This document shows, piece by piece, positions 1-54,755 of a stretch of 54,755 nt of DNA. The notes beneath the pieces were generated by a model. The model ran no database searches. It had not been told where the DNA came from and worked only from the letters and a program-made list of their open reading frames with translations. The position numbers were made by a program, and so were the translations under genes. Each line of letters opens with the position of its first letter. Position 1 is the first letter of the stretch. The stretch is from a virus (Duplodnaviria; Caudoviricetes), in IMG/VR virus record IMGVR_UViG_3300025168_000110, positions 1 through 54,755 of that record. One strand, written 5' to 3'.

Positions 1-1
1 A

Positions 2-700
2 AGTTGGTTTTATTCTCATGCAGAAACTAAACAAAGAGTATTAGAACGCTTATGTAATTTAATGAAAGTTGCTTGGGCTGAAGGTAAAAAAGCTGGAATG
101 ATATTAGGAGATGGCGCTTATAAATTCCTTAGCGTTATGCCAGATATTGCTTTACAGGATTTTGGTATCTATGTGGGTGATAGCGGTAAAGACGATTCTA
201 TGAAGCAGGTAGTACAGCAAATGGCTCAAGCATCGTTACAGTCTGGAAGTATTGATTTACTAGGCGTAATTAAAGTTATGAAAGCTGATACTATGACAGA
301 AGCAGAAAAAGTGTTAGAACAAGGAATGGACGAAATGAAAAAACAACAACAAGCTGCTATGGAACAACAAATGCAAGCTCAACAGGCTGCCGCGCAACAA
401 GAGCAACAAAAATTTGAACAAGAGGCTCAGTTGAAACAAATGGATAATGAAGCAAAAATGAAAATAGCAGAAATGAATAATCAAACTAAAATGCAAATTG
501 CAGAAATGCAAGCAGATACAAATAGAGATATTAATGATGCTAAACAAATTAATGATAAAACTAATAAAGCTGCTGATATGTATATATCAGAAGAAGATAA
601 AGATAAAGAATCAAAAGATAAAAAAGATAGTGGTGCGTTAAAAAGAAGTAGTACAACGTCATCACAAGAGCAACTAATGAAGGCTGCTCAGAAAATATAA
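2..700 (+). CDS. Portal protein, C-terminal part (5' truncated by window edge)
   Basis: Frame is open from base 2 (SWFYSHAETKQRVLERLCNL-MKVAW...), so the ATG at 62 is internal; Q-rich coiled-coil C-terminus like P22/crAss portal barrels; lies just upstream of scaffold and MCP. Confidence 0.7.
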   Translation, partial: SWFYSHAETKQRVLERLCNLMKVAWAEGKKAGMILGDGAYKFLSVMPDIALQDFGIYVGDSGKDDSMKQVVQQMAQASLQSGSIDLLGVIKVMKADTMTEAEKVLEQGMDEMKKQQQAAMEQQMQAQQAAAQQEQQKFEQEAQLKQMDNEAKMKIAEMNNQTKMQIAEMQADTNRDINDAKQINDKTNKAADMYISEEDKDKESKDKKDSGALKRSSTTSSQEQLMKAAQKI

Positions 701-709
701 TATTTTTTG

Positions 710-717
710 TATCTTTG
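710..717 (+). promoter_or_regulatory. Bacteroidota sigma-A -7 element (TATCTTTG)
   Basis: Matches TAnnTTTG, intergenic, 31 nt before ATG 749. Confidence 0.65.
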
Positions 718-748
718 CAAACAGGGAAATAATTAAAAAAAAGAAAAC

Positions 749-1738
749 ATGTCAAAAGAAGAATCAAAATTAGTTGATGAGGTTATAGATAACCCATCAG
801 GAGAAGAAAAAATTGCAGAAGGTGAGTTTAACCCATTAGCATTTGTAGATGATGTATACGGATCTAATACAAAAGACAGCTCAGAGGATACTGGAGAGGT
901 ATCTAAAGAAGATGAAGATGGGTGGTCATGGGAAGAAGACCAAAAAGCAAAAGAGACAGAAGAAGTTGTAGAAGAAGAAGAGGAAGAGTATGATTGGGAG
1001 AATACTACCAAAGAGTCCACTGAAGAATCTACAGAAGAAGAAAAATTAAATTGGGAAAAAGTTGGTAAAGAATTAGGTATAGAAATTAATTCTAAAGAAG
1101 ACCTTGTTAATGCTATGAACTCTATGCAAAAAGAGTCTAGGCCTGTTCAGGAAGACAACCAAGTATCTCAATTAAGAGGGTATCTTAAGTTAAGCGATAG
1201 AGATTTAGTTGCTGAAGAGTTAAGACATGATGGTATTGAGGAGCATGAATTAGAAGAGTCTATTGATAAATTAGAAGACTCAGGAATGCTTAAGATGAAA
1301 GCTAAAAGTGTTAGGCGAGTTTTAAATCAAGCTATTGACCAACATAACGACAAAACAAAAAAAGAAAAAGCTAATGCAGAAATTCAGAAAAAAGAATCTG
1401 TTGCAAAAGCAAAAGAAGGATTAAAAACTCAGATTAAAGAAATGAATGAGTTTATGGGAGGAAAGGTTACAAAAAAACAGAAGGAGGAAATATATCGTTT
1501 TGCTACAGGTGATATGATGAATGAAATATGGAAAGATCACGCCAATGTTGCGGATGTTGCTATGTTTATGTTGTATCGCGAGCAAATAGAGAAAATTCTT
1601 CGTTCTCAAGGATTGGCAGACGGCAAAGCCGCTATCATGGATAGTATAGTCTCACCAAGCCTTAACACTGGAAAGAATAAATCTAACTTCAAAGTGGAGT
1701 CAGGTACGTTTGATCCAAAAGCGTTCATGAACGAGTAA
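749..1738 (+). CDS. Acidic scaffolding-like capsid assembly protein
   Basis: Very E/D-rich disordered N-half plus helical C-half, located between portal and MCP. Confidence 0.6.
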   Translation: MSKEESKLVDEVIDNPSGEEKIAEGEFNPLAFVDDVYGSNTKDSSEDTGEVSKEDEDGWSWEEDQKAKETEEVVEEEEEEYDWENTTKESTEESTEEEKLNWEKVGKELGIEINSKEDLVNAMNSMQKESRPVQEDNQVSQLRGYLKLSDRDLVAEELRHDGIEEHELEESIDKLEDSGMLKMKAKSVRRVLNQAIDQHNDKTKKEKANAEIQKKESVAKAKEGLKTQIKEMNEFMGGKVTKKQKEEIYRFATGDMMNEIWKDHANVADVAMFMLYREQIEKILRSQGLADGKAAIMDSIVSPSLNTGKNKSNFKVESGTFDPKAFMNE

Positions 1739-1822
1739 GTCTAATTAAGTAAGTCAAAGACTACTAGGTTGAAAGTTAATTGAGCAAAAAAAATGTTTAA
1801 TTAATAAAAAAAAATTTAAAAA

Positions 1823-3325
1823 ATGGCAACAACAAGTACGGGTACGTATGGAAGAGGAACAACTGCTGCGAATGCACTTAACGCAAATTTGTTACAACAT
1901 CCAGAAATTGCTAAAACTTTAATATCTCTTTACCCAAGATATTCTATGACATATCTTCTTGAAAAAACTAGAAGACATGCTGCTGAAAAAGTTTTAGGAG
2001 ACAGTTCTTACGAATGGAAAGTAATGAATCGTCTAAACAAAAAAACTATAATTAAAACACACGGTACACCTGCTGGTGGATCTGGTGGTGCGTCTGCTGC
2101 TGCTGGCGTTAACATTGTAGATTTAATATTTACACCAACAAATGGTGGAACTGCTGAATCTCAATTTAATTTATACGATGTAGTTAGATTCCCATCTGGA
2201 GCTACTGGGCTAGTTATTGCAGGTCCTGATGCTGATCATAAATATACAATTGAAGCTATCACAGATGTAACTGCTGCTGATAATACTGCAAATTCTGTAG
2301 TTGGTAGAATTGGTTCTGCATTCCCTGCTGGTTCTGCTGGATCTGATGTAGGAGAGAACAATGCTTACCCAGATACTTACAAGAACTGGATGACAATCAA
2401 CAGAAAGAAATGTACAATCACTGGTAAAGATGCCACTGATGTTTCTTGGGTTGAAAACAATGGTCAAAAATTATGGTACTTTACTAAAGAGAACCACATG
2501 ATGGATCAATTCATGTATGAGCAAGAATTACAAAGATGGTACGGACAAACGTCTGTAGCAACTGCTGCAACTAACTACTCTGCAACTAACACTGATATCA
2601 TTTCTGGTATTGCTGCTGGTACTTATGCTGATGGTTCTGCAAGAGCTTTATCTACAACTACTGATGGATCATTCACAATTGGTGATGGTGTATTAGCACA
2701 GATTGACGGTTCTAATCAAGCTACATATGCTGCTGGAACATTAACTGAAGATATTATCACTGAGTTTATTGGTAAGATCTCTTTAAATGCTCAAAATGCT
2801 GAAGGTAACGAATGGGTGGTTTTCACTGGTACTGAAGGACGTATTGCGTTCCACAGAGCTATGAAAGACTTAATCGTTGCTCCTTCTGGTGCTATGACTG
2901 GAGGTTCTATGAAAGACATCAAAGCTGGTTCTGATGTATCTTTAGGTGGAAACTTCACATCTTACCATGCATTAGGAAACAAGATCACTATCGCTTACTG
3001 TCCAGTATTTGATGATGCTCATGTTCACGGTGCTTCAGGTGGTACTAATTCATTTGGTGATACTAGATTAAAAGAATCTATGAAGATGGTGTTTATGGAT
3101 TTTGGTACAACTTCTAGCGTTGCTAACGTAGAGTTAATCACTAAAGGTGCTGCTGGAATTAATCGTTCATTAGTTAAGAAATATGTTGGAGGTATGGTAA
3201 ACCCTTACGATACTAAAGGTATGTTAGCTGCTAATGGTGATGACAGATTCCAATGTCACGCATTATCTGAGTCAGGAATTGTTGTTAGAAACCCACTTTC
3301 TTGTGGAGTTCTTTCTGCTGCCTAA
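1823..3325 (+). CDS. Major capsid protein (crAss-like, HK97 fold)
   Basis: 500 aa; position; crAss-MCP-like segments (YEWKVM, WVENNGQKLWY, IGDGVLAQI, VFTGTEG, GNKITIAYCPVFD, SESGIVVRNP); strongly biased codons (gct/ggt/act) suggest high expression. Confidence 0.85.
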   Translation: MATTSTGTYGRGTTAANALNANLLQHPEIAKTLISLYPRYSMTYLLEKTRRHAAEKVLGDSSYEWKVMNRLNKKTIIKTHGTPAGGSGGASAAAGVNIVDLIFTPTNGGTAESQFNLYDVVRFPSGATGLVIAGPDADHKYTIEAITDVTAADNTANSVVGRIGSAFPAGSAGSDVGENNAYPDTYKNWMTINRKKCTITGKDATDVSWVENNGQKLWYFTKENHMMDQFMYEQELQRWYGQTSVATAATNYSATNTDIISGIAAGTYADGSARALSTTTDGSFTIGDGVLAQIDGSNQATYAAGTLTEDIITEFIGKISLNAQNAEGNEWVVFTGTEGRIAFHRAMKDLIVAPSGAMTGGSMKDIKAGSDVSLGGNFTSYHALGNKITIAYCPVFDDAHVHGASGGTNSFGDTRLKESMKMVFMDFGTTSSVANVELITKGAAGINRSLVKKYVGGMVNPYDTKGMLAANGDDRFQCHALSESGIVVRNPLSCGVLSAA

Positions 3326-3347
3326 TTCACAATATTAATTTGATGGA

Positions 3348-3365
3348 GGGAGGCTTCGGCCTCCC
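3348..3365 (+). other. GC-rich hairpin GGGAGGC-UUCG-GCCUCCC after MCP (terminator/stabilizer)
   Basis: Perfect 7-bp stem with C(UUCG)G tetraloop in an AT-rich spacer; no U-tract follows. Confidence 0.7.
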
Positions 3366-3391
3366 AATATCGCCTAAAAAAATAAAAAAAA

Positions 3392-3841
3392 ATGGCAAAT
3401 TATTTAGATTTATCAGGAAAGTCTTCTGCGCAAGGTCAAGGTAGACTTCCAAAATTAAGAGGGCAAATAGCTCCAACAAGTACATTAACATCAGATACAA
3501 CGCTTTATGATTATAATAGCGGTACTACTTATTTCTGTGATGGGTCAAGCGCAATTGACATAACACTACCTTCTGCAAAAGCAGGGTTAAATTTTAAATT
3601 TATAGCAACAGATACAACTGCTGATATAGATATTATTCAAGCTGCGGCTTCAGAAGATTTTATTGGCTTCATTTTAGATGGCGCTGGTACAAAAGATTCC
3701 GCTACAAGCTCTGATACAAAAATTGTTTTTGACACAAGTGGTGGTGCGTCTGCTGGAGATTATGTAAGTTTATCTTGTAATGGAACAAATTGGTTCGTTG
3801 AAGGAGCATGTAGTTCTGCTGCTGACGTAGTATTTGCATAG
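3392..3841 (+). CDS. Putative capsid decoration/auxiliary protein
   Basis: Small beta-rich S/T/A/G protein right after MCP; ITLPSAKAGLNFKF...GDYVSLSCNGTNWFV pattern seen in phage capsid cement/fibre proteins. Confidence 0.5.
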   Translation: MANYLDLSGKSSAQGQGRLPKLRGQIAPTSTLTSDTTLYDYNSGTTYFCDGSSAIDITLPSAKAGLNFKFIATDTTADIDIIQAAASEDFIGFILDGAGTKDSATSSDTKIVFDTSGGASAGDYVSLSCNGTNWFVEGACSSAADVVFA

Positions 3842-3853
3842 AAGTTAATTAAT

Positions 3854-3887
3854 GGAAGACGGAGGGGTTAATCCCCCTCCAAATTCC
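3854..3887 (+). other. GC-rich hairpin GGAGGGG/CCCCTCC with outer GGAA/TTCC
   Basis: Inverted repeat 3861-3867/3874-3880 in the intergenic spacer. Confidence 0.6.
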
Positions 3888-3888
3888 T

Positions 3889-3896
3889 TATATTTG
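3889..3896 (+). promoter_or_regulatory. Bacteroidota -7 element (TATATTTG), probably giving a leaderless mRNA
   Basis: TAnnTTTG only 4 nt before ATG 3901. Confidence 0.6.
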
Positions 3897-3900
3897 CAAA

Positions 3901-4119
3901 ATGAAAACAATATTAGTAGTAAGAGACGGAAAGGTTGTTGAAATCAATCCAGATGAATTACAAGAAAGTAAAAGTAATATACTATTAAAAGAAGGATCAA
4001 AATTAAAATGGGGAGATAAAAACTATCAAGAAACTAGAATCTCTACTAATGAAAAAGGGCAAAGAAGAATATTTAAAGAGACTGCAAAAAAGTCTAAATA
4101 TTATATAAACAAAAAATAA
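3901..4119 (+). CDS. Hypothetical protein (72 aa, basic)
   Basis: Fills the gap in the operon and has its own promoter motif. Confidence 0.6.
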   Translation: MKTILVVRDGKVVEINPDELQESKSNILLKEGSKLKWGDKNYQETRISTNEKGQRRIFKETAKKSKYYINKK

Positions 4120-4148
4120 CAGGGAGTATTAATTAAAAAAAAGAAAAA

Positions 4149-4913
4149 ATGGCACACCTAATTTATGTAAAATCAAAACAACCGAAGAAGTTTAGCTATT
4201 GTAAGTTCGGTGCTTACACAAGAAAAAATGGAAAGAAATCTGTATTATTAAATCCAGACGATCTTCCTGTAGATGGATGGGAGATGTACGATCCATTAAC
4301 TACATTAGATATTGACAATCAGTATGACAGAAGAATTTATGATTTTCTTTTAGAGCATCCTTTTATGACAAGCGGGAAAACATATGAAATGATTGATACT
4401 AAAGCAAATGTAGAAAAGCAAGCTGCTAATATCTTAGAGTCTGCTGAAGCTGTTCAAGTGGCTATATCTATTAAAGACAATGAATTAAATGATTTAAAGA
4501 AATTATTTGGTATTGGTGATGGATTTGAAGATAAAATCGTTAGAGCTAAGTTAATTCAAATGGCTGGAGCAGCTCCTACTAAGTTTATTGAAATTTATAA
4601 TGATGCTGATAAGTCTTATAAAGTATTTTTAAAGAATGCTTTAGAGAAGAAAATTATCCAAAAAGTTAATGATGTATGGAAGCACGGTAATTATACGTTA
4701 GGTATTTCTGATGGACACGCTATTCAATGGCTGAAAGAAAATCCAGACATCTATGCTGCAATGAAGAATCAAGTTAGAAACGGAATTAAAAAGACCGAAG
4801 AAGTTAAAACTAATACATCTGACATGGTAGCTAGTTCTGGTATTCAAGAATTAGAAAGAAAGATAGAGTCTGATAATAACAAAAAATGGTTTGATAGATC
4901 TAAAAATAAATAG
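4149..4913 (+). CDS. Conserved crAss-like protein downstream of MCP
   Basis: Position in the capsid block; helical C-domain (AAPTKFIE...KNALEKKII...WLKENP). Confidence 0.5.
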   Translation: MAHLIYVKSKQPKKFSYCKFGAYTRKNGKKSVLLNPDDLPVDGWEMYDPLTTLDIDNQYDRRIYDFLLEHPFMTSGKTYEMIDTKANVEKQAANILESAEAVQVAISIKDNELNDLKKLFGIGDGFEDKIVRAKLIQMAGAAPTKFIEIYNDADKSYKVFLKNALEKKIIQKVNDVWKHGNYTLGISDGHAIQWLKENPDIYAAMKNQVRNGIKKTEEVKTNTSDMVASSGIQELERKIESDNNKKWFDRSKNK

Positions 4914-4916
4914 TAA

Positions 4917-5687
4917 ATGAATTTAACCGAAGCGCATAATATGATGGATTTACTCTTAGATGAGTCAAATGCTCCATATTTTACAACTGAAGAAAAAGAT
5001 AAATTCTTAAATCTAGCTATATCTGATTTTATTAATGGGCATTATCAAAAGATGACAGCTGATGAAGATTCTAGAAGAGCATTGTCTGGCTGTATTGACT
5101 GGAATAGTTTTAGTATTTCTAAAGCAGTAATAATTGCTGGTACTGCTATTCATCAATCTAGTTATCCAGCATTATCAGGAGTGTATGACGACACTACTGC
5201 TACTGACACAAAAGGTTATTTTGTATATGGAAATCAATATGTGTTACCAAAACAACATTTATATGTATTATCTTTAGGGGTGAGTCATTATAACAAAGAT
5301 GAGGTTATAAATCCTAGTGACGGTACAGTCTATTCAGGAGTTACAGAAGATGATATAATTGTTAGCCCCACTGTTTCTGCAAAAAATAAATCTACTAGAG
5401 AGTATTATGAACATGCTTACACTCCAGATCCTTTTAATAAAGCTAGTGAAGATGCTCCATATTGGTCTTATATAGAAAATAGAATTGTAATTGGTGGGGG
5501 TGGTAGTTCTATAAGATATATAAATATGCAAGTGATAACATTACCTACAGTAGAGCAAGCATTTTCTGAAAGTACTTATGATAGTTCAACAGCTCCAGTA
5601 CGACTAGCATTTGCAGAGCATTATCAAAAACAAATAATACAAAGCGCTATTATTAAAATGTCGTCACATATAGATCTTCATAATTAG
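4917..5687 (+). CDS. Putative head-tail ring/adaptor protein
   Basis: N-terminal LLLD..NAPYFTTEEKDKFLNLA and LPKQHLYVLS patterns typical of crAss ring proteins; position. Confidence 0.55.
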   Translation: MNLTEAHNMMDLLLDESNAPYFTTEEKDKFLNLAISDFINGHYQKMTADEDSRRALSGCIDWNSFSISKAVIIAGTAIHQSSYPALSGVYDDTTATDTKGYFVYGNQYVLPKQHLYVLSLGVSHYNKDEVINPSDGTVYSGVTEDDIIVSPTVSAKNKSTREYYEHAYTPDPFNKASEDAPYWSYIENRIVIGGGGSSIRYINMQVITLPTVEQAFSESTYDSSTAPVRLAFAEHYQKQIIQSAIIKMSSHIDLHN

Positions 5688-5750
5688 GATATATAATATT
5701 GAAATATAAAACGCATTACACTGTAAAAGGATTTCTTTTGCTCCCTGCGT

Positions 5751-5795
5751 CAAAAATAGGTTGACACTAGAAATAGTTGATGCCTATTTTTGTTT
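5751..5795 (+). terminator. Intrinsic terminator-like hairpin, possibly bidirectional
   Basis: CAAAAATAGG (5751-5760) / CCTATTTTTG (5783-5792) perfect inverted repeat enclosing ACTA-GAAA-TAGT, with a T-rich 3' side. Confidence 0.6.
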
Positions 5796-5819
5796 AATGG
5801 ATAATTTTGACTAATTTTG
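5789..5819 (+). promoter_or_regulatory. Complete Bacteroidota sigma-A promoter TTTG-N19-TAATTTTG
   Basis: TTTG 5789-5792, 19-nt spacer, TAATTTTG 5812-5819, ATG at 5841. Confidence 0.75.
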
Positions 5820-5840
5820 TAAACATCTAAATACTCTATA

Positions 5841-6911
5841 ATGATAACGGTAAACGAAATAGCTTATAACATTAAAAACATTGCATATGGAGGATCTACT
5901 TCTACAGAAAATAGTATTAGCCTAAAGCAAATAAAACACTGGATTAATTACCATAGGGCTAAACTTATTGCTGACAACATTGATAAAGGCATTACAAACA
6001 ATCAAGCTCTACAACAAAAAATGGCACTTACTGCTAGAAACTCAACATCTTCTACTATTAAAAACTTTTATGACGCATGGGACGCTAAAGATAAAGATTC
6101 GTCTTTGTCGGCTCCAGTAGTGTCTGGAGAGTGGTTATCTAATTTACCTAAAAATACTGCTGGAGATAGATTAAATGGAGAATGGTTAGTAAACTCATCC
6201 TTAACGCAAGGCGAAAATGGTTGGGTTGATGGGCAGCAAAGAAGTTATTATGGAGAAGAAATATCTTCTTCACAACTGCGAGGTGATTTTAGAAATTTTG
6301 GAGGACATAGCTTTTGGACGCCAAGACCAATTCAATTAAAAAACAATCAAGGAATTGTGTCGGTAAATGTTGAAAGATATGCTTACTTTCCTGATGATCC
6401 TGGAACATCAGACAATGAGCAGGGGGGCGGGTATGCTAAAAAGGGAATAACATTGTATGAAAAAGATCACAGTAGTTTTGACAATTTTAATAAATTTACA
6501 GACAACAGTCAACCATATTACTCACAAGAAACATCAAGAATAGATAGAGAATTTGATGGTCATGAGAATTATATAGCTATAAGACAGCTGCAAGCATCTC
6601 CTAATTATCACGCAGGCATAATTACACCGACTGCACAAAAAATATTTTGGAAATATAGAGGGGGTGCAAGTATGATACTAGAAAATCCTGCTGAGATTGA
6701 TATGATGTATGGGTGGTGGTGGGAAACTGAAACTAAATGGGATGATTCTAGTACTCCTTATCCTATACCTTTGGAGTATGTTAGTGATTTAATACAAAGA
6801 GTTATACAAGTAGAAATGCAAGCTGAATTAAAAACTAATCCAGATATAATAACAGATGGTTTAGACGATAACTTAAAACGACAAAGCGGTGGGGCACAAG
6901 TACAAAGATAA
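5841..6911 (+). CDS. Putative tail ring/structural protein
   Basis: MITVNEIAYNI...QIKHWINYHRAKLI N-terminus and ILENP...YPIP C-terminus resemble crAss ring proteins; large central insertion. Confidence 0.55.
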   Translation: MITVNEIAYNIKNIAYGGSTSTENSISLKQIKHWINYHRAKLIADNIDKGITNNQALQQKMALTARNSTSSTIKNFYDAWDAKDKDSSLSAPVVSGEWLSNLPKNTAGDRLNGEWLVNSSLTQGENGWVDGQQRSYYGEEISSSQLRGDFRNFGGHSFWTPRPIQLKNNQGIVSVNVERYAYFPDDPGTSDNEQGGGYAKKGITLYEKDHSSFDNFNKFTDNSQPYYSQETSRIDREFDGHENYIAIRQLQASPNYHAGIITPTAQKIFWKYRGGASMILENPAEIDMMYGWWWETETKWDDSSTPYPIPLEYVSDLIQRVIQVEMQAELKTNPDIITDGLDDNLKRQSGGAQVQR

Positions 6912-7281
6912 ATATACATCAATAAAAGACATTTACAAACTTGTTAAATTGATGATGACAAGAAATATAGATTATTCTTTATATTATAATATTATTAAAA
7001 AGTATTTTGAAATACTAATAAGAGATGTAGTAGAAAGGAATCGTAGAGTTTATTTACCTAACTCAATGGGGTATGTTTATCTTGACGAAAGGCCACATAA
7101 AAGAGCCTTTCATGTTAGAGTAGATAACGAGGCAACTAAAAAAGAAGGAAAAACAATAACAAAACAAATTCCTATTCTAGATGATTTTTATAAAAAGATT
7201 GTTTGGGTAGGGCCAGAAACATATAAATATTGTAAGTTTATGCCTCTAGGGCATTTTAGAAATAAAATAAATAAAAATTAA
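6889..7281 (+). CDS. IHF/HU-like basic DNA-binding protein of the crAss structural module
   Basis: Basic 130 aa; helices then VYLPNSMGYVYL beta hairpin; position before tail tubular gene as in crAss-like phages. Confidence 0.55.
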   Translation: MGHKYKDKYTSIKDIYKLVKLMMTRNIDYSLYYNIIKKYFEILIRDVVERNRRVYLPNSMGYVYLDERPHKRAFHVRVDNEATKKEGKTITKQIPILDDFYKKIVWVGPETYKYCKFMPLGHFRNKINKN

Positions 7282-7284
7282 AAA

Positions 7285-7752
7285 ATGGCAACAACTGTAA
7301 ACGCATCTACACTTACTGTAAAAATAACAGAAACTTTATCATTAGGAACTGACGCCTCTGGAACGGCAGACAATATGTCATTTGCACAAGAAAATTCCCA
7401 TGTGATATCAGGAGCTATCTTAAATGCATCAAAAAGAATAATTGAGCTTGAGAGTACTGCACTAACAGAAGTAGTTACTTTTCATGCTAGTTTAAACGCT
7501 GGAGGTCAATTTAAAAGAGGAGATGTTAAATACATTAGAATAACTAATCTTGATGATTCAGCTGTTCTTAAGGTGGGGTTAATAGGGGATAGTAGTGGGG
7601 CCTTCCAGTCAGTGGCAGCAAACACATCTATTATATTCACAGGTACTGAGTTAGAAGTGGGCGCTACATTTAGTTCTTTTGCTAATGCAGATTCAATTAA
7701 AGTAATAGGAGTAGCACAACAACAGGTAGAGGTTTTTGTAGCAACTACATAA
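7285..7752 (+). CDS. Small beta-rich virion protein (YIRITNLDD family)
   Basis: Beta-sandwich-like composition; motif shared with 39760 and 40180 proteins. Confidence 0.5.
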   Translation: MATTVNASTLTVKITETLSLGTDASGTADNMSFAQENSHVISGAILNASKRIIELESTALTEVVTFHASLNAGGQFKRGDVKYIRITNLDDSAVLKVGLIGDSSGAFQSVAANTSIIFTGTELEVGATFSSFANADSIKVIGVAQQQVEVFVATT

Positions 7753-7762
7753 AAAATATATT

Positions 7763-9244
7763 ATGCACATAAACATAGATAGAGTTTTTACAACTGTAGC
7801 TAGAAATTTAGGGATAAGTGATTACAGCAGTCGTATAAATAACTGGATAGAGTGGGCTTATGAGGCAGAAAAACTTATAGGTAGCATCAGTACCTTTGTG
7901 CAAAAAGAAGCCGTTTACAATGCAGAAGGAGCTAAATCTACAGGAACTATAACATTTACAGATGTACCTGTGTCTGGAGACTCTATTACATTAAATGGTC
8001 TTAAATTATATTTTAGAAATTCTACAGATCTTGGTCAAGCTAAATCAGCAAATGAAATAGAAATAGGGCAAAACTTTGTAACAACTTTAGATAATGCAAC
8101 AGCGCAATATGGTTTAATTCAAAGTCTAAAAGGAAGAACAGGAAGCGGTGGTACTACAGGAACATACACTAATTCAGCAATATATAATTATCCAGAAGCT
8201 TTAAATGTTGCTGATTATTCTATTAGCTTATCTACAGGAAATGATATAATTACAAATGGCGCATTTACTGGAATTACACAAGCACAGAATGTACTTGGTA
8301 CTGAGTGGAATACATATGTTAATTGGACAATTGGAAGTGGGGCTGCTACACATGCCTCTGGAAGTCCAGGTTATTTAACACAAGACGAATTAACATTTGT
8401 AGAAGGAGATACATATTCAATTACTTTTGATATTTCATCTTGGACAACTGGAGCATTTTTATTAGCAAATCATTTACCTGATACTACTGGTACTAATAAT
8501 GATAATTTAACATTAACAACTGGAGCTACTACTGGAGACACTATTACAAGATATTGGAAGCAGGGTCCAACAAACAAAGATAAGCTAAGTCTTTATGGAA
8601 GTACAACTTTTGATGGTACTATAGATAATATTATAGTTAAAAAAGTTAATAATGAAGCTTTAACTATAACTGCAAAAGAAATAGGGAATAAGGGTAATGA
8701 ATATACTTTAGCTTCAGATAATGCAAATGCTAAAGTTAGTGGATTAAGCTTAACTGGAGGTAAGAATCTATACAGGAATCAGCAATTAAGATTACCAGAC
8801 GATAATGTTAAAATGTTAGCAGTTAGAGATAATAATAATTATGAACTAAGAAAAACATCATCTGTACATACTGGTAAATTGGGAGACGAAGCATTAAGAT
8901 ATTATGAGCAAGGTAATAGACTTAATATTGCGAATACAAAATCTACAGAAATGACAATAGTTTATTTAGCATACCCTACAGATTTAAGAGGGTGGCCAAT
9001 GATAAAGGAGGGTCACGAAACAGCAGTAGCGCAATATATAATGTGGCAAATGAAATTAATAGAATTCTATAATGGTGAAATAGCTCAATATATAGTAAAA
9101 GAACTTGAAAAAAGATGGTACTTCTTATGTGGTAAAACTAGGGGTGATGATGGTATGCCAACATCTGAAGAGTTAAAACAAATAGGTAATATATGGAACA
9201 CCATGCTGCCTATTAAAAATAATAGAGGTCTTATAGATTTATAA
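7763..9244 (+). CDS. Tail tubular/ring protein with nested domain insertions
   Basis: N-terminal IEWAYEAEKLIG and C-terminal LRLP...IVYLAYPTD..GWPMI...AVAQYIMW core; directly upstream of the stabilization protein. Confidence 0.65.
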   Translation: MHINIDRVFTTVARNLGISDYSSRINNWIEWAYEAEKLIGSISTFVQKEAVYNAEGAKSTGTITFTDVPVSGDSITLNGLKLYFRNSTDLGQAKSANEIEIGQNFVTTLDNATAQYGLIQSLKGRTGSGGTTGTYTNSAIYNYPEALNVADYSISLSTGNDIITNGAFTGITQAQNVLGTEWNTYVNWTIGSGAATHASGSPGYLTQDELTFVEGDTYSITFDISSWTTGAFLLANHLPDTTGTNNDNLTLTTGATTGDTITRYWKQGPTNKDKLSLYGSTTFDGTIDNIIVKKVNNEALTITAKEIGNKGNEYTLASDNANAKVSGLSLTGGKNLYRNQQLRLPDDNVKMLAVRDNNNYELRKTSSVHTGKLGDEALRYYEQGNRLNIANTKSTEMTIVYLAYPTDLRGWPMIKEGHETAVAQYIMWQMKLIEFYNGEIAQYIVKELEKRWYFLCGKTRGDDGMPTSEELKQIGNIWNTMLPIKNNRGLIDL

Positions 9245-9245
9245 A

Positions 9246-12200
9246 ATGGCAGAACAAAAAAAGAATAAACCATCTCCATCACAAGGAGCTCAACAGCCTC
9301 AAAAAGCAAACTATACAGTTCCACAAGGATTTACTCACGGTATGGTTAGTGATCCTGATCCTAGGTTTCAATTAGAGGGAAGTTATAGTGATGCTTTAAA
9401 TATTAGATTGACTAACGATAAGGGTGATAGCTTTACTGTTGAAAACATAGAGGGTAATAGCCAGTTTATTGATTTAGGCGAACTACAAAAACAGCTTAAC
9501 ACGCAATCAAAAGGTATATTAGGTAAGACAACAACTGGTAGCAATACTGTGTTTTCTGAAATATACTGGGATCCAAAAAGTCATGATGCTAATGGAAACG
9601 AAGTTGGTAATTATTATCCTTCTGTTGGAGCATTCCCCTTTACAGACTTAGGGCCAGGATACACAGGAGGTTCTAATATAGATTTAAGCAATAGAGCAAG
9701 TATAGTCGGTTATACAGCTTATGCTGATACAATATTTTTAATTATAGTTGCTAGGTTTGAGTTTTTTAATGAAGATGGAGTTGTTGTTTCAGAAACTGCA
9801 AATAGAACAATATTTCTTTCTGTAGTATTTAATGATGAACTAGAAGTAACAAAAGTAATTGATCATGCAGTTTGCTACAGTAACGAAGGGGGTAATTATC
9901 CTGATTTAAATATGGATATAGATAACCAGTGTAGAGTTGAGCATATGGTTGAAAATAGTTGTATATCTAGAGTTTATTGGACAGATAATAAAAATCAACT
10001 AAGAACAATAAATTTAGGAGCAGGAGGGAAAAACGTTTTAAGTAAAGAAGAATTAGATATTACTCCCTTAATGTCACCATCTCAACCAACATTAAAATCA
10101 ACAACGCACGGTTCTTTACCAGTTGGTGTATATCAATACTCATTTAAATATGTTTCTGCTAACGGGGGTGAAACAACATTTTCTCCTTTAAGTAATTTAT
10201 ATCACGCCTCAGATCAATCATTTAGCTCAACACTAACTTATGGTGGAGGTCCTCCTGGAAAAATAGGAGTGCAAGGCTTTACTATAACTGTATCCGACCT
10301 AGATCAAGACTTTAAATTTATAGAGCTTTACGCTTTAATGTATGAACAGCAAAACATACCTCCTAGAGTCGCCTTAGTGGCTAAAAAAGGAATTGAGGGA
10401 AGATCTTCTGTAGACTTTTCACATACAACATGGTTTAATCAAATAGAAGGGGGATTAGAGGATGTTTTAATAGAATCTAACACGTGGGACGTTTGCAAAG
10501 ATATTGCAATTAAAGACAATATTTTATTTGCAGCAAATATAAAATCTAAAAAGAACTGGATATCAGAAAAAAATTGGAACGTTAAGGTTGCTAGACATAG
10601 AATTATTGATGGTGAGGGAATCTTAACAACAAATGATTTTGCTATAAATCATTATAAAGACGGATCTTTAGTTTCTCCTACTGGACAAACAGACAGAAAC
10701 GGATTTACTATAAAGCATGGAAGATTATTACAACCATCTGAACATGAAGAATGTGCATTTGACGGTACAATTAACACGCCAATGTGGACTACTTTATTAG
10801 AAAATCAAAGACATTCTACGGATTCTGCGGCTTCAAATAGTGATGATAAAAATAGAACAGGTAGAATTAAACAAAGATTAGAATACAGATACTTATCCGA
10901 TTTAATGACACCAGGAGGGGAATCTTTTAATTATGGAGATAATACATCTGGAGGTTGTAGGGTTACATTTGGAGTTAAAGAAAGGGCTGCTGATCAAACA
11001 CAGAACACAAGTACATCTCCATATATTTCAGCAACAATACCTGGAGAAGAGATGCAAACAGATTTTGCTGGTTCTATAGCATATAATCCAAATGGTCAAC
11101 CAGAAACTAAATTTAAAACATCAATGTCTTTAGGTGGTTCTATGGACCCTCATGCTGCTGGAGATAAAAGAGGATATCAAAGAGGTGATGTTTATAGATT
11201 TGGAGTTCAGACATATGATTTAACAGGTGCTCCTGGAAATGTTTTATGGATAGGTGATATACAGATACCAGAACAACATGATGTGTTAAGAATGATTAAT
11301 GTAAATCAAACTGACTACACACCAATAAGACCAACCTCAACAACCCTATCAGGTACCGCTAACAGCCTAATAGTTCAGAAAAGTATAGTAAGACATAAAA
11401 ACGTAATGGACTTTAGATTATCTTATGTTTATGGGCATACTATACCTAAAGTAGATGTAGAGTGGTTTAGCGCTAGATTAGATACTGATAGCACTCAAAA
11501 TTTAGATGCTTATGTAAAGCACGATGGAAATCAAGATAGTCAACTTCCTAATAATGGGGCGAGTGCTTACACACCTACAGTAGAAGGATTAAGAAAAGCA
11601 GTTCCTTACTATGCATTCCAGAACACTCATGATGACACTCATTATTTAATGGATTTATATGTTAATTTTGAATTTATTATACCTAGAGATGTTGCTTCTA
11701 AAATATCTGGATTTAGAGTTGTTAGAGCAGAAAGAAAAGAAGATGATAGAAGGGTAGTTCAGCAAGGGCTATTGAACCAGACTATGCAGTACGGTACAGC
11801 TGAAGCAGGTTTAGAGGCTGGTTACGATAGTAATAAATTTTCAGTAGCTGACAATGCTTCTCTTGGAGACGAGCCTGTGTTTGTAAATGCTTTTAATAAA
11901 CAAGACCCAACAAAAGTAGAGCAGCCAGAATTTAATACATATCTTAATGGATATTTAGGGTTAGCAGAAAATTCTAACTTAGCATATTATAATGACTCAG
12001 CAACAGATGGAGTTTTAACATCAGGCCAAGCTGACTTGGCTGGTAAAATAGGTAGTTGGCCAGAAACAGAAGATAGTAAAAAATGGTATGGTGGCAACGG
12101 AGAAAACGGTAAGGGGGCTGGGTATTGGAATGTCCAAGCAAATCCTTTTCAAGGCCCTGGAGCTTATGGTAGACACAAAAGACATTGTTCTTATTTTGGA

Positions 12201-15200
12201 ACCTACCCTAAGTATTATAGCGGTTATTCTGATGGAACACAAAGCGAATGGGGTAATAATCAAATAAGCAGTAGTATATATACATTAGATTCTCCAGACA
12301 GTGCTTTTGGTATTAGACCATATCAATATAGAGAAGGAGACTTTTTAAGAATAGACAGCTCTTTAAAGCTGACTGATAAAGACAGATACACAGACACTAC
12401 CGCATCTTGGGCTGTAGGATACCCACACCTTTGGTACACTCATTGTAGAAAGAGATCTGAATTTTTAACTTTAGATCCCCATGGAACAGGTACAAGAGCA
12501 TCTCAACTAATTTGGGAACCATTATCATTTGATAAAACAGACATAGATTCAATTTCGTTTTGCACAAAAAGACATATAGACGAAGATTATAGTGTATTAA
12601 TTGGTAAATACTATTGTTATGATCCTTATTTTGGTATTGGTATGGAAATTGATGGTGGTATGTTTGCTGCTATGGCATATGGTGGATCTGGAGGTATTAG
12701 GCCTAGAAATGATTTTGGGTGGTCTTTACCTCTTACTGCTGGAAAAGAAATAGGAGATGGGGAGATTGTATCATCTTCTTTTTTCCAAAAATCAAAAAGG
12801 GTAGATGATGGTCAGGTTTACGGATTCTCAAATAATACTTTAGGGTATTATAAATCAGCATGGAAAACAGCTGAGGCTACGCATGGAGGTTTTTCTGCTT
12901 TTGGAGCAGTAACACTTGGTACTAATTCTATTGCTGCAATAAGAGACTATTCAACAGCAACATCAGGTAATGATGCTACTACTTGGACAGACGATGAATC
13001 TAATGCGGATGATTTCACATATGATACTGTGTCTACAATGCAAATGGGACTAAGGACAATTTTATTAGAAGTAGATAATTATGCAGCTACAGCAAAAAGA
13101 ACTGGAGATTCTACTGGTGAAGGGTCTTACTTTAACAATAATATAATTACTAGGCCTGGTCATAGATTTCATTCATGGTTTGCTCCTGTAAATTTAAGTG
13201 CTATATATGAAGGAGGTAGTTGGTTTACATACTATTTAACTGGAGGTGTAAATGGAACATTTTCCCATGAACCATCCAGTACCAATAATTTTAATTCAAC
13301 CACTGACGTTATACATAGTAGTGCTTTATTAACTAATTATAATAGTGATTATAGAACATTAGTAGACATAACTAAAGATAGTGTATCGTATAGATATGGA
13401 AGCCATAAAAGATCACTTATTCCTTTTAAATATTTATGCTCAATAGTTAGGCGTGTTGTACCATATGGTGGTTACGGAAAAGAAGCTATTGAATCAACAA
13501 GATACATTCCTTGTGGCAACTTTCATGCTGTAGATGATAAAGGATGGAACGGTTCAACAGACCCCGCTCAACAAATAGCTCATGTAAGTCAAGTCTTTGG
13601 AGGAGATACATTCGTAAACCTGTACTCTCACCAAAAAACATCATCTCCATACATGAAAAAATCTGCATCAAGATGGCAAGTGTTTCCTGTAGAATCTTAT
13701 GTTAATACAGATATGAGAAGTGGGCTTACATTAAATAGTGGAGATACTGAACTGGGAAAAGATATAAATCAACCTCCTTTTAGTAATAGTTGGTTATATA
13801 ATCCTGTGTTTTCTCAAGAAAATAATATTAAGTCAGGATTAATGATTGATGAAAATGTAACTTGTGAAGCTTTAGATTTACCTTATGAAATTGCTTACTC
13901 TAATACAAAAATATCTGGAGATCCAGAAGATGCGTTTAGGCAATTTCCTATTAATCAGTTTCATGACATGGAAGCTAAATATGGCGAGATTAATAGGATT
14001 ATAAACTTTAAGAACGAGATATATGTACTGCAAGATAAAGGATTTGCTAAACTTTTGGTAAACCCTATTTCTATGCTTAAAGATGAAACAGGAAATTCCT
14101 TATATACAGGGACAGGAGAAACTGTTGAAAACCATATATACATATCTACTAAACACGGAACAACACATAGGTTTAGTGTTGCTGCTAGTGAGCATGCTTT
14201 ATACTTTGCAGATAGTAATTATGGTAGATTGTTTAAATACGATACAGAAAAATTAGTATCTTTAGGAGATTCTTTTGGACAAAGAAACTATCTTAGAGAA
14301 ATAATGAAAGAGTGGAAAAGTGTAGCTACAACTGACGATGCTGGTGTAATGAGGAAAGATGTTAAAGGAGATTTAGATAATATTAAAAAAGAAGGTAGAA
14401 ATTATATTGGGGACAATCCTTTAAAATTTGTAGGTATTACATCTATATTTGATCATGAAAATAAAGAATTATTAGTAACATTTCATAATAGTAAATTTCT
14501 TAATGGATACGACAGAACTGATTTTGCTAATCCATATAGTCATCATCGTATGGGTGCAACTGTAAATGGCCAACAAATGGGTATATCTGAAACCCTTGTA
14601 TTTAATGAAGGTATAAACGCTTTTACTTCAAGATATAGTGTAGCGCCTCCATCTTGGATTGGAGGAGGATCTGGATCATTTTTAGTTACTCCAGAAAATG
14701 AAATAGCTGTTAGATCTATAATGAATATAAGAGCAGATTCTACAGCTTATGATCACTTGCCTTACAATATATATGGGTCTTATGACTCTCATTGGTATAA
14801 GCAGTATAGGTGTAATCCATTAAGTTTATGGCTATGGAATAAACATAAAGATGGTCACAAAACTAATTTCTTTGGAAAATTAGATGACACCCGAAGGTAT
14901 GTTGGAAATAGTTCAAACTTTGCTTTAGTTTCGCCTATAGATGGTACTGTAAACAGAAGTGTAGTAACAGTTTACGAAGGTCGCAAGCCTTATGCTGAAG
15001 AAAGTTATATTGAAAAAGTTATTGGTGAAATGCCTCAGCTATCTAAAGTGTACGATCATGTAAAAATACCTATGGTCAGCGATAATGAATTTTCATCATT
15101 AGAATTTGATTCCGAAAATAGCTCTCATAAAACAAATATAAATTATAGATGGAATTTTGAAGACACTCACCATGGTTGGTTATGGGATGCTGGAGGAAGT

Positions 15201-16067
15201 AATTATGTAGAGCCAACTATTAACTCTGTTACATCAACAAATGAATCCACAGTAGTTGTTTCAGATATTGTTCATCCAACTGACCCAGACGATGGTAAAT
15301 ACTTTTTCTTTACAGTTCCTGAATGGGATTCTTTAGCTGGAAATACATCTTGGAGTAATAATATATTTAATGTAAAACAATATAGAGATGGGATTTTAAT
15401 ATGGCAAGGAGATGTGTATGCTTGGAATAGTGCAAATGGTGTGCACGGTAGAAGGGTGTCGGGATCTGCTGCTGATCAATGGGAAATAGGTGATAAAATT
15501 AAAGGAGGTAATTCAAGCGGTACAATAACATTATCAGCTACAGCAAGCAATTCTCAATTTCATAGCCCACGTTTTGAAGATAAATTAAATTTAGACGGAG
15601 AGTTTAATAATATTATTAAAGTTAGAATAAAAAGAATATCTGGTACTAGTTGGCAGGGAAGATTATTGTGGATTGGAACACTAAAACACGGAGAATGGCA
15701 AAGATTAGATGAAGACTCATCTGACGAATATAGAGCTCAATTTGTTGACGAACCATCTAATATGAGTTCAGAATTTGTTACTCTTGAGTGGGATATGAAA
15801 GATACTGCAAGTTGGAATGATAGTATTATTGAAAGCCTTAGATTTGATTTTTCAAGTAGTGAATCAGTATTTGAAATTGATTGGATAGAAATAGGATCTA
15901 ACACAAGAGCAAAGCATCGTAATGGAATGTTAAAAGTTCCTTTAAGAAACGAGACCTCTCCAAACAGGCTAAGGGGTACATGGGCAAAAGTAAAATATAA
16001 AGCCAAAACTACAAATAAATTTAATATCTTTGCAATAATGGCAAAGTATAGAAAAACATTTAGATAA
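9246..16067 (+). CDS. Tail stabilization (muzzle) protein, P22 gp10-like
   Basis: 2273 aa; F..GM..D.D, YSDALNIR, ENIEGN, VYWTD..NQLR.IN, GYQRGDVYRFG, FGGDTFV, YGEIN, YFAD motifs and LRGTWAKV C-terminus typical of crAss Tstab. Confidence 0.8.
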   Translation: MAEQKKNKPSPSQGAQQPQKANYTVPQGFTHGMVSDPDPRFQLEGSYSDALNIRLTNDKGDSFTVENIEGNSQFIDLGELQKQLNTQSKGILGKTTTGSNTVFSEIYWDPKSHDANGNEVGNYYPSVGAFPFTDLGPGYTGGSNIDLSNRASIVGYTAYADTIFLIIVARFEFFNEDGVVVSETANRTIFLSVVFNDELEVTKVIDHAVCYSNEGGNYPDLNMDIDNQCRVEHMVENSCISRVYWTDNKNQLRTINLGAGGKNVLSKEELDITPLMSPSQPTLKSTTHGSLPVGVYQYSFKYVSANGGETTFSPLSNLYHASDQSFSSTLTYGGGPPGKIGVQGFTITVSDLDQDFKFIELYALMYEQQNIPPRVALVAKKGIEGRSSVDFSHTTWFNQIEGGLEDVLIESNTWDVCKDIAIKDNILFAANIKSKKNWISEKNWNVKVARHRIIDGEGILTTNDFAINHYKDGSLVSPTGQTDRNGFTIKHGRLLQPSEHEECAFDGTINTPMWTTLLENQRHSTDSAASNSDDKNRTGRIKQRLEYRYLSDLMTPGGESFNYGDNTSGGCRVTFGVKERAADQTQNTSTSPYISATIPGEEMQTDFAGSIAYNPNGQPETKFKTSMSLGGSMDPHAAGDKRGYQRGDVYRFGVQTYDLTGAPGNVLWIGDIQIPEQHDVLRMINVNQTDYTPIRPTSTTLSGTANSLIVQKSIVRHKNVMDFRLSYVYGHTIPKVDVEWFSARLDTDSTQNLDAYVKHDGNQDSQLPNNGASAYTPTVEGLRKAVPYYAFQNTHDDTHYLMDLYVNFEFIIPRDVASKISGFRVVRAERKEDDRRVVQQGLLNQTMQYGTAEAGLEAGYDSNKFSVADNASLGDEPVFVNAFNKQDPTKVEQPEFNTYLNGYLGLAENSNLAYYNDSATDGVLTSGQADLAGKIGSWPETEDSKKWYGGNGENGKGAGYWNVQANPFQGPGAYGRHKRHCSYFGTYPKYYSGYSDGTQSEWGNNQISSSIYTLDSPDSAFGIRPYQYREGDFLRIDSSLKLTDKDRYTDTTASWAVGYPHLWYTHCRKRSEFLTLDPHGTGTRASQLIWEPLSFDKTDIDSISFCTKRHIDEDYSVLIGKYYCYDPYFGIGMEIDGGMFAAMAYGGSGGIRPRNDFGWSLPLTAGKEIGDGEIVSSSFFQKSKRVDDGQVYGFSNNTLGYYKSAWKTAEATHGGFSAFGAVTLGTNSIAAIRDYSTATSGNDATTWTDDESNADDFTYDTVSTMQMGLRTILLEVDNYAATAKRTGDSTGEGSYFNNNIITRPGHRFHSWFAPVNLSAIYEGGSWFTYYLTGGVNGTFSHEPSSTNNFNSTTDVIHSSALLTNYNSDYRTLVDITKDSVSYRYGSHKRSLIPFKYLCSIVRRVVPYGGYGKEAIESTRYIPCGNFHAVDDKGWNGSTDPAQQIAHVSQVFGGDTFVNLYSHQKTSSPYMKKSASRWQVFPVESYVNTDMRSGLTLNSGDTELGKDINQPPFSNSWLYNPVFSQENNIKSGLMIDENVTCEALDLPYEIAYSNTKISGDPEDAFRQFPINQFHDMEAKYGEINRIINFKNEIYVLQDKGFAKLLVNPISMLKDETGNSLYTGTGETVENHIYISTKHGTTHRFSVAASEHALYFADSNYGRLFKYDTEKLVSLGDSFGQRNYLREIMKEWKSVATTDDAGVMRKDVKGDLDNIKKEGRNYIGDNPLKFVGITSIFDHENKELLVTFHNSKFLNGYDRTDFANPYSHHRMGATVNGQQMGISETLVFNEGINAFTSRYSVAPPSWIGGGSGSFLVTPENEIAVRSIMNIRADSTAYDHLPYNIYGSYDSHWYKQYRCNPLSLWLWNKHKDGHKTNFFGKLDDTRRYVGNSSNFALVSPIDGTVNRSVVTVYEGRKPYAEESYIEKVIGEMPQLSKVYDHVKIPMVSDNEFSSLEFDSENSSHKTNINYRWNFEDTHHGWLWDAGGSNYVEPTINSVTSTNESTVVVSDIVHPTDPDDGKYFFFTVPEWDSLAGNTSWSNNIFNVKQYRDGILIWQGDVYAWNSANGVHGRRVSGSAADQWEIGDKIKGGNSSGTITLSATASNSQFHSPRFEDKLNLDGEFNNIIKVRIKRISGTSWQGRLLWIGTLKHGEWQRLDEDSSDEYRAQFVDEPSNMSSEFVTLEWDMKDTASWNDSIIESLRFDFSSSESVFEIDWIEIGSNTRAKHRNGMLKVPLRNETSPNRLRGTWAKVKYKAKTTNKFNIFAIMAKYRKTFR

Positions 16068-16068
16068 T

Positions 16069-18600
16069 ATGGGTTATCAAGATATAAAAGACGTGCTTAG
16101 TCAATATGGTTCTACTCTAAACAAAACAGAGGAAGATTATATGGGTAATAACTCTATTGATATGGAGTATGATCAAAAAATTAATCCATACTCATCAAGA
16201 GGATATGTAGACCAATCTTATAGAGGTTTAGCTTCAGAAAAACAAGATTTCTACAGCCCCATGGAAATGTATGAAGACGGGGCATTAGACCCCACATTAC
16301 TTACAAGAGCAACACAAGGACTTACTTATGCTAGTATGGCAAGCAAAGCATCACCATACATTGAGAAAGGGATTAACCAAGGGATAAAAGCATTTGGAGG
16401 TAAAGCCGTACCAGGTGGCACACCACTTAACTTATCAGGCCCAGCAGCCTTATATGGAATGACTAGAAACAACAATCCTTATGATTATACAAGCACAGAA
16501 GCATTAGGAACTACAGGAGCAACAGTGTGGGGTGCAGCTAATATAGCAAAATATGCTGGTGTTGCTGGAACAGCTATGCCATGGGTGTACTTAGGATCAT
16601 ACTTATTATCAAGATGGTTTAATAAAAAAGGTAAAGAAAAAGCTAAAAAATTAGTAGGTAAAGAATATGATAGAATTAGAGATTTCCAAACTGAACAAGC
16701 AGAAGGTGTTGAAGAAAGATTTGTTGAAAATAGAGAAGATGCATTAGCAAAACAAAATGCTGTTCATTATGATAAAATGGCTAATCAATACGATAATCAG
16801 TATGGAGCGTATGCAGATCCTTATGCTAGTAACTATTCAGAAGGAGGTAAAGTAACTAAACAAGACTTACAGGAAGTAAAGAAATTAGGTCGTTATGGAG
16901 ATACAGAATTAGTTCATGTAAATCAGCAGGAAAAACAAATGCTAAAAAACATGGGAGGTTCTGGTACTATTAATCCATACACAGGCCTGGAAGAGTATCA
17001 TATCTCTTTTAGCCATGTTACTGACACTATTACCGATGTAGTTGGAGGTGTGTTTGATGTAGCTGGTGATATACTTGACCCTTTATTAGGGACAGCTGGC
17101 GATATAGTTAATACAGCTGGAGGTGTACTTACAGACGTTGTAGATACAGCGGTAGACACAGGTGTTGATATAATTAAAACAACTGGAGATATTGCTACAG
17201 ATGTTGTTGAAGATGTTGGAAATTTTGTAGAACCTATTATACGCCCTCCATTTGAATTAGCTGGAAATGTTCTTGATACTGTTATTGATTTATTTAAACC
17301 AGACTCTTATGATATGCCAGATTTTGATGTTAATGATAGAGAAAATCCTGATATATCTTTTAGAGACCCAAAATCAATTAAAGGGCAGCAAATAAAAGGA
17401 GAAAAAACAAAAGCTAATATAAAGTTTGATCAAAATGCTAACGTAAAAGATTCTAAAGCTACAAATGAATTAAATGAATTTAAATGGGATTTAGATAATC
17501 CATATATAACAGAAGATGTAGAGCAATTTTCTAAGGGAGGCAAGGCAGTAGGTGTTGATGACAATGTTCTGAGTAACTATATGAATGAGTTAAAAGATCA
17601 AGAAAACAGTAGCTTAGTTGGATACAATAAAAAAGATGGTAAATTCTATCCTATCCCTGCATCAGAAGGAGATGGCTCAATGGAAATAGCTTATGGATTT
17701 AAACTTCCTAAAGATGAAATGGAAAGGTTGTCTAAAGAAGGAATGACTATGAAGGAAGCTGAATCTTACATGAGACAAGATTTACAAAAAAGAATGACTA
17801 CTGTAAAAAATTATTTTGATAAAAATCATCCAGGAACATGGGATTCACTTCCAGACAAAGTAAAAATTGTTGCTGCTGATTATGAATATAATTTAAGAGG
17901 AGGTATTGGTAGTTATCCTAAATTTGCTAAAGCCTTAGCTGAAAATGATTATGATGGTGCTGAAAGTCAATATGTACGTAACATGAGGAAAGACGGGAAA
18001 TTAATTCCTCTTGGTAAGCGTAATGATTGGACTGTAGAAACACTATTTTCTGGTGCTCCTAATGACAAACAATTATGGGACCCTAATAATCCTAATGTAG
18101 AATGGAGTGAGGAAGACACTAATCCTAGAGCTGTTCAAGACGCTATGTTTGGAGAAGAAGATTATGTTATAGACCAACAAGACAATACACAAGTTCCTGT
18201 TACTACAAACATACCAACTGTTGAAGAGTTTGACCAAGGGGGAAGAAGTAATATTGTTGCTGAATTTACAGGAAACGAATTAATTGTAAATAATCAAAAT
18301 GTTGTAGAGGAAGGGTTACTAGAAGGTAATTACGCTAAAGCTGCTGCTCCAATTAAACAAGCGATTAATAATAATAATATTACACCTGGACAAGAAACAC
18401 ATAAAGGAAATCCTATCCCTGTAGATGCTGATGGTAATATTTACGCAGCAGGAGGAAAACTTAAATTTAAGGTAAATAAAGGAGCTGGTGTATATGATCA
18501 TGCTGATGAGCAATTTAAATCTGGTATGACTGACAAAGAAATTGCAATGATAGCTCAGCAAAATATAAATAAATGGAAATCAAATAATATGTACTCTTAA
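16069..18600 (+). CDS. Ejection/cargo protein with T4-lysozyme-like (GH24) domain
   Basis: Hydrophobic Gly/Ala segment; GDTELVHVN...TINPYTGLEEY motif; amphipathic repeats; lysozyme-like domain ~17575-18050 (EN...IAYG...EAE....QDL...WDSLP...DYEYN...YPKF..AL). Confidence 0.65.
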   Translation: MGYQDIKDVLSQYGSTLNKTEEDYMGNNSIDMEYDQKINPYSSRGYVDQSYRGLASEKQDFYSPMEMYEDGALDPTLLTRATQGLTYASMASKASPYIEKGINQGIKAFGGKAVPGGTPLNLSGPAALYGMTRNNNPYDYTSTEALGTTGATVWGAANIAKYAGVAGTAMPWVYLGSYLLSRWFNKKGKEKAKKLVGKEYDRIRDFQTEQAEGVEERFVENREDALAKQNAVHYDKMANQYDNQYGAYADPYASNYSEGGKVTKQDLQEVKKLGRYGDTELVHVNQQEKQMLKNMGGSGTINPYTGLEEYHISFSHVTDTITDVVGGVFDVAGDILDPLLGTAGDIVNTAGGVLTDVVDTAVDTGVDIIKTTGDIATDVVEDVGNFVEPIIRPPFELAGNVLDTVIDLFKPDSYDMPDFDVNDRENPDISFRDPKSIKGQQIKGEKTKANIKFDQNANVKDSKATNELNEFKWDLDNPYITEDVEQFSKGGKAVGVDDNVLSNYMNELKDQENSSLVGYNKKDGKFYPIPASEGDGSMEIAYGFKLPKDEMERLSKEGMTMKEAESYMRQDLQKRMTTVKNYFDKNHPGTWDSLPDKVKIVAADYEYNLRGGIGSYPKFAKALAENDYDGAESQYVRNMRKDGKLIPLGKRNDWTVETLFSGAPNDKQLWDPNNPNVEWSEEDTNPRAVQDAMFGEEDYVIDQQDNTQVPVTTNIPTVEEFDQGGRSNIVAEFTGNELIVNNQNVVEEGLLEGNYAKAAAPIKQAINNNNITPGQETHKGNPIPVDADGNIYAAGGKLKFKVNKGAGVYDHADEQFKSGMTDKEIAMIAQQNINKWKSNNMYS

Positions 18601-18601
18601 T

Positions 18602-21600
18602 ATGGCAAATACAGACAATTATGATTATGCTCATGATTTAACAGCTCAATGGGAAGGTGGTGTGAGTGCTGATAAAGATGATAATGGAAATAAATATAAA
18701 ATTAGTGGTACTACTTATTACACTAAAACATATTACGGTGTAACTTTTAAAACATGGTTAGGCTACGAGGGTAAATCTAAACCTACTACAAAAGCTGAGT
18801 TTGATACATTAGTTGCTGAATTTAACAAAACAACAAAAGCTGACGCTAAAGCCTATTTTAAAAAAGAGGTTTGGGATAAAAATAATTTAGGAGATATAAA
18901 AGATAAGAAATTAGCGGCAACCATATATGACGCTATGATTAATCAAAACTACACTTTAGGTGGTAATGATAACAAAACATTAAAAAGAGTTTTAAAGAAG
19001 TTAGGTATAACAGGATATGACATCTCCACTCAAGAAAAAGCTATTGCTGTTCTAAATAAAGCAGTGGAAGATAAAGGATCTGAAGAAGTTCTAAATTCAT
19101 ATGCTGAAGTAAGAGAAGATTCATATATATCATCATCTAAAAAAGGAGAGAACCATTCATTTGGTAAAGGGTGGATGAATAGATTAAATGATCACAGAAC
19201 AGAAAACAAAGTAGACACAACTCTAACAACAATTAATGATAATCCTCTTGAGGGAGATACTGGTATAACCAATATAGTAAGACAAGATGTTGAAATTATA
19301 GAAGATGACCAAGCAGAAGGTAGTGATGTTGAAATTCCGTTAAGGAGAAAAACATATGATAAAGAATTTGAAAGCTGGGATGATGTTGATCCTGAAAAAA
19401 TTGGAGAGGATGAGATTTTTACAGTAGACGGTAAGGTTTACAAAAAAGATCCTGCCATGGATATTTACAGAAGATATGATGAAGAAAGTGGTGATTTTGA
19501 TGCTAACCAGTCTGGAGACGAAAACTCTCAATGGATATCTGAGTTAAAAAAAGAAAAAGAGAGAAAGGCTGAAATAGAAAAACAAAGAGAAGATGATGTA
19601 TACGTAGAACAAAATCCTGATACACCATACCAAAGAGACGGTAAAGTGTATCAAATGATTGATGGTGTTGAGGTAGAAGTAAATGTTCAAGATCCGTTGC
19701 CTGGAGATGATACTGGTATAAGTAACGATGATCGTCCTAATCTAATAGAGCCACTAAGAGAAGAGACTCCTGTTCTAATTGGGCCTGAAAATAAAGATGT
19801 TACATCTACAAAAGAAGACAAAATAAATGAAGAAGTTGAATTAAAAAAACCTAGATATAGAGATTACAAAACATCTTCAGAATACATGAAAGCTCGTAGA
19901 GAGTATTTTAAAAAGTTAGAAGAGCAAAAAAAGGGTGACGAAAAAGGACAAAACCAAGCAGAACCTCCTAAGAAAAAAAGAAAAATAACATCTTCTGCTC
20001 AAAAAAAATTAGATAAAGCTGTTGCTGATGGATCTATCACTCAAGAAGAAGCTGATAATTTGAAAGGAACAGGGTTATTTAAGACTGTTAATAATAGAGA
20101 TGTGAAGAAACTGTTAGCTAAAAAAGAAAAGCAAGCTAATAAAATTGACATGACTAAGGTAGAGGGTTCTTCTACGTATGAAGACCCTAATAAAAAAATT
20201 GATAATAGAACTGAGCAGCAAAAAATAGATGATGCTGTTAATGCGCCTCCTAGAATATTAACTCTTGAAGAAATAGAAGAAAACAAAAAGAAGGGACCTC
20301 AAGTAGAAAAATTAGAAAAAAAACCAAAAGTTAATACAGCAAGTATAGGTCAACCAATATTAGATTTAATAAAAATTATACACGCAAAAATAAAGAAATT
20401 ATCTGAAGATACTACAATCCCTTTTTCTGAAAAGCAAGGTCAAATGCAAGCGCTACAAGCTGAGTTAGACAACACTGGATATACAGGAGACTTAAATACT
20501 AATGGAGAGCCTGAAGGACAAGGAAGGTATGTTCATGCTAGCGGTTCTATAGAAGAAGGTGAATTTAAAGATGGTAAACTTGTTAATGGTACTTATACTG
20601 ATACTGAGTTTGGAATTACTTACACAGGAGAATTTGATGAAGATGGAGACTTAAGGAAAGGCGTTTGCAAATCGGCTAACGGCTACACTGAAGAAGGAGA
20701 ATTTGATGAAGATGGTATAGATTTAACTAAAGGTAAGGTCACTCTTGTAGATGGATCTACATATGAAGGAGAATTTGTTGACGGTAATCTAATTGGAGGT
20801 GTATATACAGATGCTAACGGAGTTGTAACTGAAAATTATTATTCAGCTACTCAGTCTACAGAAGCACAATCTACTTCTACAAGAAGAACAGAACAAGAAA
20901 TAAGAGAGGATCTAATTAAAGAAAGATTAGAGGCGAAACATAAAGAGAATGCTGATTCTTTAAGCATGACAATGGAAGAGTATAATGAACTTGCCAGAGA
21001 ACCATATGAAGAGGATTTTTTAGAAGAAGTTACTAATGAGGTAAACACTGAAAGAGATGGGCTTATAGAAGAAAGAGATGCTATAGATCCAAAAGATAAT
21101 AAAAACAATTACTCTAAAAATCTTAATAACGAGGTTATTTACACAGATCCAGAAACAGGAGAAACAAGTATAGTGGAAGGTGATGAATTAGAAAGAATTC
21201 AGCCTATTCTAAACTCAAGATCTACTGGGGATGTAATACCAGGTGGTAGCTACGAACCGTTTGATAGAGGAGATGGTAATTTAGTAGATGGTGATTTAGA
21301 AATAGTAGGAGTAAATCCTGCTGACGGTGATAATCCAGCAACCTATGACGTAAGAACTACCGATGGTCAAGTTATTACTATGCCTGCTCAAGACATGGGT
21401 CAAGAAGTAAATTCTCAAGGTGATATTATAGGAGCATCAGCACCAGTAACAACAACACAAGAAACAACTACCACTCAAGAAACAGCAGAAGTAGAGGCAG
21501 GACCTGATTCTAAGTCTGATTTTATAAACACTGCAAGAAACGCTTTAGATAAAGCATCTGGCATGGCAGGAGGCCTTATAGATGCAGGGGCAGGAGTTTT

Positions 21601-22186
21601 AGATGCTATTGGTGGTCCAGGAGCTATTGTTTCATATTTAATGGGTAAAGAAAGTTTAAAAGATGCAATGAAGGAGGTTACTCCGAAAGAAAAAGCAAAT
21701 CTTTCTGCTTCATTTATGGAACATTTTAGACAAACTAAAGAACTTCAAAAAAGAGGATTTCATCCTACTGAAGCTAGGGCTGTGCAAAAAGAAATAGATA
21801 CTGCATATCAAGTTGGTTTAGAAGCTTCGGTTAGAGGAACGGCAGGTGATAGAGCAAAATATTTAGCACAATCAGGATTACTAGACGCTAAAAGATCTTC
21901 TGCATTATTAGAGTATTCTGTTAAAGACGCTGAACTACAAAGAACAAATCAAACAAAATACAGCGCTATGTTACAATTTAAAGAAAATTTTGACGCGCAG
22001 AGATCCGAATCGTTAAGGGCTGAAGATATGGCTAATCAAAAAGCAAAACAAGAAGCTGCTTCTAAATTTACAGGTCAAATGTTTCAAAACGTTATGGGTG
22101 GATTAAATGGAGGCGGAATAGGATCCTTTTTTCAGCAAAACAGCACAGCTATAACAAGCTTTTTTGATAAATTAAAAATACAATAA
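18602..22186 (+). CDS. Ejection/cargo protein with N-terminal GH108 muramidase and PG-binding domain, plus MORN repeats
   Basis: WEGG..DKDD.G...TYYGVT (GH108) and FGKGWMNRL (PG_binding_3-like); MORN-like Y/EEGEF.DG repeats ~20476-20825; coiled-coil C-terminus. Confidence 0.7.
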   Translation: MANTDNYDYAHDLTAQWEGGVSADKDDNGNKYKISGTTYYTKTYYGVTFKTWLGYEGKSKPTTKAEFDTLVAEFNKTTKADAKAYFKKEVWDKNNLGDIKDKKLAATIYDAMINQNYTLGGNDNKTLKRVLKKLGITGYDISTQEKAIAVLNKAVEDKGSEEVLNSYAEVREDSYISSSKKGENHSFGKGWMNRLNDHRTENKVDTTLTTINDNPLEGDTGITNIVRQDVEIIEDDQAEGSDVEIPLRRKTYDKEFESWDDVDPEKIGEDEIFTVDGKVYKKDPAMDIYRRYDEESGDFDANQSGDENSQWISELKKEKERKAEIEKQREDDVYVEQNPDTPYQRDGKVYQMIDGVEVEVNVQDPLPGDDTGISNDDRPNLIEPLREETPVLIGPENKDVTSTKEDKINEEVELKKPRYRDYKTSSEYMKARREYFKKLEEQKKGDEKGQNQAEPPKKKRKITSSAQKKLDKAVADGSITQEEADNLKGTGLFKTVNNRDVKKLLAKKEKQANKIDMTKVEGSSTYEDPNKKIDNRTEQQKIDDAVNAPPRILTLEEIEENKKKGPQVEKLEKKPKVNTASIGQPILDLIKIIHAKIKKLSEDTTIPFSEKQGQMQALQAELDNTGYTGDLNTNGEPEGQGRYVHASGSIEEGEFKDGKLVNGTYTDTEFGITYTGEFDEDGDLRKGVCKSANGYTEEGEFDEDGIDLTKGKVTLVDGSTYEGEFVDGNLIGGVYTDANGVVTENYYSATQSTEAQSTSTRRTEQEIREDLIKERLEAKHKENADSLSMTMEEYNELAREPYEEDFLEEVTNEVNTERDGLIEERDAIDPKDNKNNYSKNLNNEVIYTDPETGETSIVEGDELERIQPILNSRSTGDVIPGGSYEPFDRGDGNLVDGDLEIVGVNPADGDNPATYDVRTTDGQVITMPAQDMGQEVNSQGDIIGASAPVTTTQETTTTQETAEVEAGPDSKSDFINTARNALDKASGMAGGLIDAGAGVLDAIGGPGAIVSYLMGKESLKDAMKEVTPKEKANLSASFMEHFRQTKELQKRGFHPTEARAVQKEIDTAYQVGLEASVRGTAGDRAKYLAQSGLLDAKRSSALLEYSVKDAELQRTNQTKYSAMLQFKENFDAQRSESLRAEDMANQKAKQEAASKFTGQMFQNVMGGLNGGGIGSFFQQNSTAITSFFDKLKIQ

Positions 22187-24241
22187 ATGGGACTAGGAAT
22201 AGGATTTTATAATGCGTTTTTAGGTGACACTTCTACAGCAGGGAGTTTTGCAGAAAACCGTAAAACAAAGCAGATACAGGCCATGCAACAAGAGATGCAA
22301 ATGCAGCAGATGCAGCAAAAGCAATCTCAAGACATGGCGGCACTGCAACAGCAGTTAAATACAGCTGAAGAATCTGCAAAAGGGATTCTTTATATGAATA
22401 AGAATTTTGCAAGAAATAAAGATGTAGATGATTTTGAAAATTGGCATAAATCAGGTTCTACTTATCCTAAAATTAAAGAAACGTTAAAAAAATATGGTTC
22501 TGTAGCTAAAGCAAAAGCTTATGGTAATTTAGATTTAATGATAGAGCAATATAGGCAAGAAATACAAGACAACCCAATTTCAAAAAGAGCTAATCAAAAT
22601 ATGACTTCTTTAACAGCATATCAGAATTTAGCTTTAACTGATGACAAAAAACATCTTTTAAGTGTTAATAATAGAAAAAGATTTCAAGATTACAGAGAAG
22701 GTAAAACAGATCAATTTTATTTTAGTGGTGAGTTAGGAGATTATGTAAATATAGCCCAAGAGAGAGGTAGAACAAATCAAAATATAGATCTAGAAGAGGT
22801 GCTAGAGTTTAATAGAGTAAGAATAAAAACTGACATGGCTATGGACTTGCAATTATCTCCCGAAGAAGGAAATGCCCTGCAAGATAATGAAATGTTGTCT
22901 TGGTTAAAAAAGAATACTGGGCATGAGACATTTGGAGAAACTTCATATTTTAATGGTGAAGCCGTATTTGGGACTCAAGACTCTGACGCATCGTTTTCAC
23001 AAGACCTTGTACTAAACCTAGCTTCAGCTAAAACATTTGGAGATTCAGGATATTCTGTAGTAGACGGTAACTCTTATTTTAAAATGAGAGATGATGGTAT
23101 GACATACGATCAAATGTTTGGTGAGTATGAGTCTATGGAATGGATGACAATGGGAGGTGTTGATCATAGTCAAAAAATGAAAAACTATATTGATGATTGG
23201 TCTCCATTCTCAAAAGACACTAAAGTGGTTGGTTCTAGCGCAATTTTTGTTGATCCTATTTACAGGCAAGGGATAACAGAGTCTGTGTTTGGTAATTTTG
23301 CAGGAACAGAAGAGTCTAAATATAATCCTAAAACTAACACGGTTTCTGATGTTAATACTGCTGGGCTTTATGATAAGTCAGGGCATTTAATATTAGCTGA
23401 CGAAACTGCTGATGATGCTGAATGGAATACGTTATGGAATGAAGCTGAGTCTATGGATTTAGAACTATTAAACTATCATGTGGGACTAGAAGGTACAAAT
23501 AAAGACGGAGATTCTTTCTTATTAACCGATGTAGGAAATGAATCAGATAGGGATAAACTAAGAGAACAATATGGTGATGTAGTCTTTAAACAAGTTGTTT
23601 TAGCTGAAATGAGAGACTCTGATTTAGGTCCAGATAATGATGATTATTATTATAAAAAGGTTAACTTAGCAGACGCTAACTTACAAATTAAGTTAAATGA
23701 AAAATTCAACTCAGAAGGTAGAAATAAAATCAAAAAAGACATGTTAAGTACGCAAACTAGATTAGCGGAACAACAATATTTTGAAGGTAAAAAAGCTGCT
23801 AATAGAACTAAATTAGTTGCAAGACTTAATCTTCCTACAGATGCTTCATTAGATCAATTTGTTGGTGCTTATGACAAAACAATAAGTGTAGGATTAAAAA
23901 CTAATAACGTTTCTAATAAAAACATTCAGACAGCCATGCCTCTTCTTATGTCTCAATTATATGTAGAGTCGCAACAACCAAGATCTTATGGTAAAGATGG
24001 TATTGCCATGAAGAACACTAAAGATAAGGTAATTGGGTATGCTAAAAACTCTTCTGAATATATGGCATATAGAACCAAGTTATTTACAGACGGTTTAGCT
24101 GAAGGTAAATTTGAAGACATGTTGAGCGCTATCAATCAAGGAACAGGAGCATTTGCATCTTATTTAGAAGTTAATAATAATAAAAAAGACTTTAAAAATA
24201 TTAAGCAATTAACAAAAGATATAATTAAACACCTTAATTAA
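22187..24241 (+). CDS. Putative ejection/cargo protein
   Basis: Q/M-rich coiled-coil N-terminus; between other cargo genes and the RNAP. Confidence 0.5.
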   Translation: MGLGIGFYNAFLGDTSTAGSFAENRKTKQIQAMQQEMQMQQMQQKQSQDMAALQQQLNTAEESAKGILYMNKNFARNKDVDDFENWHKSGSTYPKIKETLKKYGSVAKAKAYGNLDLMIEQYRQEIQDNPISKRANQNMTSLTAYQNLALTDDKKHLLSVNNRKRFQDYREGKTDQFYFSGELGDYVNIAQERGRTNQNIDLEEVLEFNRVRIKTDMAMDLQLSPEEGNALQDNEMLSWLKKNTGHETFGETSYFNGEAVFGTQDSDASFSQDLVLNLASAKTFGDSGYSVVDGNSYFKMRDDGMTYDQMFGEYESMEWMTMGGVDHSQKMKNYIDDWSPFSKDTKVVGSSAIFVDPIYRQGITESVFGNFAGTEESKYNPKTNTVSDVNTAGLYDKSGHLILADETADDAEWNTLWNEAESMDLELLNYHVGLEGTNKDGDSFLLTDVGNESDRDKLREQYGDVVFKQVVLAEMRDSDLGPDNDDYYYKKVNLADANLQIKLNEKFNSEGRNKIKKDMLSTQTRLAEQQYFEGKKAANRTKLVARLNLPTDASLDQFVGAYDKTISVGLKTNNVSNKNIQTAMPLLMSQLYVESQQPRSYGKDGIAMKNTKDKVIGYAKNSSEYMAYRTKLFTDGLAEGKFEDMLSAINQGTGAFASYLEVNNNKKDFKNIKQLTKDIIKHLN

Positions 24242-24243
24242 AA

Positions 24244-27200
24244 ATGGCTGGAGAAGACGATTTTATTAATTCACTAAATATTTTATTAGGAAGCGATGCA
24301 GATGCTAATTTAATAGGAAGCAAATCTATAGAGAAAGAAATCACTGACAATTATGATGATGAAATGGACAAGCCTTCTGGCTCATTCACATCTATGTTAG
24401 ACAATTCATCACAAGCAGAACAAAGAAGTATTGCCTTTGAACAATCTATGATGGGTGCTGGTGCTGAAAACGTGCAGCAAGATCAAAATGGAGTTATGAA
24501 TCAAATGGCACAAGGGCCAGCTCCAGATCAGCAAATTATTGATCCACACTCTATGATTGGTAATACAGCAGAGAGAACAGGAAGAGCAATTGCTTCTGGT
24601 TGGGGAGATTTAGTTAGTGGAACAGGAGATACAATGGATTTTATTTCTGCACTTGTAACTCCATGGGAGGCAGACGCCACTACATCTGTAGGTTCTTGGT
24701 TAAAAGGTATTGGTACAGAATATCAAAATGAAAACACATTAATATTATCTGAAAGTCTTAATGATATTACCATGGCAGATATGTTTAATGGTGAGTTCTG
24801 GTCTTCTAAAGTAGCAAGACAAATACCCTTTGCGTTATCATTTGTTATTCCTTACGCTGGTGGAGCAAGGTTAGGAGCTTATGCTTTAGGTAGGTTTGGT
24901 ATGGCAGCAGCTAGATCATTACAAGCAACTAAAAATGTCGGAACAATGGGAAGGGGAATTGGAGCGGCAGCAAATAAAGGATCTGGTCTTTTAGGAAAAT
25001 TAGCGTTTGATGGAGGTAAAAAAGGACTGCAAGCAACTAAATTTACCAGAAATGTTGGTGGCTTTGTCGGAGGAGGTGTTGGTGCAAATTTAGCAGAAGG
25101 AGCTTTTTTAGCTGGAGAATCATATGATGAAATGTTGTACCAATTAGATGAAAGTGGTCAGCCATTATTTTCTCCACAAGAAGCTGCTGAACATGCTTCT
25201 GGCGTAATGCTAGATAACTTTAAGTACTTTATGGTTGATGCTGCTCAGTATGGACTTGTATTTGGAGGTGCTGGTAAAGGATTGACTAGAAAATTAATGA
25301 TGGGTGGATTCAAAAATACTCCATTCAAAGCCAGTGTAGGTCATTTAATAAAAGGAGGAATGCAAAAAATTGCTCCACACTTAGCCCCTACTGCTGCATA
25401 TGCGGGTATTGAAGGTATTTCAGAAGGTATACAAGAGCTATATCAAGAATGGATTAAATATACAGCATTACAAGAAGCTAAAGGTAAGGATTATAAAACC
25501 TATATGGATTGGATGAAAGATGAGGGTGGTAATTATAGGCCTGAAGTTAGAGATATATTTTTTACATCAGTAGGATTAGGAGCTGCAATGGGGGGAAGTA
25601 GAGGTTTTTTTGACTCTATGGCTGAAAGAAAGAAAATGCAAGAAGAGAAGCATGCAAAATTTATAGAGCATGCAAGTAAAATAGATGCAGCTCAAACAAC
25701 AGAAGAAGAATATTTAGCTACACAATATGCTGTTGATCATGTCATAGCTGACAATGTATGGAACTACGGAGGAGATGGTTCTGTTGTATTTGCTTATTTA
25801 GATAAATTAGTTTCTTCTGGTAAAATGACTCAAGAAGTTGCTGATGAATATAAAAAGTCTGTTGAGGTGTCGGAAGCTAATTATAGTAAACACAGCATGA
25901 ACTCTATGCTAACAGAATCTGCCGCAAAACAAGCGTTTTTTAGAGAGACTAGATTAACTAGAAATGCTACACAACAGGCGCAGCAAAATGCCCTATATGA
26001 AAGTGATGTTAAAAAAGTTAATGAAACAATTTCAGACGAGTCTAAGAAGAATAAAATGCTTGCACAATTAGAGGCAGACCACCTAGGTGTTATGGAGACA
26101 TTAAAAACTGAAGAGGCTGAAGTTAATAGAGAGTTAGAAGATTTATACACATTAAGAATTGATGAAGCTCCTACAGCTAAATCTACAGGTAAGAGAGACG
26201 CTAGATTCAAAAAACAAGGACTTACTCCAGAAGAGAATTTAGAGTATTCTCAAGAAGCGCAAAAAGAAAAAGAAAGATTAGAGAAGGGAGAATTTACGCA
26301 AACAGAAAGAGAACAAGAGCTTCATAAATTATCTAAATCTGATATGACATTTGATCAATGGAAGGCAGATGTTATTAAAAGAGAGGGTGCTGATTATTTA
26401 AATTCATTTACTAATGAGCAGATAATGCAATTAAAGAACCCATCTTTAATGGATAAAGCTCAAACGTTAGGAGGTAAAGCTTTAGAGGTTGGTAAAAGTT
26501 TACTTGATAAAGCAAAAACTGTAGTATCAGGTTTAACTAATTCAGAAAAAACTGAATCAAAAGAAGAGGCTAAAAAGCCAGAGGCTAAAAATACAATTAT
26601 TGAAGACAATCTTACGCAAGCAAAAAATTGGGTAAAAAAGAATTTACATATTTCTAAAGATAAAGTATCTAAAATAATTGAAGAAGTTAAGAAGGCTGGG
26701 GGTACTGCTGCTGATGTTATTAGTAAGCTTAAAGCAGAAAAAACTTTAAAAGGAGCTTCTAAAAAAGTTTATGACGCTATAGAAAAATTTGCTAATGATA
26801 GAATTGAAGGGAAGGAAGGTAAAACTTGGAAAGAATTTATTAAAGATAAATTATCTGTTGATAAAGAAGGTAAAGTTACCGTTGAAGAAAAAACAAAAGA
26901 AGACACTATTACTCCCAAAATAATAAAAGATAGTAAAAAATCAAAATATGCTAAGACTGAAGAAATGCAAAATAAGGGTAAGCCTATTACAAATTCTACA
27001 GATACAATAACAGTTGATGGGGTTGATTATAGATTTAGAATAGAAGAGTTTAAAGATGGAACTATTTTATACAATGTAAGTGAAATAGCTGCAGATAACA
27101 AGGGTGGTATGCCAATTAGGTCATTAACAGAAAAAGAATACAAATCTTTAATTGAAAAGTCTCAAGAAGACGTAAAAAAAAAAGATAAAACCGAAAAAGT

Positions 27201-30200
27201 AAAGGTTTATCCTAAAAACAAAACTTTTAAAAAGATAGAGGAATTTCTTAGAAGCATTGGAGGGTCTATTGTTTTAAAAGGATTAGAGGTTGTTTATGGA
27301 GGAGGAACAACATGGGGAGGTAAATCTATTGTAATTAAAAGAGATGGGGAAGATTTAAGGTTTTATGACTTTAAAGGAGATATCCTAAAGCTTATTGAAA
27401 AAAATATTAATAAGCCAACAATACTTAAAAACATTGAATTACGATTAAGAGATCCTAAAAAAGGAGCTAAAGACGTAGTTACAATTAATGGTAAGCACTA
27501 TTTTCATTTTCCTAAATCTCGTACAGAAACTGCAATGTATGATACTATTGTAGATGTTTATGTAGATGGCAAAAGAGTAGGGGAGTTATTGCAAAGAGAC
27601 TGGAACTCTAAAATTATTACAAGAAAGGCTAAAAAGCAAGACGTTAGAAATATTGATAAAGTAATTGGCAAGTTAAAAGAAACTAAAGAAAATATTAAAA
27701 AGCTTTTAAATTCTACTTTTACAGAAGACCAAACAACAGAAATACTTAATATTAATCGTAATCTAGAAGTGTATCAATCTTCTGGTATTGGTGCTTGGGT
27801 TTTAACGCAAAGTGTTGTACAGCGACAATTTCCTGGAGCGAGAGGATATGTTGTTTCTCAAAAACTACATGACGACTACGGTTCTGAAGCTACTGCTTTA
27901 GCATTAGGATCTGCTTATGTTTTAATTAATGAAAAAGGTGTTGAGCAAACAGATTTAATTCACGAATTAGGTCACATATATTATTCTATTATGGAGAATA
28001 CTCCATTAATGAAAAGAATAAAAAAGTTATTGATTTCTAGTAAATTCTACCAGGACACTAAAGAAGAATACCCTGAGCTTATATTGTTTAATTACGACAA
28101 ACAACAAGTAACTCTTGGTGATTTATATGAAATGATTAATAATAATAAGTTTGGTTATACTAGCGATCTTATTAGTATTGTGGAAAATATAGAAGAGGCT
28201 GAAAAAAATAATAACAACCAAAGATTAATTGATTTATTTCATTCATTAAGAATTCAATTAAAAAATCAAGGAATTAAAGAAGTAAAAAAGAATGCACAAA
28301 AACACATAATAGAGGAGTCATTTACTAAGGCATTAGAAGCATCATCATACGGTACTGTAAATTCTATTATTAAAAATACTGAAGCACAAAGACAACTTAA
28401 AAAAGATTTAATTCAGTTTTATAAAGAAACTAAAAATTTAACTACTGAAGATGAAGCAAAAAGATTTCTTGACTTAACCGTAGAAAATATACAGAGCTTA
28501 TCTTTAGATGCTGCAATAAAACAAGTGCTTCTTGATTTTAATTCTCAAGACAGAAAAATTCCTATTGTTCAGAATTCTGGATACAAAAACAAAACAAAAG
28601 CAAAGAAAAAAAGATTATCTAAGCATGGTAGTTACAGTAATATATATTCTCATATAGGTGATGTTTCAGGTAAAAAAGGTCTAACAAAAACACAAAAACT
28701 AAACGCTGTTATAAAGGCTATAGCGCAAAGTAGCGGACTTACACAAAAAGAAGTTTCTAATAAATCTAAAGAATACATAAAGGCTATTATAGCTCAATCT
28801 ACAAGGCGTAACGACTTAAAGTCAGCTGACACTGTATTAGATAAAGAGTTAAAAGAAATAGGAATTGTTATTGAAGCAAGAGATGAAGTAACTGGAAAGG
28901 TAGAAGAACATACTATTGAAACTGCTAGATATGAAGAAAGCGAAAAGAACAAAGGCTTACCTACAACGGCATCTAATTTTATAAAAAAGATTACTGAAGT
29001 TTTTAATCATAAAAATCCTGACAATAAAATTAATAGAAAAAAACTATTGCATGCTTTATATGCACTAGCAAAACAAACGATGTATGATCCTTTTGATTAT
29101 GTTCCTGAATTAAGAAAGTCTGACAATCCCCATCTTATTTCTATGATAAAAGAATTAGATAGAATATATAATGGAGATGTAAATCTTACTAATGCTAAGA
29201 TGATGGAGCTTAAAGGGTATGTAGAAGGCATTAATATAGAAGTTTTAACTAATGGGGTTTTAAATATTAATGCTAAGACTGGTGAAATGTCTTGGAATAA
29301 ATATAAAACAACAAGCAGATCACTTGAGGCGTCTGTTACAAATTCAGTACTAAACCATGTTAAAGACAATAAAGATGTACAAAATAAATTAGCAAAAGTT
29401 TATAACGATTATTTCAATAAGAAAAAACCTTCTGTTAATGATAAGTATAATGCTGCTAATAAGTTTTTAAATATATTATTAGATGTAAAAAACAATCCTA
29501 AAGGAAGTCTTATTGATATTCCTTCACTATTAAATAATACAATAATGTATGAGGGTAAGGAACAGTATCTTTATAATATGTTATTTGAGCACACTATAAA
29601 CCCTCAATATAATACGCCTATTTTAAAAAATAAGTTTATGGTGTATGACGGAAAAAAGAGAGAGTTTGTTGCTAGTATACCTCAGTATGAGCCTTTTGAA
29701 TTATTTTTTGGATCTCAAAGCTCGTTAAGAAATATTATTAACGAAGGCCTTGTTCTTTCAAGAGGGATAAATTACTTGTCTATAGTAGATAGTGTAACAG
29801 GTGACGCTATAAGCGTATTTAATAAAGAAAACGGATTACAAAATAGAATTAAAAATGTTGCTAATGTTATTAATGAAGGGGTTTATATAGAAGAAAACGA
29901 TATAATGCATTCTGACAATAATATCTATTCTTATATATTGCAAGAAAGAAAAAATAAAAATAAACTTGCTAATAGAAAAGGAAAGGTAGTTAACAATCCA
30001 TTAAGACTTACAGTTCATTCTGGTCTAATGAGATCGTTGATAGGTATGGCGGAACATAAAGCGCATGTTAATTATGAGCAAAGAGCAAACAAACTAAATA
30101 ACACATCTCCTAATGAGCTCTTAGCTAATGATTTCTTTATGTGGCTTGCAAGGTACCAGGAAGGTAAAAAGAATAAAGACACAACTATTATATATGATCA

Positions 30201-33200
30201 GCCTATAGCTGTATTTTCTGATAAAAGTAGAAGATATTATATAGAAAGTATAATGGCTCATGATGAACAAAGCAGGCGATTGATATTATCTAAAATAGAA
30301 AACAATCCTGCGTACAAAGCTAAATACTCTGACGGCAAATCTGATGTATTTCCATTTAAAATAAGAGATGGTAGAATTGTTAACATACAAGATGAAGTAA
30401 AAAAATTAAGCAAAGAGATAGGTAAAAATCAAGAGCTGTTTACTAGTAATAAAGACTATAAAGACATTAAGAATAAAAGAGAAGTTTACGAAGCATTCTT
30501 AACATCTTATATTGCTAATAGATTTATGGCTCAACAATTATTTGTTCATGATCATAGACAATCTAAAAATGAAATTGACTATGTTAAAAGAGCTGCTGGA
30601 GCTATTGCAAGTCATACCGTGTATGACAGAAACTCTCAAGTTGAATTTATTATTACTAAAGATTATTTTGTAGATGATGATAATAATTTAACAACAGAAG
30701 AAACTGATGGTGTTGCTATTGAAAACGATGCTATGGGGTACGTTTTACCAGGTCAAGCTAAGATTATACGTAACAAGTATGGTGAAATACAAAAGGTAGG
30801 TAATGTCTTTAAGTTTGTTTATCATTATACAGAAACAGACGGGAAGTTGAAAGGGAAAACAACATACATGAAATTTGCTGTGCATGTATTAACTCCTGAG
30901 CTAGAGGCCTTAAGTCCAGAGATGACTAAAATTGGAGATATACTTAGGGCTAGAGAGGCAAATGTTAATGAACTATCTAAAGTTAAAAACAATCTTATAA
31001 TTGCTGCTTCAGAATCAGCAGCTAAGCTGTTTAAAGACGGTATAAGAACAGATAATCACATTTATGATATTAACCAGCTAAACGCACAAGAAATTAGCGA
31101 CAAGCAAGATGAAATACATTTAGACGAATCAGGATATAGAGGTTTGTCAGGAGAAGGATTAGGCATACAACTAGAGTTAGATAAACAAGCTAGTGAAAGG
31201 TTCTTCCCTTCACAATTATTTTACAATATAGCAACTAACATTAAAACAGAAGAAGAGGTTAAACTTGTTAATGAAATGTTTGAGCTGAGAAAAAAAGTAA
31301 TGGATGCTAATAATACGCAGAGAAATAAATCTCTTATTATGAATGATTCTGCAACGGAGCAGGATGCTTTAGCCGAAAGAGATTCATTTAAATCATCTAT
31401 GTCTGCTGATGTATTTGGTATAATGGTAGATAGCTCTTATGAGTTGTTAGATCCAAGATATCCATTTATGAATGCTTCTCATAATTCTATAGCTCTAGGT
31501 AAGATTACAAAGAACGGAACTAAGATGTATACTAAAGGAAGTATTGGGTATCAATCTTCTAGTTTAGGTATGGGATTACAATCTTATAAAAAAGGATTAT
31601 TTAAAGGAGATGAAAGTGTAGTTGCTTCTGAAGCCTATGTTCCTGGATATTTACAAGGTGATGGAGTTAAAGTTGGTGATTTATTTATAGGCACAAGAGT
31701 ACCTGCGCATGGTAAAGTAAGTAGTTCTGTTTTTGTAGTTAAAGGATTTCATAAACAAATAGGAGACTCGCCAACATCTAATATAACTATACCTGCACAT
31801 GTAAGTAAGAACTGGGGAGCTGATTTAGATGGAGATTCGGTTCACATGAATTTCCAATGGACAAAAAAAGAAGTTGCTGAAAAAGAATGGAGATCATGGT
31901 CTAATGAATTTTTTCTTAAATATGTAGAGCTTGTAAGTACAAAAGAAAGGCAGTCTGAGATTAAGGCTGATATTGATTTTATTACAGATTCAGACAATGC
32001 CATATCAAACACTAATAAATTAATTGGAATAGATTCTTCTGATATTAATTCACAATTAACGCCTATAGGCGATGCACAGATGTTTGAAGATAACGTACCA
32101 GCTAAAGACTTAGTAGGAATGGTTGCTGCATTACAAAGATCATTTAATATATTTTCTAGCGGAAAAGGAGAAGCTCTTCCTTTTGGTATATCAATTAAAG
32201 ATACAGATGGTTCGGTTAATAAACATACTGACGGTAAGCCAATTGAAAAATACTTTGACAATAAAGAACTAGAAGGAGGTGTTGGGAACTGGTTTGGTGT
32301 AGCTCAATTACTTAATATAGTGCTTGATAATGCTAAACATCAATACGCTAGTAAACTAGGATTAAATAGAAACAGTGTATTTCCTTATACATACTTAAGA
32401 AGACTTGGGTTTTCTTTAGATCAATTATCTTTATTATTTAACTCTCCTGTAGTAAAAGAGTATATGGAGTTTAAAAGAAATCGTAGTAAAAACTATATCT
32501 CTAAAGGTAAGGATATTAACGATATGTTTAATCAGTCAGATGAAATGAATCTTAATGAGCTAGTTGAATTTTTGGAAACACAAAACATTAAGTCTTTATC
32601 AAAAACATATACTGATATAATAACAGGTAAACCTAAGAAGGGATACAATAAAACAACATGGAACAAACTAACTAGCAGACTAGACTCTGGTATTGAAATT
32701 GATTTAAATGGACTTATTAATAGAGAGCAGGCAGCTGAAGTAGATGCTATTTTAGCTTTATATGCGTTAAGCAAATATAACAGTGATATAGTAAGACCTT
32801 TTTCTATGGCATTTACAGTACATCAAACTATTGAAAAAAATCCTGTTGAACTACATAAGATACATAATGACATACTTAAAATACGACAAGGGCCAGTATT
32901 AATTAATGATAAAACATCTGGAGGCTTAAACATAACTTATGAAATGGGCGATAGTGCTAACAATGCAATTGTAAATCACGCTGTAGGACTTTTTGATTCT
33001 ACCTTAAAAAGAGCATCTCGTACTGATATTAGATTTACTCCATACATGCAAAGTATATTAACTACTCCTAAAGCCGAAGAGTTGTTAGAAAAGAATAAGG
33101 ATTTTAAAAGTAAAATTATAAATCAAGTAATTGTAAACGATTTAAAACAAAACATAGAGCTTCTTACAAATGAAAAAAGCGTAGAAGCTTTAGTTAATGA

Positions 33201-36200
33201 TTTAATAAGTTTAAGATTAAAATATCCTGATAATTTCTTTTTGCATAATGTATTAGATATTAACGAAAAAGGAAATTATATTTCTGTAAACAGGGTTAAT
33301 ATAACTGAGTTTACTTCAAGAAAAACTATTGATCAAATAAAAGAATCATTTGCATTAATAAGTTTAGAAGATAAAAATTTAATATTTGATATGGAATATG
33401 AGTTTAATAAATTTGGATTTACTGGAGATTTTTCTGGAGCAACTTCTTTTGTTCCGTTCTTTGATAATAATTATGTAGCTAAAATTAATGATGAAATATC
33501 TAAGATAGTAGAGTTAAATCAAACTAGAGAAGAAACTACAACTAGTAAATTAGATACAGCTATTAACCAAGTCGTAAGCCCTAAGAAAGGGACAGTTAGA
33601 CAAAGAGCTAAGAAATTAGCACAACATGATCATACTATTACAATTGAAAGGCCTAATAAAAGAGCTAAGAAAATAGGACCTGAAGTGTCTTATAGAAATT
33701 TTTCTCAAGATCCTAATAGCCCTGTAATGAATATGACTATGTGGGCGGCTGATAAAGGTATTGATTTAAATAAAATAGACAAAGAATCTAAAACTTACGA
33801 ATTATTAAATAATAGATACGCATCTTATAAAACACAAGTAGGGCTTGTTAATGAGTTTATTTCTGAATTAGACATGAAGCCATTATCTGAATACAATATA
33901 AAAGATTTATACACTATAGCTTCTGATTTTAGAAAAATGGATAATTCAGCAACAAAAGGATTAGCTTATCTTATAGAAAAAGAAATAGGGCAGCAAGCTT
34001 TTAGAGAGCAGGCTGAGTTTTTACAAAAGGCTGGTCGTAAACAAGGGTATGAGTATAATGTTCCTGGAGAGCAAGGAGTAGCTCAAGAAGACCTTACTAA
34101 TTACCGAGCATGGTTAGGGTCTAACAACATGACGTCTAAACGTCCTGAAATACAGTATTTAATTAACGAAACGCAAAAAGAATATAGAGAGTATTTAAAA
34201 GCTTTTAAAAGATATAAAAACATTATAGATAAATCACACAATGCTTTATTAAAATCTAAAAGATCTAGACTAACTACTATGGAAAGATTAAAGCAATCTT
34301 TTACTTCTTATGATAAATATAAATACATTTATGGTAATATTATAAGGATAAGCGGTGATAAAGTAAGGCTTCTTAATAGAGATGAAATTACTGAAGTGTG
34401 GGACACTTTGAGCACACAAGAGCAAGACTACTGGACTCAATACATGACAATAGCTAATATGTTAATTGGAGCTGAAGAATCAAACGGTATGAAAGTTCCT
34501 AATATGCAGATGGGTAATTTAGAAGCTATGTCTAAAAATGGTTTATTTGGATTGTATAATACAACTATTGACTCTTTTGATTATGAAAGAGTTAAGGTGT
34601 ATGGTACTGATAAAGATGGCAATAAAAGTTTAAAAACATTTTATGAATGGAAAAATGAAGTGTATAAAAACAGAACAGGTAAAATTACTTTAGATTCTGG
34701 TAAAAAAATATTTGAATTAGATAAGTTAAGAAAAAAAGCAAAAGAGTTAAAGAAGCTAAATAAACATGAAGATAACTCTCCTATATTATTATCTGATAAT
34801 GAGTATGACGCCTTAGTTAATAGCGCTTACAAGCTTAAAGCAATGGTAGGTCATGATGTTAGTGATGTTGATGCTGAATTAATAAATGAATACGATAGAA
34901 GACAGGGTTCTGCGTTAGAGCAAAATACTCTTAACATACACACAGCTTTATTAGAATTTACTAGAAGCTCTTTGTTTATGCACGGTGAAAACACTGAAAT
35001 TAATCCTGAAGGATTTGCTGGTATGCATAAAACATCTATTCTTACTGATTCTGTTATAGCGTTTAATAAAGATTTAGACAATACTAATGCTGTTAAATAT
35101 CTTACTAAATGGTGGAAAGAAGGATTTTTAGAAAAGAAAAAACAAGAAAGTATTTTTGGAAAAAAGGCTGACAAAGTTATTGATGGATTTGTACAGCTTA
35201 CATCTTTAAGGCTACTAGGGTTTAGCTTAAGTGTGGGTGTAGGTAACGTTCTTGCAGGTAAATATCAAGAATTAAGAAAAAGAGGAGGTAAACAATTTGC
35301 CACTGGAGAGGTTAGATTTTGGAAAGACTGGTCTAAATCAAGAGAGATTCTAAAAAAACACAGAATAATTGATTATAGTTTTGATGACTTTGTTCATCTT
35401 TCAGAAAAGAAAGGTGCGTGGGGTAAGATAGAAAAATGGTCATTTATGTTTATGGATCAATCAGAGCACTACATACAAGGCTCAGCATTTTTAGGCATGC
35501 TAACTAAAGAAGAATTTCAGTCAGGTGAGATATCTCAAAAAAGAGTTATGTATATCAATCATAAAATATCAACAATACATGGTGAGGGTTATACTTCTTT
35601 TGATGCAAGTATGCTTTCTATGTACTCTTATGGTAGGGCATTACTACAATTTAAAAAGTGGTTTATTACTTTAATGCAAGATAGGTTTTCTGCTGAAGAA
35701 ATTGATAGATTTGGAAAAGTTAATGTAGGAAGCTATAGGGCTGCTGGTCAATTTGCTAACACAACAATAAGAGACTTCTTTTCAGGTAAGATTTCAATGA
35801 AAGAGGTTATTGATATATATAATAAGTCAAGCGCACATAGACAAGAAGAAATTTTAAGTTACTTAAGAGGCGTTGGTATAGGATTATCTCTTATAGCTTT
35901 AATAGCAATGATGGAAGACGATGATGAGCAAGACACTAAAGCTTTAAGAACTTTAAAAAAGTTATCTCATGATGTTTTTGTAACTACAGATATAAATAGA
36001 TTTATAAACTATACAGCTGTTCCAGCATCTACTAGTACACTTAAAAATGCCACAAGAGGCATACAAGAAGCTATAAGAGATGATAGAGTTAAAAGATCAG
36101 GGCCTTACGCAGAAGCAGGATCTTCTAAGGCTTTAAAAACGTTTAATATTGAAGTTAGTCCTTATTCTGAATTTAGAAAAGATTATTTAAACTTTGTCTA

Positions 36201-36246
36201 TGAGGGTAAAAAAGAGAAAAAGAAAACAAGTTCTTTAATTAGGTAA
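24244..36246 (+). CDS. Giant virion RNA polymerase polyprotein (two-barrel RNAP with zincin-like domain)
   Basis: 4000 aa; TRVPAHG (~31693) and catalytic GADLDGD (DLDGD at 31822-31836); HELGH at 27961-27975; Gly-rich hydrophobic N-terminal region; position matches crAss vRNAP genes. Confidence 0.85.
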   Translation: MAGEDDFINSLNILLGSDADANLIGSKSIEKEITDNYDDEMDKPSGSFTSMLDNSSQAEQRSIAFEQSMMGAGAENVQQDQNGVMNQMAQGPAPDQQIIDPHSMIGNTAERTGRAIASGWGDLVSGTGDTMDFISALVTPWEADATTSVGSWLKGIGTEYQNENTLILSESLNDITMADMFNGEFWSSKVARQIPFALSFVIPYAGGARLGAYALGRFGMAAARSLQATKNVGTMGRGIGAAANKGSGLLGKLAFDGGKKGLQATKFTRNVGGFVGGGVGANLAEGAFLAGESYDEMLYQLDESGQPLFSPQEAAEHASGVMLDNFKYFMVDAAQYGLVFGGAGKGLTRKLMMGGFKNTPFKASVGHLIKGGMQKIAPHLAPTAAYAGIEGISEGIQELYQEWIKYTALQEAKGKDYKTYMDWMKDEGGNYRPEVRDIFFTSVGLGAAMGGSRGFFDSMAERKKMQEEKHAKFIEHASKIDAAQTTEEEYLATQYAVDHVIADNVWNYGGDGSVVFAYLDKLVSSGKMTQEVADEYKKSVEVSEANYSKHSMNSMLTESAAKQAFFRETRLTRNATQQAQQNALYESDVKKVNETISDESKKNKMLAQLEADHLGVMETLKTEEAEVNRELEDLYTLRIDEAPTAKSTGKRDARFKKQGLTPEENLEYSQEAQKEKERLEKGEFTQTEREQELHKLSKSDMTFDQWKADVIKREGADYLNSFTNEQIMQLKNPSLMDKAQTLGGKALEVGKSLLDKAKTVVSGLTNSEKTESKEEAKKPEAKNTIIEDNLTQAKNWVKKNLHISKDKVSKIIEEVKKAGGTAADVISKLKAEKTLKGASKKVYDAIEKFANDRIEGKEGKTWKEFIKDKLSVDKEGKVTVEEKTKEDTITPKIIKDSKKSKYAKTEEMQNKGKPITNSTDTITVDGVDYRFRIEEFKDGTILYNVSEIAADNKGGMPIRSLTEKEYKSLIEKSQEDVKKKDKTEKVKVYPKNKTFKKIEEFLRSIGGSIVLKGLEVVYGGGTTWGGKSIVIKRDGEDLRFYDFKGDILKLIEKNINKPTILKNIELRLRDPKKGAKDVVTINGKHYFHFPKSRTETAMYDTIVDVYVDGKRVGELLQRDWNSKIITRKAKKQDVRNIDKVIGKLKETKENIKKLLNSTFTEDQTTEILNINRNLEVYQSSGIGAWVLTQSVVQRQFPGARGYVVSQKLHDDYGSEATALALGSAYVLINEKGVEQTDLIHELGHIYYSIMENTPLMKRIKKLLISSKFYQDTKEEYPELILFNYDKQQVTLGDLYEMINNNKFGYTSDLISIVENIEEAEKNNNNQRLIDLFHSLRIQLKNQGIKEVKKNAQKHIIEESFTKALEASSYGTVNSIIKNTEAQRQLKKDLIQFYKETKNLTTEDEAKRFLDLTVENIQSLSLDAAIKQVLLDFNSQDRKIPIVQNSGYKNKTKAKKKRLSKHGSYSNIYSHIGDVSGKKGLTKTQKLNAVIKAIAQSSGLTQKEVSNKSKEYIKAIIAQSTRRNDLKSADTVLDKELKEIGIVIEARDEVTGKVEEHTIETARYEESEKNKGLPTTASNFIKKITEVFNHKNPDNKINRKKLLHALYALAKQTMYDPFDYVPELRKSDNPHLISMIKELDRIYNGDVNLTNAKMMELKGYVEGINIEVLTNGVLNINAKTGEMSWNKYKTTSRSLEASVTNSVLNHVKDNKDVQNKLAKVYNDYFNKKKPSVNDKYNAANKFLNILLDVKNNPKGSLIDIPSLLNNTIMYEGKEQYLYNMLFEHTINPQYNTPILKNKFMVYDGKKREFVASIPQYEPFELFFGSQSSLRNIINEGLVLSRGINYLSIVDSVTGDAISVFNKENGLQNRIKNVANVINEGVYIEENDIMHSDNNIYSYILQERKNKNKLANRKGKVVNNPLRLTVHSGLMRSLIGMAEHKAHVNYEQRANKLNNTSPNELLANDFFMWLARYQEGKKNKDTTIIYDQPIAVFSDKSRRYYIESIMAHDEQSRRLILSKIENNPAYKAKYSDGKSDVFPFKIRDGRIVNIQDEVKKLSKEIGKNQELFTSNKDYKDIKNKREVYEAFLTSYIANRFMAQQLFVHDHRQSKNEIDYVKRAAGAIASHTVYDRNSQVEFIITKDYFVDDDNNLTTEETDGVAIENDAMGYVLPGQAKIIRNKYGEIQKVGNVFKFVYHYTETDGKLKGKTTYMKFAVHVLTPELEALSPEMTKIGDILRAREANVNELSKVKNNLIIAASESAAKLFKDGIRTDNHIYDINQLNAQEISDKQDEIHLDESGYRGLSGEGLGIQLELDKQASERFFPSQLFYNIATNIKTEEEVKLVNEMFELRKKVMDANNTQRNKSLIMNDSATEQDALAERDSFKSSMSADVFGIMVDSSYELLDPRYPFMNASHNSIALGKITKNGTKMYTKGSIGYQSSSLGMGLQSYKKGLFKGDESVVASEAYVPGYLQGDGVKVGDLFIGTRVPAHGKVSSSVFVVKGFHKQIGDSPTSNITIPAHVSKNWGADLDGDSVHMNFQWTKKEVAEKEWRSWSNEFFLKYVELVSTKERQSEIKADIDFITDSDNAISNTNKLIGIDSSDINSQLTPIGDAQMFEDNVPAKDLVGMVAALQRSFNIFSSGKGEALPFGISIKDTDGSVNKHTDGKPIEKYFDNKELEGGVGNWFGVAQLLNIVLDNAKHQYASKLGLNRNSVFPYTYLRRLGFSLDQLSLLFNSPVVKEYMEFKRNRSKNYISKGKDINDMFNQSDEMNLNELVEFLETQNIKSLSKTYTDIITGKPKKGYNKTTWNKLTSRLDSGIEIDLNGLINREQAAEVDAILALYALSKYNSDIVRPFSMAFTVHQTIEKNPVELHKIHNDILKIRQGPVLINDKTSGGLNITYEMGDSANNAIVNHAVGLFDSTLKRASRTDIRFTPYMQSILTTPKAEELLEKNKDFKSKIINQVIVNDLKQNIELLTNEKSVEALVNDLISLRLKYPDNFFLHNVLDINEKGNYISVNRVNITEFTSRKTIDQIKESFALISLEDKNLIFDMEYEFNKFGFTGDFSGATSFVPFFDNNYVAKINDEISKIVELNQTREETTTSKLDTAINQVVSPKKGTVRQRAKKLAQHDHTITIERPNKRAKKIGPEVSYRNFSQDPNSPVMNMTMWAADKGIDLNKIDKESKTYELLNNRYASYKTQVGLVNEFISELDMKPLSEYNIKDLYTIASDFRKMDNSATKGLAYLIEKEIGQQAFREQAEFLQKAGRKQGYEYNVPGEQGVAQEDLTNYRAWLGSNNMTSKRPEIQYLINETQKEYREYLKAFKRYKNIIDKSHNALLKSKRSRLTTMERLKQSFTSYDKYKYIYGNIIRISGDKVRLLNRDEITEVWDTLSTQEQDYWTQYMTIANMLIGAEESNGMKVPNMQMGNLEAMSKNGLFGLYNTTIDSFDYERVKVYGTDKDGNKSLKTFYEWKNEVYKNRTGKITLDSGKKIFELDKLRKKAKELKKLNKHEDNSPILLSDNEYDALVNSAYKLKAMVGHDVSDVDAELINEYDRRQGSALEQNTLNIHTALLEFTRSSLFMHGENTEINPEGFAGMHKTSILTDSVIAFNKDLDNTNAVKYLTKWWKEGFLEKKKQESIFGKKADKVIDGFVQLTSLRLLGFSLSVGVGNVLAGKYQELRKRGGKQFATGEVRFWKDWSKSREILKKHRIIDYSFDDFVHLSEKKGAWGKIEKWSFMFMDQSEHYIQGSAFLGMLTKEEFQSGEISQKRVMYINHKISTIHGEGYTSFDASMLSMYSYGRALLQFKKWFITLMQDRFSAEEIDRFGKVNVGSYRAAGQFANTTIRDFFSGKISMKEVIDIYNKSSAHRQEEILSYLRGVGIGLSLIALIAMMEDDDEQDTKALRTLKKLSHDVFVTTDINRFINYTAVPASTSTLKNATRGIQEAIRDDRVKRSGPYAEAGSSKALKTFNIEVSPYSEFRKDYLNFVYEGKKEKKKTSSLIR

Positions 36247-36255
36247 TAAAATTTG

Positions 36256-36263
36256 TATATTTG
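36256..36263 (+). promoter_or_regulatory. Bacteroidota -7 element (TATATTTG)
   Basis: Intergenic TAnnTTTG 14 nt before ATG 36278. Confidence 0.6.
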
Positions 36264-36277
36264 TAAAAAATTAGAAT

Positions 36278-36664
36278 ATGAACGTAAACGACTTATTTAA
36301 AGCATCTTTTGGCAGTTATGGTTCTGTTTATTTACAAGATGATGGAGCTATATTAGATTTAAATGGATCTACTGCTAATAGATTTATATTAGCAATTACA
36401 TTTTTGTCAGATACTAAGTTTCAAGCTATACAAACTCTTGACGGGGTTATAGGATCTATTAGTTCAGACGGAACAAATGAAACGCAAATAGATGATGCTT
36501 TTGGAGCTACAACGACATGGGCTACAGGAACAGATAATGATGATGCCTTAGCAATAGACAATACTGTAAGATTTCCAAAAGGAGTTACAATATACGGAAA
36601 GTGGGATTATATAGAATTACATCAAGGATCATGTTTGTGTTATTTAGCACCAGTGGGATATTAA
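36278..36664 (+). CDS. Small virion protein, paralog A
   Basis: C-terminal FPKGVTIYGKWDYIELHQGSCLCYLAP, homologous to the next gene. Confidence 0.6.
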   Translation: MNVNDLFKASFGSYGSVYLQDDGAILDLNGSTANRFILAITFLSDTKFQAIQTLDGVIGSISSDGTNETQIDDAFGATTTWATGTDNDDALAIDNTVRFPKGVTIYGKWDYIELHQGSCLCYLAPVGY

Positions 36665-36684
36665 TAAATTAAAATAAAAATAAA

Positions 36685-37056
36685 ATGGCAAACGTAAATG
36701 ATTTAAAAACAGTACCTGGCTTAGGCGATTTTGGATCTTGTTATATTACAGGAGATGGACAAAAAGTAGATCTTGACGGACTAACAGCAACAGCATATGT
36801 TTGTGCTATATATGTAGTGGCTGCTACTAAATTTGAAATATTATCTAACATGAATGGTGATGTTAGAAATATAAGTACTGTTACTGCAGAAAATGTTAGA
36901 AGTACTCAGTTTGGAGCTACTTCAGAAAGTACTGATATTGTAGCAGGAGAGTCTGGAACAGAATTTCCAACAGGAACATGGTTGTATGGTAAGTGGGATA
37001 ATGTAGAATTACACGCAGGAACTTGTATTTGTTATCTAGCTCCTAGAGGATACTAG
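36685..37056 (+). CDS. Small virion protein, paralog B
   Basis: C-terminal FPTGTWLYGKWDNVELHAGTCICYLAP. Confidence 0.6.
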   Translation: MANVNDLKTVPGLGDFGSCYITGDGQKVDLDGLTATAYVCAIYVVAATKFEILSNMNGDVRNISTVTAENVRSTQFGATSESTDIVAGESGTEFPTGTWLYGKWDNVELHAGTCICYLAPRGY

Positions 37057-37057
37057 T

Positions 37058-37213
37058 GTGGGATTCATACAGAAATTAGCTAAAAGAAAAATTAAAAGCA
37101 AGGAAGACATGCCAATGTATATGATAAAAGAAAATACACTATACGCAAAAGTGCTTCCAAAAAAACCAATATTATATTATATTAATCCTAAAAATTGGAT
37201 TAAATGGGTTTAG
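37058..37213 (+). CDS. Small basic protein (51 aa, GTG start; not in ORF track)
   Basis: MGFIQKLAKRKIKSKEDMPMYMIKENTLYAKVLPKKPILYYINPKNWIKWV fills the gap between neighbours. Confidence 0.4.
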   Translation: MGFIQKLAKRKIKSKEDMPMYMIKENTLYAKVLPKKPILYYINPKNWIKWV

Positions 37214-37956
37214 GTTTAGGATTAGTAAACTCAAAGTTAGATTATACTGTAGGGTGGGAACCCTCTGATAAAGACGATTTAGTATTGTGGTTAAAAAATG
37301 ATGTAGATGTATCTAGTGCTTTGTGGAAAAATCAAGCTAATGAAAGCAAAAACTTTATACAAGAACTGTCAGGAAGACAACCTTCTCTTGCTGAAACTGA
37401 TGCAATAGATAGTCAAGAAATAACAAACGATTTAATTTTTGATGGAGTAGATGATGGTATGCAGATTAATGATAGCGGCTCTATATCAGTTGATGACGCT
37501 TTTACATTTGTTATAGTTTTTAAGCCTGATGTTGCTAAAGATGTTGTCTTAACTTCAGGAGCTTCTTTAAGTAGTAGTATATCATTAGGCCCTTTAGGCC
37601 TTACTGGAAACCAAACCGTAACGTTTTTAGCTAATAATGTTGCCACTACACTTCAACACACTAAGCCATTTGTACCGTCTAGTAGTAGTATTCCTTTACA
37701 GTATTATATTATACAAAGATCAAGTAGTGGTGCTATGACTGGAGAGTCAAGTGTCTGGGGCAATGTTAATAGTATAGTAAATAGTCCTAATACAGAAGTT
37801 TTAACTTTAGATAAATTATGTGGCGCACCCAAATATTATGATGGATCAATAAAAGAAATTTTTTTATTTGAAAGTGTTTTTGAAAATAGTACTGATTACA
37901 GGCAGATGCATAAGTACTTAGAGCATAAATTTGGAATAGAAGAGTATAGTTCTTAA
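37204..37956 (+). CDS. Putative fibre/receptor-binding protein, ConA/LamG-like fold
   Basis: MGLGLGL N-terminus; LVLWLK, FDGVDD, YYDGSIKEIFLF...YLEHKFG pattern. Confidence 0.55.
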   Translation: MGLGLGLVNSKLDYTVGWEPSDKDDLVLWLKNDVDVSSALWKNQANESKNFIQELSGRQPSLAETDAIDSQEITNDLIFDGVDDGMQINDSGSISVDDAFTFVIVFKPDVAKDVVLTSGASLSSSISLGPLGLTGNQTVTFLANNVATTLQHTKPFVPSSSSIPLQYYIIQRSSSGAMTGESSVWGNVNSIVNSPNTEVLTLDKLCGAPKYYDGSIKEIFLFESVFENSTDYRQMHKYLEHKFGIEEYSS

Positions 37957-37966
37957 TAGTTTTTAC

Positions 37967-37974
37967 TAATTTTG
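37967..37974 (+). promoter_or_regulatory. Bacteroidota -7 element (TAATTTTG)
   Basis: Intergenic TAnnTTTG upstream of the membrane-protein cluster. Confidence 0.5.
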
Positions 37975-38001
37975 TAAATATAAAAAATTTAATATTGATT
38001 A

Positions 38002-38310
38002 ATGGCAACTGCAGCCCAAGAAATAGCGTTAATGAAGAGAGACATAGAGACTTTAAGCGGAGACGTTAAAGAAATAAACGATAAGCTAGACAGACTTATG
38101 GTAAAGCTATTAGACCCAGATGAAGGTTTGGTTGTTAGAGTTAACAAAAATACTAGTAGATTAGACAGAAGAGATGTTGAATTACCTGTATGGTTAGGTA
38201 ATTTAGAGGAGTTTAAGCAAATGAAAAGGTGGAAATCAAACGTAACTAAAGCTTTGTGGGGCATATACACAGCAATCATAGGTTATATTGTTAAATTAAT
38301 ATTTTGGTAA
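38002..38310 (+). CDS. Coiled-coil protein with C-terminal TM helix (lysis-associated?)
   Basis: Heptad region, then ALWGIYTAIIGYIVKLIFW. Confidence 0.5.
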   Translation: MATAAQEIALMKRDIETLSGDVKEINDKLDRLMVKLLDPDEGLVVRVNKNTSRLDRRDVELPVWLGNLEEFKQMKRWKSNVTKALWGIYTAIIGYIVKLIFW

Positions 38311-38516
38311 TGAAAGAAATATTAGATCTTATAGAAGGATATGGTTTACCTTTAGTGTTATTGCTTGGAGCATTATATGCATTATATAGATTTTTAGTAT
38401 TTAGTTTATATGAAGTAAAAAATCAATTTTCTCGTCATCATGAAAAAGCTGCTGATAACATTGAAGAAATGAAAAAGAAAATTGATATAATTTTAGAGTA
38501 TATAAGAAAAAATTAA
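38304..38516 (+). CDS. Holin-like membrane protein
   Basis: N-terminal TM (YGLPLVLLLGALYALYRFLVF) plus charged coiled-coil. Confidence 0.45.
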   Translation: MVMKEILDLIEGYGLPLVLLLGALYALYRFLVFSLYEVKNQFSRHHEKAADNIEEMKKKIDIILEYIRKN

Positions 38517-38517
38517 T

Positions 38518-38736
38518 ATGAAGGATTTTACTATAAATTTAGGTAATATAATTTGGATTATAGGTATAATATTTACTATGGGTATGGCTTATAGCCAGAT
38601 TGCCCAACTAGGAGAAGATATAATAATATTAGACAGAAGGTTAGAGAAAAAGATTAAAATAATTAGCGAAAACGAAGACCGAATAGTAGAACTTGAAAAA
38701 GAAATAGCAAAGCTAGAAGGTTGTAATCATAAATAA
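38518..38736 (+). CDS. Membrane-anchored coiled-coil protein
   Basis: NIIWIIGIIFTMGMAY TM followed by coiled coil. Confidence 0.45.
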   Translation: MKDFTINLGNIIWIIGIIFTMGMAYSQIAQLGEDIIILDRRLEKKIKIISENEDRIVELEKEIAKLEGCNHK

Positions 38737-38747
38737 AAACTAATAAA

Positions 38748-38831
38748 ATGAAAAAAGCAATTTGTAAACTTATAAAAAAAATAACTTTTAGTAAAGTGTG
38801 CCTTGGTTGGTGTGCTTGTAATTTAAAATAA
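38748..38831 (+). CDS. Cys-rich micropeptide (27 aa; not in ORF track)
   Basis: MKKAICKLIKKITFSKVCLGWCACNLK, A-rich leader, fills the gap. Confidence 0.45.
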   Translation: MKKAICKLIKKITFSKVCLGWCACNLK

Positions 38832-38840
38832 ACATACAAC

Positions 38841-39074
38841 ATGGCAATACTTACAACAATAGGTGGTATGCCTTTATTTAGCACGCCAACAGAAGCTCTC
38901 AACTATGGAAGTGCTCAAGGACTCGTAGGGTATCACACGCATGTTTTTAATGGTGTTACTGGTTATATGGCTGGAGCAACTCACGGACAGGCCTCTGGAT
39001 CAAGTTCAGGTAGCTCTATGTCAAACAATCAGACAACACAAGGTGGAGGTAGTCAAGGTGGAGGTGGTTACTAA
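38841..39074 (+). CDS. Hypothetical protein with His motif (GYHTH...GYM...H) and G/S/Q tail
   Basis: ORF track; composition. Confidence 0.5.
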   Translation: MAILTTIGGMPLFSTPTEALNYGSAQGLVGYHTHVFNGVTGYMAGATHGQASGSSSGSSMSNNQTTQGGGSQGGGGY

Positions 39075-39087
39075 TAGATAATAAAAT

Positions 39088-39480
39088 ATGAGTATATTAG
39101 GAAAAATATTTAGTACTGGCGCTAAAGAATTAGTTGAAGGCGTAGGAGATGTTATAGACAATTTACATACAAGTAAAGAAGAAAAGCTTGCTGCTGAATT
39201 AAAAGTAAAAGAACTTTTATCTAACTATGAAATAGAAATGGAGCGTCAAGTAACTGCTAGATGGGAATCGGACATGAAGTCAGACTCTTGGTTAAGCAAG
39301 AACGTAAGGCCAATGACGCTTATATTTTTAGTGGTTAGCTCTGTGTTAATGATATTTATTGATTCAGGAACAATTAAATTTGTAGTAGACGATGAATGGA
39401 AAAGTTTATTACAATTAGTATTAGTAACAGTAATAGGTGCTTATTTTGGAGGTAGATCTTATGAAAAAATAAAAAGATAA
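39088..39480 (+). CDS. Holin, 3TM GTA-holin-like family
   Basis: RWESDMKSDSWLSKNVRP motif, two TM helices, YFGGRSYEK end. Confidence 0.7.
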   Translation: MSILGKIFSTGAKELVEGVGDVIDNLHTSKEEKLAAELKVKELLSNYEIEMERQVTARWESDMKSDSWLSKNVRPMTLIFLVVSSVLMIFIDSGTIKFVVDDEWKSLLQLVLVTVIGAYFGGRSYEKIKR

Positions 39481-39484
39481 ATTA

Positions 39485-39745
39485 ATGACTGATGACTACA
39501 ATGAAATTGAATTTTATCAAGCCATGCAAAATGCATATATTTTATTAACTAATAAATTAACATTTGATGAAGTTTTTGATCATAATGGCTGTGACCTTCC
39601 TTTTGATATATCTAATAAAGTTACTAAAAAAGAAGTTAATGAAGTTATTGATTTTTTCTGCGAACAAGAAGAATATGAAAAATGTAGTGAATTAAAAAAA
39701 GCTAAAGAACTAGAGAAATATAATAAAAATTTCATAAATTTGTAA
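39485..39745 (+). CDS. Hypothetical protein with UVR-like helical hairpin (EEYEKCSEL)
   Basis: ORF track; motif. Confidence 0.45.
   Translation: MTDDYNEIEFYQAMQNAYILLTNKLTFDEVFDHNGCDLPFDISNKVTKKEVNEVIDFFCEQEEYEKCSELKKAKELEKYNKNFINL
39735..39742 (+). promoter_or_regulatory. Possible -7 element (TAAATTTG)
   Basis: TAnnTTTG 17 nt before ATG 39760. Confidence 0.45.
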
Positions 39746-39759
39746 AAAATTAAAAAACT

Positions 39760-40155
39760 ATGCCAAGCAATTATACATTTAACGCAAATATGTCCTGTAC
39801 GGCATCATCTGCAACAGGATATTCACAAGGAGTAAGCGGTGGGTTTTCTTTAAACCTAACACAAATAAATTCAGTACAGAGCGGAAGGATGGAAATAGGA
39901 ACATCAAACACAGAAGTATGTGCTGCTCCAGCAGGTACTGGTATTGGTAAAGTTGTCTATATGAGAAATTTAGATGATACAAATTTTCTTGAAGTTCACA
40001 CAGGAACAGCGGTAGATACTGATGTTGTAGCTATATTAGAACCAGGAGAATGGTTCTTTACAATACTAAGGGATACTTTAGCAGTAGGAGCTTCTGCTGA
40101 TACAGCAGTAATAGATGTAGAATACTTTGCAGTAGAAATAGACGCTAACGCTTAA
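39760..40155 (+). CDS. Small beta-rich virion protein (YMRNLDD, LEPGEWFF)
   Basis: Paralog of 40180 and distantly of 7285. Confidence 0.5.
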   Translation: MPSNYTFNANMSCTASSATGYSQGVSGGFSLNLTQINSVQSGRMEIGTSNTEVCAAPAGTGIGKVVYMRNLDDTNFLEVHTGTAVDTDVVAILEPGEWFFTILRDTLAVGASADTAVIDVEYFAVEIDANA

Positions 40156-40179
40156 TTAATAATATAAAAACAAACAACT

Positions 40180-40596
40180 ATGGCAACAATGTCAACAACA
40201 TTTACGGCTTCAGGATCATTTTCATTAACAGATGAATTTGGTGTAACTGTATTTTCTTATAGCCCATCTTTTACAACTACTCCTAACACTGCTTCATTAG
40301 CCCTAACTACAGGAGAGGTTTTAGCAGGAACAACAGCTACTGAAATTGCAATACCACAGCATAATGATGATAGATTATTTTGTTTTGTTAAGAATATAGA
40401 TACTGATCATGCTGTAGAAGTTATGGCTTCAGAGCAAGAGGGTACTTCTAAAGAATGCGCTGATTTAAAACCAGGTGAATTCTTTTTTGCGCCTATGGAG
40501 TTAAATAGTGATGATACGGGAGATAGCATTACAGTAGGAAACGGTACTTCAGCTCAAAAAGTTCAATTCTTACTATGCGATGCAATAGATAACTAG
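40180..40596 (+). CDS. Small beta-rich virion protein (FVKNID, LKPGEFFF)
   Basis: Paralog of 39760. Confidence 0.5.
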   Translation: MATMSTTFTASGSFSLTDEFGVTVFSYSPSFTTTPNTASLALTTGEVLAGTTATEIAIPQHNDDRLFCFVKNIDTDHAVEVMASEQEGTSKECADLKPGEFFFAPMELNSDDTGDSITVGNGTSAQKVQFLLCDAIDN

Positions 40597-40600
40597 AACA

Positions 40601-41068
40601 ATGAATCTTACAGTTTTAAGATATAGTAGCCAGGAGGATAGTACTTCTGGCTTACTTTTTTTAAAAGAGGATGATAAGTTAAAATTTTTGTGTTATACGT
40701 TAGAAGATGAACATAGAGACGTTAAAATTAAAACAGAAACTAGAATTCCTTCAGGATCTTATGAAATTATTTTAAGAAAACATGGTGGCTTTCACGAAAA
40801 ATATTCTAAAAGATTTAGCGATATTCATAGGGGTATGCTTCACATTATTGATGTACCTGGTTTTGATTATATTTTATTACATTGCGGTAATACTGATGAA
40901 CACACTGCTGGCTGTTTGTTGGTGGGCGATACCCAAAGTAACAACATTATTAATAAAAATGGCTTTGTTGGTCAATCCTCGCAATGTTACAAAAGAATAT
41001 ATCCGCCTATTGTATCTGCGCTTGAGAAAGGTGATAAAGTTACAATAACATATATAGATTTTGATTAA
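40601..41068 (+). CDS. DUF5675-family protein, putative endolysin (L,D-transpeptidase-like His/Cys)
   Basis: CYTLED...IPSGSY...VPGF..ILLHCGNT..HTAGCLLVG; near holins. Confidence 0.7.
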   Translation: MNLTVLRYSSQEDSTSGLLFLKEDDKLKFLCYTLEDEHRDVKIKTETRIPSGSYEIILRKHGGFHEKYSKRFSDIHRGMLHIIDVPGFDYILLHCGNTDEHTAGCLLVGDTQSNNIINKNGFVGQSSQCYKRIYPPIVSALEKGDKVTITYIDFD

Positions 41069-42405
41069 TGTTTAAATGGATAGGTAATAATATATTTAAT
41101 CTTATTTCTAGATTTAGAGATGATGTCTATTTAGATAGTGTGTCTAGTGGCACAATAGTTAGTGGTGGCAACCTAGGTCTTGATTCTAATAATAAAATAG
41201 TTAAAGCAACAGAAGCTACTGGAGATTTAACTTCTATTGTAGCTGGAACAGGGTTAAGTGGTACTAGTTTAACAGGTCCAATACCAACTTTAAATCTTGC
41301 GTTAACAGAACTTTCAACTGTAACGCCTACATCAGGTGATTTTTTGGCTACTCTAGATGGTAACACTCCAACACACCAAAATACAACCACAGACAGTTTA
41401 GCAACTTTATTTGCTGGGACTGGATTAACAGCTTCTAGTGCTGTAATTAGTGTTGACGCTTCACAAGCACAAATAACTCGTGTTGGAACAATTTCTGCTG
41501 GTGAGTGGAGAGCATCAGCCATTAGTACTGCGTATTTAAATGGTCAAAGTGGGACAAATACTGGAGATGAAACTTTAGCAAGTATAAACGCTTTAGATAT
41601 CACAGAAGTAGGAACTATTAGTTCAGGTGTTTGGCAAGGAACAACTATAAAGACTGCATACATAGGTGATGATCAAATTACTGAAGACAAACTAGCTAAT
41701 ACACTTTTAGCAGAAATAGATGCTAATACAGCCAAAGTTACTAATTCAGACCAAAGTAAAGCAGATATAAATGCATTGGATATTACAGAAGTAGGTACTA
41801 TTGACAGTGGTGTTTGGCAAGGAACAGCTATAACCCACGCTTATATTGGTAATGATGCTATTGAAGGCGACAACATAGCAGATGATGCTGTTGATTCAGA
41901 ACATTATACAGATGGCTCTATAGATACAGCTCACATAGCTGATGATCAAGTAACTTTTGCAAAAGCACAAGGTGTTACACCTAACGTTTTTAATAATAAA
42001 ATAAAATTACTACCTTCAGACTTTGTGGCTAATGATGATGGTAATAATCAAAAATTTGGCATTGGTTATGTTGATGATGCTGGAGCAACTACTTATGGTA
42101 TGAGAGCCGCGAATAGTTTAACAGAGCTTTATGCTTTTGTTTCTATACCACAGGGTATGTCAGCTACTCATGTTAATATATTTGGTAGATCTAATATAGC
42201 TGTTGTAGTTTATGAAGCACAAGTAAACGCAACATCTATGACATCTAAAGGAACAGGTAATTGTAATACAGCAATAGATATGTCAGGCGCGCCTGTTGCC
42301 TCAACCGAGCATAACTTTTTAGCAATAAAAATAACTATAGCTACTTTTAGTGGTGGTAGTGCAGATAGAATTTTCGGTGGACATGTAACAATAGCAGCAT
42401 CATAA
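41068..42405 (+). CDS. Tail fibre-like protein with internal repeats
   Basis: G/T/S-rich; AGTGL repeats; three IT(E/R)VGTI..G.W repeats; (A/G)DD(A/Q)(V/I)T repeats. Confidence 0.6.
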   Translation: MFKWIGNNIFNLISRFRDDVYLDSVSSGTIVSGGNLGLDSNNKIVKATEATGDLTSIVAGTGLSGTSLTGPIPTLNLALTELSTVTPTSGDFLATLDGNTPTHQNTTTDSLATLFAGTGLTASSAVISVDASQAQITRVGTISAGEWRASAISTAYLNGQSGTNTGDETLASINALDITEVGTISSGVWQGTTIKTAYIGDDQITEDKLANTLLAEIDANTAKVTNSDQSKADINALDITEVGTIDSGVWQGTAITHAYIGNDAIEGDNIADDAVDSEHYTDGSIDTAHIADDQVTFAKAQGVTPNVFNNKIKLLPSDFVANDDGNNQKFGIGYVDDAGATTYGMRAANSLTELYAFVSIPQGMSATHVNIFGRSNIAVVVYEAQVNATSMTSKGTGNCNTAIDMSGAPVASTEHNFLAIKITIATFSGGSADRIFGGHVTIAAS

Positions 42406-42416
42406 AATAAAAAACT

Positions 42417-42980
42417 ATGGCTTTAATAGACGATAAGTACAAAAAATCTAAAACATCTAGACCTAGTTTAGGTGAAATAAAAATAATAAAAAGTCCAGAA
42501 GTTGCACAAAAAAGTGCTTATTCTACAAGTAATGAAATTAATTCTTTAAATAATCTACAGACTATTAAATCTGTTGTAGATAGTAATTCAGTAGAATCAG
42601 TAACCGTAAAAGGATTTAAAATACCTGCAGACGAATCTGCCCATAGAGCATTTAGTATAGCTGAAAAAGATGGATTAGGTGGATTATTATTTTCTCATTA
42701 TGATATAAGTACACAAGCTGACGCTACAATATCTATGGCTTGGAGTTATGATGCCTCGTCTTCTCTAAAAATAATAGGGTCGGATGGTATTATTAACACT
42801 GAAAATGTTGGAGGAGGAACTATTTATAGGGTTTTAACCACTACAATTCCACACGGCAGTGCTTTTAGTTTACCAGTAGATATTATAAGGAATTTTAAAA
42901 ACTTATCTAAAAAAATTCATTTTTATGTTTCTTCTAGCATATCTGGTGTAGAAATGACTATATTTAAAACTAATGAGTAA
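42417..42980 (+). CDS. Hypothetical protein
   Basis: ORF track, operon spacing. Confidence 0.55.
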   Translation: MALIDDKYKKSKTSRPSLGEIKIIKSPEVAQKSAYSTSNEINSLNNLQTIKSVVDSNSVESVTVKGFKIPADESAHRAFSIAEKDGLGGLLFSHYDISTQADATISMAWSYDASSSLKIIGSDGIINTENVGGGTIYRVLTTTIPHGSAFSLPVDIIRNFKNLSKKIHFYVSSSISGVEMTIFKTNE

Positions 42981-43224
42981 GCCAAGTCATAAATATAATA
43001 TACCTATTTGGTTGTCTGATTGGACATTTAAAGACGGTAAAGAAAAAACACACCACATATATAATGTAGTAGTAAAAGGGGTAAATGAGGATGATATAAT
43101 AAATAATTTAGACATTGTTAATAAAGTAGTTAATAAATTAAAAAGAGGTCGTAAAAAAGTAACATTAAAAGCTACTAACTTGGTCCTCAAGAGTCAACAC
43201 GGGTATGGTATTGACGAAAACTAA
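42973..43224 (+). CDS. Hypothetical protein
   Basis: ORF track, coupled overlap. Confidence 0.5.
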   Translation: MSKPSHKYNIPIWLSDWTFKDGKEKTHHIYNVVVKGVNEDDIINNLDIVNKVVNKLKRGRKKVTLKATNLVLKSQHGYGIDEN

Positions 43225-43235
43225 AATTTTAAACC

Positions 43236-44522
43236 ATGTTAATTAATGAAAAGATTAAAGAATATCTTTTAAAAAATCCAACAAAATTAAGAAGCGATTA
43301 TGCTAAAACTGCAGAATTGTTTAACACTAATTATGAGCAGGTTAGAGGAGTAGCTCGTAAGATTAGAAAAACTCTAGGTGATGTAACTAACGATGCAGAA
43401 AAAGAATCAATAGATGTTTCTAATAAAAAAGATTCTAAAATTGTTAATATAGAAAAGTCTACAAGAATAAAATCTATAGAAGATTTAATTAAGGCTGCTA
43501 ATATAGATACAAACTTATGGGAATTAGAAAAATTTGATATAGGTACATATGAAGTAACAGGATTTGACGCTAATAACAATCCCAATACAGTTACTATGTA
43601 TCGTATGAAAGCTTGGTTTAAACCTATTAAAGCTCATCTCAATTTAGATTTAATATCTAAAGATTTAAAAGAAGATCTAAAAGATTTATCGCCATTAGTA
43701 CAACGAAAAGAATATCAAAGAGACAAAAAAGATAAATACCTTTTAGAAATATCTGCTTTTGATTTACATTTAGGTAAAATAGGTATTAAGGGGGATGATT
43801 ATAGTTTAAAAATAGCTTCTAATAGATTAGTGGATGCTGTAGAGCATTTATTATATAGAGCTCAAGGTTACCATGTAGATAAAATTTTATTTATAGTAGG
43901 ACAGGATTTGTTAAATTCTGATGGTGATTGGCCTATAGTATCTACTACTAGAGGAACTCCACAATATAATACTGATTATGGTATAGATATGTACAGAGCA
44001 GCTAGAAAGCTTTTAATTAAATGTATAAACTATCTTTCTGAAATAGCTCCTGTACACGTAATGGTTGTTCCTGGTAATCACGACAGAGAATCTGTAATGC
44101 ACTTAGGTGATATGTTAGAATTATATTACGATAAAAATGAAAATATAAAAGTAGATAATTCAGATTGCCAAATGAAAATGTTAGTGTATGGAAAAAATAT
44201 GATTATATCAGATCATGGAGATGGTCCAAAAGCAACAAATCTCCCTGGCATAATATCCCAAAGATACAAAAACGCATGGTCGGATGTTGATTTTGTTGAG
44301 GTGCATAGAGGTCATTACCATACCAATAAGTCTGTTAAATTACAAGCTATTGAAGAGTTAAACGGTATTACTGTTAGAAATTTATCTTCTATGTCTGCAA
44401 CAGATTTTTGGCATGACTCTAAAGGTTTTATAGGTAACATTAAAAAAGCCCAAGCATTCCTTTATCATAGGACAAATGGATTGCAAGGGATTTTAAATTA
44501 TAATGTTTCTTTAAGAAAATAG
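43236..44522 (+). CDS. Calcineurin-like metallophosphoesterase with N-terminal HTH-like region
   Basis: DLHLG, GQD, GNHD, HGD and GHYH motifs in order. Confidence 0.8.
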   Translation: MLINEKIKEYLLKNPTKLRSDYAKTAELFNTNYEQVRGVARKIRKTLGDVTNDAEKESIDVSNKKDSKIVNIEKSTRIKSIEDLIKAANIDTNLWELEKFDIGTYEVTGFDANNNPNTVTMYRMKAWFKPIKAHLNLDLISKDLKEDLKDLSPLVQRKEYQRDKKDKYLLEISAFDLHLGKIGIKGDDYSLKIASNRLVDAVEHLLYRAQGYHVDKILFIVGQDLLNSDGDWPIVSTTRGTPQYNTDYGIDMYRAARKLLIKCINYLSEIAPVHVMVVPGNHDRESVMHLGDMLELYYDKNENIKVDNSDCQMKMLVYGKNMIISDHGDGPKATNLPGIISQRYKNAWSDVDFVEVHRGHYHTNKSVKLQAIEELNGITVRNLSSMSATDFWHDSKGFIGNIKKAQAFLYHRTNGLQGILNYNVSLRK

Positions 44523-44527
44523 TTTAA

Positions 44528-44731
44528 TTAATTATTTTCTTCTAGTATAACAATTAATTCTTCTTTATTTAGAAGTTTTCTAGGACGTTTTCCTTTTATA
44601 TAATCTTCAGGATCATAAACTTGTTTCACCTCTTTAATTTTTCCTTGAGGTGTAGTTTTAACAATCCATCTAATATCTTTATTAAAGGATCCTTTTTTTA
44701 AATGTGATAAGAACGAAAAATCATTTTTCAT
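44528..44731 (-). CDS. Hypothetical protein
   Basis: ORF track; last gene of the - strand operon. Confidence 0.5.
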   Translation of the reverse strand: MKNDFSFLSHLKKGSFNKDIRWIVKTTPQGKIKEVKQVYDPEDYIKGKRPRKLLNKEELIVILEENN

Positions 44732-44733
44732 GT

Positions 44734-44930
44734 TTAAAATTTATTAAATTTATCTTTTACTATTTTATCTATAGTGTTCCAAGAAACATTAGTTAAATGT
44801 TGTATGTCCTTTAAGGTATAGCCTTTTGTAACATATTTCCAAATTCTTAATTTTTGTTGGACAGTTAGTTTTTTATAAGGAATTTTTTTATAATATTCAG
44901 CCCTTCTTCTTATATCTTTTAATGTTTCCA

Positions 44931-44931
<1 letters not shown>
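44734..44931 (-). CDS. Small HTH DNA-binding protein
   Basis: GYTLKDIQHLTNVSWNTIDKIV helix-turn-helix pattern. Confidence 0.55.
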
Positions 44932-46511
<1,580 letters not shown>

Positions 46512-46766
46512 TTATTTAATAATTGCTAATATATCATGCTCTTTAAGCATAAGTAACTCTTTGCCTCCATACTGCATTGTAGTTCCTCCAAACTGAGAGA
46601 ACAATACAGTATCGTTTTTCTTAATTTTAGTTATCTCATCTCCAACTGCAATAACTTTGCCTTCGTTTGGCTTTTGATTATTAGCAGTGATGATACCCGA
46701 TGCAGTTTTCTTTTGAGCATCTTTTTGCTCAATAATAATGTTTTTACCTAGTGGAATTATTTTCAT
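46512..46766 (-). CDS. groES: Co-chaperonin GroES
   Basis: PLG...KTASGII...GKVIAVG...VLFSQFGGT...EHDILA; directly upstream of groEL. Confidence 0.95.
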   Translation of the reverse strand: MKIIPLGKNIIIEQKDAQKKTASGIITANNQKPNEGKVIAVGDEITKIKKNDTVLFSQFGGTTMQYGGKELLMLKEHDILAIIK

Positions 46767-46767
46767 T

Positions 46768-47019
46768 TTATGTTTTATTTTTTTGTTTAAATACTTTTCT
46801 AATTATTTCTATTGGTGCAACAAAATAAATATCTTCTTTTACTTTTAAATCTATATGAGAGTAACTATCATGTTGATTTGGATTAAAATCTCTTACTGGA
46901 TAATTTTTTCTTGTACAACCCGTTATATTATAACTAAGAGGTATTTGAGCGTAAACCGTAACTCCTTTTGTAGAAAGCCATTCTGCTTCTCTAACTAATA
47001 ATCTATCTTCTAATGTCAT
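46768..47019 (-). CDS. Hypothetical protein
   Basis: ORF track. Confidence 0.5.
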   Translation of the reverse strand: MTLEDRLLVREAEWLSTKGVTVYAQIPLSYNITGCTRKNYPVRDFNPNQHDSYSHIDLKVKEDIYFVAPIEIIRKVFKQKNKT

Positions 47020-47030
47020 TAATATATTTT

Positions 47031-47171
47031 TTATTTAAACCATACAGCATACACCTTAGTACCGTTAGAGGTGGTACATGCGTGTACCCTTTTCTTTTCC
47101 TCTTGTTTTTTTAACTTGTTTTTGTCCCAGTATTTTGGATTCTTGCTGTTCAGCTTCCTTTTTTTTGTCAT
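47031..47171 (-). CDS. Small basic protein (46 aa; not in ORF track)
   Basis: MTKKRKLNSKNPKYWDKNKLKKQEEKKRVHACTTSNGTKVYAVWFK. Confidence 0.45.
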   Translation of the reverse strand: MTKKRKLNSKNPKYWDKNKLKKQEEKKRVHACTTSNGTKVYAVWFK

Positions 47172-47215
47172 AAAGCTCCATGTTTTTAATTAATTTTTGA
47201 TTCTGTTTTTTCATA

Positions 47216-48070
47216 TTAAAATATATATCTTATTGTGTTCCAGTTTATAATACTGTCGTGTAAATCTACAAATTGTTTTATATAATTACGTTTTAATTTG
47301 TGATTATATCTAACGTTTTTTCCACCATACTGTGATGTTTTAGACTCTTGTATGTCTGGTACCCATAAATCTTTTTCTGTCAAGGGATTAGCCTCTAGAT
47401 TTTCCATGTGTTTTTTAAAGTTATGTGTTAAGAATATGCATTCTGATAAAACTATATTTTTATTTATAACATGGTTATTAACTAAATTAAATAACTCAGT
47501 ATAATCTTCTAGCCATCCTTCATAAACTATAATAGGAGAAAAATTAATATGTACATCATAACCAGCATCTATAAATTTATCAATAGCTTTTATTCTATCT
47601 ATAATTTTAGAGGTAAAAGGCTCGTGTATATTTGATTTGACTTGTGGCATTAAACTGAATCTAATTCGTATTTTACCATTAGGATCAAAATCTAATAAGT
47701 TTTTATTTACATATTTAGTAGCAAAACTGCCCATTATATCTGGGTGCTCTTTAAAGAAAGTAAATATTTTTTCCCACTCATGGTGCTTAGCATGTAATGC
47801 AAAATCTTCATTACAGCTTATATCATAAGTCGTATATTTTTTATGTGTTTGGTTAGGCTTGTCAACTACTGCAAATGCAGCATGACTATTTATTTCTGTT
47901 AGTATATCTTCTGTGTTTGTAGCTACAGAAAGCCCCTTAGCCTTGTGTCGTTTCATATAACAATAAGAACAATTATATAAACAACCATATCCAAAGCTAG
48001 GGGTTATAAAATCAGTAGACCTTCCAGAAGGCCTTATTTTAAATGTTTTTCTATTTACTTTTTTGATCAT
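47216..48070 (-). CDS. splB: Spore photoproduct lyase-like radical SAM enzyme
   Basis: GCLYNCSYCY cluster motif; DISCNED aligns with Bacillus SplB EASCTSD (Cys141); FATK, IRIRFS, EPFTS...RI.A, AGY, SPIIVYEGW are collinear with SplB. Confidence 0.8.
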   Translation of the reverse strand: MIKKVNRKTFKIRPSGRSTDFITPSFGYGCLYNCSYCYMKRHKAKGLSVATNTEDILTEINSHAAFAVVDKPNQTHKKYTTYDISCNEDFALHAKHHEWEKIFTFFKEHPDIMGSFATKYVNKNLLDFDPNGKIRIRFSLMPQVKSNIHEPFTSKIIDRIKAIDKFIDAGYDVHINFSPIIVYEGWLEDYTELFNLVNNHVINKNIVLSECIFLTHNFKKHMENLEANPLTEKDLWVPDIQESKTSQYGGKNVRYNHKLKRNYIKQFVDLHDSIINWNTIRYIF

Positions 48071-48368
48071 CTATTTTTTCTAATTCAAATTCTAAGTGAG
48101 CTATTGCTTTTTTTAAACAGTCTACAGGAGTATCATGTTTATGGTATGCACGTAAAATATAAGTAGTAGCGGTTGCAAGGTGGTAGGATAAATTAAAATT
48201 ATCACATACCTTTCTTGCCTCATAACCATTTCTACCTCTATAATAATTTGGAACTCTAGTGTCTTTTAATCCCAATTCTTCTTTAGACATTTTCATTTTA
48301 GGATTTATATTTGTAGTAGAGTCCATATTTCTGTCAAATTCATAGTAATATTTATTGTGCTTTGTCAT
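48051..48368 (-). CDS. DUF3310-family protein
   Basis: P.YY.G..GYEA...YILRA..K....DCLKKAI.HLE. Confidence 0.7.
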   Translation of the reverse strand: MTKHNKYYYEFDRNMDSTTNINPKMKMSKEELGLKDTRVPNYYRGRNGYEARKVCDNFNLSYHLATATTYILRAYHKHDTPVDCLKKAIAHLEFELEKIDDQKSK

Positions 48369-48760
48369 TAGTCTAGTTTTGTTTTAAAGTGATCTATTAT
48401 TTTATTCATCTGTCTTTTGTAGAATAAATCAAAATCTACATATTCCATTTGCCCTGACTCTCCATTTAATTGCTTTGGCTGTGTTTTTTCCCATAACCTA
48501 AATAAGACCGCTCTCATTCTTTGTGATGGTGTTTTTTCTTTAAATTCCGCGTTTACAGTTGCTCCTTCTACTGCATCTATTTGTTCTTGAGATATTTTCT
48601 TTGTAGAAACCAGGATATAACCTGGCTTCTTTCTTAATCTCATAATAGCTGCTTCTGTATCGTTTGTAAGTTCTGGTGTTCCTAAGATAACTCTTAAAGA
48701 ATTATCTGCCATAGTGGATACTTTATCTATCCCTCCTTCAAATACTACTGAATGTTTCAT
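48368..48760 (-). CDS. Conserved phage hypothetical protein (KTPSQRMRAVL)
   Basis: ORF track, coupled to neighbours. Confidence 0.55.
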   Translation of the reverse strand: MKHSVVFEGGIDKVSTMADNSLRVILGTPELTNDTEAAIMRLRKKPGYILVSTKKISQEQIDAVEGATVNAEFKEKTPSQRMRAVLFRLWEKTQPKQLNGESGQMEYVDFDLFYKRQMNKIIDHFKTKLD

Positions 48761-48761
48761 A

Positions 48762-49565
48762 TTATATATCGTTTGTCATTATGTGAATATTTCTTTCTGA
48801 GTTTTTATTAAGATAATCATAACCTTGTCCAGGCCAATAATCATTTTTTGTGCAATAATTATATATCTCTAGCTCTTGGTTATACATATACCTTCCATCG
48901 TCTAACATGTCGTCACCTATTTGAAATACATTCATATTAAATGGAGGTGATTTTTCTATAGCTACTATATAAAACTCATCTGCTCCTACAGCGTCCATAT
49001 AGAATGCTGCCTGCTTATGATACTTATATTTTAATATAGACCTTCTAAAGCCACTATACGAAGCGTCTTGCGTTGTTTTAAGATCTATAATAATATTAGG
49101 CTTTGGCTTATAGCAATCTAACATACCCTTACACTCTACATCATGAGTTTCGTTATGCCATGTTATTATTTTTTCTTTCTCTCCTCCTGAGAGTAATTGT
49201 TTAATAGTAGAATCTTTCATTAACTTCATAGTCATCTGTTCAATTAATTCAAATTCAGATTCTGTTATAACGGTTTTAAAGAAATTCTTTTTTTCAAATT
49301 CTGCATAGTCTGCCTTTCCTACTTTAGTTCTTTTATCAAACTTAGGCGCTACTGCGTAATTTTTATTAAATTCAGATGGTTGCAATACATTAACATGAAA
49401 CGCTGATCCAAATTTCATTGCTGCTGTTGGTAGCTGTGGATTATCCAATCTAAATCTAAAATATTCAGGAGAGTTTCCTGATAAGTTATTCAACATACTG
49501 TTAGATACATATTCTGTATTCTGGTAGTAGTCGTTGTGCGATAATTTGTCTTTTAATATTTTCAT
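48762..49565 (-). CDS. PD-(D/E)XK exonuclease, RecE/exoVIII C-terminal (DUF3799)-like
   Basis: SNSML, FGSAFH, E....W, CKGMLD, IIDLKTT, YHKQAAFY, FYIVAIEK. Confidence 0.8.
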   Translation of the reverse strand: MKILKDKLSHNDYYQNTEYVSNSMLNNLSGNSPEYFRFRLDNPQLPTAAMKFGSAFHVNVLQPSEFNKNYAVAPKFDKRTKVGKADYAEFEKKNFFKTVITESEFELIEQMTMKLMKDSTIKQLLSGGEKEKIITWHNETHDVECKGMLDCYKPKPNIIIDLKTTQDASYSGFRRSILKYKYHKQAAFYMDAVGADEFYIVAIEKSPPFNMNVFQIGDDMLDDGRYMYNQELEIYNYCTKNDYWPGQGYDYLNKNSERNIHIMTNDI

Positions 49566-49580
49566 TTGTTTTACATAAAG

Positions 49581-49614
49581 GCAATAAAGCCCCTCCGAAG
49601 AAGGGCTCTAATGC
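49581..49614 (-). terminator. C(UUCG)G hairpin, terminator-like
   Basis: Minus strand UAGAGCCCUUC-UUCG-GAGGGGCUUUA with outer GCA/UGC pairs and a weak U-rich tail. Confidence 0.55.
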
Positions 49615-49657
49615 AAACAAAACAAAGGTTAAAGAGAAAGTTCTACAAACGTAGTTA

Positions 49658-49984
49658 CTACTCTTTTGCTCCCTTTTCCTCCTCTTGACCTTCGTTATCT
49701 TTATCAGACGCATGCTGATCGTCTAACTCTTTCATTCTTACCAATATATTTGCTGCTTCTGGAATATTCATACAATAAGAAAATAAGCTTCTTCTAAATT
49801 CTTTAATTTCTGACGGTGAGTCAGTACCATTGTAATCTTTATGCAGCCATGTAAGTAACGCTACCTCATGAGCATGTAATGCTTCAGATAACGCTTTTAA
49901 AGTATCACTAACAGGTTTTTCAACCTTATACTTTTCTCCCATAATGTTAATCTTTTCTTTTGGTTCTTTTTTCTTTGTTGCCAT
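49658..49984 (-). CDS. Hypothetical protein
   Basis: ORF track. Confidence 0.55.
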   Translation of the reverse strand: MATKKKEPKEKINIMGEKYKVEKPVSDTLKALSEALHAHEVALLTWLHKDYNGTDSPSEIKEFRRSLFSYCMNIPEAANILVRMKELDDQHASDKDNEGQEEEKGAKE

Positions 49985-49992
49985 ATTTAATT

Positions 49993-50361
49993 TTAATTTG
50001 TTACTTTTATTTCTACTCCTGGATTTTCTTTATCATAAACATAATCTTCAAATGAAGGTTTTATAAATTCACAATTATCATCTTCTATCCATTCGTATTT
50101 AACCATTAGATCTTGTACTGTTTGAGCTGGATTTATATAATCAAATTTTCTTCTACTTTTTCTAAAGAATTTAAAGCTCACTTCATACGGTGGTTTTTTT
50201 TCTTTTATTAATTCTAAGAATTTTTCTTTATTCTCAACCCACTCTTGTTTTGAGTCTTTTATGTAATTCATCGTTGTTTTAGAGTGGATTAAATACTTTC
50301 CTGTCCATCGTTTTCCGTTCTTACTAGATGGGACATTTCCTGCTATAAATATCTCTGCCAT
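49993..50361 (-). CDS. RusA-like Holliday junction resolvase
   Basis: GNVPSSKN, RRKFDYIN...VQDLM...IEDDN, ENPGVEI. Confidence 0.7.
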   Translation of the reverse strand: MAEIFIAGNVPSSKNGKRWTGKYLIHSKTTMNYIKDSKQEWVENKEKFLELIKEKKPPYEVSFKFFRKSRRKFDYINPAQTVQDLMVKYEWIEDDNCEFIKPSFEDYVYDKENPGVEIKVTN

Positions 50362-50365
50362 ATTG

Positions 50366-50373
50366 CAAAGATA
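50366..50373 (-). promoter_or_regulatory. Bacteroidota -7 element (TATCTTTG), leaderless
   Basis: 4 nt before ATG at 50361. Confidence 0.6.
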
Positions 50374-50382
50374 ACAATAAAT

Positions 50383-50484
50383 TTGAGAGTTTCACCTTTA
50401 GAGTTGTGGCGCACTTAAATCTTAAAAGCTTAACCTGTCTAGCAGGACACTTACCTGACGCTAGGGGATCTGTTATCTCTCTCA
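50383..50484 (-). ncRNA. Candidate structured RNA between ssb and resolvase
   Basis: Closing stem UGAGAG/CUCUCA, inner CUAG..CAGG/CCUG-CUAG hairpin, GC-richer than the genome; family not recognised. Confidence 0.35.
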
Positions 50485-50495
50485 TTTATATTTAT

Positions 50496-51101
50496 TTAGA
50501 AGGGCATATCTTCATCGTTATTGTCTTCGCTTAAAGATGTTATTGTGCTTTCATTAACACTATTGTTTGTGTCAGCCCATTCTTTGTGTTTCTTGGCAAA
50601 TTCAATTCTTGCAGGTGTGTCTAAAACTTGATTCATGTCTGCATTGTAAGTACATTTTCCTCCTTCTTTAGAACTCCATCTATACCCTACAGAAGTTCTA
50701 ATAACAGGCTCTCCTGTTCCTTTTACTATTGTAGTATATTCTTGAGACGTAAGACATATCATTAATGTTTTGTCTACAGCTTCATTCATAGCTTTGCTGT
50801 CGTCTGAAAAATCTTGTACACCACAATTTATTAAGAAATCTCTTAATTGTTTTATTTTCCAATCTTTAGATGTTTGCCTGTCTGTTTCTTTAACTGCCCA
50901 AAACCTACATTTACCTACTTCTCCAGATGCAGCTGTTACTAAAAAGTCTATAAACGGACTTCCAGTATAGCTATCTAATTGATCAGAAGTCTTAATACCC
51001 GTAACTGTACACAGATGTGCTCCTGGGTTAAGGTATTCAAATCTTTGCCCTTTAGCAGATCCTGTTGTTGTGACATTTAAGTCAAATGGTAATACTTTCA
51101 T
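50496..51101 (-). CDS. Single-stranded DNA-binding protein (OB-fold, DUF669-like)
   Basis: PGAH.C.V..IK N-terminal motif and acidic C-terminal tail DNNDEDMPF; next to annealase. Confidence 0.65.
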   Translation of the reverse strand: MKVLPFDLNVTTTGSAKGQRFEYLNPGAHLCTVTGIKTSDQLDSYTGSPFIDFLVTAASGEVGKCRFWAVKETDRQTSKDWKIKQLRDFLINCGVQDFSDDSKAMNEAVDKTLMICLTSQEYTTIVKGTGEPVIRTSVGYRWSSKEGGKCTYNADMNQVLDTPARIEFAKKHKEWADTNNSVNESTITSLSEDNNDEDMPF

Positions 51102-51595
51102 TATTTATTGTTTTTAATTTTCCAGTTAATATAATTTGTTAGCGTTACACCATCAAACACTAATTTGTTCTTTTCGGGAATATATGGATACTCTTTCCCG
51201 TTAGTATGTTTTTGTGTTTTAAGCGTTTGTATTGGCAGTCTATATAAGAATCTACCTATACCCCAAGATACACATGCACGTTTAAAAGCATCTGATACAT
51301 GACCTTTATCTTTTTCTACATTAGACTCTGAACCTGTGTCTGATTTCCATACCCACTGATTATATGCAACTTCAGATTCATTGTCTTTTGAATCACAACA
51401 AATACCTATTTTACAAAATAGTAATCCATTTTCTTCATAGAATATACTTTGCCAGTTTTCAGGACCTACTACTTCATCTAGTAAGTCTTGACAATCTCTT
51501 GCATCTATATAGGCAACGCAATTTGCTTTACCATATTTTGATGACTGTACCCTCCATTTAAAAGGAAGTTCTTTTTTTAAATCTTCTAATTTCAT
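51101..51595 (-). CDS. Rad52/Sak-like single-strand annealing protein
   Basis: AYIDARD...LDEVVG..NWQ, WVWKSDTG, EKDKGHVSDAFKRA.V.WGIGRFLY. Confidence 0.85.
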   Translation of the reverse strand: MKLEDLKKELPFKWRVQSSKYGKANCVAYIDARDCQDLLDEVVGPENWQSIFYEENGLLFCKIGICCDSKDNESEVAYNQWVWKSDTGSESNVEKDKGHVSDAFKRACVSWGIGRFLYRLPIQTLKTQKHTNGKEYPYIPEKNKLVFDGVTLTNYINWKIKNNK

Positions 51596-51831
51596 TTTTC
51601 TTTTTCTTTCTTTTGATTTTTCTTAATCTTTTTTATTGCCGACAACGCAATAACGAATTTTACAAAGCGCCTTATCATAATAGGCCTACCTCTTAGTATA
51701 AGAGTAACTGCTATTTCTTTAAAAGTTAATAGTAATACTTCTTTTACAAGTGCTTTGTTAATACCTAAATCATAAGCAATCTCTGCCGCTATGTCTCTTA
51801 CTCTTGATTTTTCTCTGTTTTTTTGTTCCAT
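51592..51831 (-). CDS. HU/IHF-like DNA-binding protein
   Basis: IA..IAYDLGINKALVKEVL...I...L..GRPIMIRRFVKF. Confidence 0.6.
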   Translation of the reverse strand: MEQKNREKSRVRDIAAEIAYDLGINKALVKEVLLLTFKEIAVTLILRGRPIMIRRFVKFVIALSAIKKIKKNQKKEKEK

Positions 51832-51838
51832 TTAGGAG

Positions 51839-51869
51839 CAAATATACATATTTAATTTTTATCTCCAAA
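51839..51869 (-). promoter_or_regulatory. Complete Bacteroidota promoter TTTG-N19-TATATTTG
   Basis: Minus strand TTTG 51869-51866, 19-nt spacer, TATATTTG 51846-51839, 7 nt before ATG 51831. Confidence 0.75.
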
Positions 51870-52013
51870 CAATTGAACAGCTAAATAAATAGGGACAACG
51901 ATTAATGTACTCAAAATTAATGAGAACATAAGAGGTGTCGCTATAAATATAAATCCTGTTATTGTTGCAATAGATAATATAGGATATTTTGAAAATATCT
52001 TAAATTTATTCAT
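51852..52013 (-). CDS. Small membrane protein (53 aa; not in ORF track)
   Basis: MNKFKIFSKYPILSIATITGFIFIATPLMFSLILSTLIVVPIYLAVQLFGDKN; start overlaps dnaB stop. Confidence 0.55.
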   Translation of the reverse strand: MNKFKIFSKYPILSIATITGFIFIATPLMFSLILSTLIVVPIYLAVQLFGDKN

Positions 52014-53289
52014 AATCTTCAAATTTAGTTAATTCACTTATAAATTTTAAAGTCACTTCACCGACTCCAATATTTCTGCCTTTCGCAAATATAATACTAG
52101 CTATACCTTTTGCGTTATTACCTGCATCGTCATATTCTAATCCATAGTACTCAGGACGATATATAAGCATAACTACATCTGCAGCCTGCTCTATCTCACC
52201 TGATTCTCTAAGATCAGAAAGTGTGGGCTTACTGTTGTTTCTCATACCTACACCTCTATTTAACTGACTTAATGCTATTACTGTTATATTAAGCTCTTTA
52301 GCAAGATTCTTTAACTTACGCGCAACCTTACTAACTTCTTGCTCTCTTGACAGTCCTTTAGCGCTATATGATACTAATTGTAAATAGTCTACCATAACTA
52401 ATTTAACGCCTCTATTTTTAACATATTCTTTTATTCTGTATACTAAGTAATTTAGTGATGTGATGTTACACTCATCTACATTTAGCGGAATGTTTTCTAA
52501 GACAGTTGTAGCGTCATGTATTCGCTTTAACTCTTCATCATTTAAAGTACCGTTAGATATGTAATTATTTGAAACTCCTGATTCAACAGATGTTAATCTT
52601 TTAAGAAGTTGATTACTACTCATTTCGTAAGAAAATATTACTGTAGGAGTATCTCCATATTTAGCTGCATTATAAGCCAAGGCTAAAGCAAAACTTGTTT
52701 TACCCATAGAAGACGCACCGCCAACAATAATTAAATCTGTTTCTTGCCAGCCTCCTGTAAACTTATCTATATCTCTAAATCCTGTAGGAGTACCAATTAG
52801 GCCTTCTGTATTCATTCTAACTTCTATGTCTCCAAGCATGTTTCTTAATTGCTTTTTTAAATCTGCAAGCTCTTCGCCAGAAGACATATTTATTTTAGAA
52901 ATGTCTTTTTGTATATTACCAATAATAACTTCTAATTCTTCTCTATCTGTAAGTTGATTATTTACATTACACACTATACCTAGAAGAACTCTTTTCTGAA
53001 ACTCTTCTTGCAGTATAGCTATACAAGTTTTGGCTTCTGTAAAAGAATAAGCTTCTTCTGTTATTTCTGACAGTTGTAATACAACATTATCTCCTTTTAT
53101 AAGTTTACCTAAAGTTAATATGTCTACGGTTTCACCTCTATCTTTTTGCTTTAAAAGCGCAAGATAAATAGATTTGTGAAATGGTATATTAAATAAATCT
53201 TCATGCAAAAGATTTGCATACTTATCATAAACAGTTTCTTCAATTATAATTTTACCTAAAAGAGTTTGTTCTATTTCAAAATTTGTCAT
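52006..53289 (-). CDS. dnaB: Replicative DNA helicase DnaB
   Basis: PTGF..ID, GASSMGKT (Walker A), FSYEM, VDYLQL, LSQLNR, LSDLRESGEIEQAAD. Confidence 0.95.
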   Translation of the reverse strand: MTNFEIEQTLLGKIIIEETVYDKYANLLHEDLFNIPFHKSIYLALLKQKDRGETVDILTLGKLIKGDNVVLQLSEITEEAYSFTEAKTCIAILQEEFQKRVLLGIVCNVNNQLTDREELEVIIGNIQKDISKINMSSGEELADLKKQLRNMLGDIEVRMNTEGLIGTPTGFRDIDKFTGGWQETDLIIVGGASSMGKTSFALALAYNAAKYGDTPTVIFSYEMSSNQLLKRLTSVESGVSNNYISNGTLNDEELKRIHDATTVLENIPLNVDECNITSLNYLVYRIKEYVKNRGVKLVMVDYLQLVSYSAKGLSREQEVSKVARKLKNLAKELNITVIALSQLNRGVGMRNNSKPTLSDLRESGEIEQAADVVMLIYRPEYYGLEYDDAGNNAKGIASIIFAKGRNIGVGEVTLKFISELTKFEDYE

Positions 53290-53310
53290 AATGTATTTTT
53301 AAGGGAAGGG

Positions 53311-53318
53311 CGAATATA
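53311..53318 (-). promoter_or_regulatory. Variant -7 element (TATATTCG) upstream of dnaB
   Basis: One mismatch to TAnnTTTG, intergenic, same ATGTATATT context as the 51839 promoter. Confidence 0.45.
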
Positions 53319-53324
53319 CATATA

Positions 53325-53576
53325 TTATTCATTGTATTTTCTTTTAGCATCAGCTTTATCTTCTAAAGCATTTTCTCTCATTCTATCATTATATTCATCT
53401 ATAGGTTCTAAATCTATTTCATCTAGCCAATCATTACAATCTAGACATTCGTAACCCTCTGAGTCTGTATGCTCTTTACATTCATAGCATATTCCTGAGT
53501 CTGATATTTGAGCGGAGCAGCACCAACTTACAGTGCTCTCCTCATATTCTGACCCACAACATTTACTTACTAACAT
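53325..53576 (-). CDS. Small Cys-rich zinc-finger protein
   Basis: SKCC, SWCC, CYECKEH, CLDC. Confidence 0.6.
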   Translation of the reverse strand: MLVSKCCGSEYEESTVSWCCSAQISDSGICYECKEHTDSEGYECLDCNDWLDEIDLEPIDEYNDRMRENALEDKADAKRKYNE

Positions 53577-53577
53577 A

Positions 53578-53874
53578 TTATTCGTATTTAAAGTTAACTA
53601 TCTCTTGTTTGTATTCTTCAGCACGATTGTGTCTTTCGTACCATTTTTTTCCTCTAAGAGTTTTATCAACTTCTTGAAGTTTTCTTCTAGCTCTTGTTAT
53701 AGAGTCAGCGCTAGACAGTATTTTATTACTTAAGTATAAATCAAAGAAGTCTTCTAAATTTTTATCTTTAGGCATTTGCCAGCTCCACACTAAAATACAT
53801 AGTGATCTATCACTATCTTTAGCAGTTCTAGATATATTTAGTATTTGTCTAACTAATTTATGCAGCTTATTCAT
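53578..53874 (-). CDS. Conserved phage hypothetical protein (SITRARRKLQE)
   Basis: ORF track. Confidence 0.55.
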   Translation of the reverse strand: MNKLHKLVRQILNISRTAKDSDRSLCILVWSWQMPKDKNLEDFFDLYLSNKILSSADSITRARRKLQEVDKTLRGKKWYERHNRAEEYKQEIVNFKYE

Positions 53875-54128
53875 ATTACTGGTATTGTTCCTAATTTTTC
53901 AAATGTAGTAGATATAGCTCCGCCATCATTACCTTCATCGTCCATCATTGGCACTAACCAATATTTATTATCTAATTGAATAGCTATTGGTCTCTTATAC
54001 CATCCAGAGTCTTCCATTTCTACTCTAGTCATATACTCTACTTTTGTTATTTTCTTGCCAACTAAATGTTTAGCAATTTTTTCTGTCCAGTATTGCTCTA
54101 CTGGTTTTCCTTCAATTTTGTATTCCAT
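53871..54128 (-). CDS. Conserved phage hypothetical protein (PMMDDEGNDGGA)
   Basis: ORF track. Confidence 0.55.
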   Translation of the reverse strand: MEYKIEGKPVEQYWTEKIAKHLVGKKITKVEYMTRVEMEDSGWYKRPIAIQLDNKYWLVPMMDDEGNDGGAISTTFEKLGTIPVI

Positions 54129-54277
54129 AATTCATTTGTTTTATTAAATTCTTTTATTAAGATATTTTCTTCATTATCTGATAATAATAAAGATCCTTGC
54201 ATGTATAAATTATGTAATTCAAAAATACTAGGACTATAACCAAATTTTTCTTTATAATTTTTTATTATTGTTTCCAT
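54098..54277 (-). CDS. Hypothetical protein (59 aa; not in ORF track)
   Basis: METIIKNYKEKFGYSPSIFELHNLYMQG... fills the gap. Confidence 0.45.
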   Translation of the reverse strand: METIIKNYKEKFGYSPSIFELHNLYMQGSLLLSDNEENILIKEFNKTNELWNTKLKENQ

Positions 54278-54285
54278 AATTTATT

Positions 54286-54513
54286 TTATATTACCCAACA
54301 TCCAGTGTCGGTTTCTGTTAAAATATAGTAGTCATCTTCTTCAAAATCTTCTTTATCTAAAAATTGGATTCCATTTACTACTAAATCATCAATGTTTAAT
54401 ATATTCAAATCAACATCTATTTCTATTAGATAATCAAATAGCTCTTCATAGTATTCGTCATCTATGTCTACACAGCAAGACATCATTAGTCTGTTTAAAT
54501 TAAATTCTTTCAT
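54286..54513 (-). CDS. Very acidic small protein
   Basis: ORF track; D/E-rich. Confidence 0.5.
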   Translation of the reverse strand: MKEFNLNRLMMSCCVDIDDEYYEELFDYLIEIDVDLNILNIDDLVVNGIQFLDKEDFEEDDYYILTETDTGCWVI

Positions 54514-54526
54514 AATTTATTTATTT

Positions 54527-54727
54527 TTATAGTGCTGCCCATCCAATAAAGTAAAAAGCTTTGATACCTTTCTTGCCTTTATAGCCTCTATTTTCTTTCA
54601 TTCTTTTTAATACTGCTCCTGTTATTTCTATACATACACAGTCTTCCCATTTTTGTGCAACATTAAGCATTTTATGTTCCCATTTTTCAAATGCTTTAGT
54701 TCCATATCGTGGATTATCATCACGCAT
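54527..54727 (-). CDS. Hypothetical protein
   Basis: ORF track. Confidence 0.45.
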   Translation of the reverse strand: MRDDNPRYGTKAFEKWEHKMLNVAQKWEDCVCIEITGAVLKRMKENRGYKGKKGIKAFYFIGWAAL

Positions 54728-54755
54728 TATAAAGCCCGATGTTGTTGATATTGTA

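Follow-up and report, generated by a model that had tools for sequence, protein, structure and literature searches.

A compact spore photoproduct lyase-family radical SAM protein encoded by marine phages, a candidate light-independent DNA repair enzyme

The open reading frame at 47216-48070 of the phage sequence analysed here encodes a member of the spore photoproduct lyase (SPL) family, as confirmed by profile, fold and active-site comparisons. We consider it about as probable as not (roughly 0.5) that the 284-residue product is a stand-alone, minimal, light-independent radical SAM enzyme of SP-lyase type, accessory in marine phages, which repairs dimers of the spore photoproduct (SP) type by direct reversal. 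The window, that is the whole stretch of 54,755 nucleotides, is an IMG/VR virus record (IMGVR_UViG_3300025168_000110), in agreement with the phage location proposed in a preliminary description of this DNA. That description also placed an SPL-family gene within a replication module and, as an alternative, paired it with an adjacent DUF3310 protein; family, phage and module stood up to the present analysis, the pairing found no support.

SP lyase is the textbook case of a repair enzyme confined to a single stage of life, that of the dormant spore; to our knowledge, only one other radical SAM enzyme has been shown to act on DNA. In the literature searched, with subscription journals mostly outside, we found neither a description of a phage-encoded SPL-family repair enzyme nor a report of SP in virions.

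A short member of the SPL family

The gene and its surroundings are as follows.

44931-46505, minus strand: GroEL, downstream (translation; tblastn)
46512-46766, minus strand: GroES, downstream (translation)
47216..48070, minus strand: short radical SAM gene of the SPL family, product of 284 aa (ORF list; Pfam SPL, TIGR03886, AF2, Foldseek)
48051..48368, minus strand: DUF3310-like neighbour, 105 aa, upstream, sharing 20 nt with the start of SPL (PHROG only)
48762-49565, minus strand: PD-(D/E)XK exonuclease
49993-50361, minus strand: RusA
51101-51595, minus strand: Erf-like annealing protein
51592-51831, minus strand: HU-like protein (borderline match)
52006-53289, minus strand: DnaB helicase

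The protein matched the Pfam SPL profile (PF20903) with 91.4 bits (E 6.8e-26, gathering threshold 27), residues 7-267 aligning to profile positions 65-320 of 338. The best-scoring curated family was NCBIfam TIGR03886, 'spore photoproduct lyase family protein' (305.9 bits, E 3.5e-91), matched at profile positions 63-346 only and without reaching the equivalog cut-off of 437.55. A third match, to TIGR04070 'spore photoproduct lyase' (SplB), gave 88.2 bits (E 4.8e-25), below its equivalog cut-off of 400. The Pfam and TIGR03886 matches and the catalytic residues of true SPL, which are present, uphold the family claim of the preliminary description. The AlphaFold (AF2) model was of high quality (pLDDT 96.5, pTM 0.93), and the six best Foldseek matches were all SPL structures, including Geobacillus 4FHC (TMq 0.89, rmsd 2.1-2.3); SkfB followed as the next fold at 0.55. 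Such family E-values, and a TM of 0.89 against 0.55 for the next fold, lie far beyond chance.

With SplB of Bacillus and Geobacillus (TIGR04070, PDB 4FHC) the phage protein shares the fold, the cluster motif, the position of the hydrogen-donor Cys, the Tyr pair, the SAM-binding Lys/Ser (K119/S139), the base-binding R/E/Y triad, the Tyr-tipped hairpin and the C-terminal Tyr. It differs in its low identity (about 24%; 88 bits where the cut-off is 400), in the loss of R273 and K309 and in having some 62 N-terminal residues fewer, which correspond to part of the four-stranded N-terminal domain of SplB. Moreover, it is phage-encoded, probably in a non-sporulating host, and lies beside replication genes, whereas SplB is under sporulation control.

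The other point of comparison is the TIGR03886 family of non-sporulating bacteria, with Aquisphaera, Tautonia, Actinomycetota, Thermomicrobiales MAGs and Pyrinomonadaceae MAGs among the named examples. A bona fide long member (P0141, 566.6 bits) is about 40% identical to the phage protein, and both share the C-terminal 'RY.F' and hairpin motifs. In the bacterial consensus of 15 sequences, Thr occupies the position of the donor Cys, which is Cys both in the phage clade and in Bacillus. We found no biochemical characterisation of any TIGR03886 member in the literature searched.

Profile matches begin at positions 63-65: half of the N-terminal domain, about 62 residues, is missing, and the complete alpha/beta domain of true SPL (four strands, three helices) is not present. 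Neither this loss nor the scores below the equivalog cut-offs figure in the preliminary description. The N-terminus cannot extend further, because an in-frame TAG lies immediately 5' of the ATG at 48070. The 120 close homologues listed (of 3947) were all of 282-287 aa. A longer frame or a recoded stop was ruled out, the upstream extension containing TAG and TAA codons and the overlapping upstream gene being conserved. A split gene, in which small upstream proteins would supply the missing domain, was likewise rejected: hhalign of the 15-sequence bacterial TIGR03886 alignment gave probabilities of 1% with the DUF3310-like protein and 0.1% with the commonest other upstream protein.

Conservation of the active site

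We aligned the phage protein to Geobacillus SPL (4FHC), for which the roles of active-site residues are described in PMC3467042 (section 12). The profile alignment runs unbroken and in order over residues 7-284, and the collinear SplB motifs reported earlier were thus found again. The main elements, all on the minus strand, are listed below.

47960..47983, minus strand: [4Fe-4S]/SAM motif C-LYN-C-SY-C followed by Y38, codons C30..C37, aligned to C90/C94/C97, Y96 and Y98
47813..47815, minus strand: codon of C86, putative hydrogen-atom donor, aligned to Cys140 of Geobacillus SPL
47306..47350, minus strand: beta-hairpin, residues 241-255, with Y248 at the tip, equivalent to the Y305 hairpin of SPL
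47225..47227, minus strand: codon of Y282 (Tyr339 in 4FHC by profile alignment), with partners R137 and E210

The CxxxCxxC with flanking tyrosines (SYCY) noticed at the outset corresponds to C30-x3-C34-S-Y36-C37-Y38, lying on C90/C94/Y96/C97/Y98 of 4FHC, and the three cysteines of this CxxxCxPhiC motif were conserved in 121/121 sequences (the window and 120 close homologues). In the same way, the Cys of 'DISCNED', described as the hydrogen donor, is C86 and falls on Cys140 of 4FHC (Cys141 in B. subtilis). Further aligned pairs (phage/4FHC) are Y36/Y96, Y38/Y98, D89/D143, K119/K174 and S139/S195. Throughout this set of 121, Y282 was kept in 120 and every other active-site residue listed in all.

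In SPL, R193, E268 and Y339 hold the SP bases, Tyr339 binding the 5' dihydrothymine base (PMC3467042). These contacts, and that of Tyr98, are matched by R137, E210, Y282 and Y38, and the triad persisted in 46/48, 45/48 and 45/48 diverse representatives for R137, E210 and Y282, respectively. The hairpin was seen both in the AF2 model (strands 241-245 and 251-255) and in the profile alignment (K244..Y255 on K301..Y312); Y248 (121/121) occupies the place of Y305 and Q247 that of R304. The phosphate-binding R273 and K309 of 4FHC, by contrast, were not kept, being replaced by T215 (Thr in 44/48) and N252 (Asn or Val). R254, close by and conserved in at least 90%, might serve as a substitute phosphate contact.

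C86 was invariant in the window clade (121/121) and kept in 29/48 diverse representatives of the wider short-form family. Of the 48, 12 had no Cys at any of three candidate places, so the chemistry may vary within the wider family.

Distribution, selection and phylogeny

The short form occurs in 486 IMG/VR stretches and has 3947 database homologues; it is common in marine viral contigs. Strong purifying selection acts on the gene (dN/dS about 0.1): of 78 pairs, 74 gave a finite dS, and their median dN/dS was 0.10, with synonymous sites close to saturation. It is an accessory gene in capsid-related phages, carried by 2/17 such records and by 1/6 among those at least 90% complete. A stand-alone gene distributed in this way fits a self-sufficient repair enzyme.

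The wider family counts 881 representatives (50% clustering, E<=0.001); we aligned 48 full-length ones, 46 of which measure 277-340 aa. On a tree, the 16 long bacterial rows clustered tightly into a single clade (support 100), distinct from the window clade. The latter grouped with P0121 in a separate clade (97) surrounded by diverse short forms; the phage protein thus fell outside the bacterial TIGR03886 clade in this quick tree of unsure root. One row (L090), an unrelated ORF with a branch length of 8.59, was disregarded, which leaves an outgroup of two rows and hence a weak rooting.

Genomic neighbourhood

The location within a replication/recombination module, claimed previously, is borne out by the minus-strand block carrying DnaB helicase, Erf-like annealing protein, RusA and PD-(D/E)XK exonuclease. 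The related IMG/VR loci (80 kept of the 486 stretches) all showed replication, recombination or repair surroundings, with four or more different gene orders. In 54/80 loci a Metallophos 'DNA repair exonuclease' was present near the SPL gene; a GroEL homologue was present in just 2/80. The SASP-like role suggested earlier for small basic proteins is conjectural; the sole HU/IHF-like match in the phage was borderline (21.6 bits against a cut-off of 22.4).

We found no support for a functional link between SPL and the DUF3310 protein next to it. This neighbour resembles the C-terminal parts of a PHROG 'nucleotide kinase' (E 2e-6), had no Pfam match at E<=1, and is a non-obligate partner, found in 8/17 capsid-related records against 2/17 for SPL. 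No gene co-varying with SPL across at least four contexts was found in the related loci. A photolyase partner was also ruled out, the domain being present in 0/5 SPL-carrying records.

Proposed mechanism and alternative explanations

By analogy to Geobacillus and Bacillus SPL, a phage enzyme repairing SP-type dimers would work as follows. The gene would be expressed after injection along with the replication and recombination genes. A [4Fe-4S] cluster on C30/C34/C37, reduced by host flavodoxin or ferredoxin, would cleave SAM. The Y248 hairpin would flip out a 5-thyminyl-5,6-dihydrothymine dimer, with R137, E210 and Y282 keeping it in place, and the 5'-deoxyadenosyl radical would abstract a hydrogen from its C6. 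The methylene bridge would then break, C86 would return a hydrogen to the 3' thymine radical, and Y38/Y36 would relay the radical back. The predicted outcome is two intact thymines, obtained with neither light nor excision. T4 endonuclease V (denV) and viral photolyases are phage- or virus-borne means of repairing a UV-damaged genome after injection; with these the likeness is one of function only, folds and chemistry being unrelated.

Several observations speak against repair of SP itself: the replacement of R273/K309 by T215/N252, the two missed equivalog cut-offs and the presence of C86 in only 29/48 representatives. SP is a product of dry or A-like DNA; in hydrated DNA the dominant lesions are CPD and 6-4 photoproducts, and the DNA inside phage particles is usually taken to be B-form. 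Also, radical SAM enzymes are sensitive to oxygen, and the phages probably infect aerobes.

An SPL-type radical SAM repair enzyme could instead act on another thymine-derived lesion than classical SP, for instance a methylene-bridged or dihydropyrimidine cross-link from densely packed or sunlit phage DNA. R137, E210, Y282 and the radical machinery are kept in the phage protein while the phosphate pair is replaced and the N-terminal half-domain is gone, so that the DNA backbone must be held differently. The Thr at the C140 position of bona fide bacterial TIGR03886 proteins (15-sequence consensus) implies that the family tolerates changes at the hydrogen-donor site, and the scores below both equivalog cut-offs point the same way. 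We nevertheless judge this unlikely: all residues contacting the SP bases in 4FHC are conserved, no alternative lesion is known for SPL-family members, and no specific other substrate is indicated.

Modification rather than repair of thymine, or of a thymine derivative, in phage DNA as a means of evading host nucleases has a precedent in gp53 of Pseudomonas phage M6, likewise a phage-encoded radical SAM enzyme acting on thymine-derived DNA bases. According to PMC8989533, gp53 is a glycinyl-thymine isomerase of thymidine hypermodification, was modelled on SPL by its authors, and belongs to a cluster annotated with a 5-hmdU kinase, aGPT-Pplase, a PLP enzyme and a thymidylate-synthase homologue. 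Besides this SPL-like enzyme working on modified thymine, an SPL-like gene of a distant relative (L109) lies right behind GATase and Amidoligase_2 genes, uncharacterised families whose pairing is known from DNA-hypermodification clusters (same source), and C86 is missing in 19/48 diverse representatives. Yet gp53 has 480 aa, no Pfam SPL match and an hhalign alignment to the SPL family over just 53 columns. In the window clade we searched five records, of which three are 95% complete or more, for three gene families: thymidylate-synthase-like, the 5-hmdU kinase (HMUDK) domain and Amidoligase_2. Each was found in 0/5, which speaks against a hypermodification cluster of this kind in the clade. 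A gp53-type system would combine sequence kinship with gp53 and the presence of both a 5-hmdU kinase and dUMP hydroxymethylase; neither enzyme was found (PF18723 0/5, PF00303 0/5), and an amidoligase was present in just 1/5 distant carriers. The suggestion of thymine modification chemistry involving the DUF3310 neighbour loses ground on the same counts, and that neighbour also occurs without SPL. Considering further the repair-type active site, complete in 121/121 members of the window clade, and the failure of any gene to co-vary with SPL, we regard modification as quite improbable.

That the gene is a recently acquired passenger with no phage role, or that its product acts on host nucleic acid such as RNA, appears hardly credible. 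The patchy occurrence among capsid-related records (2/17) and an RNA signal limited to one 174-nt contig in one library would agree with it. They are outweighed by the low dN/dS at near-saturated synonymous sites, the spread over 486 stretches and 3947 homologues with a uniform length in the 120 listed, the invariant catalytic residues and the constant placement in DNA replication/recombination modules.

Possible significance

Repair of SP-type dimers, the reading we prefer, has a bolder form, which we consider rather doubtful: SP, or a chemically close relative of it, would genuinely form in the packed, AT-rich genomes of free phages in sunlit seawater and matter to selection, and a stripped-down SP lyase working in the dark would counter it. 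If true, most SPL-family diversity would reside in phages rather than in spore-formers, the bacterial TIGR03886 clade being one offshoot. A compact SPL common to hundreds of uncultured sea phages suggests an unstudied route of phage DNA repair, and the spread of so conserved an enzyme would imply that SP-type damage, or radical SAM repair generally, matters well beyond spores. The sunlight survival of phages, a major term in marine virus decay, would then include an unaccounted light-independent repair. A 284-aa enzyme without the N-terminal half-domain would also be a convenient minimal model for the SPL mechanism, and the donor Cys, shifting or missing across the family, a natural series for the still-debated path of radical return.

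Host and habitat

A Bacteroidota host is plausible. Matches to the major capsid protein (56 records) came only from Flavobacterium phages (29/56) and crAss-like or other uncultured phages, with 24-27% identity among the 15 records listed. GroEL, detected by tblastn in 239 phage records at 80% cover or more, had its best matches among those listed in Bacteroides phages (56%). Against such a host counts an SPL copy of 74% identity on a 120-kb contig binned with a 'Rickettsiales' MAG. This contig is phage-like and, like the window, carries no tRNAs, so the host stays inferred.

One metatranscriptome run (X20) yielded just one contig of 174 nt, which covers 47326-47499 at a depth of about 3 and differs at 2 positions; as an RNA library can hold DNA, it gives nothing firm on expression. 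Altogether, part of the gene was present in 20 runs from 13 studies, at least half of its words in 3 of them only, and the labels of the 20 were marine, seawater, 'metagenome' (one) and sediment (one).

A short phage-borne member of the SPL family

The window, a virus record of IMG/VR, is linear (54,755 bp, completeness estimated at 81%) and carries the gene of the spore photoproduct lyase (SPL) family as an ORF whose ATG is directly preceded by an in-frame TAG:

47216-48070, minus strand: SPL gene, 284 codons
48051-48368, minus strand: gene upstream of SPL, in another frame, overlapping the SPL start by 20 nt

We observed that the Pfam SPL profile (PF20903) matched residues 7-267 of the phage protein at E 6.8e-26 and 91.4 bits (cut-off 27), aligning them to positions 65-320 of the 338-position profile. 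NCBIfam TIGR03886 ('spore photoproduct lyase family protein') scored 305.9 bits (E 3.5e-91), below its cut-off of 437.55 and over profile positions 63-346 only, while TIGR04070, the model of true spore photoproduct lyase, gave 88.2 bits, below its cut-off of 400. By Pfam's definition the protein clearly belongs to the SPL family, and its nearest subfamily is TIGR03886, that of non-sporulating bacteria. About 62 N-terminal residues of both NCBIfam models are absent from it. Supply of the missing half-domain by a small neighbouring gene was rejected (hhalign probabilities at most 1%).

The AlphaFold2 model, built from an alignment of 48 family representatives, had a mean pLDDT of 96.5 and a pTM of 0.93. 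A Foldseek search of the PDB with this model returned six SPL entries (4FHC, 4FHE, 4FHF, 4FHG, 4RH0 and 4K9R; TMq 0.89, rmsd 2.1-2.3 Å, 287-289 columns), the next fold, SkfB, reaching 0.55 only. Sequence and profile alignments to 4FHC, the Geobacillus SPL, then placed the active-site residues.

Residues of the phage protein, their Geobacillus counterparts and roles described in PMC3467042
C30/C34/C37 = C90/C94/C97: cluster ligands
Y36, Y38 = Y96, Y98: Tyr pair
C86 = C140: putative hydrogen-atom donor
D89 = D143: SAM amino group
K119, S139 = K174, S195: SAM carboxylate
R137, E210, Y282 = R193, E268, Y339: hydrogen bonds to the lesion's 5′ dihydrothymine
S15/G16/S18 = S76/K77/S79: loop that binds the 3′ thymine through its backbone
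Strands 241-245 and 251-255, tip Y248 = SPL beta-hairpin, tip Y305: lesion flipping

Thus both the family membership and the cluster motif with its hydrogen-donor Cys, as proposed in the preliminary description, were confirmed by the PF20903 score and by the alignment of C30/C34/C37, Y36, Y38 and C86 with 4FHC. The phage protein differs from the Geobacillus enzyme in that R273 and K309, which bound a pyrophosphate mimicking the dimer phosphate (PMC3467042), are replaced by T215 and N252.

Conservation and the wider family

A large protein database held 3947 matches at E≤0.001. The 120 matches listed were 282-287 aa long and 74-91% identical, and marine wherever a source name was given; going by source names, some such proteins are already labelled 'spore photoproduct lyase' by annotation pipelines. 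S15, S18, D20, C30, C34, Y36, C37, Y38, C86, D89, K119, R137, S139, E210, T215, Y248, R254 and Y255 were found in all 121 sequences (window protein and listed matches) and Y282 in 120 of them. Compared codon by codon with 78 IMG/VR copies, the window gene gave a median dN/dS of 0.10 (74 pairs with finite dS) and a median pS of 0.68; it is under strong purifying selection.

An exhaustive search for representatives yielded 881 clusters at E≤0.001, 82 of them at E≤1e-30. Among the 48 full-length representatives aligned, 46 measured 277-340 aa and the remaining two 349 and 365 aa; bacterial long forms, at 347-422 aa without inteins, are longer than those 46. Two bacterial family proteins of about 499 aa (P0317 and P0354) carry intein-type domains (PF07591, PF14890) within the SPL domain. 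The cluster cysteines, P179 and Y255 were invariant or nearly so across the 48, and R137, E210 and Y282 were present in 45-46. C86 occurred in only 29, one of which has a Cys in the N-terminal loop as well (positions 12-17 of the window protein, the place of the Clostridium-type donor, Ser76 in Geobacillus). Of the representatives lacking C86, five have the loop Cys, one of these with a Cys at position 90 too; in two more, position 90 is the sole one of these places with a Cys, and 12 have none at any of the three. The putative hydrogen-donor Cys thus shifts position across the family. At the Cys140 position, bona fide bacterial TIGR03886 proteins carry Thr (15 aligned, consensus YELGTNSDC), so that here the phage clade is more Bacillus-like than TIGR03886, its nearest curated family. 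A bona fide bacterial member, P0141, scored 566.6 bits with TIGR03886; named sources include Aquisphaera and Tautonia, together with MAGs of Actinomycetota, Thermomicrobiales and Pyrinomonadaceae.

In a quick maximum-likelihood tree of 73 rows, 16 long bacterial proteins formed a single tight clade (support 100), and the window clade with the SPL-family protein P0121 a separate one (support 97) amid far more diverse short forms; as the root is unsure and one outgroup row is a wrong ORF, we draw no direction of transfer. For two representatives of the more distant short forms, IMG/VR likewise gave viral contigs, with 7 and 2 loci. A search of 50,697 deposited phage records, a set from which very close relatives of the window may be missing, gave only one weak match (23.5% identity), PHROGs held no family for the protein (best E 5.6e-4), and no paper in the literature searched described an N-terminally shortened SPL clade carried by phages.

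Genomic context

SPL relatives are encoded on 486 IMG/VR stretches, the best 80 of which we examined. All 80 contain the gene, in at least four gene orders, and all are replication, recombination and repair modules, in agreement with the setting first described for the window.

Window-type order: RusA, PD-(D/E)XK exonuclease, two small proteins, SPL, GroES, converging Metallophos exonuclease
Second order: Metallophos exonuclease, DUF1064 nuclease, small protein, SPL, DUF2201 metallopeptidase/VWA protein, 5′-3′ exonuclease
Other loci: Dam-type methylase, DNA polymerase, DUF932 or SNF2 helicases near SPL

A Metallophos 'DNA repair exonuclease' was found within 54 of the 80 loci and a DUF3310-like gene within 27; no immediate neighbour of SPL was constant among them. 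From a different set of 80 loci we picked 17 capsid-related phage records (major capsid protein 55-80% identical, contigs of at least 34 kb). Only two of the 17 have an SPL-family gene (one of the six at least 90% complete), against eight with a DUF3310-like gene (five of those six). SPL is hence accessory and self-contained, with no obligate partner in the DUF3310-like protein, contrary to the pairing of the two suggested as an alternative in the preliminary description.

Directly downstream of SPL, the window encodes GroES (84 aa) and full-length GroEL (524 aa) at 44931-46766 (minus strand); GroES occurs in 10 of the 80 SPL loci and a GroEL homologue in only two. Between the Erf-like gene and DnaB lies an ORF of 79 aa (51592-51831, minus strand) with a borderline HU/IHF match (PF00216, 21.6 bits for a cut-off of 22.4), and weak HU/IHF matches likewise occurred in three of four other SPL-carrying records.

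Proposed function

The most economical reading of the mechanism is SPL chemistry, and we give repair of a lesion of the spore photoproduct (SP) type a probability of about 0.5. SAM would be cleaved reductively, a hydrogen taken from C6 of the flipped-out SP-type dimer and the methylene bridge then split, after which C86 would return a hydrogen, with a Tyr relay involved. Substrate, activity and lesion source are what we infer here. Repair of another thymine lesion by the same protein we consider unlikely, and that so strongly constrained a gene is a passenger, highly improbable. As to the lesion source, SP formation needs dry or A-like DNA. This speaks against the preliminary idea that SP forms in packed, AT-rich virion DNA and is repaired after injection, as do the altered phosphate-binding residues, the missing half of the N-terminal domain and the fact that no report of SP in virions was found in the literature searched.

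A base-modifying enzyme of the thymidine hypermodification type is likewise unlikely as the window gene product, slightly more so than repair of another thymine lesion. The precedent is gp53 of Pseudomonas phage M6, a radical SAM enzyme modelled on SPL that isomerises glycinyl-thymine in DNA and is clustered with a 5-hmdU kinase, aGPT-Pplase, a PLP enzyme and a dUMP hydroxymethylase (Lee et al., PMC8989533). However, gp53 has no Pfam SPL match and its alignment to the family profile spans 53 columns only; moreover, five carriers including the window, three of them 95-100% complete, yielded no thymidylate-synthase-like gene, HMUDK domain or Amidoligase_2. In a distant viral carrier (L109, 2348-5861), the genes immediately upstream of the SPL-like one encode a class-II glutamine amidotransferase and an Amidoligase_2. 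This pairing is listed with the uncharacterised components of thymidine-hypermodification clusters (PMC8989533), but an amidoligase was present in only one of five distant carriers. Some distant branches without C86 may be better candidates for base modification.

Host and habitat

Of the 56 records matched by the major capsid protein, 29 were Flavobacterium phages and all others crAss-like or other uncultured phages; the 15 records listed were 24-27% identical. The best listed phage matches of GroEL were Bacteroides phages (56% identity). A Bacteroidota host is therefore plausible; the window has no tRNAs. A 74%-identical SPL, adjoining a DNA polymerase and an exonuclease, lies on a 120,283-bp contig (L082, G001 contig 2) binned with a 'Rickettsiales' MAG. 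This phage-like contig has no tRNA over 120 kb and appears to be either a phage genome or a viral contig placed in the wrong bin; the gene thus passes among different marine phages. Runs holding SPL came from 13 studies and were labelled marine or seawater metagenome, except one plain 'metagenome' and one sediment. A single 174-nt contig of seawater metatranscriptome run X20 matched window 47326-47499, within the SPL gene, with two differences at a depth of about 3, too little for a claim of transcription.

Gene strand and GC/AT skew both switch at about 44000-44900, where the structural and late genes on the plus strand (1 to about 44500) meet the minus-strand replication block (about 44500-54755). 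The structural half contains two giant ORFs:

9246-16067, plus strand: 2273 aa
24244-36246, plus strand: 4000 aa

Considered alongside the major capsid protein, a distant crAss-like one, they may be comparable to the virion RNA polymerase and giant tail proteins of crAss-like phages.
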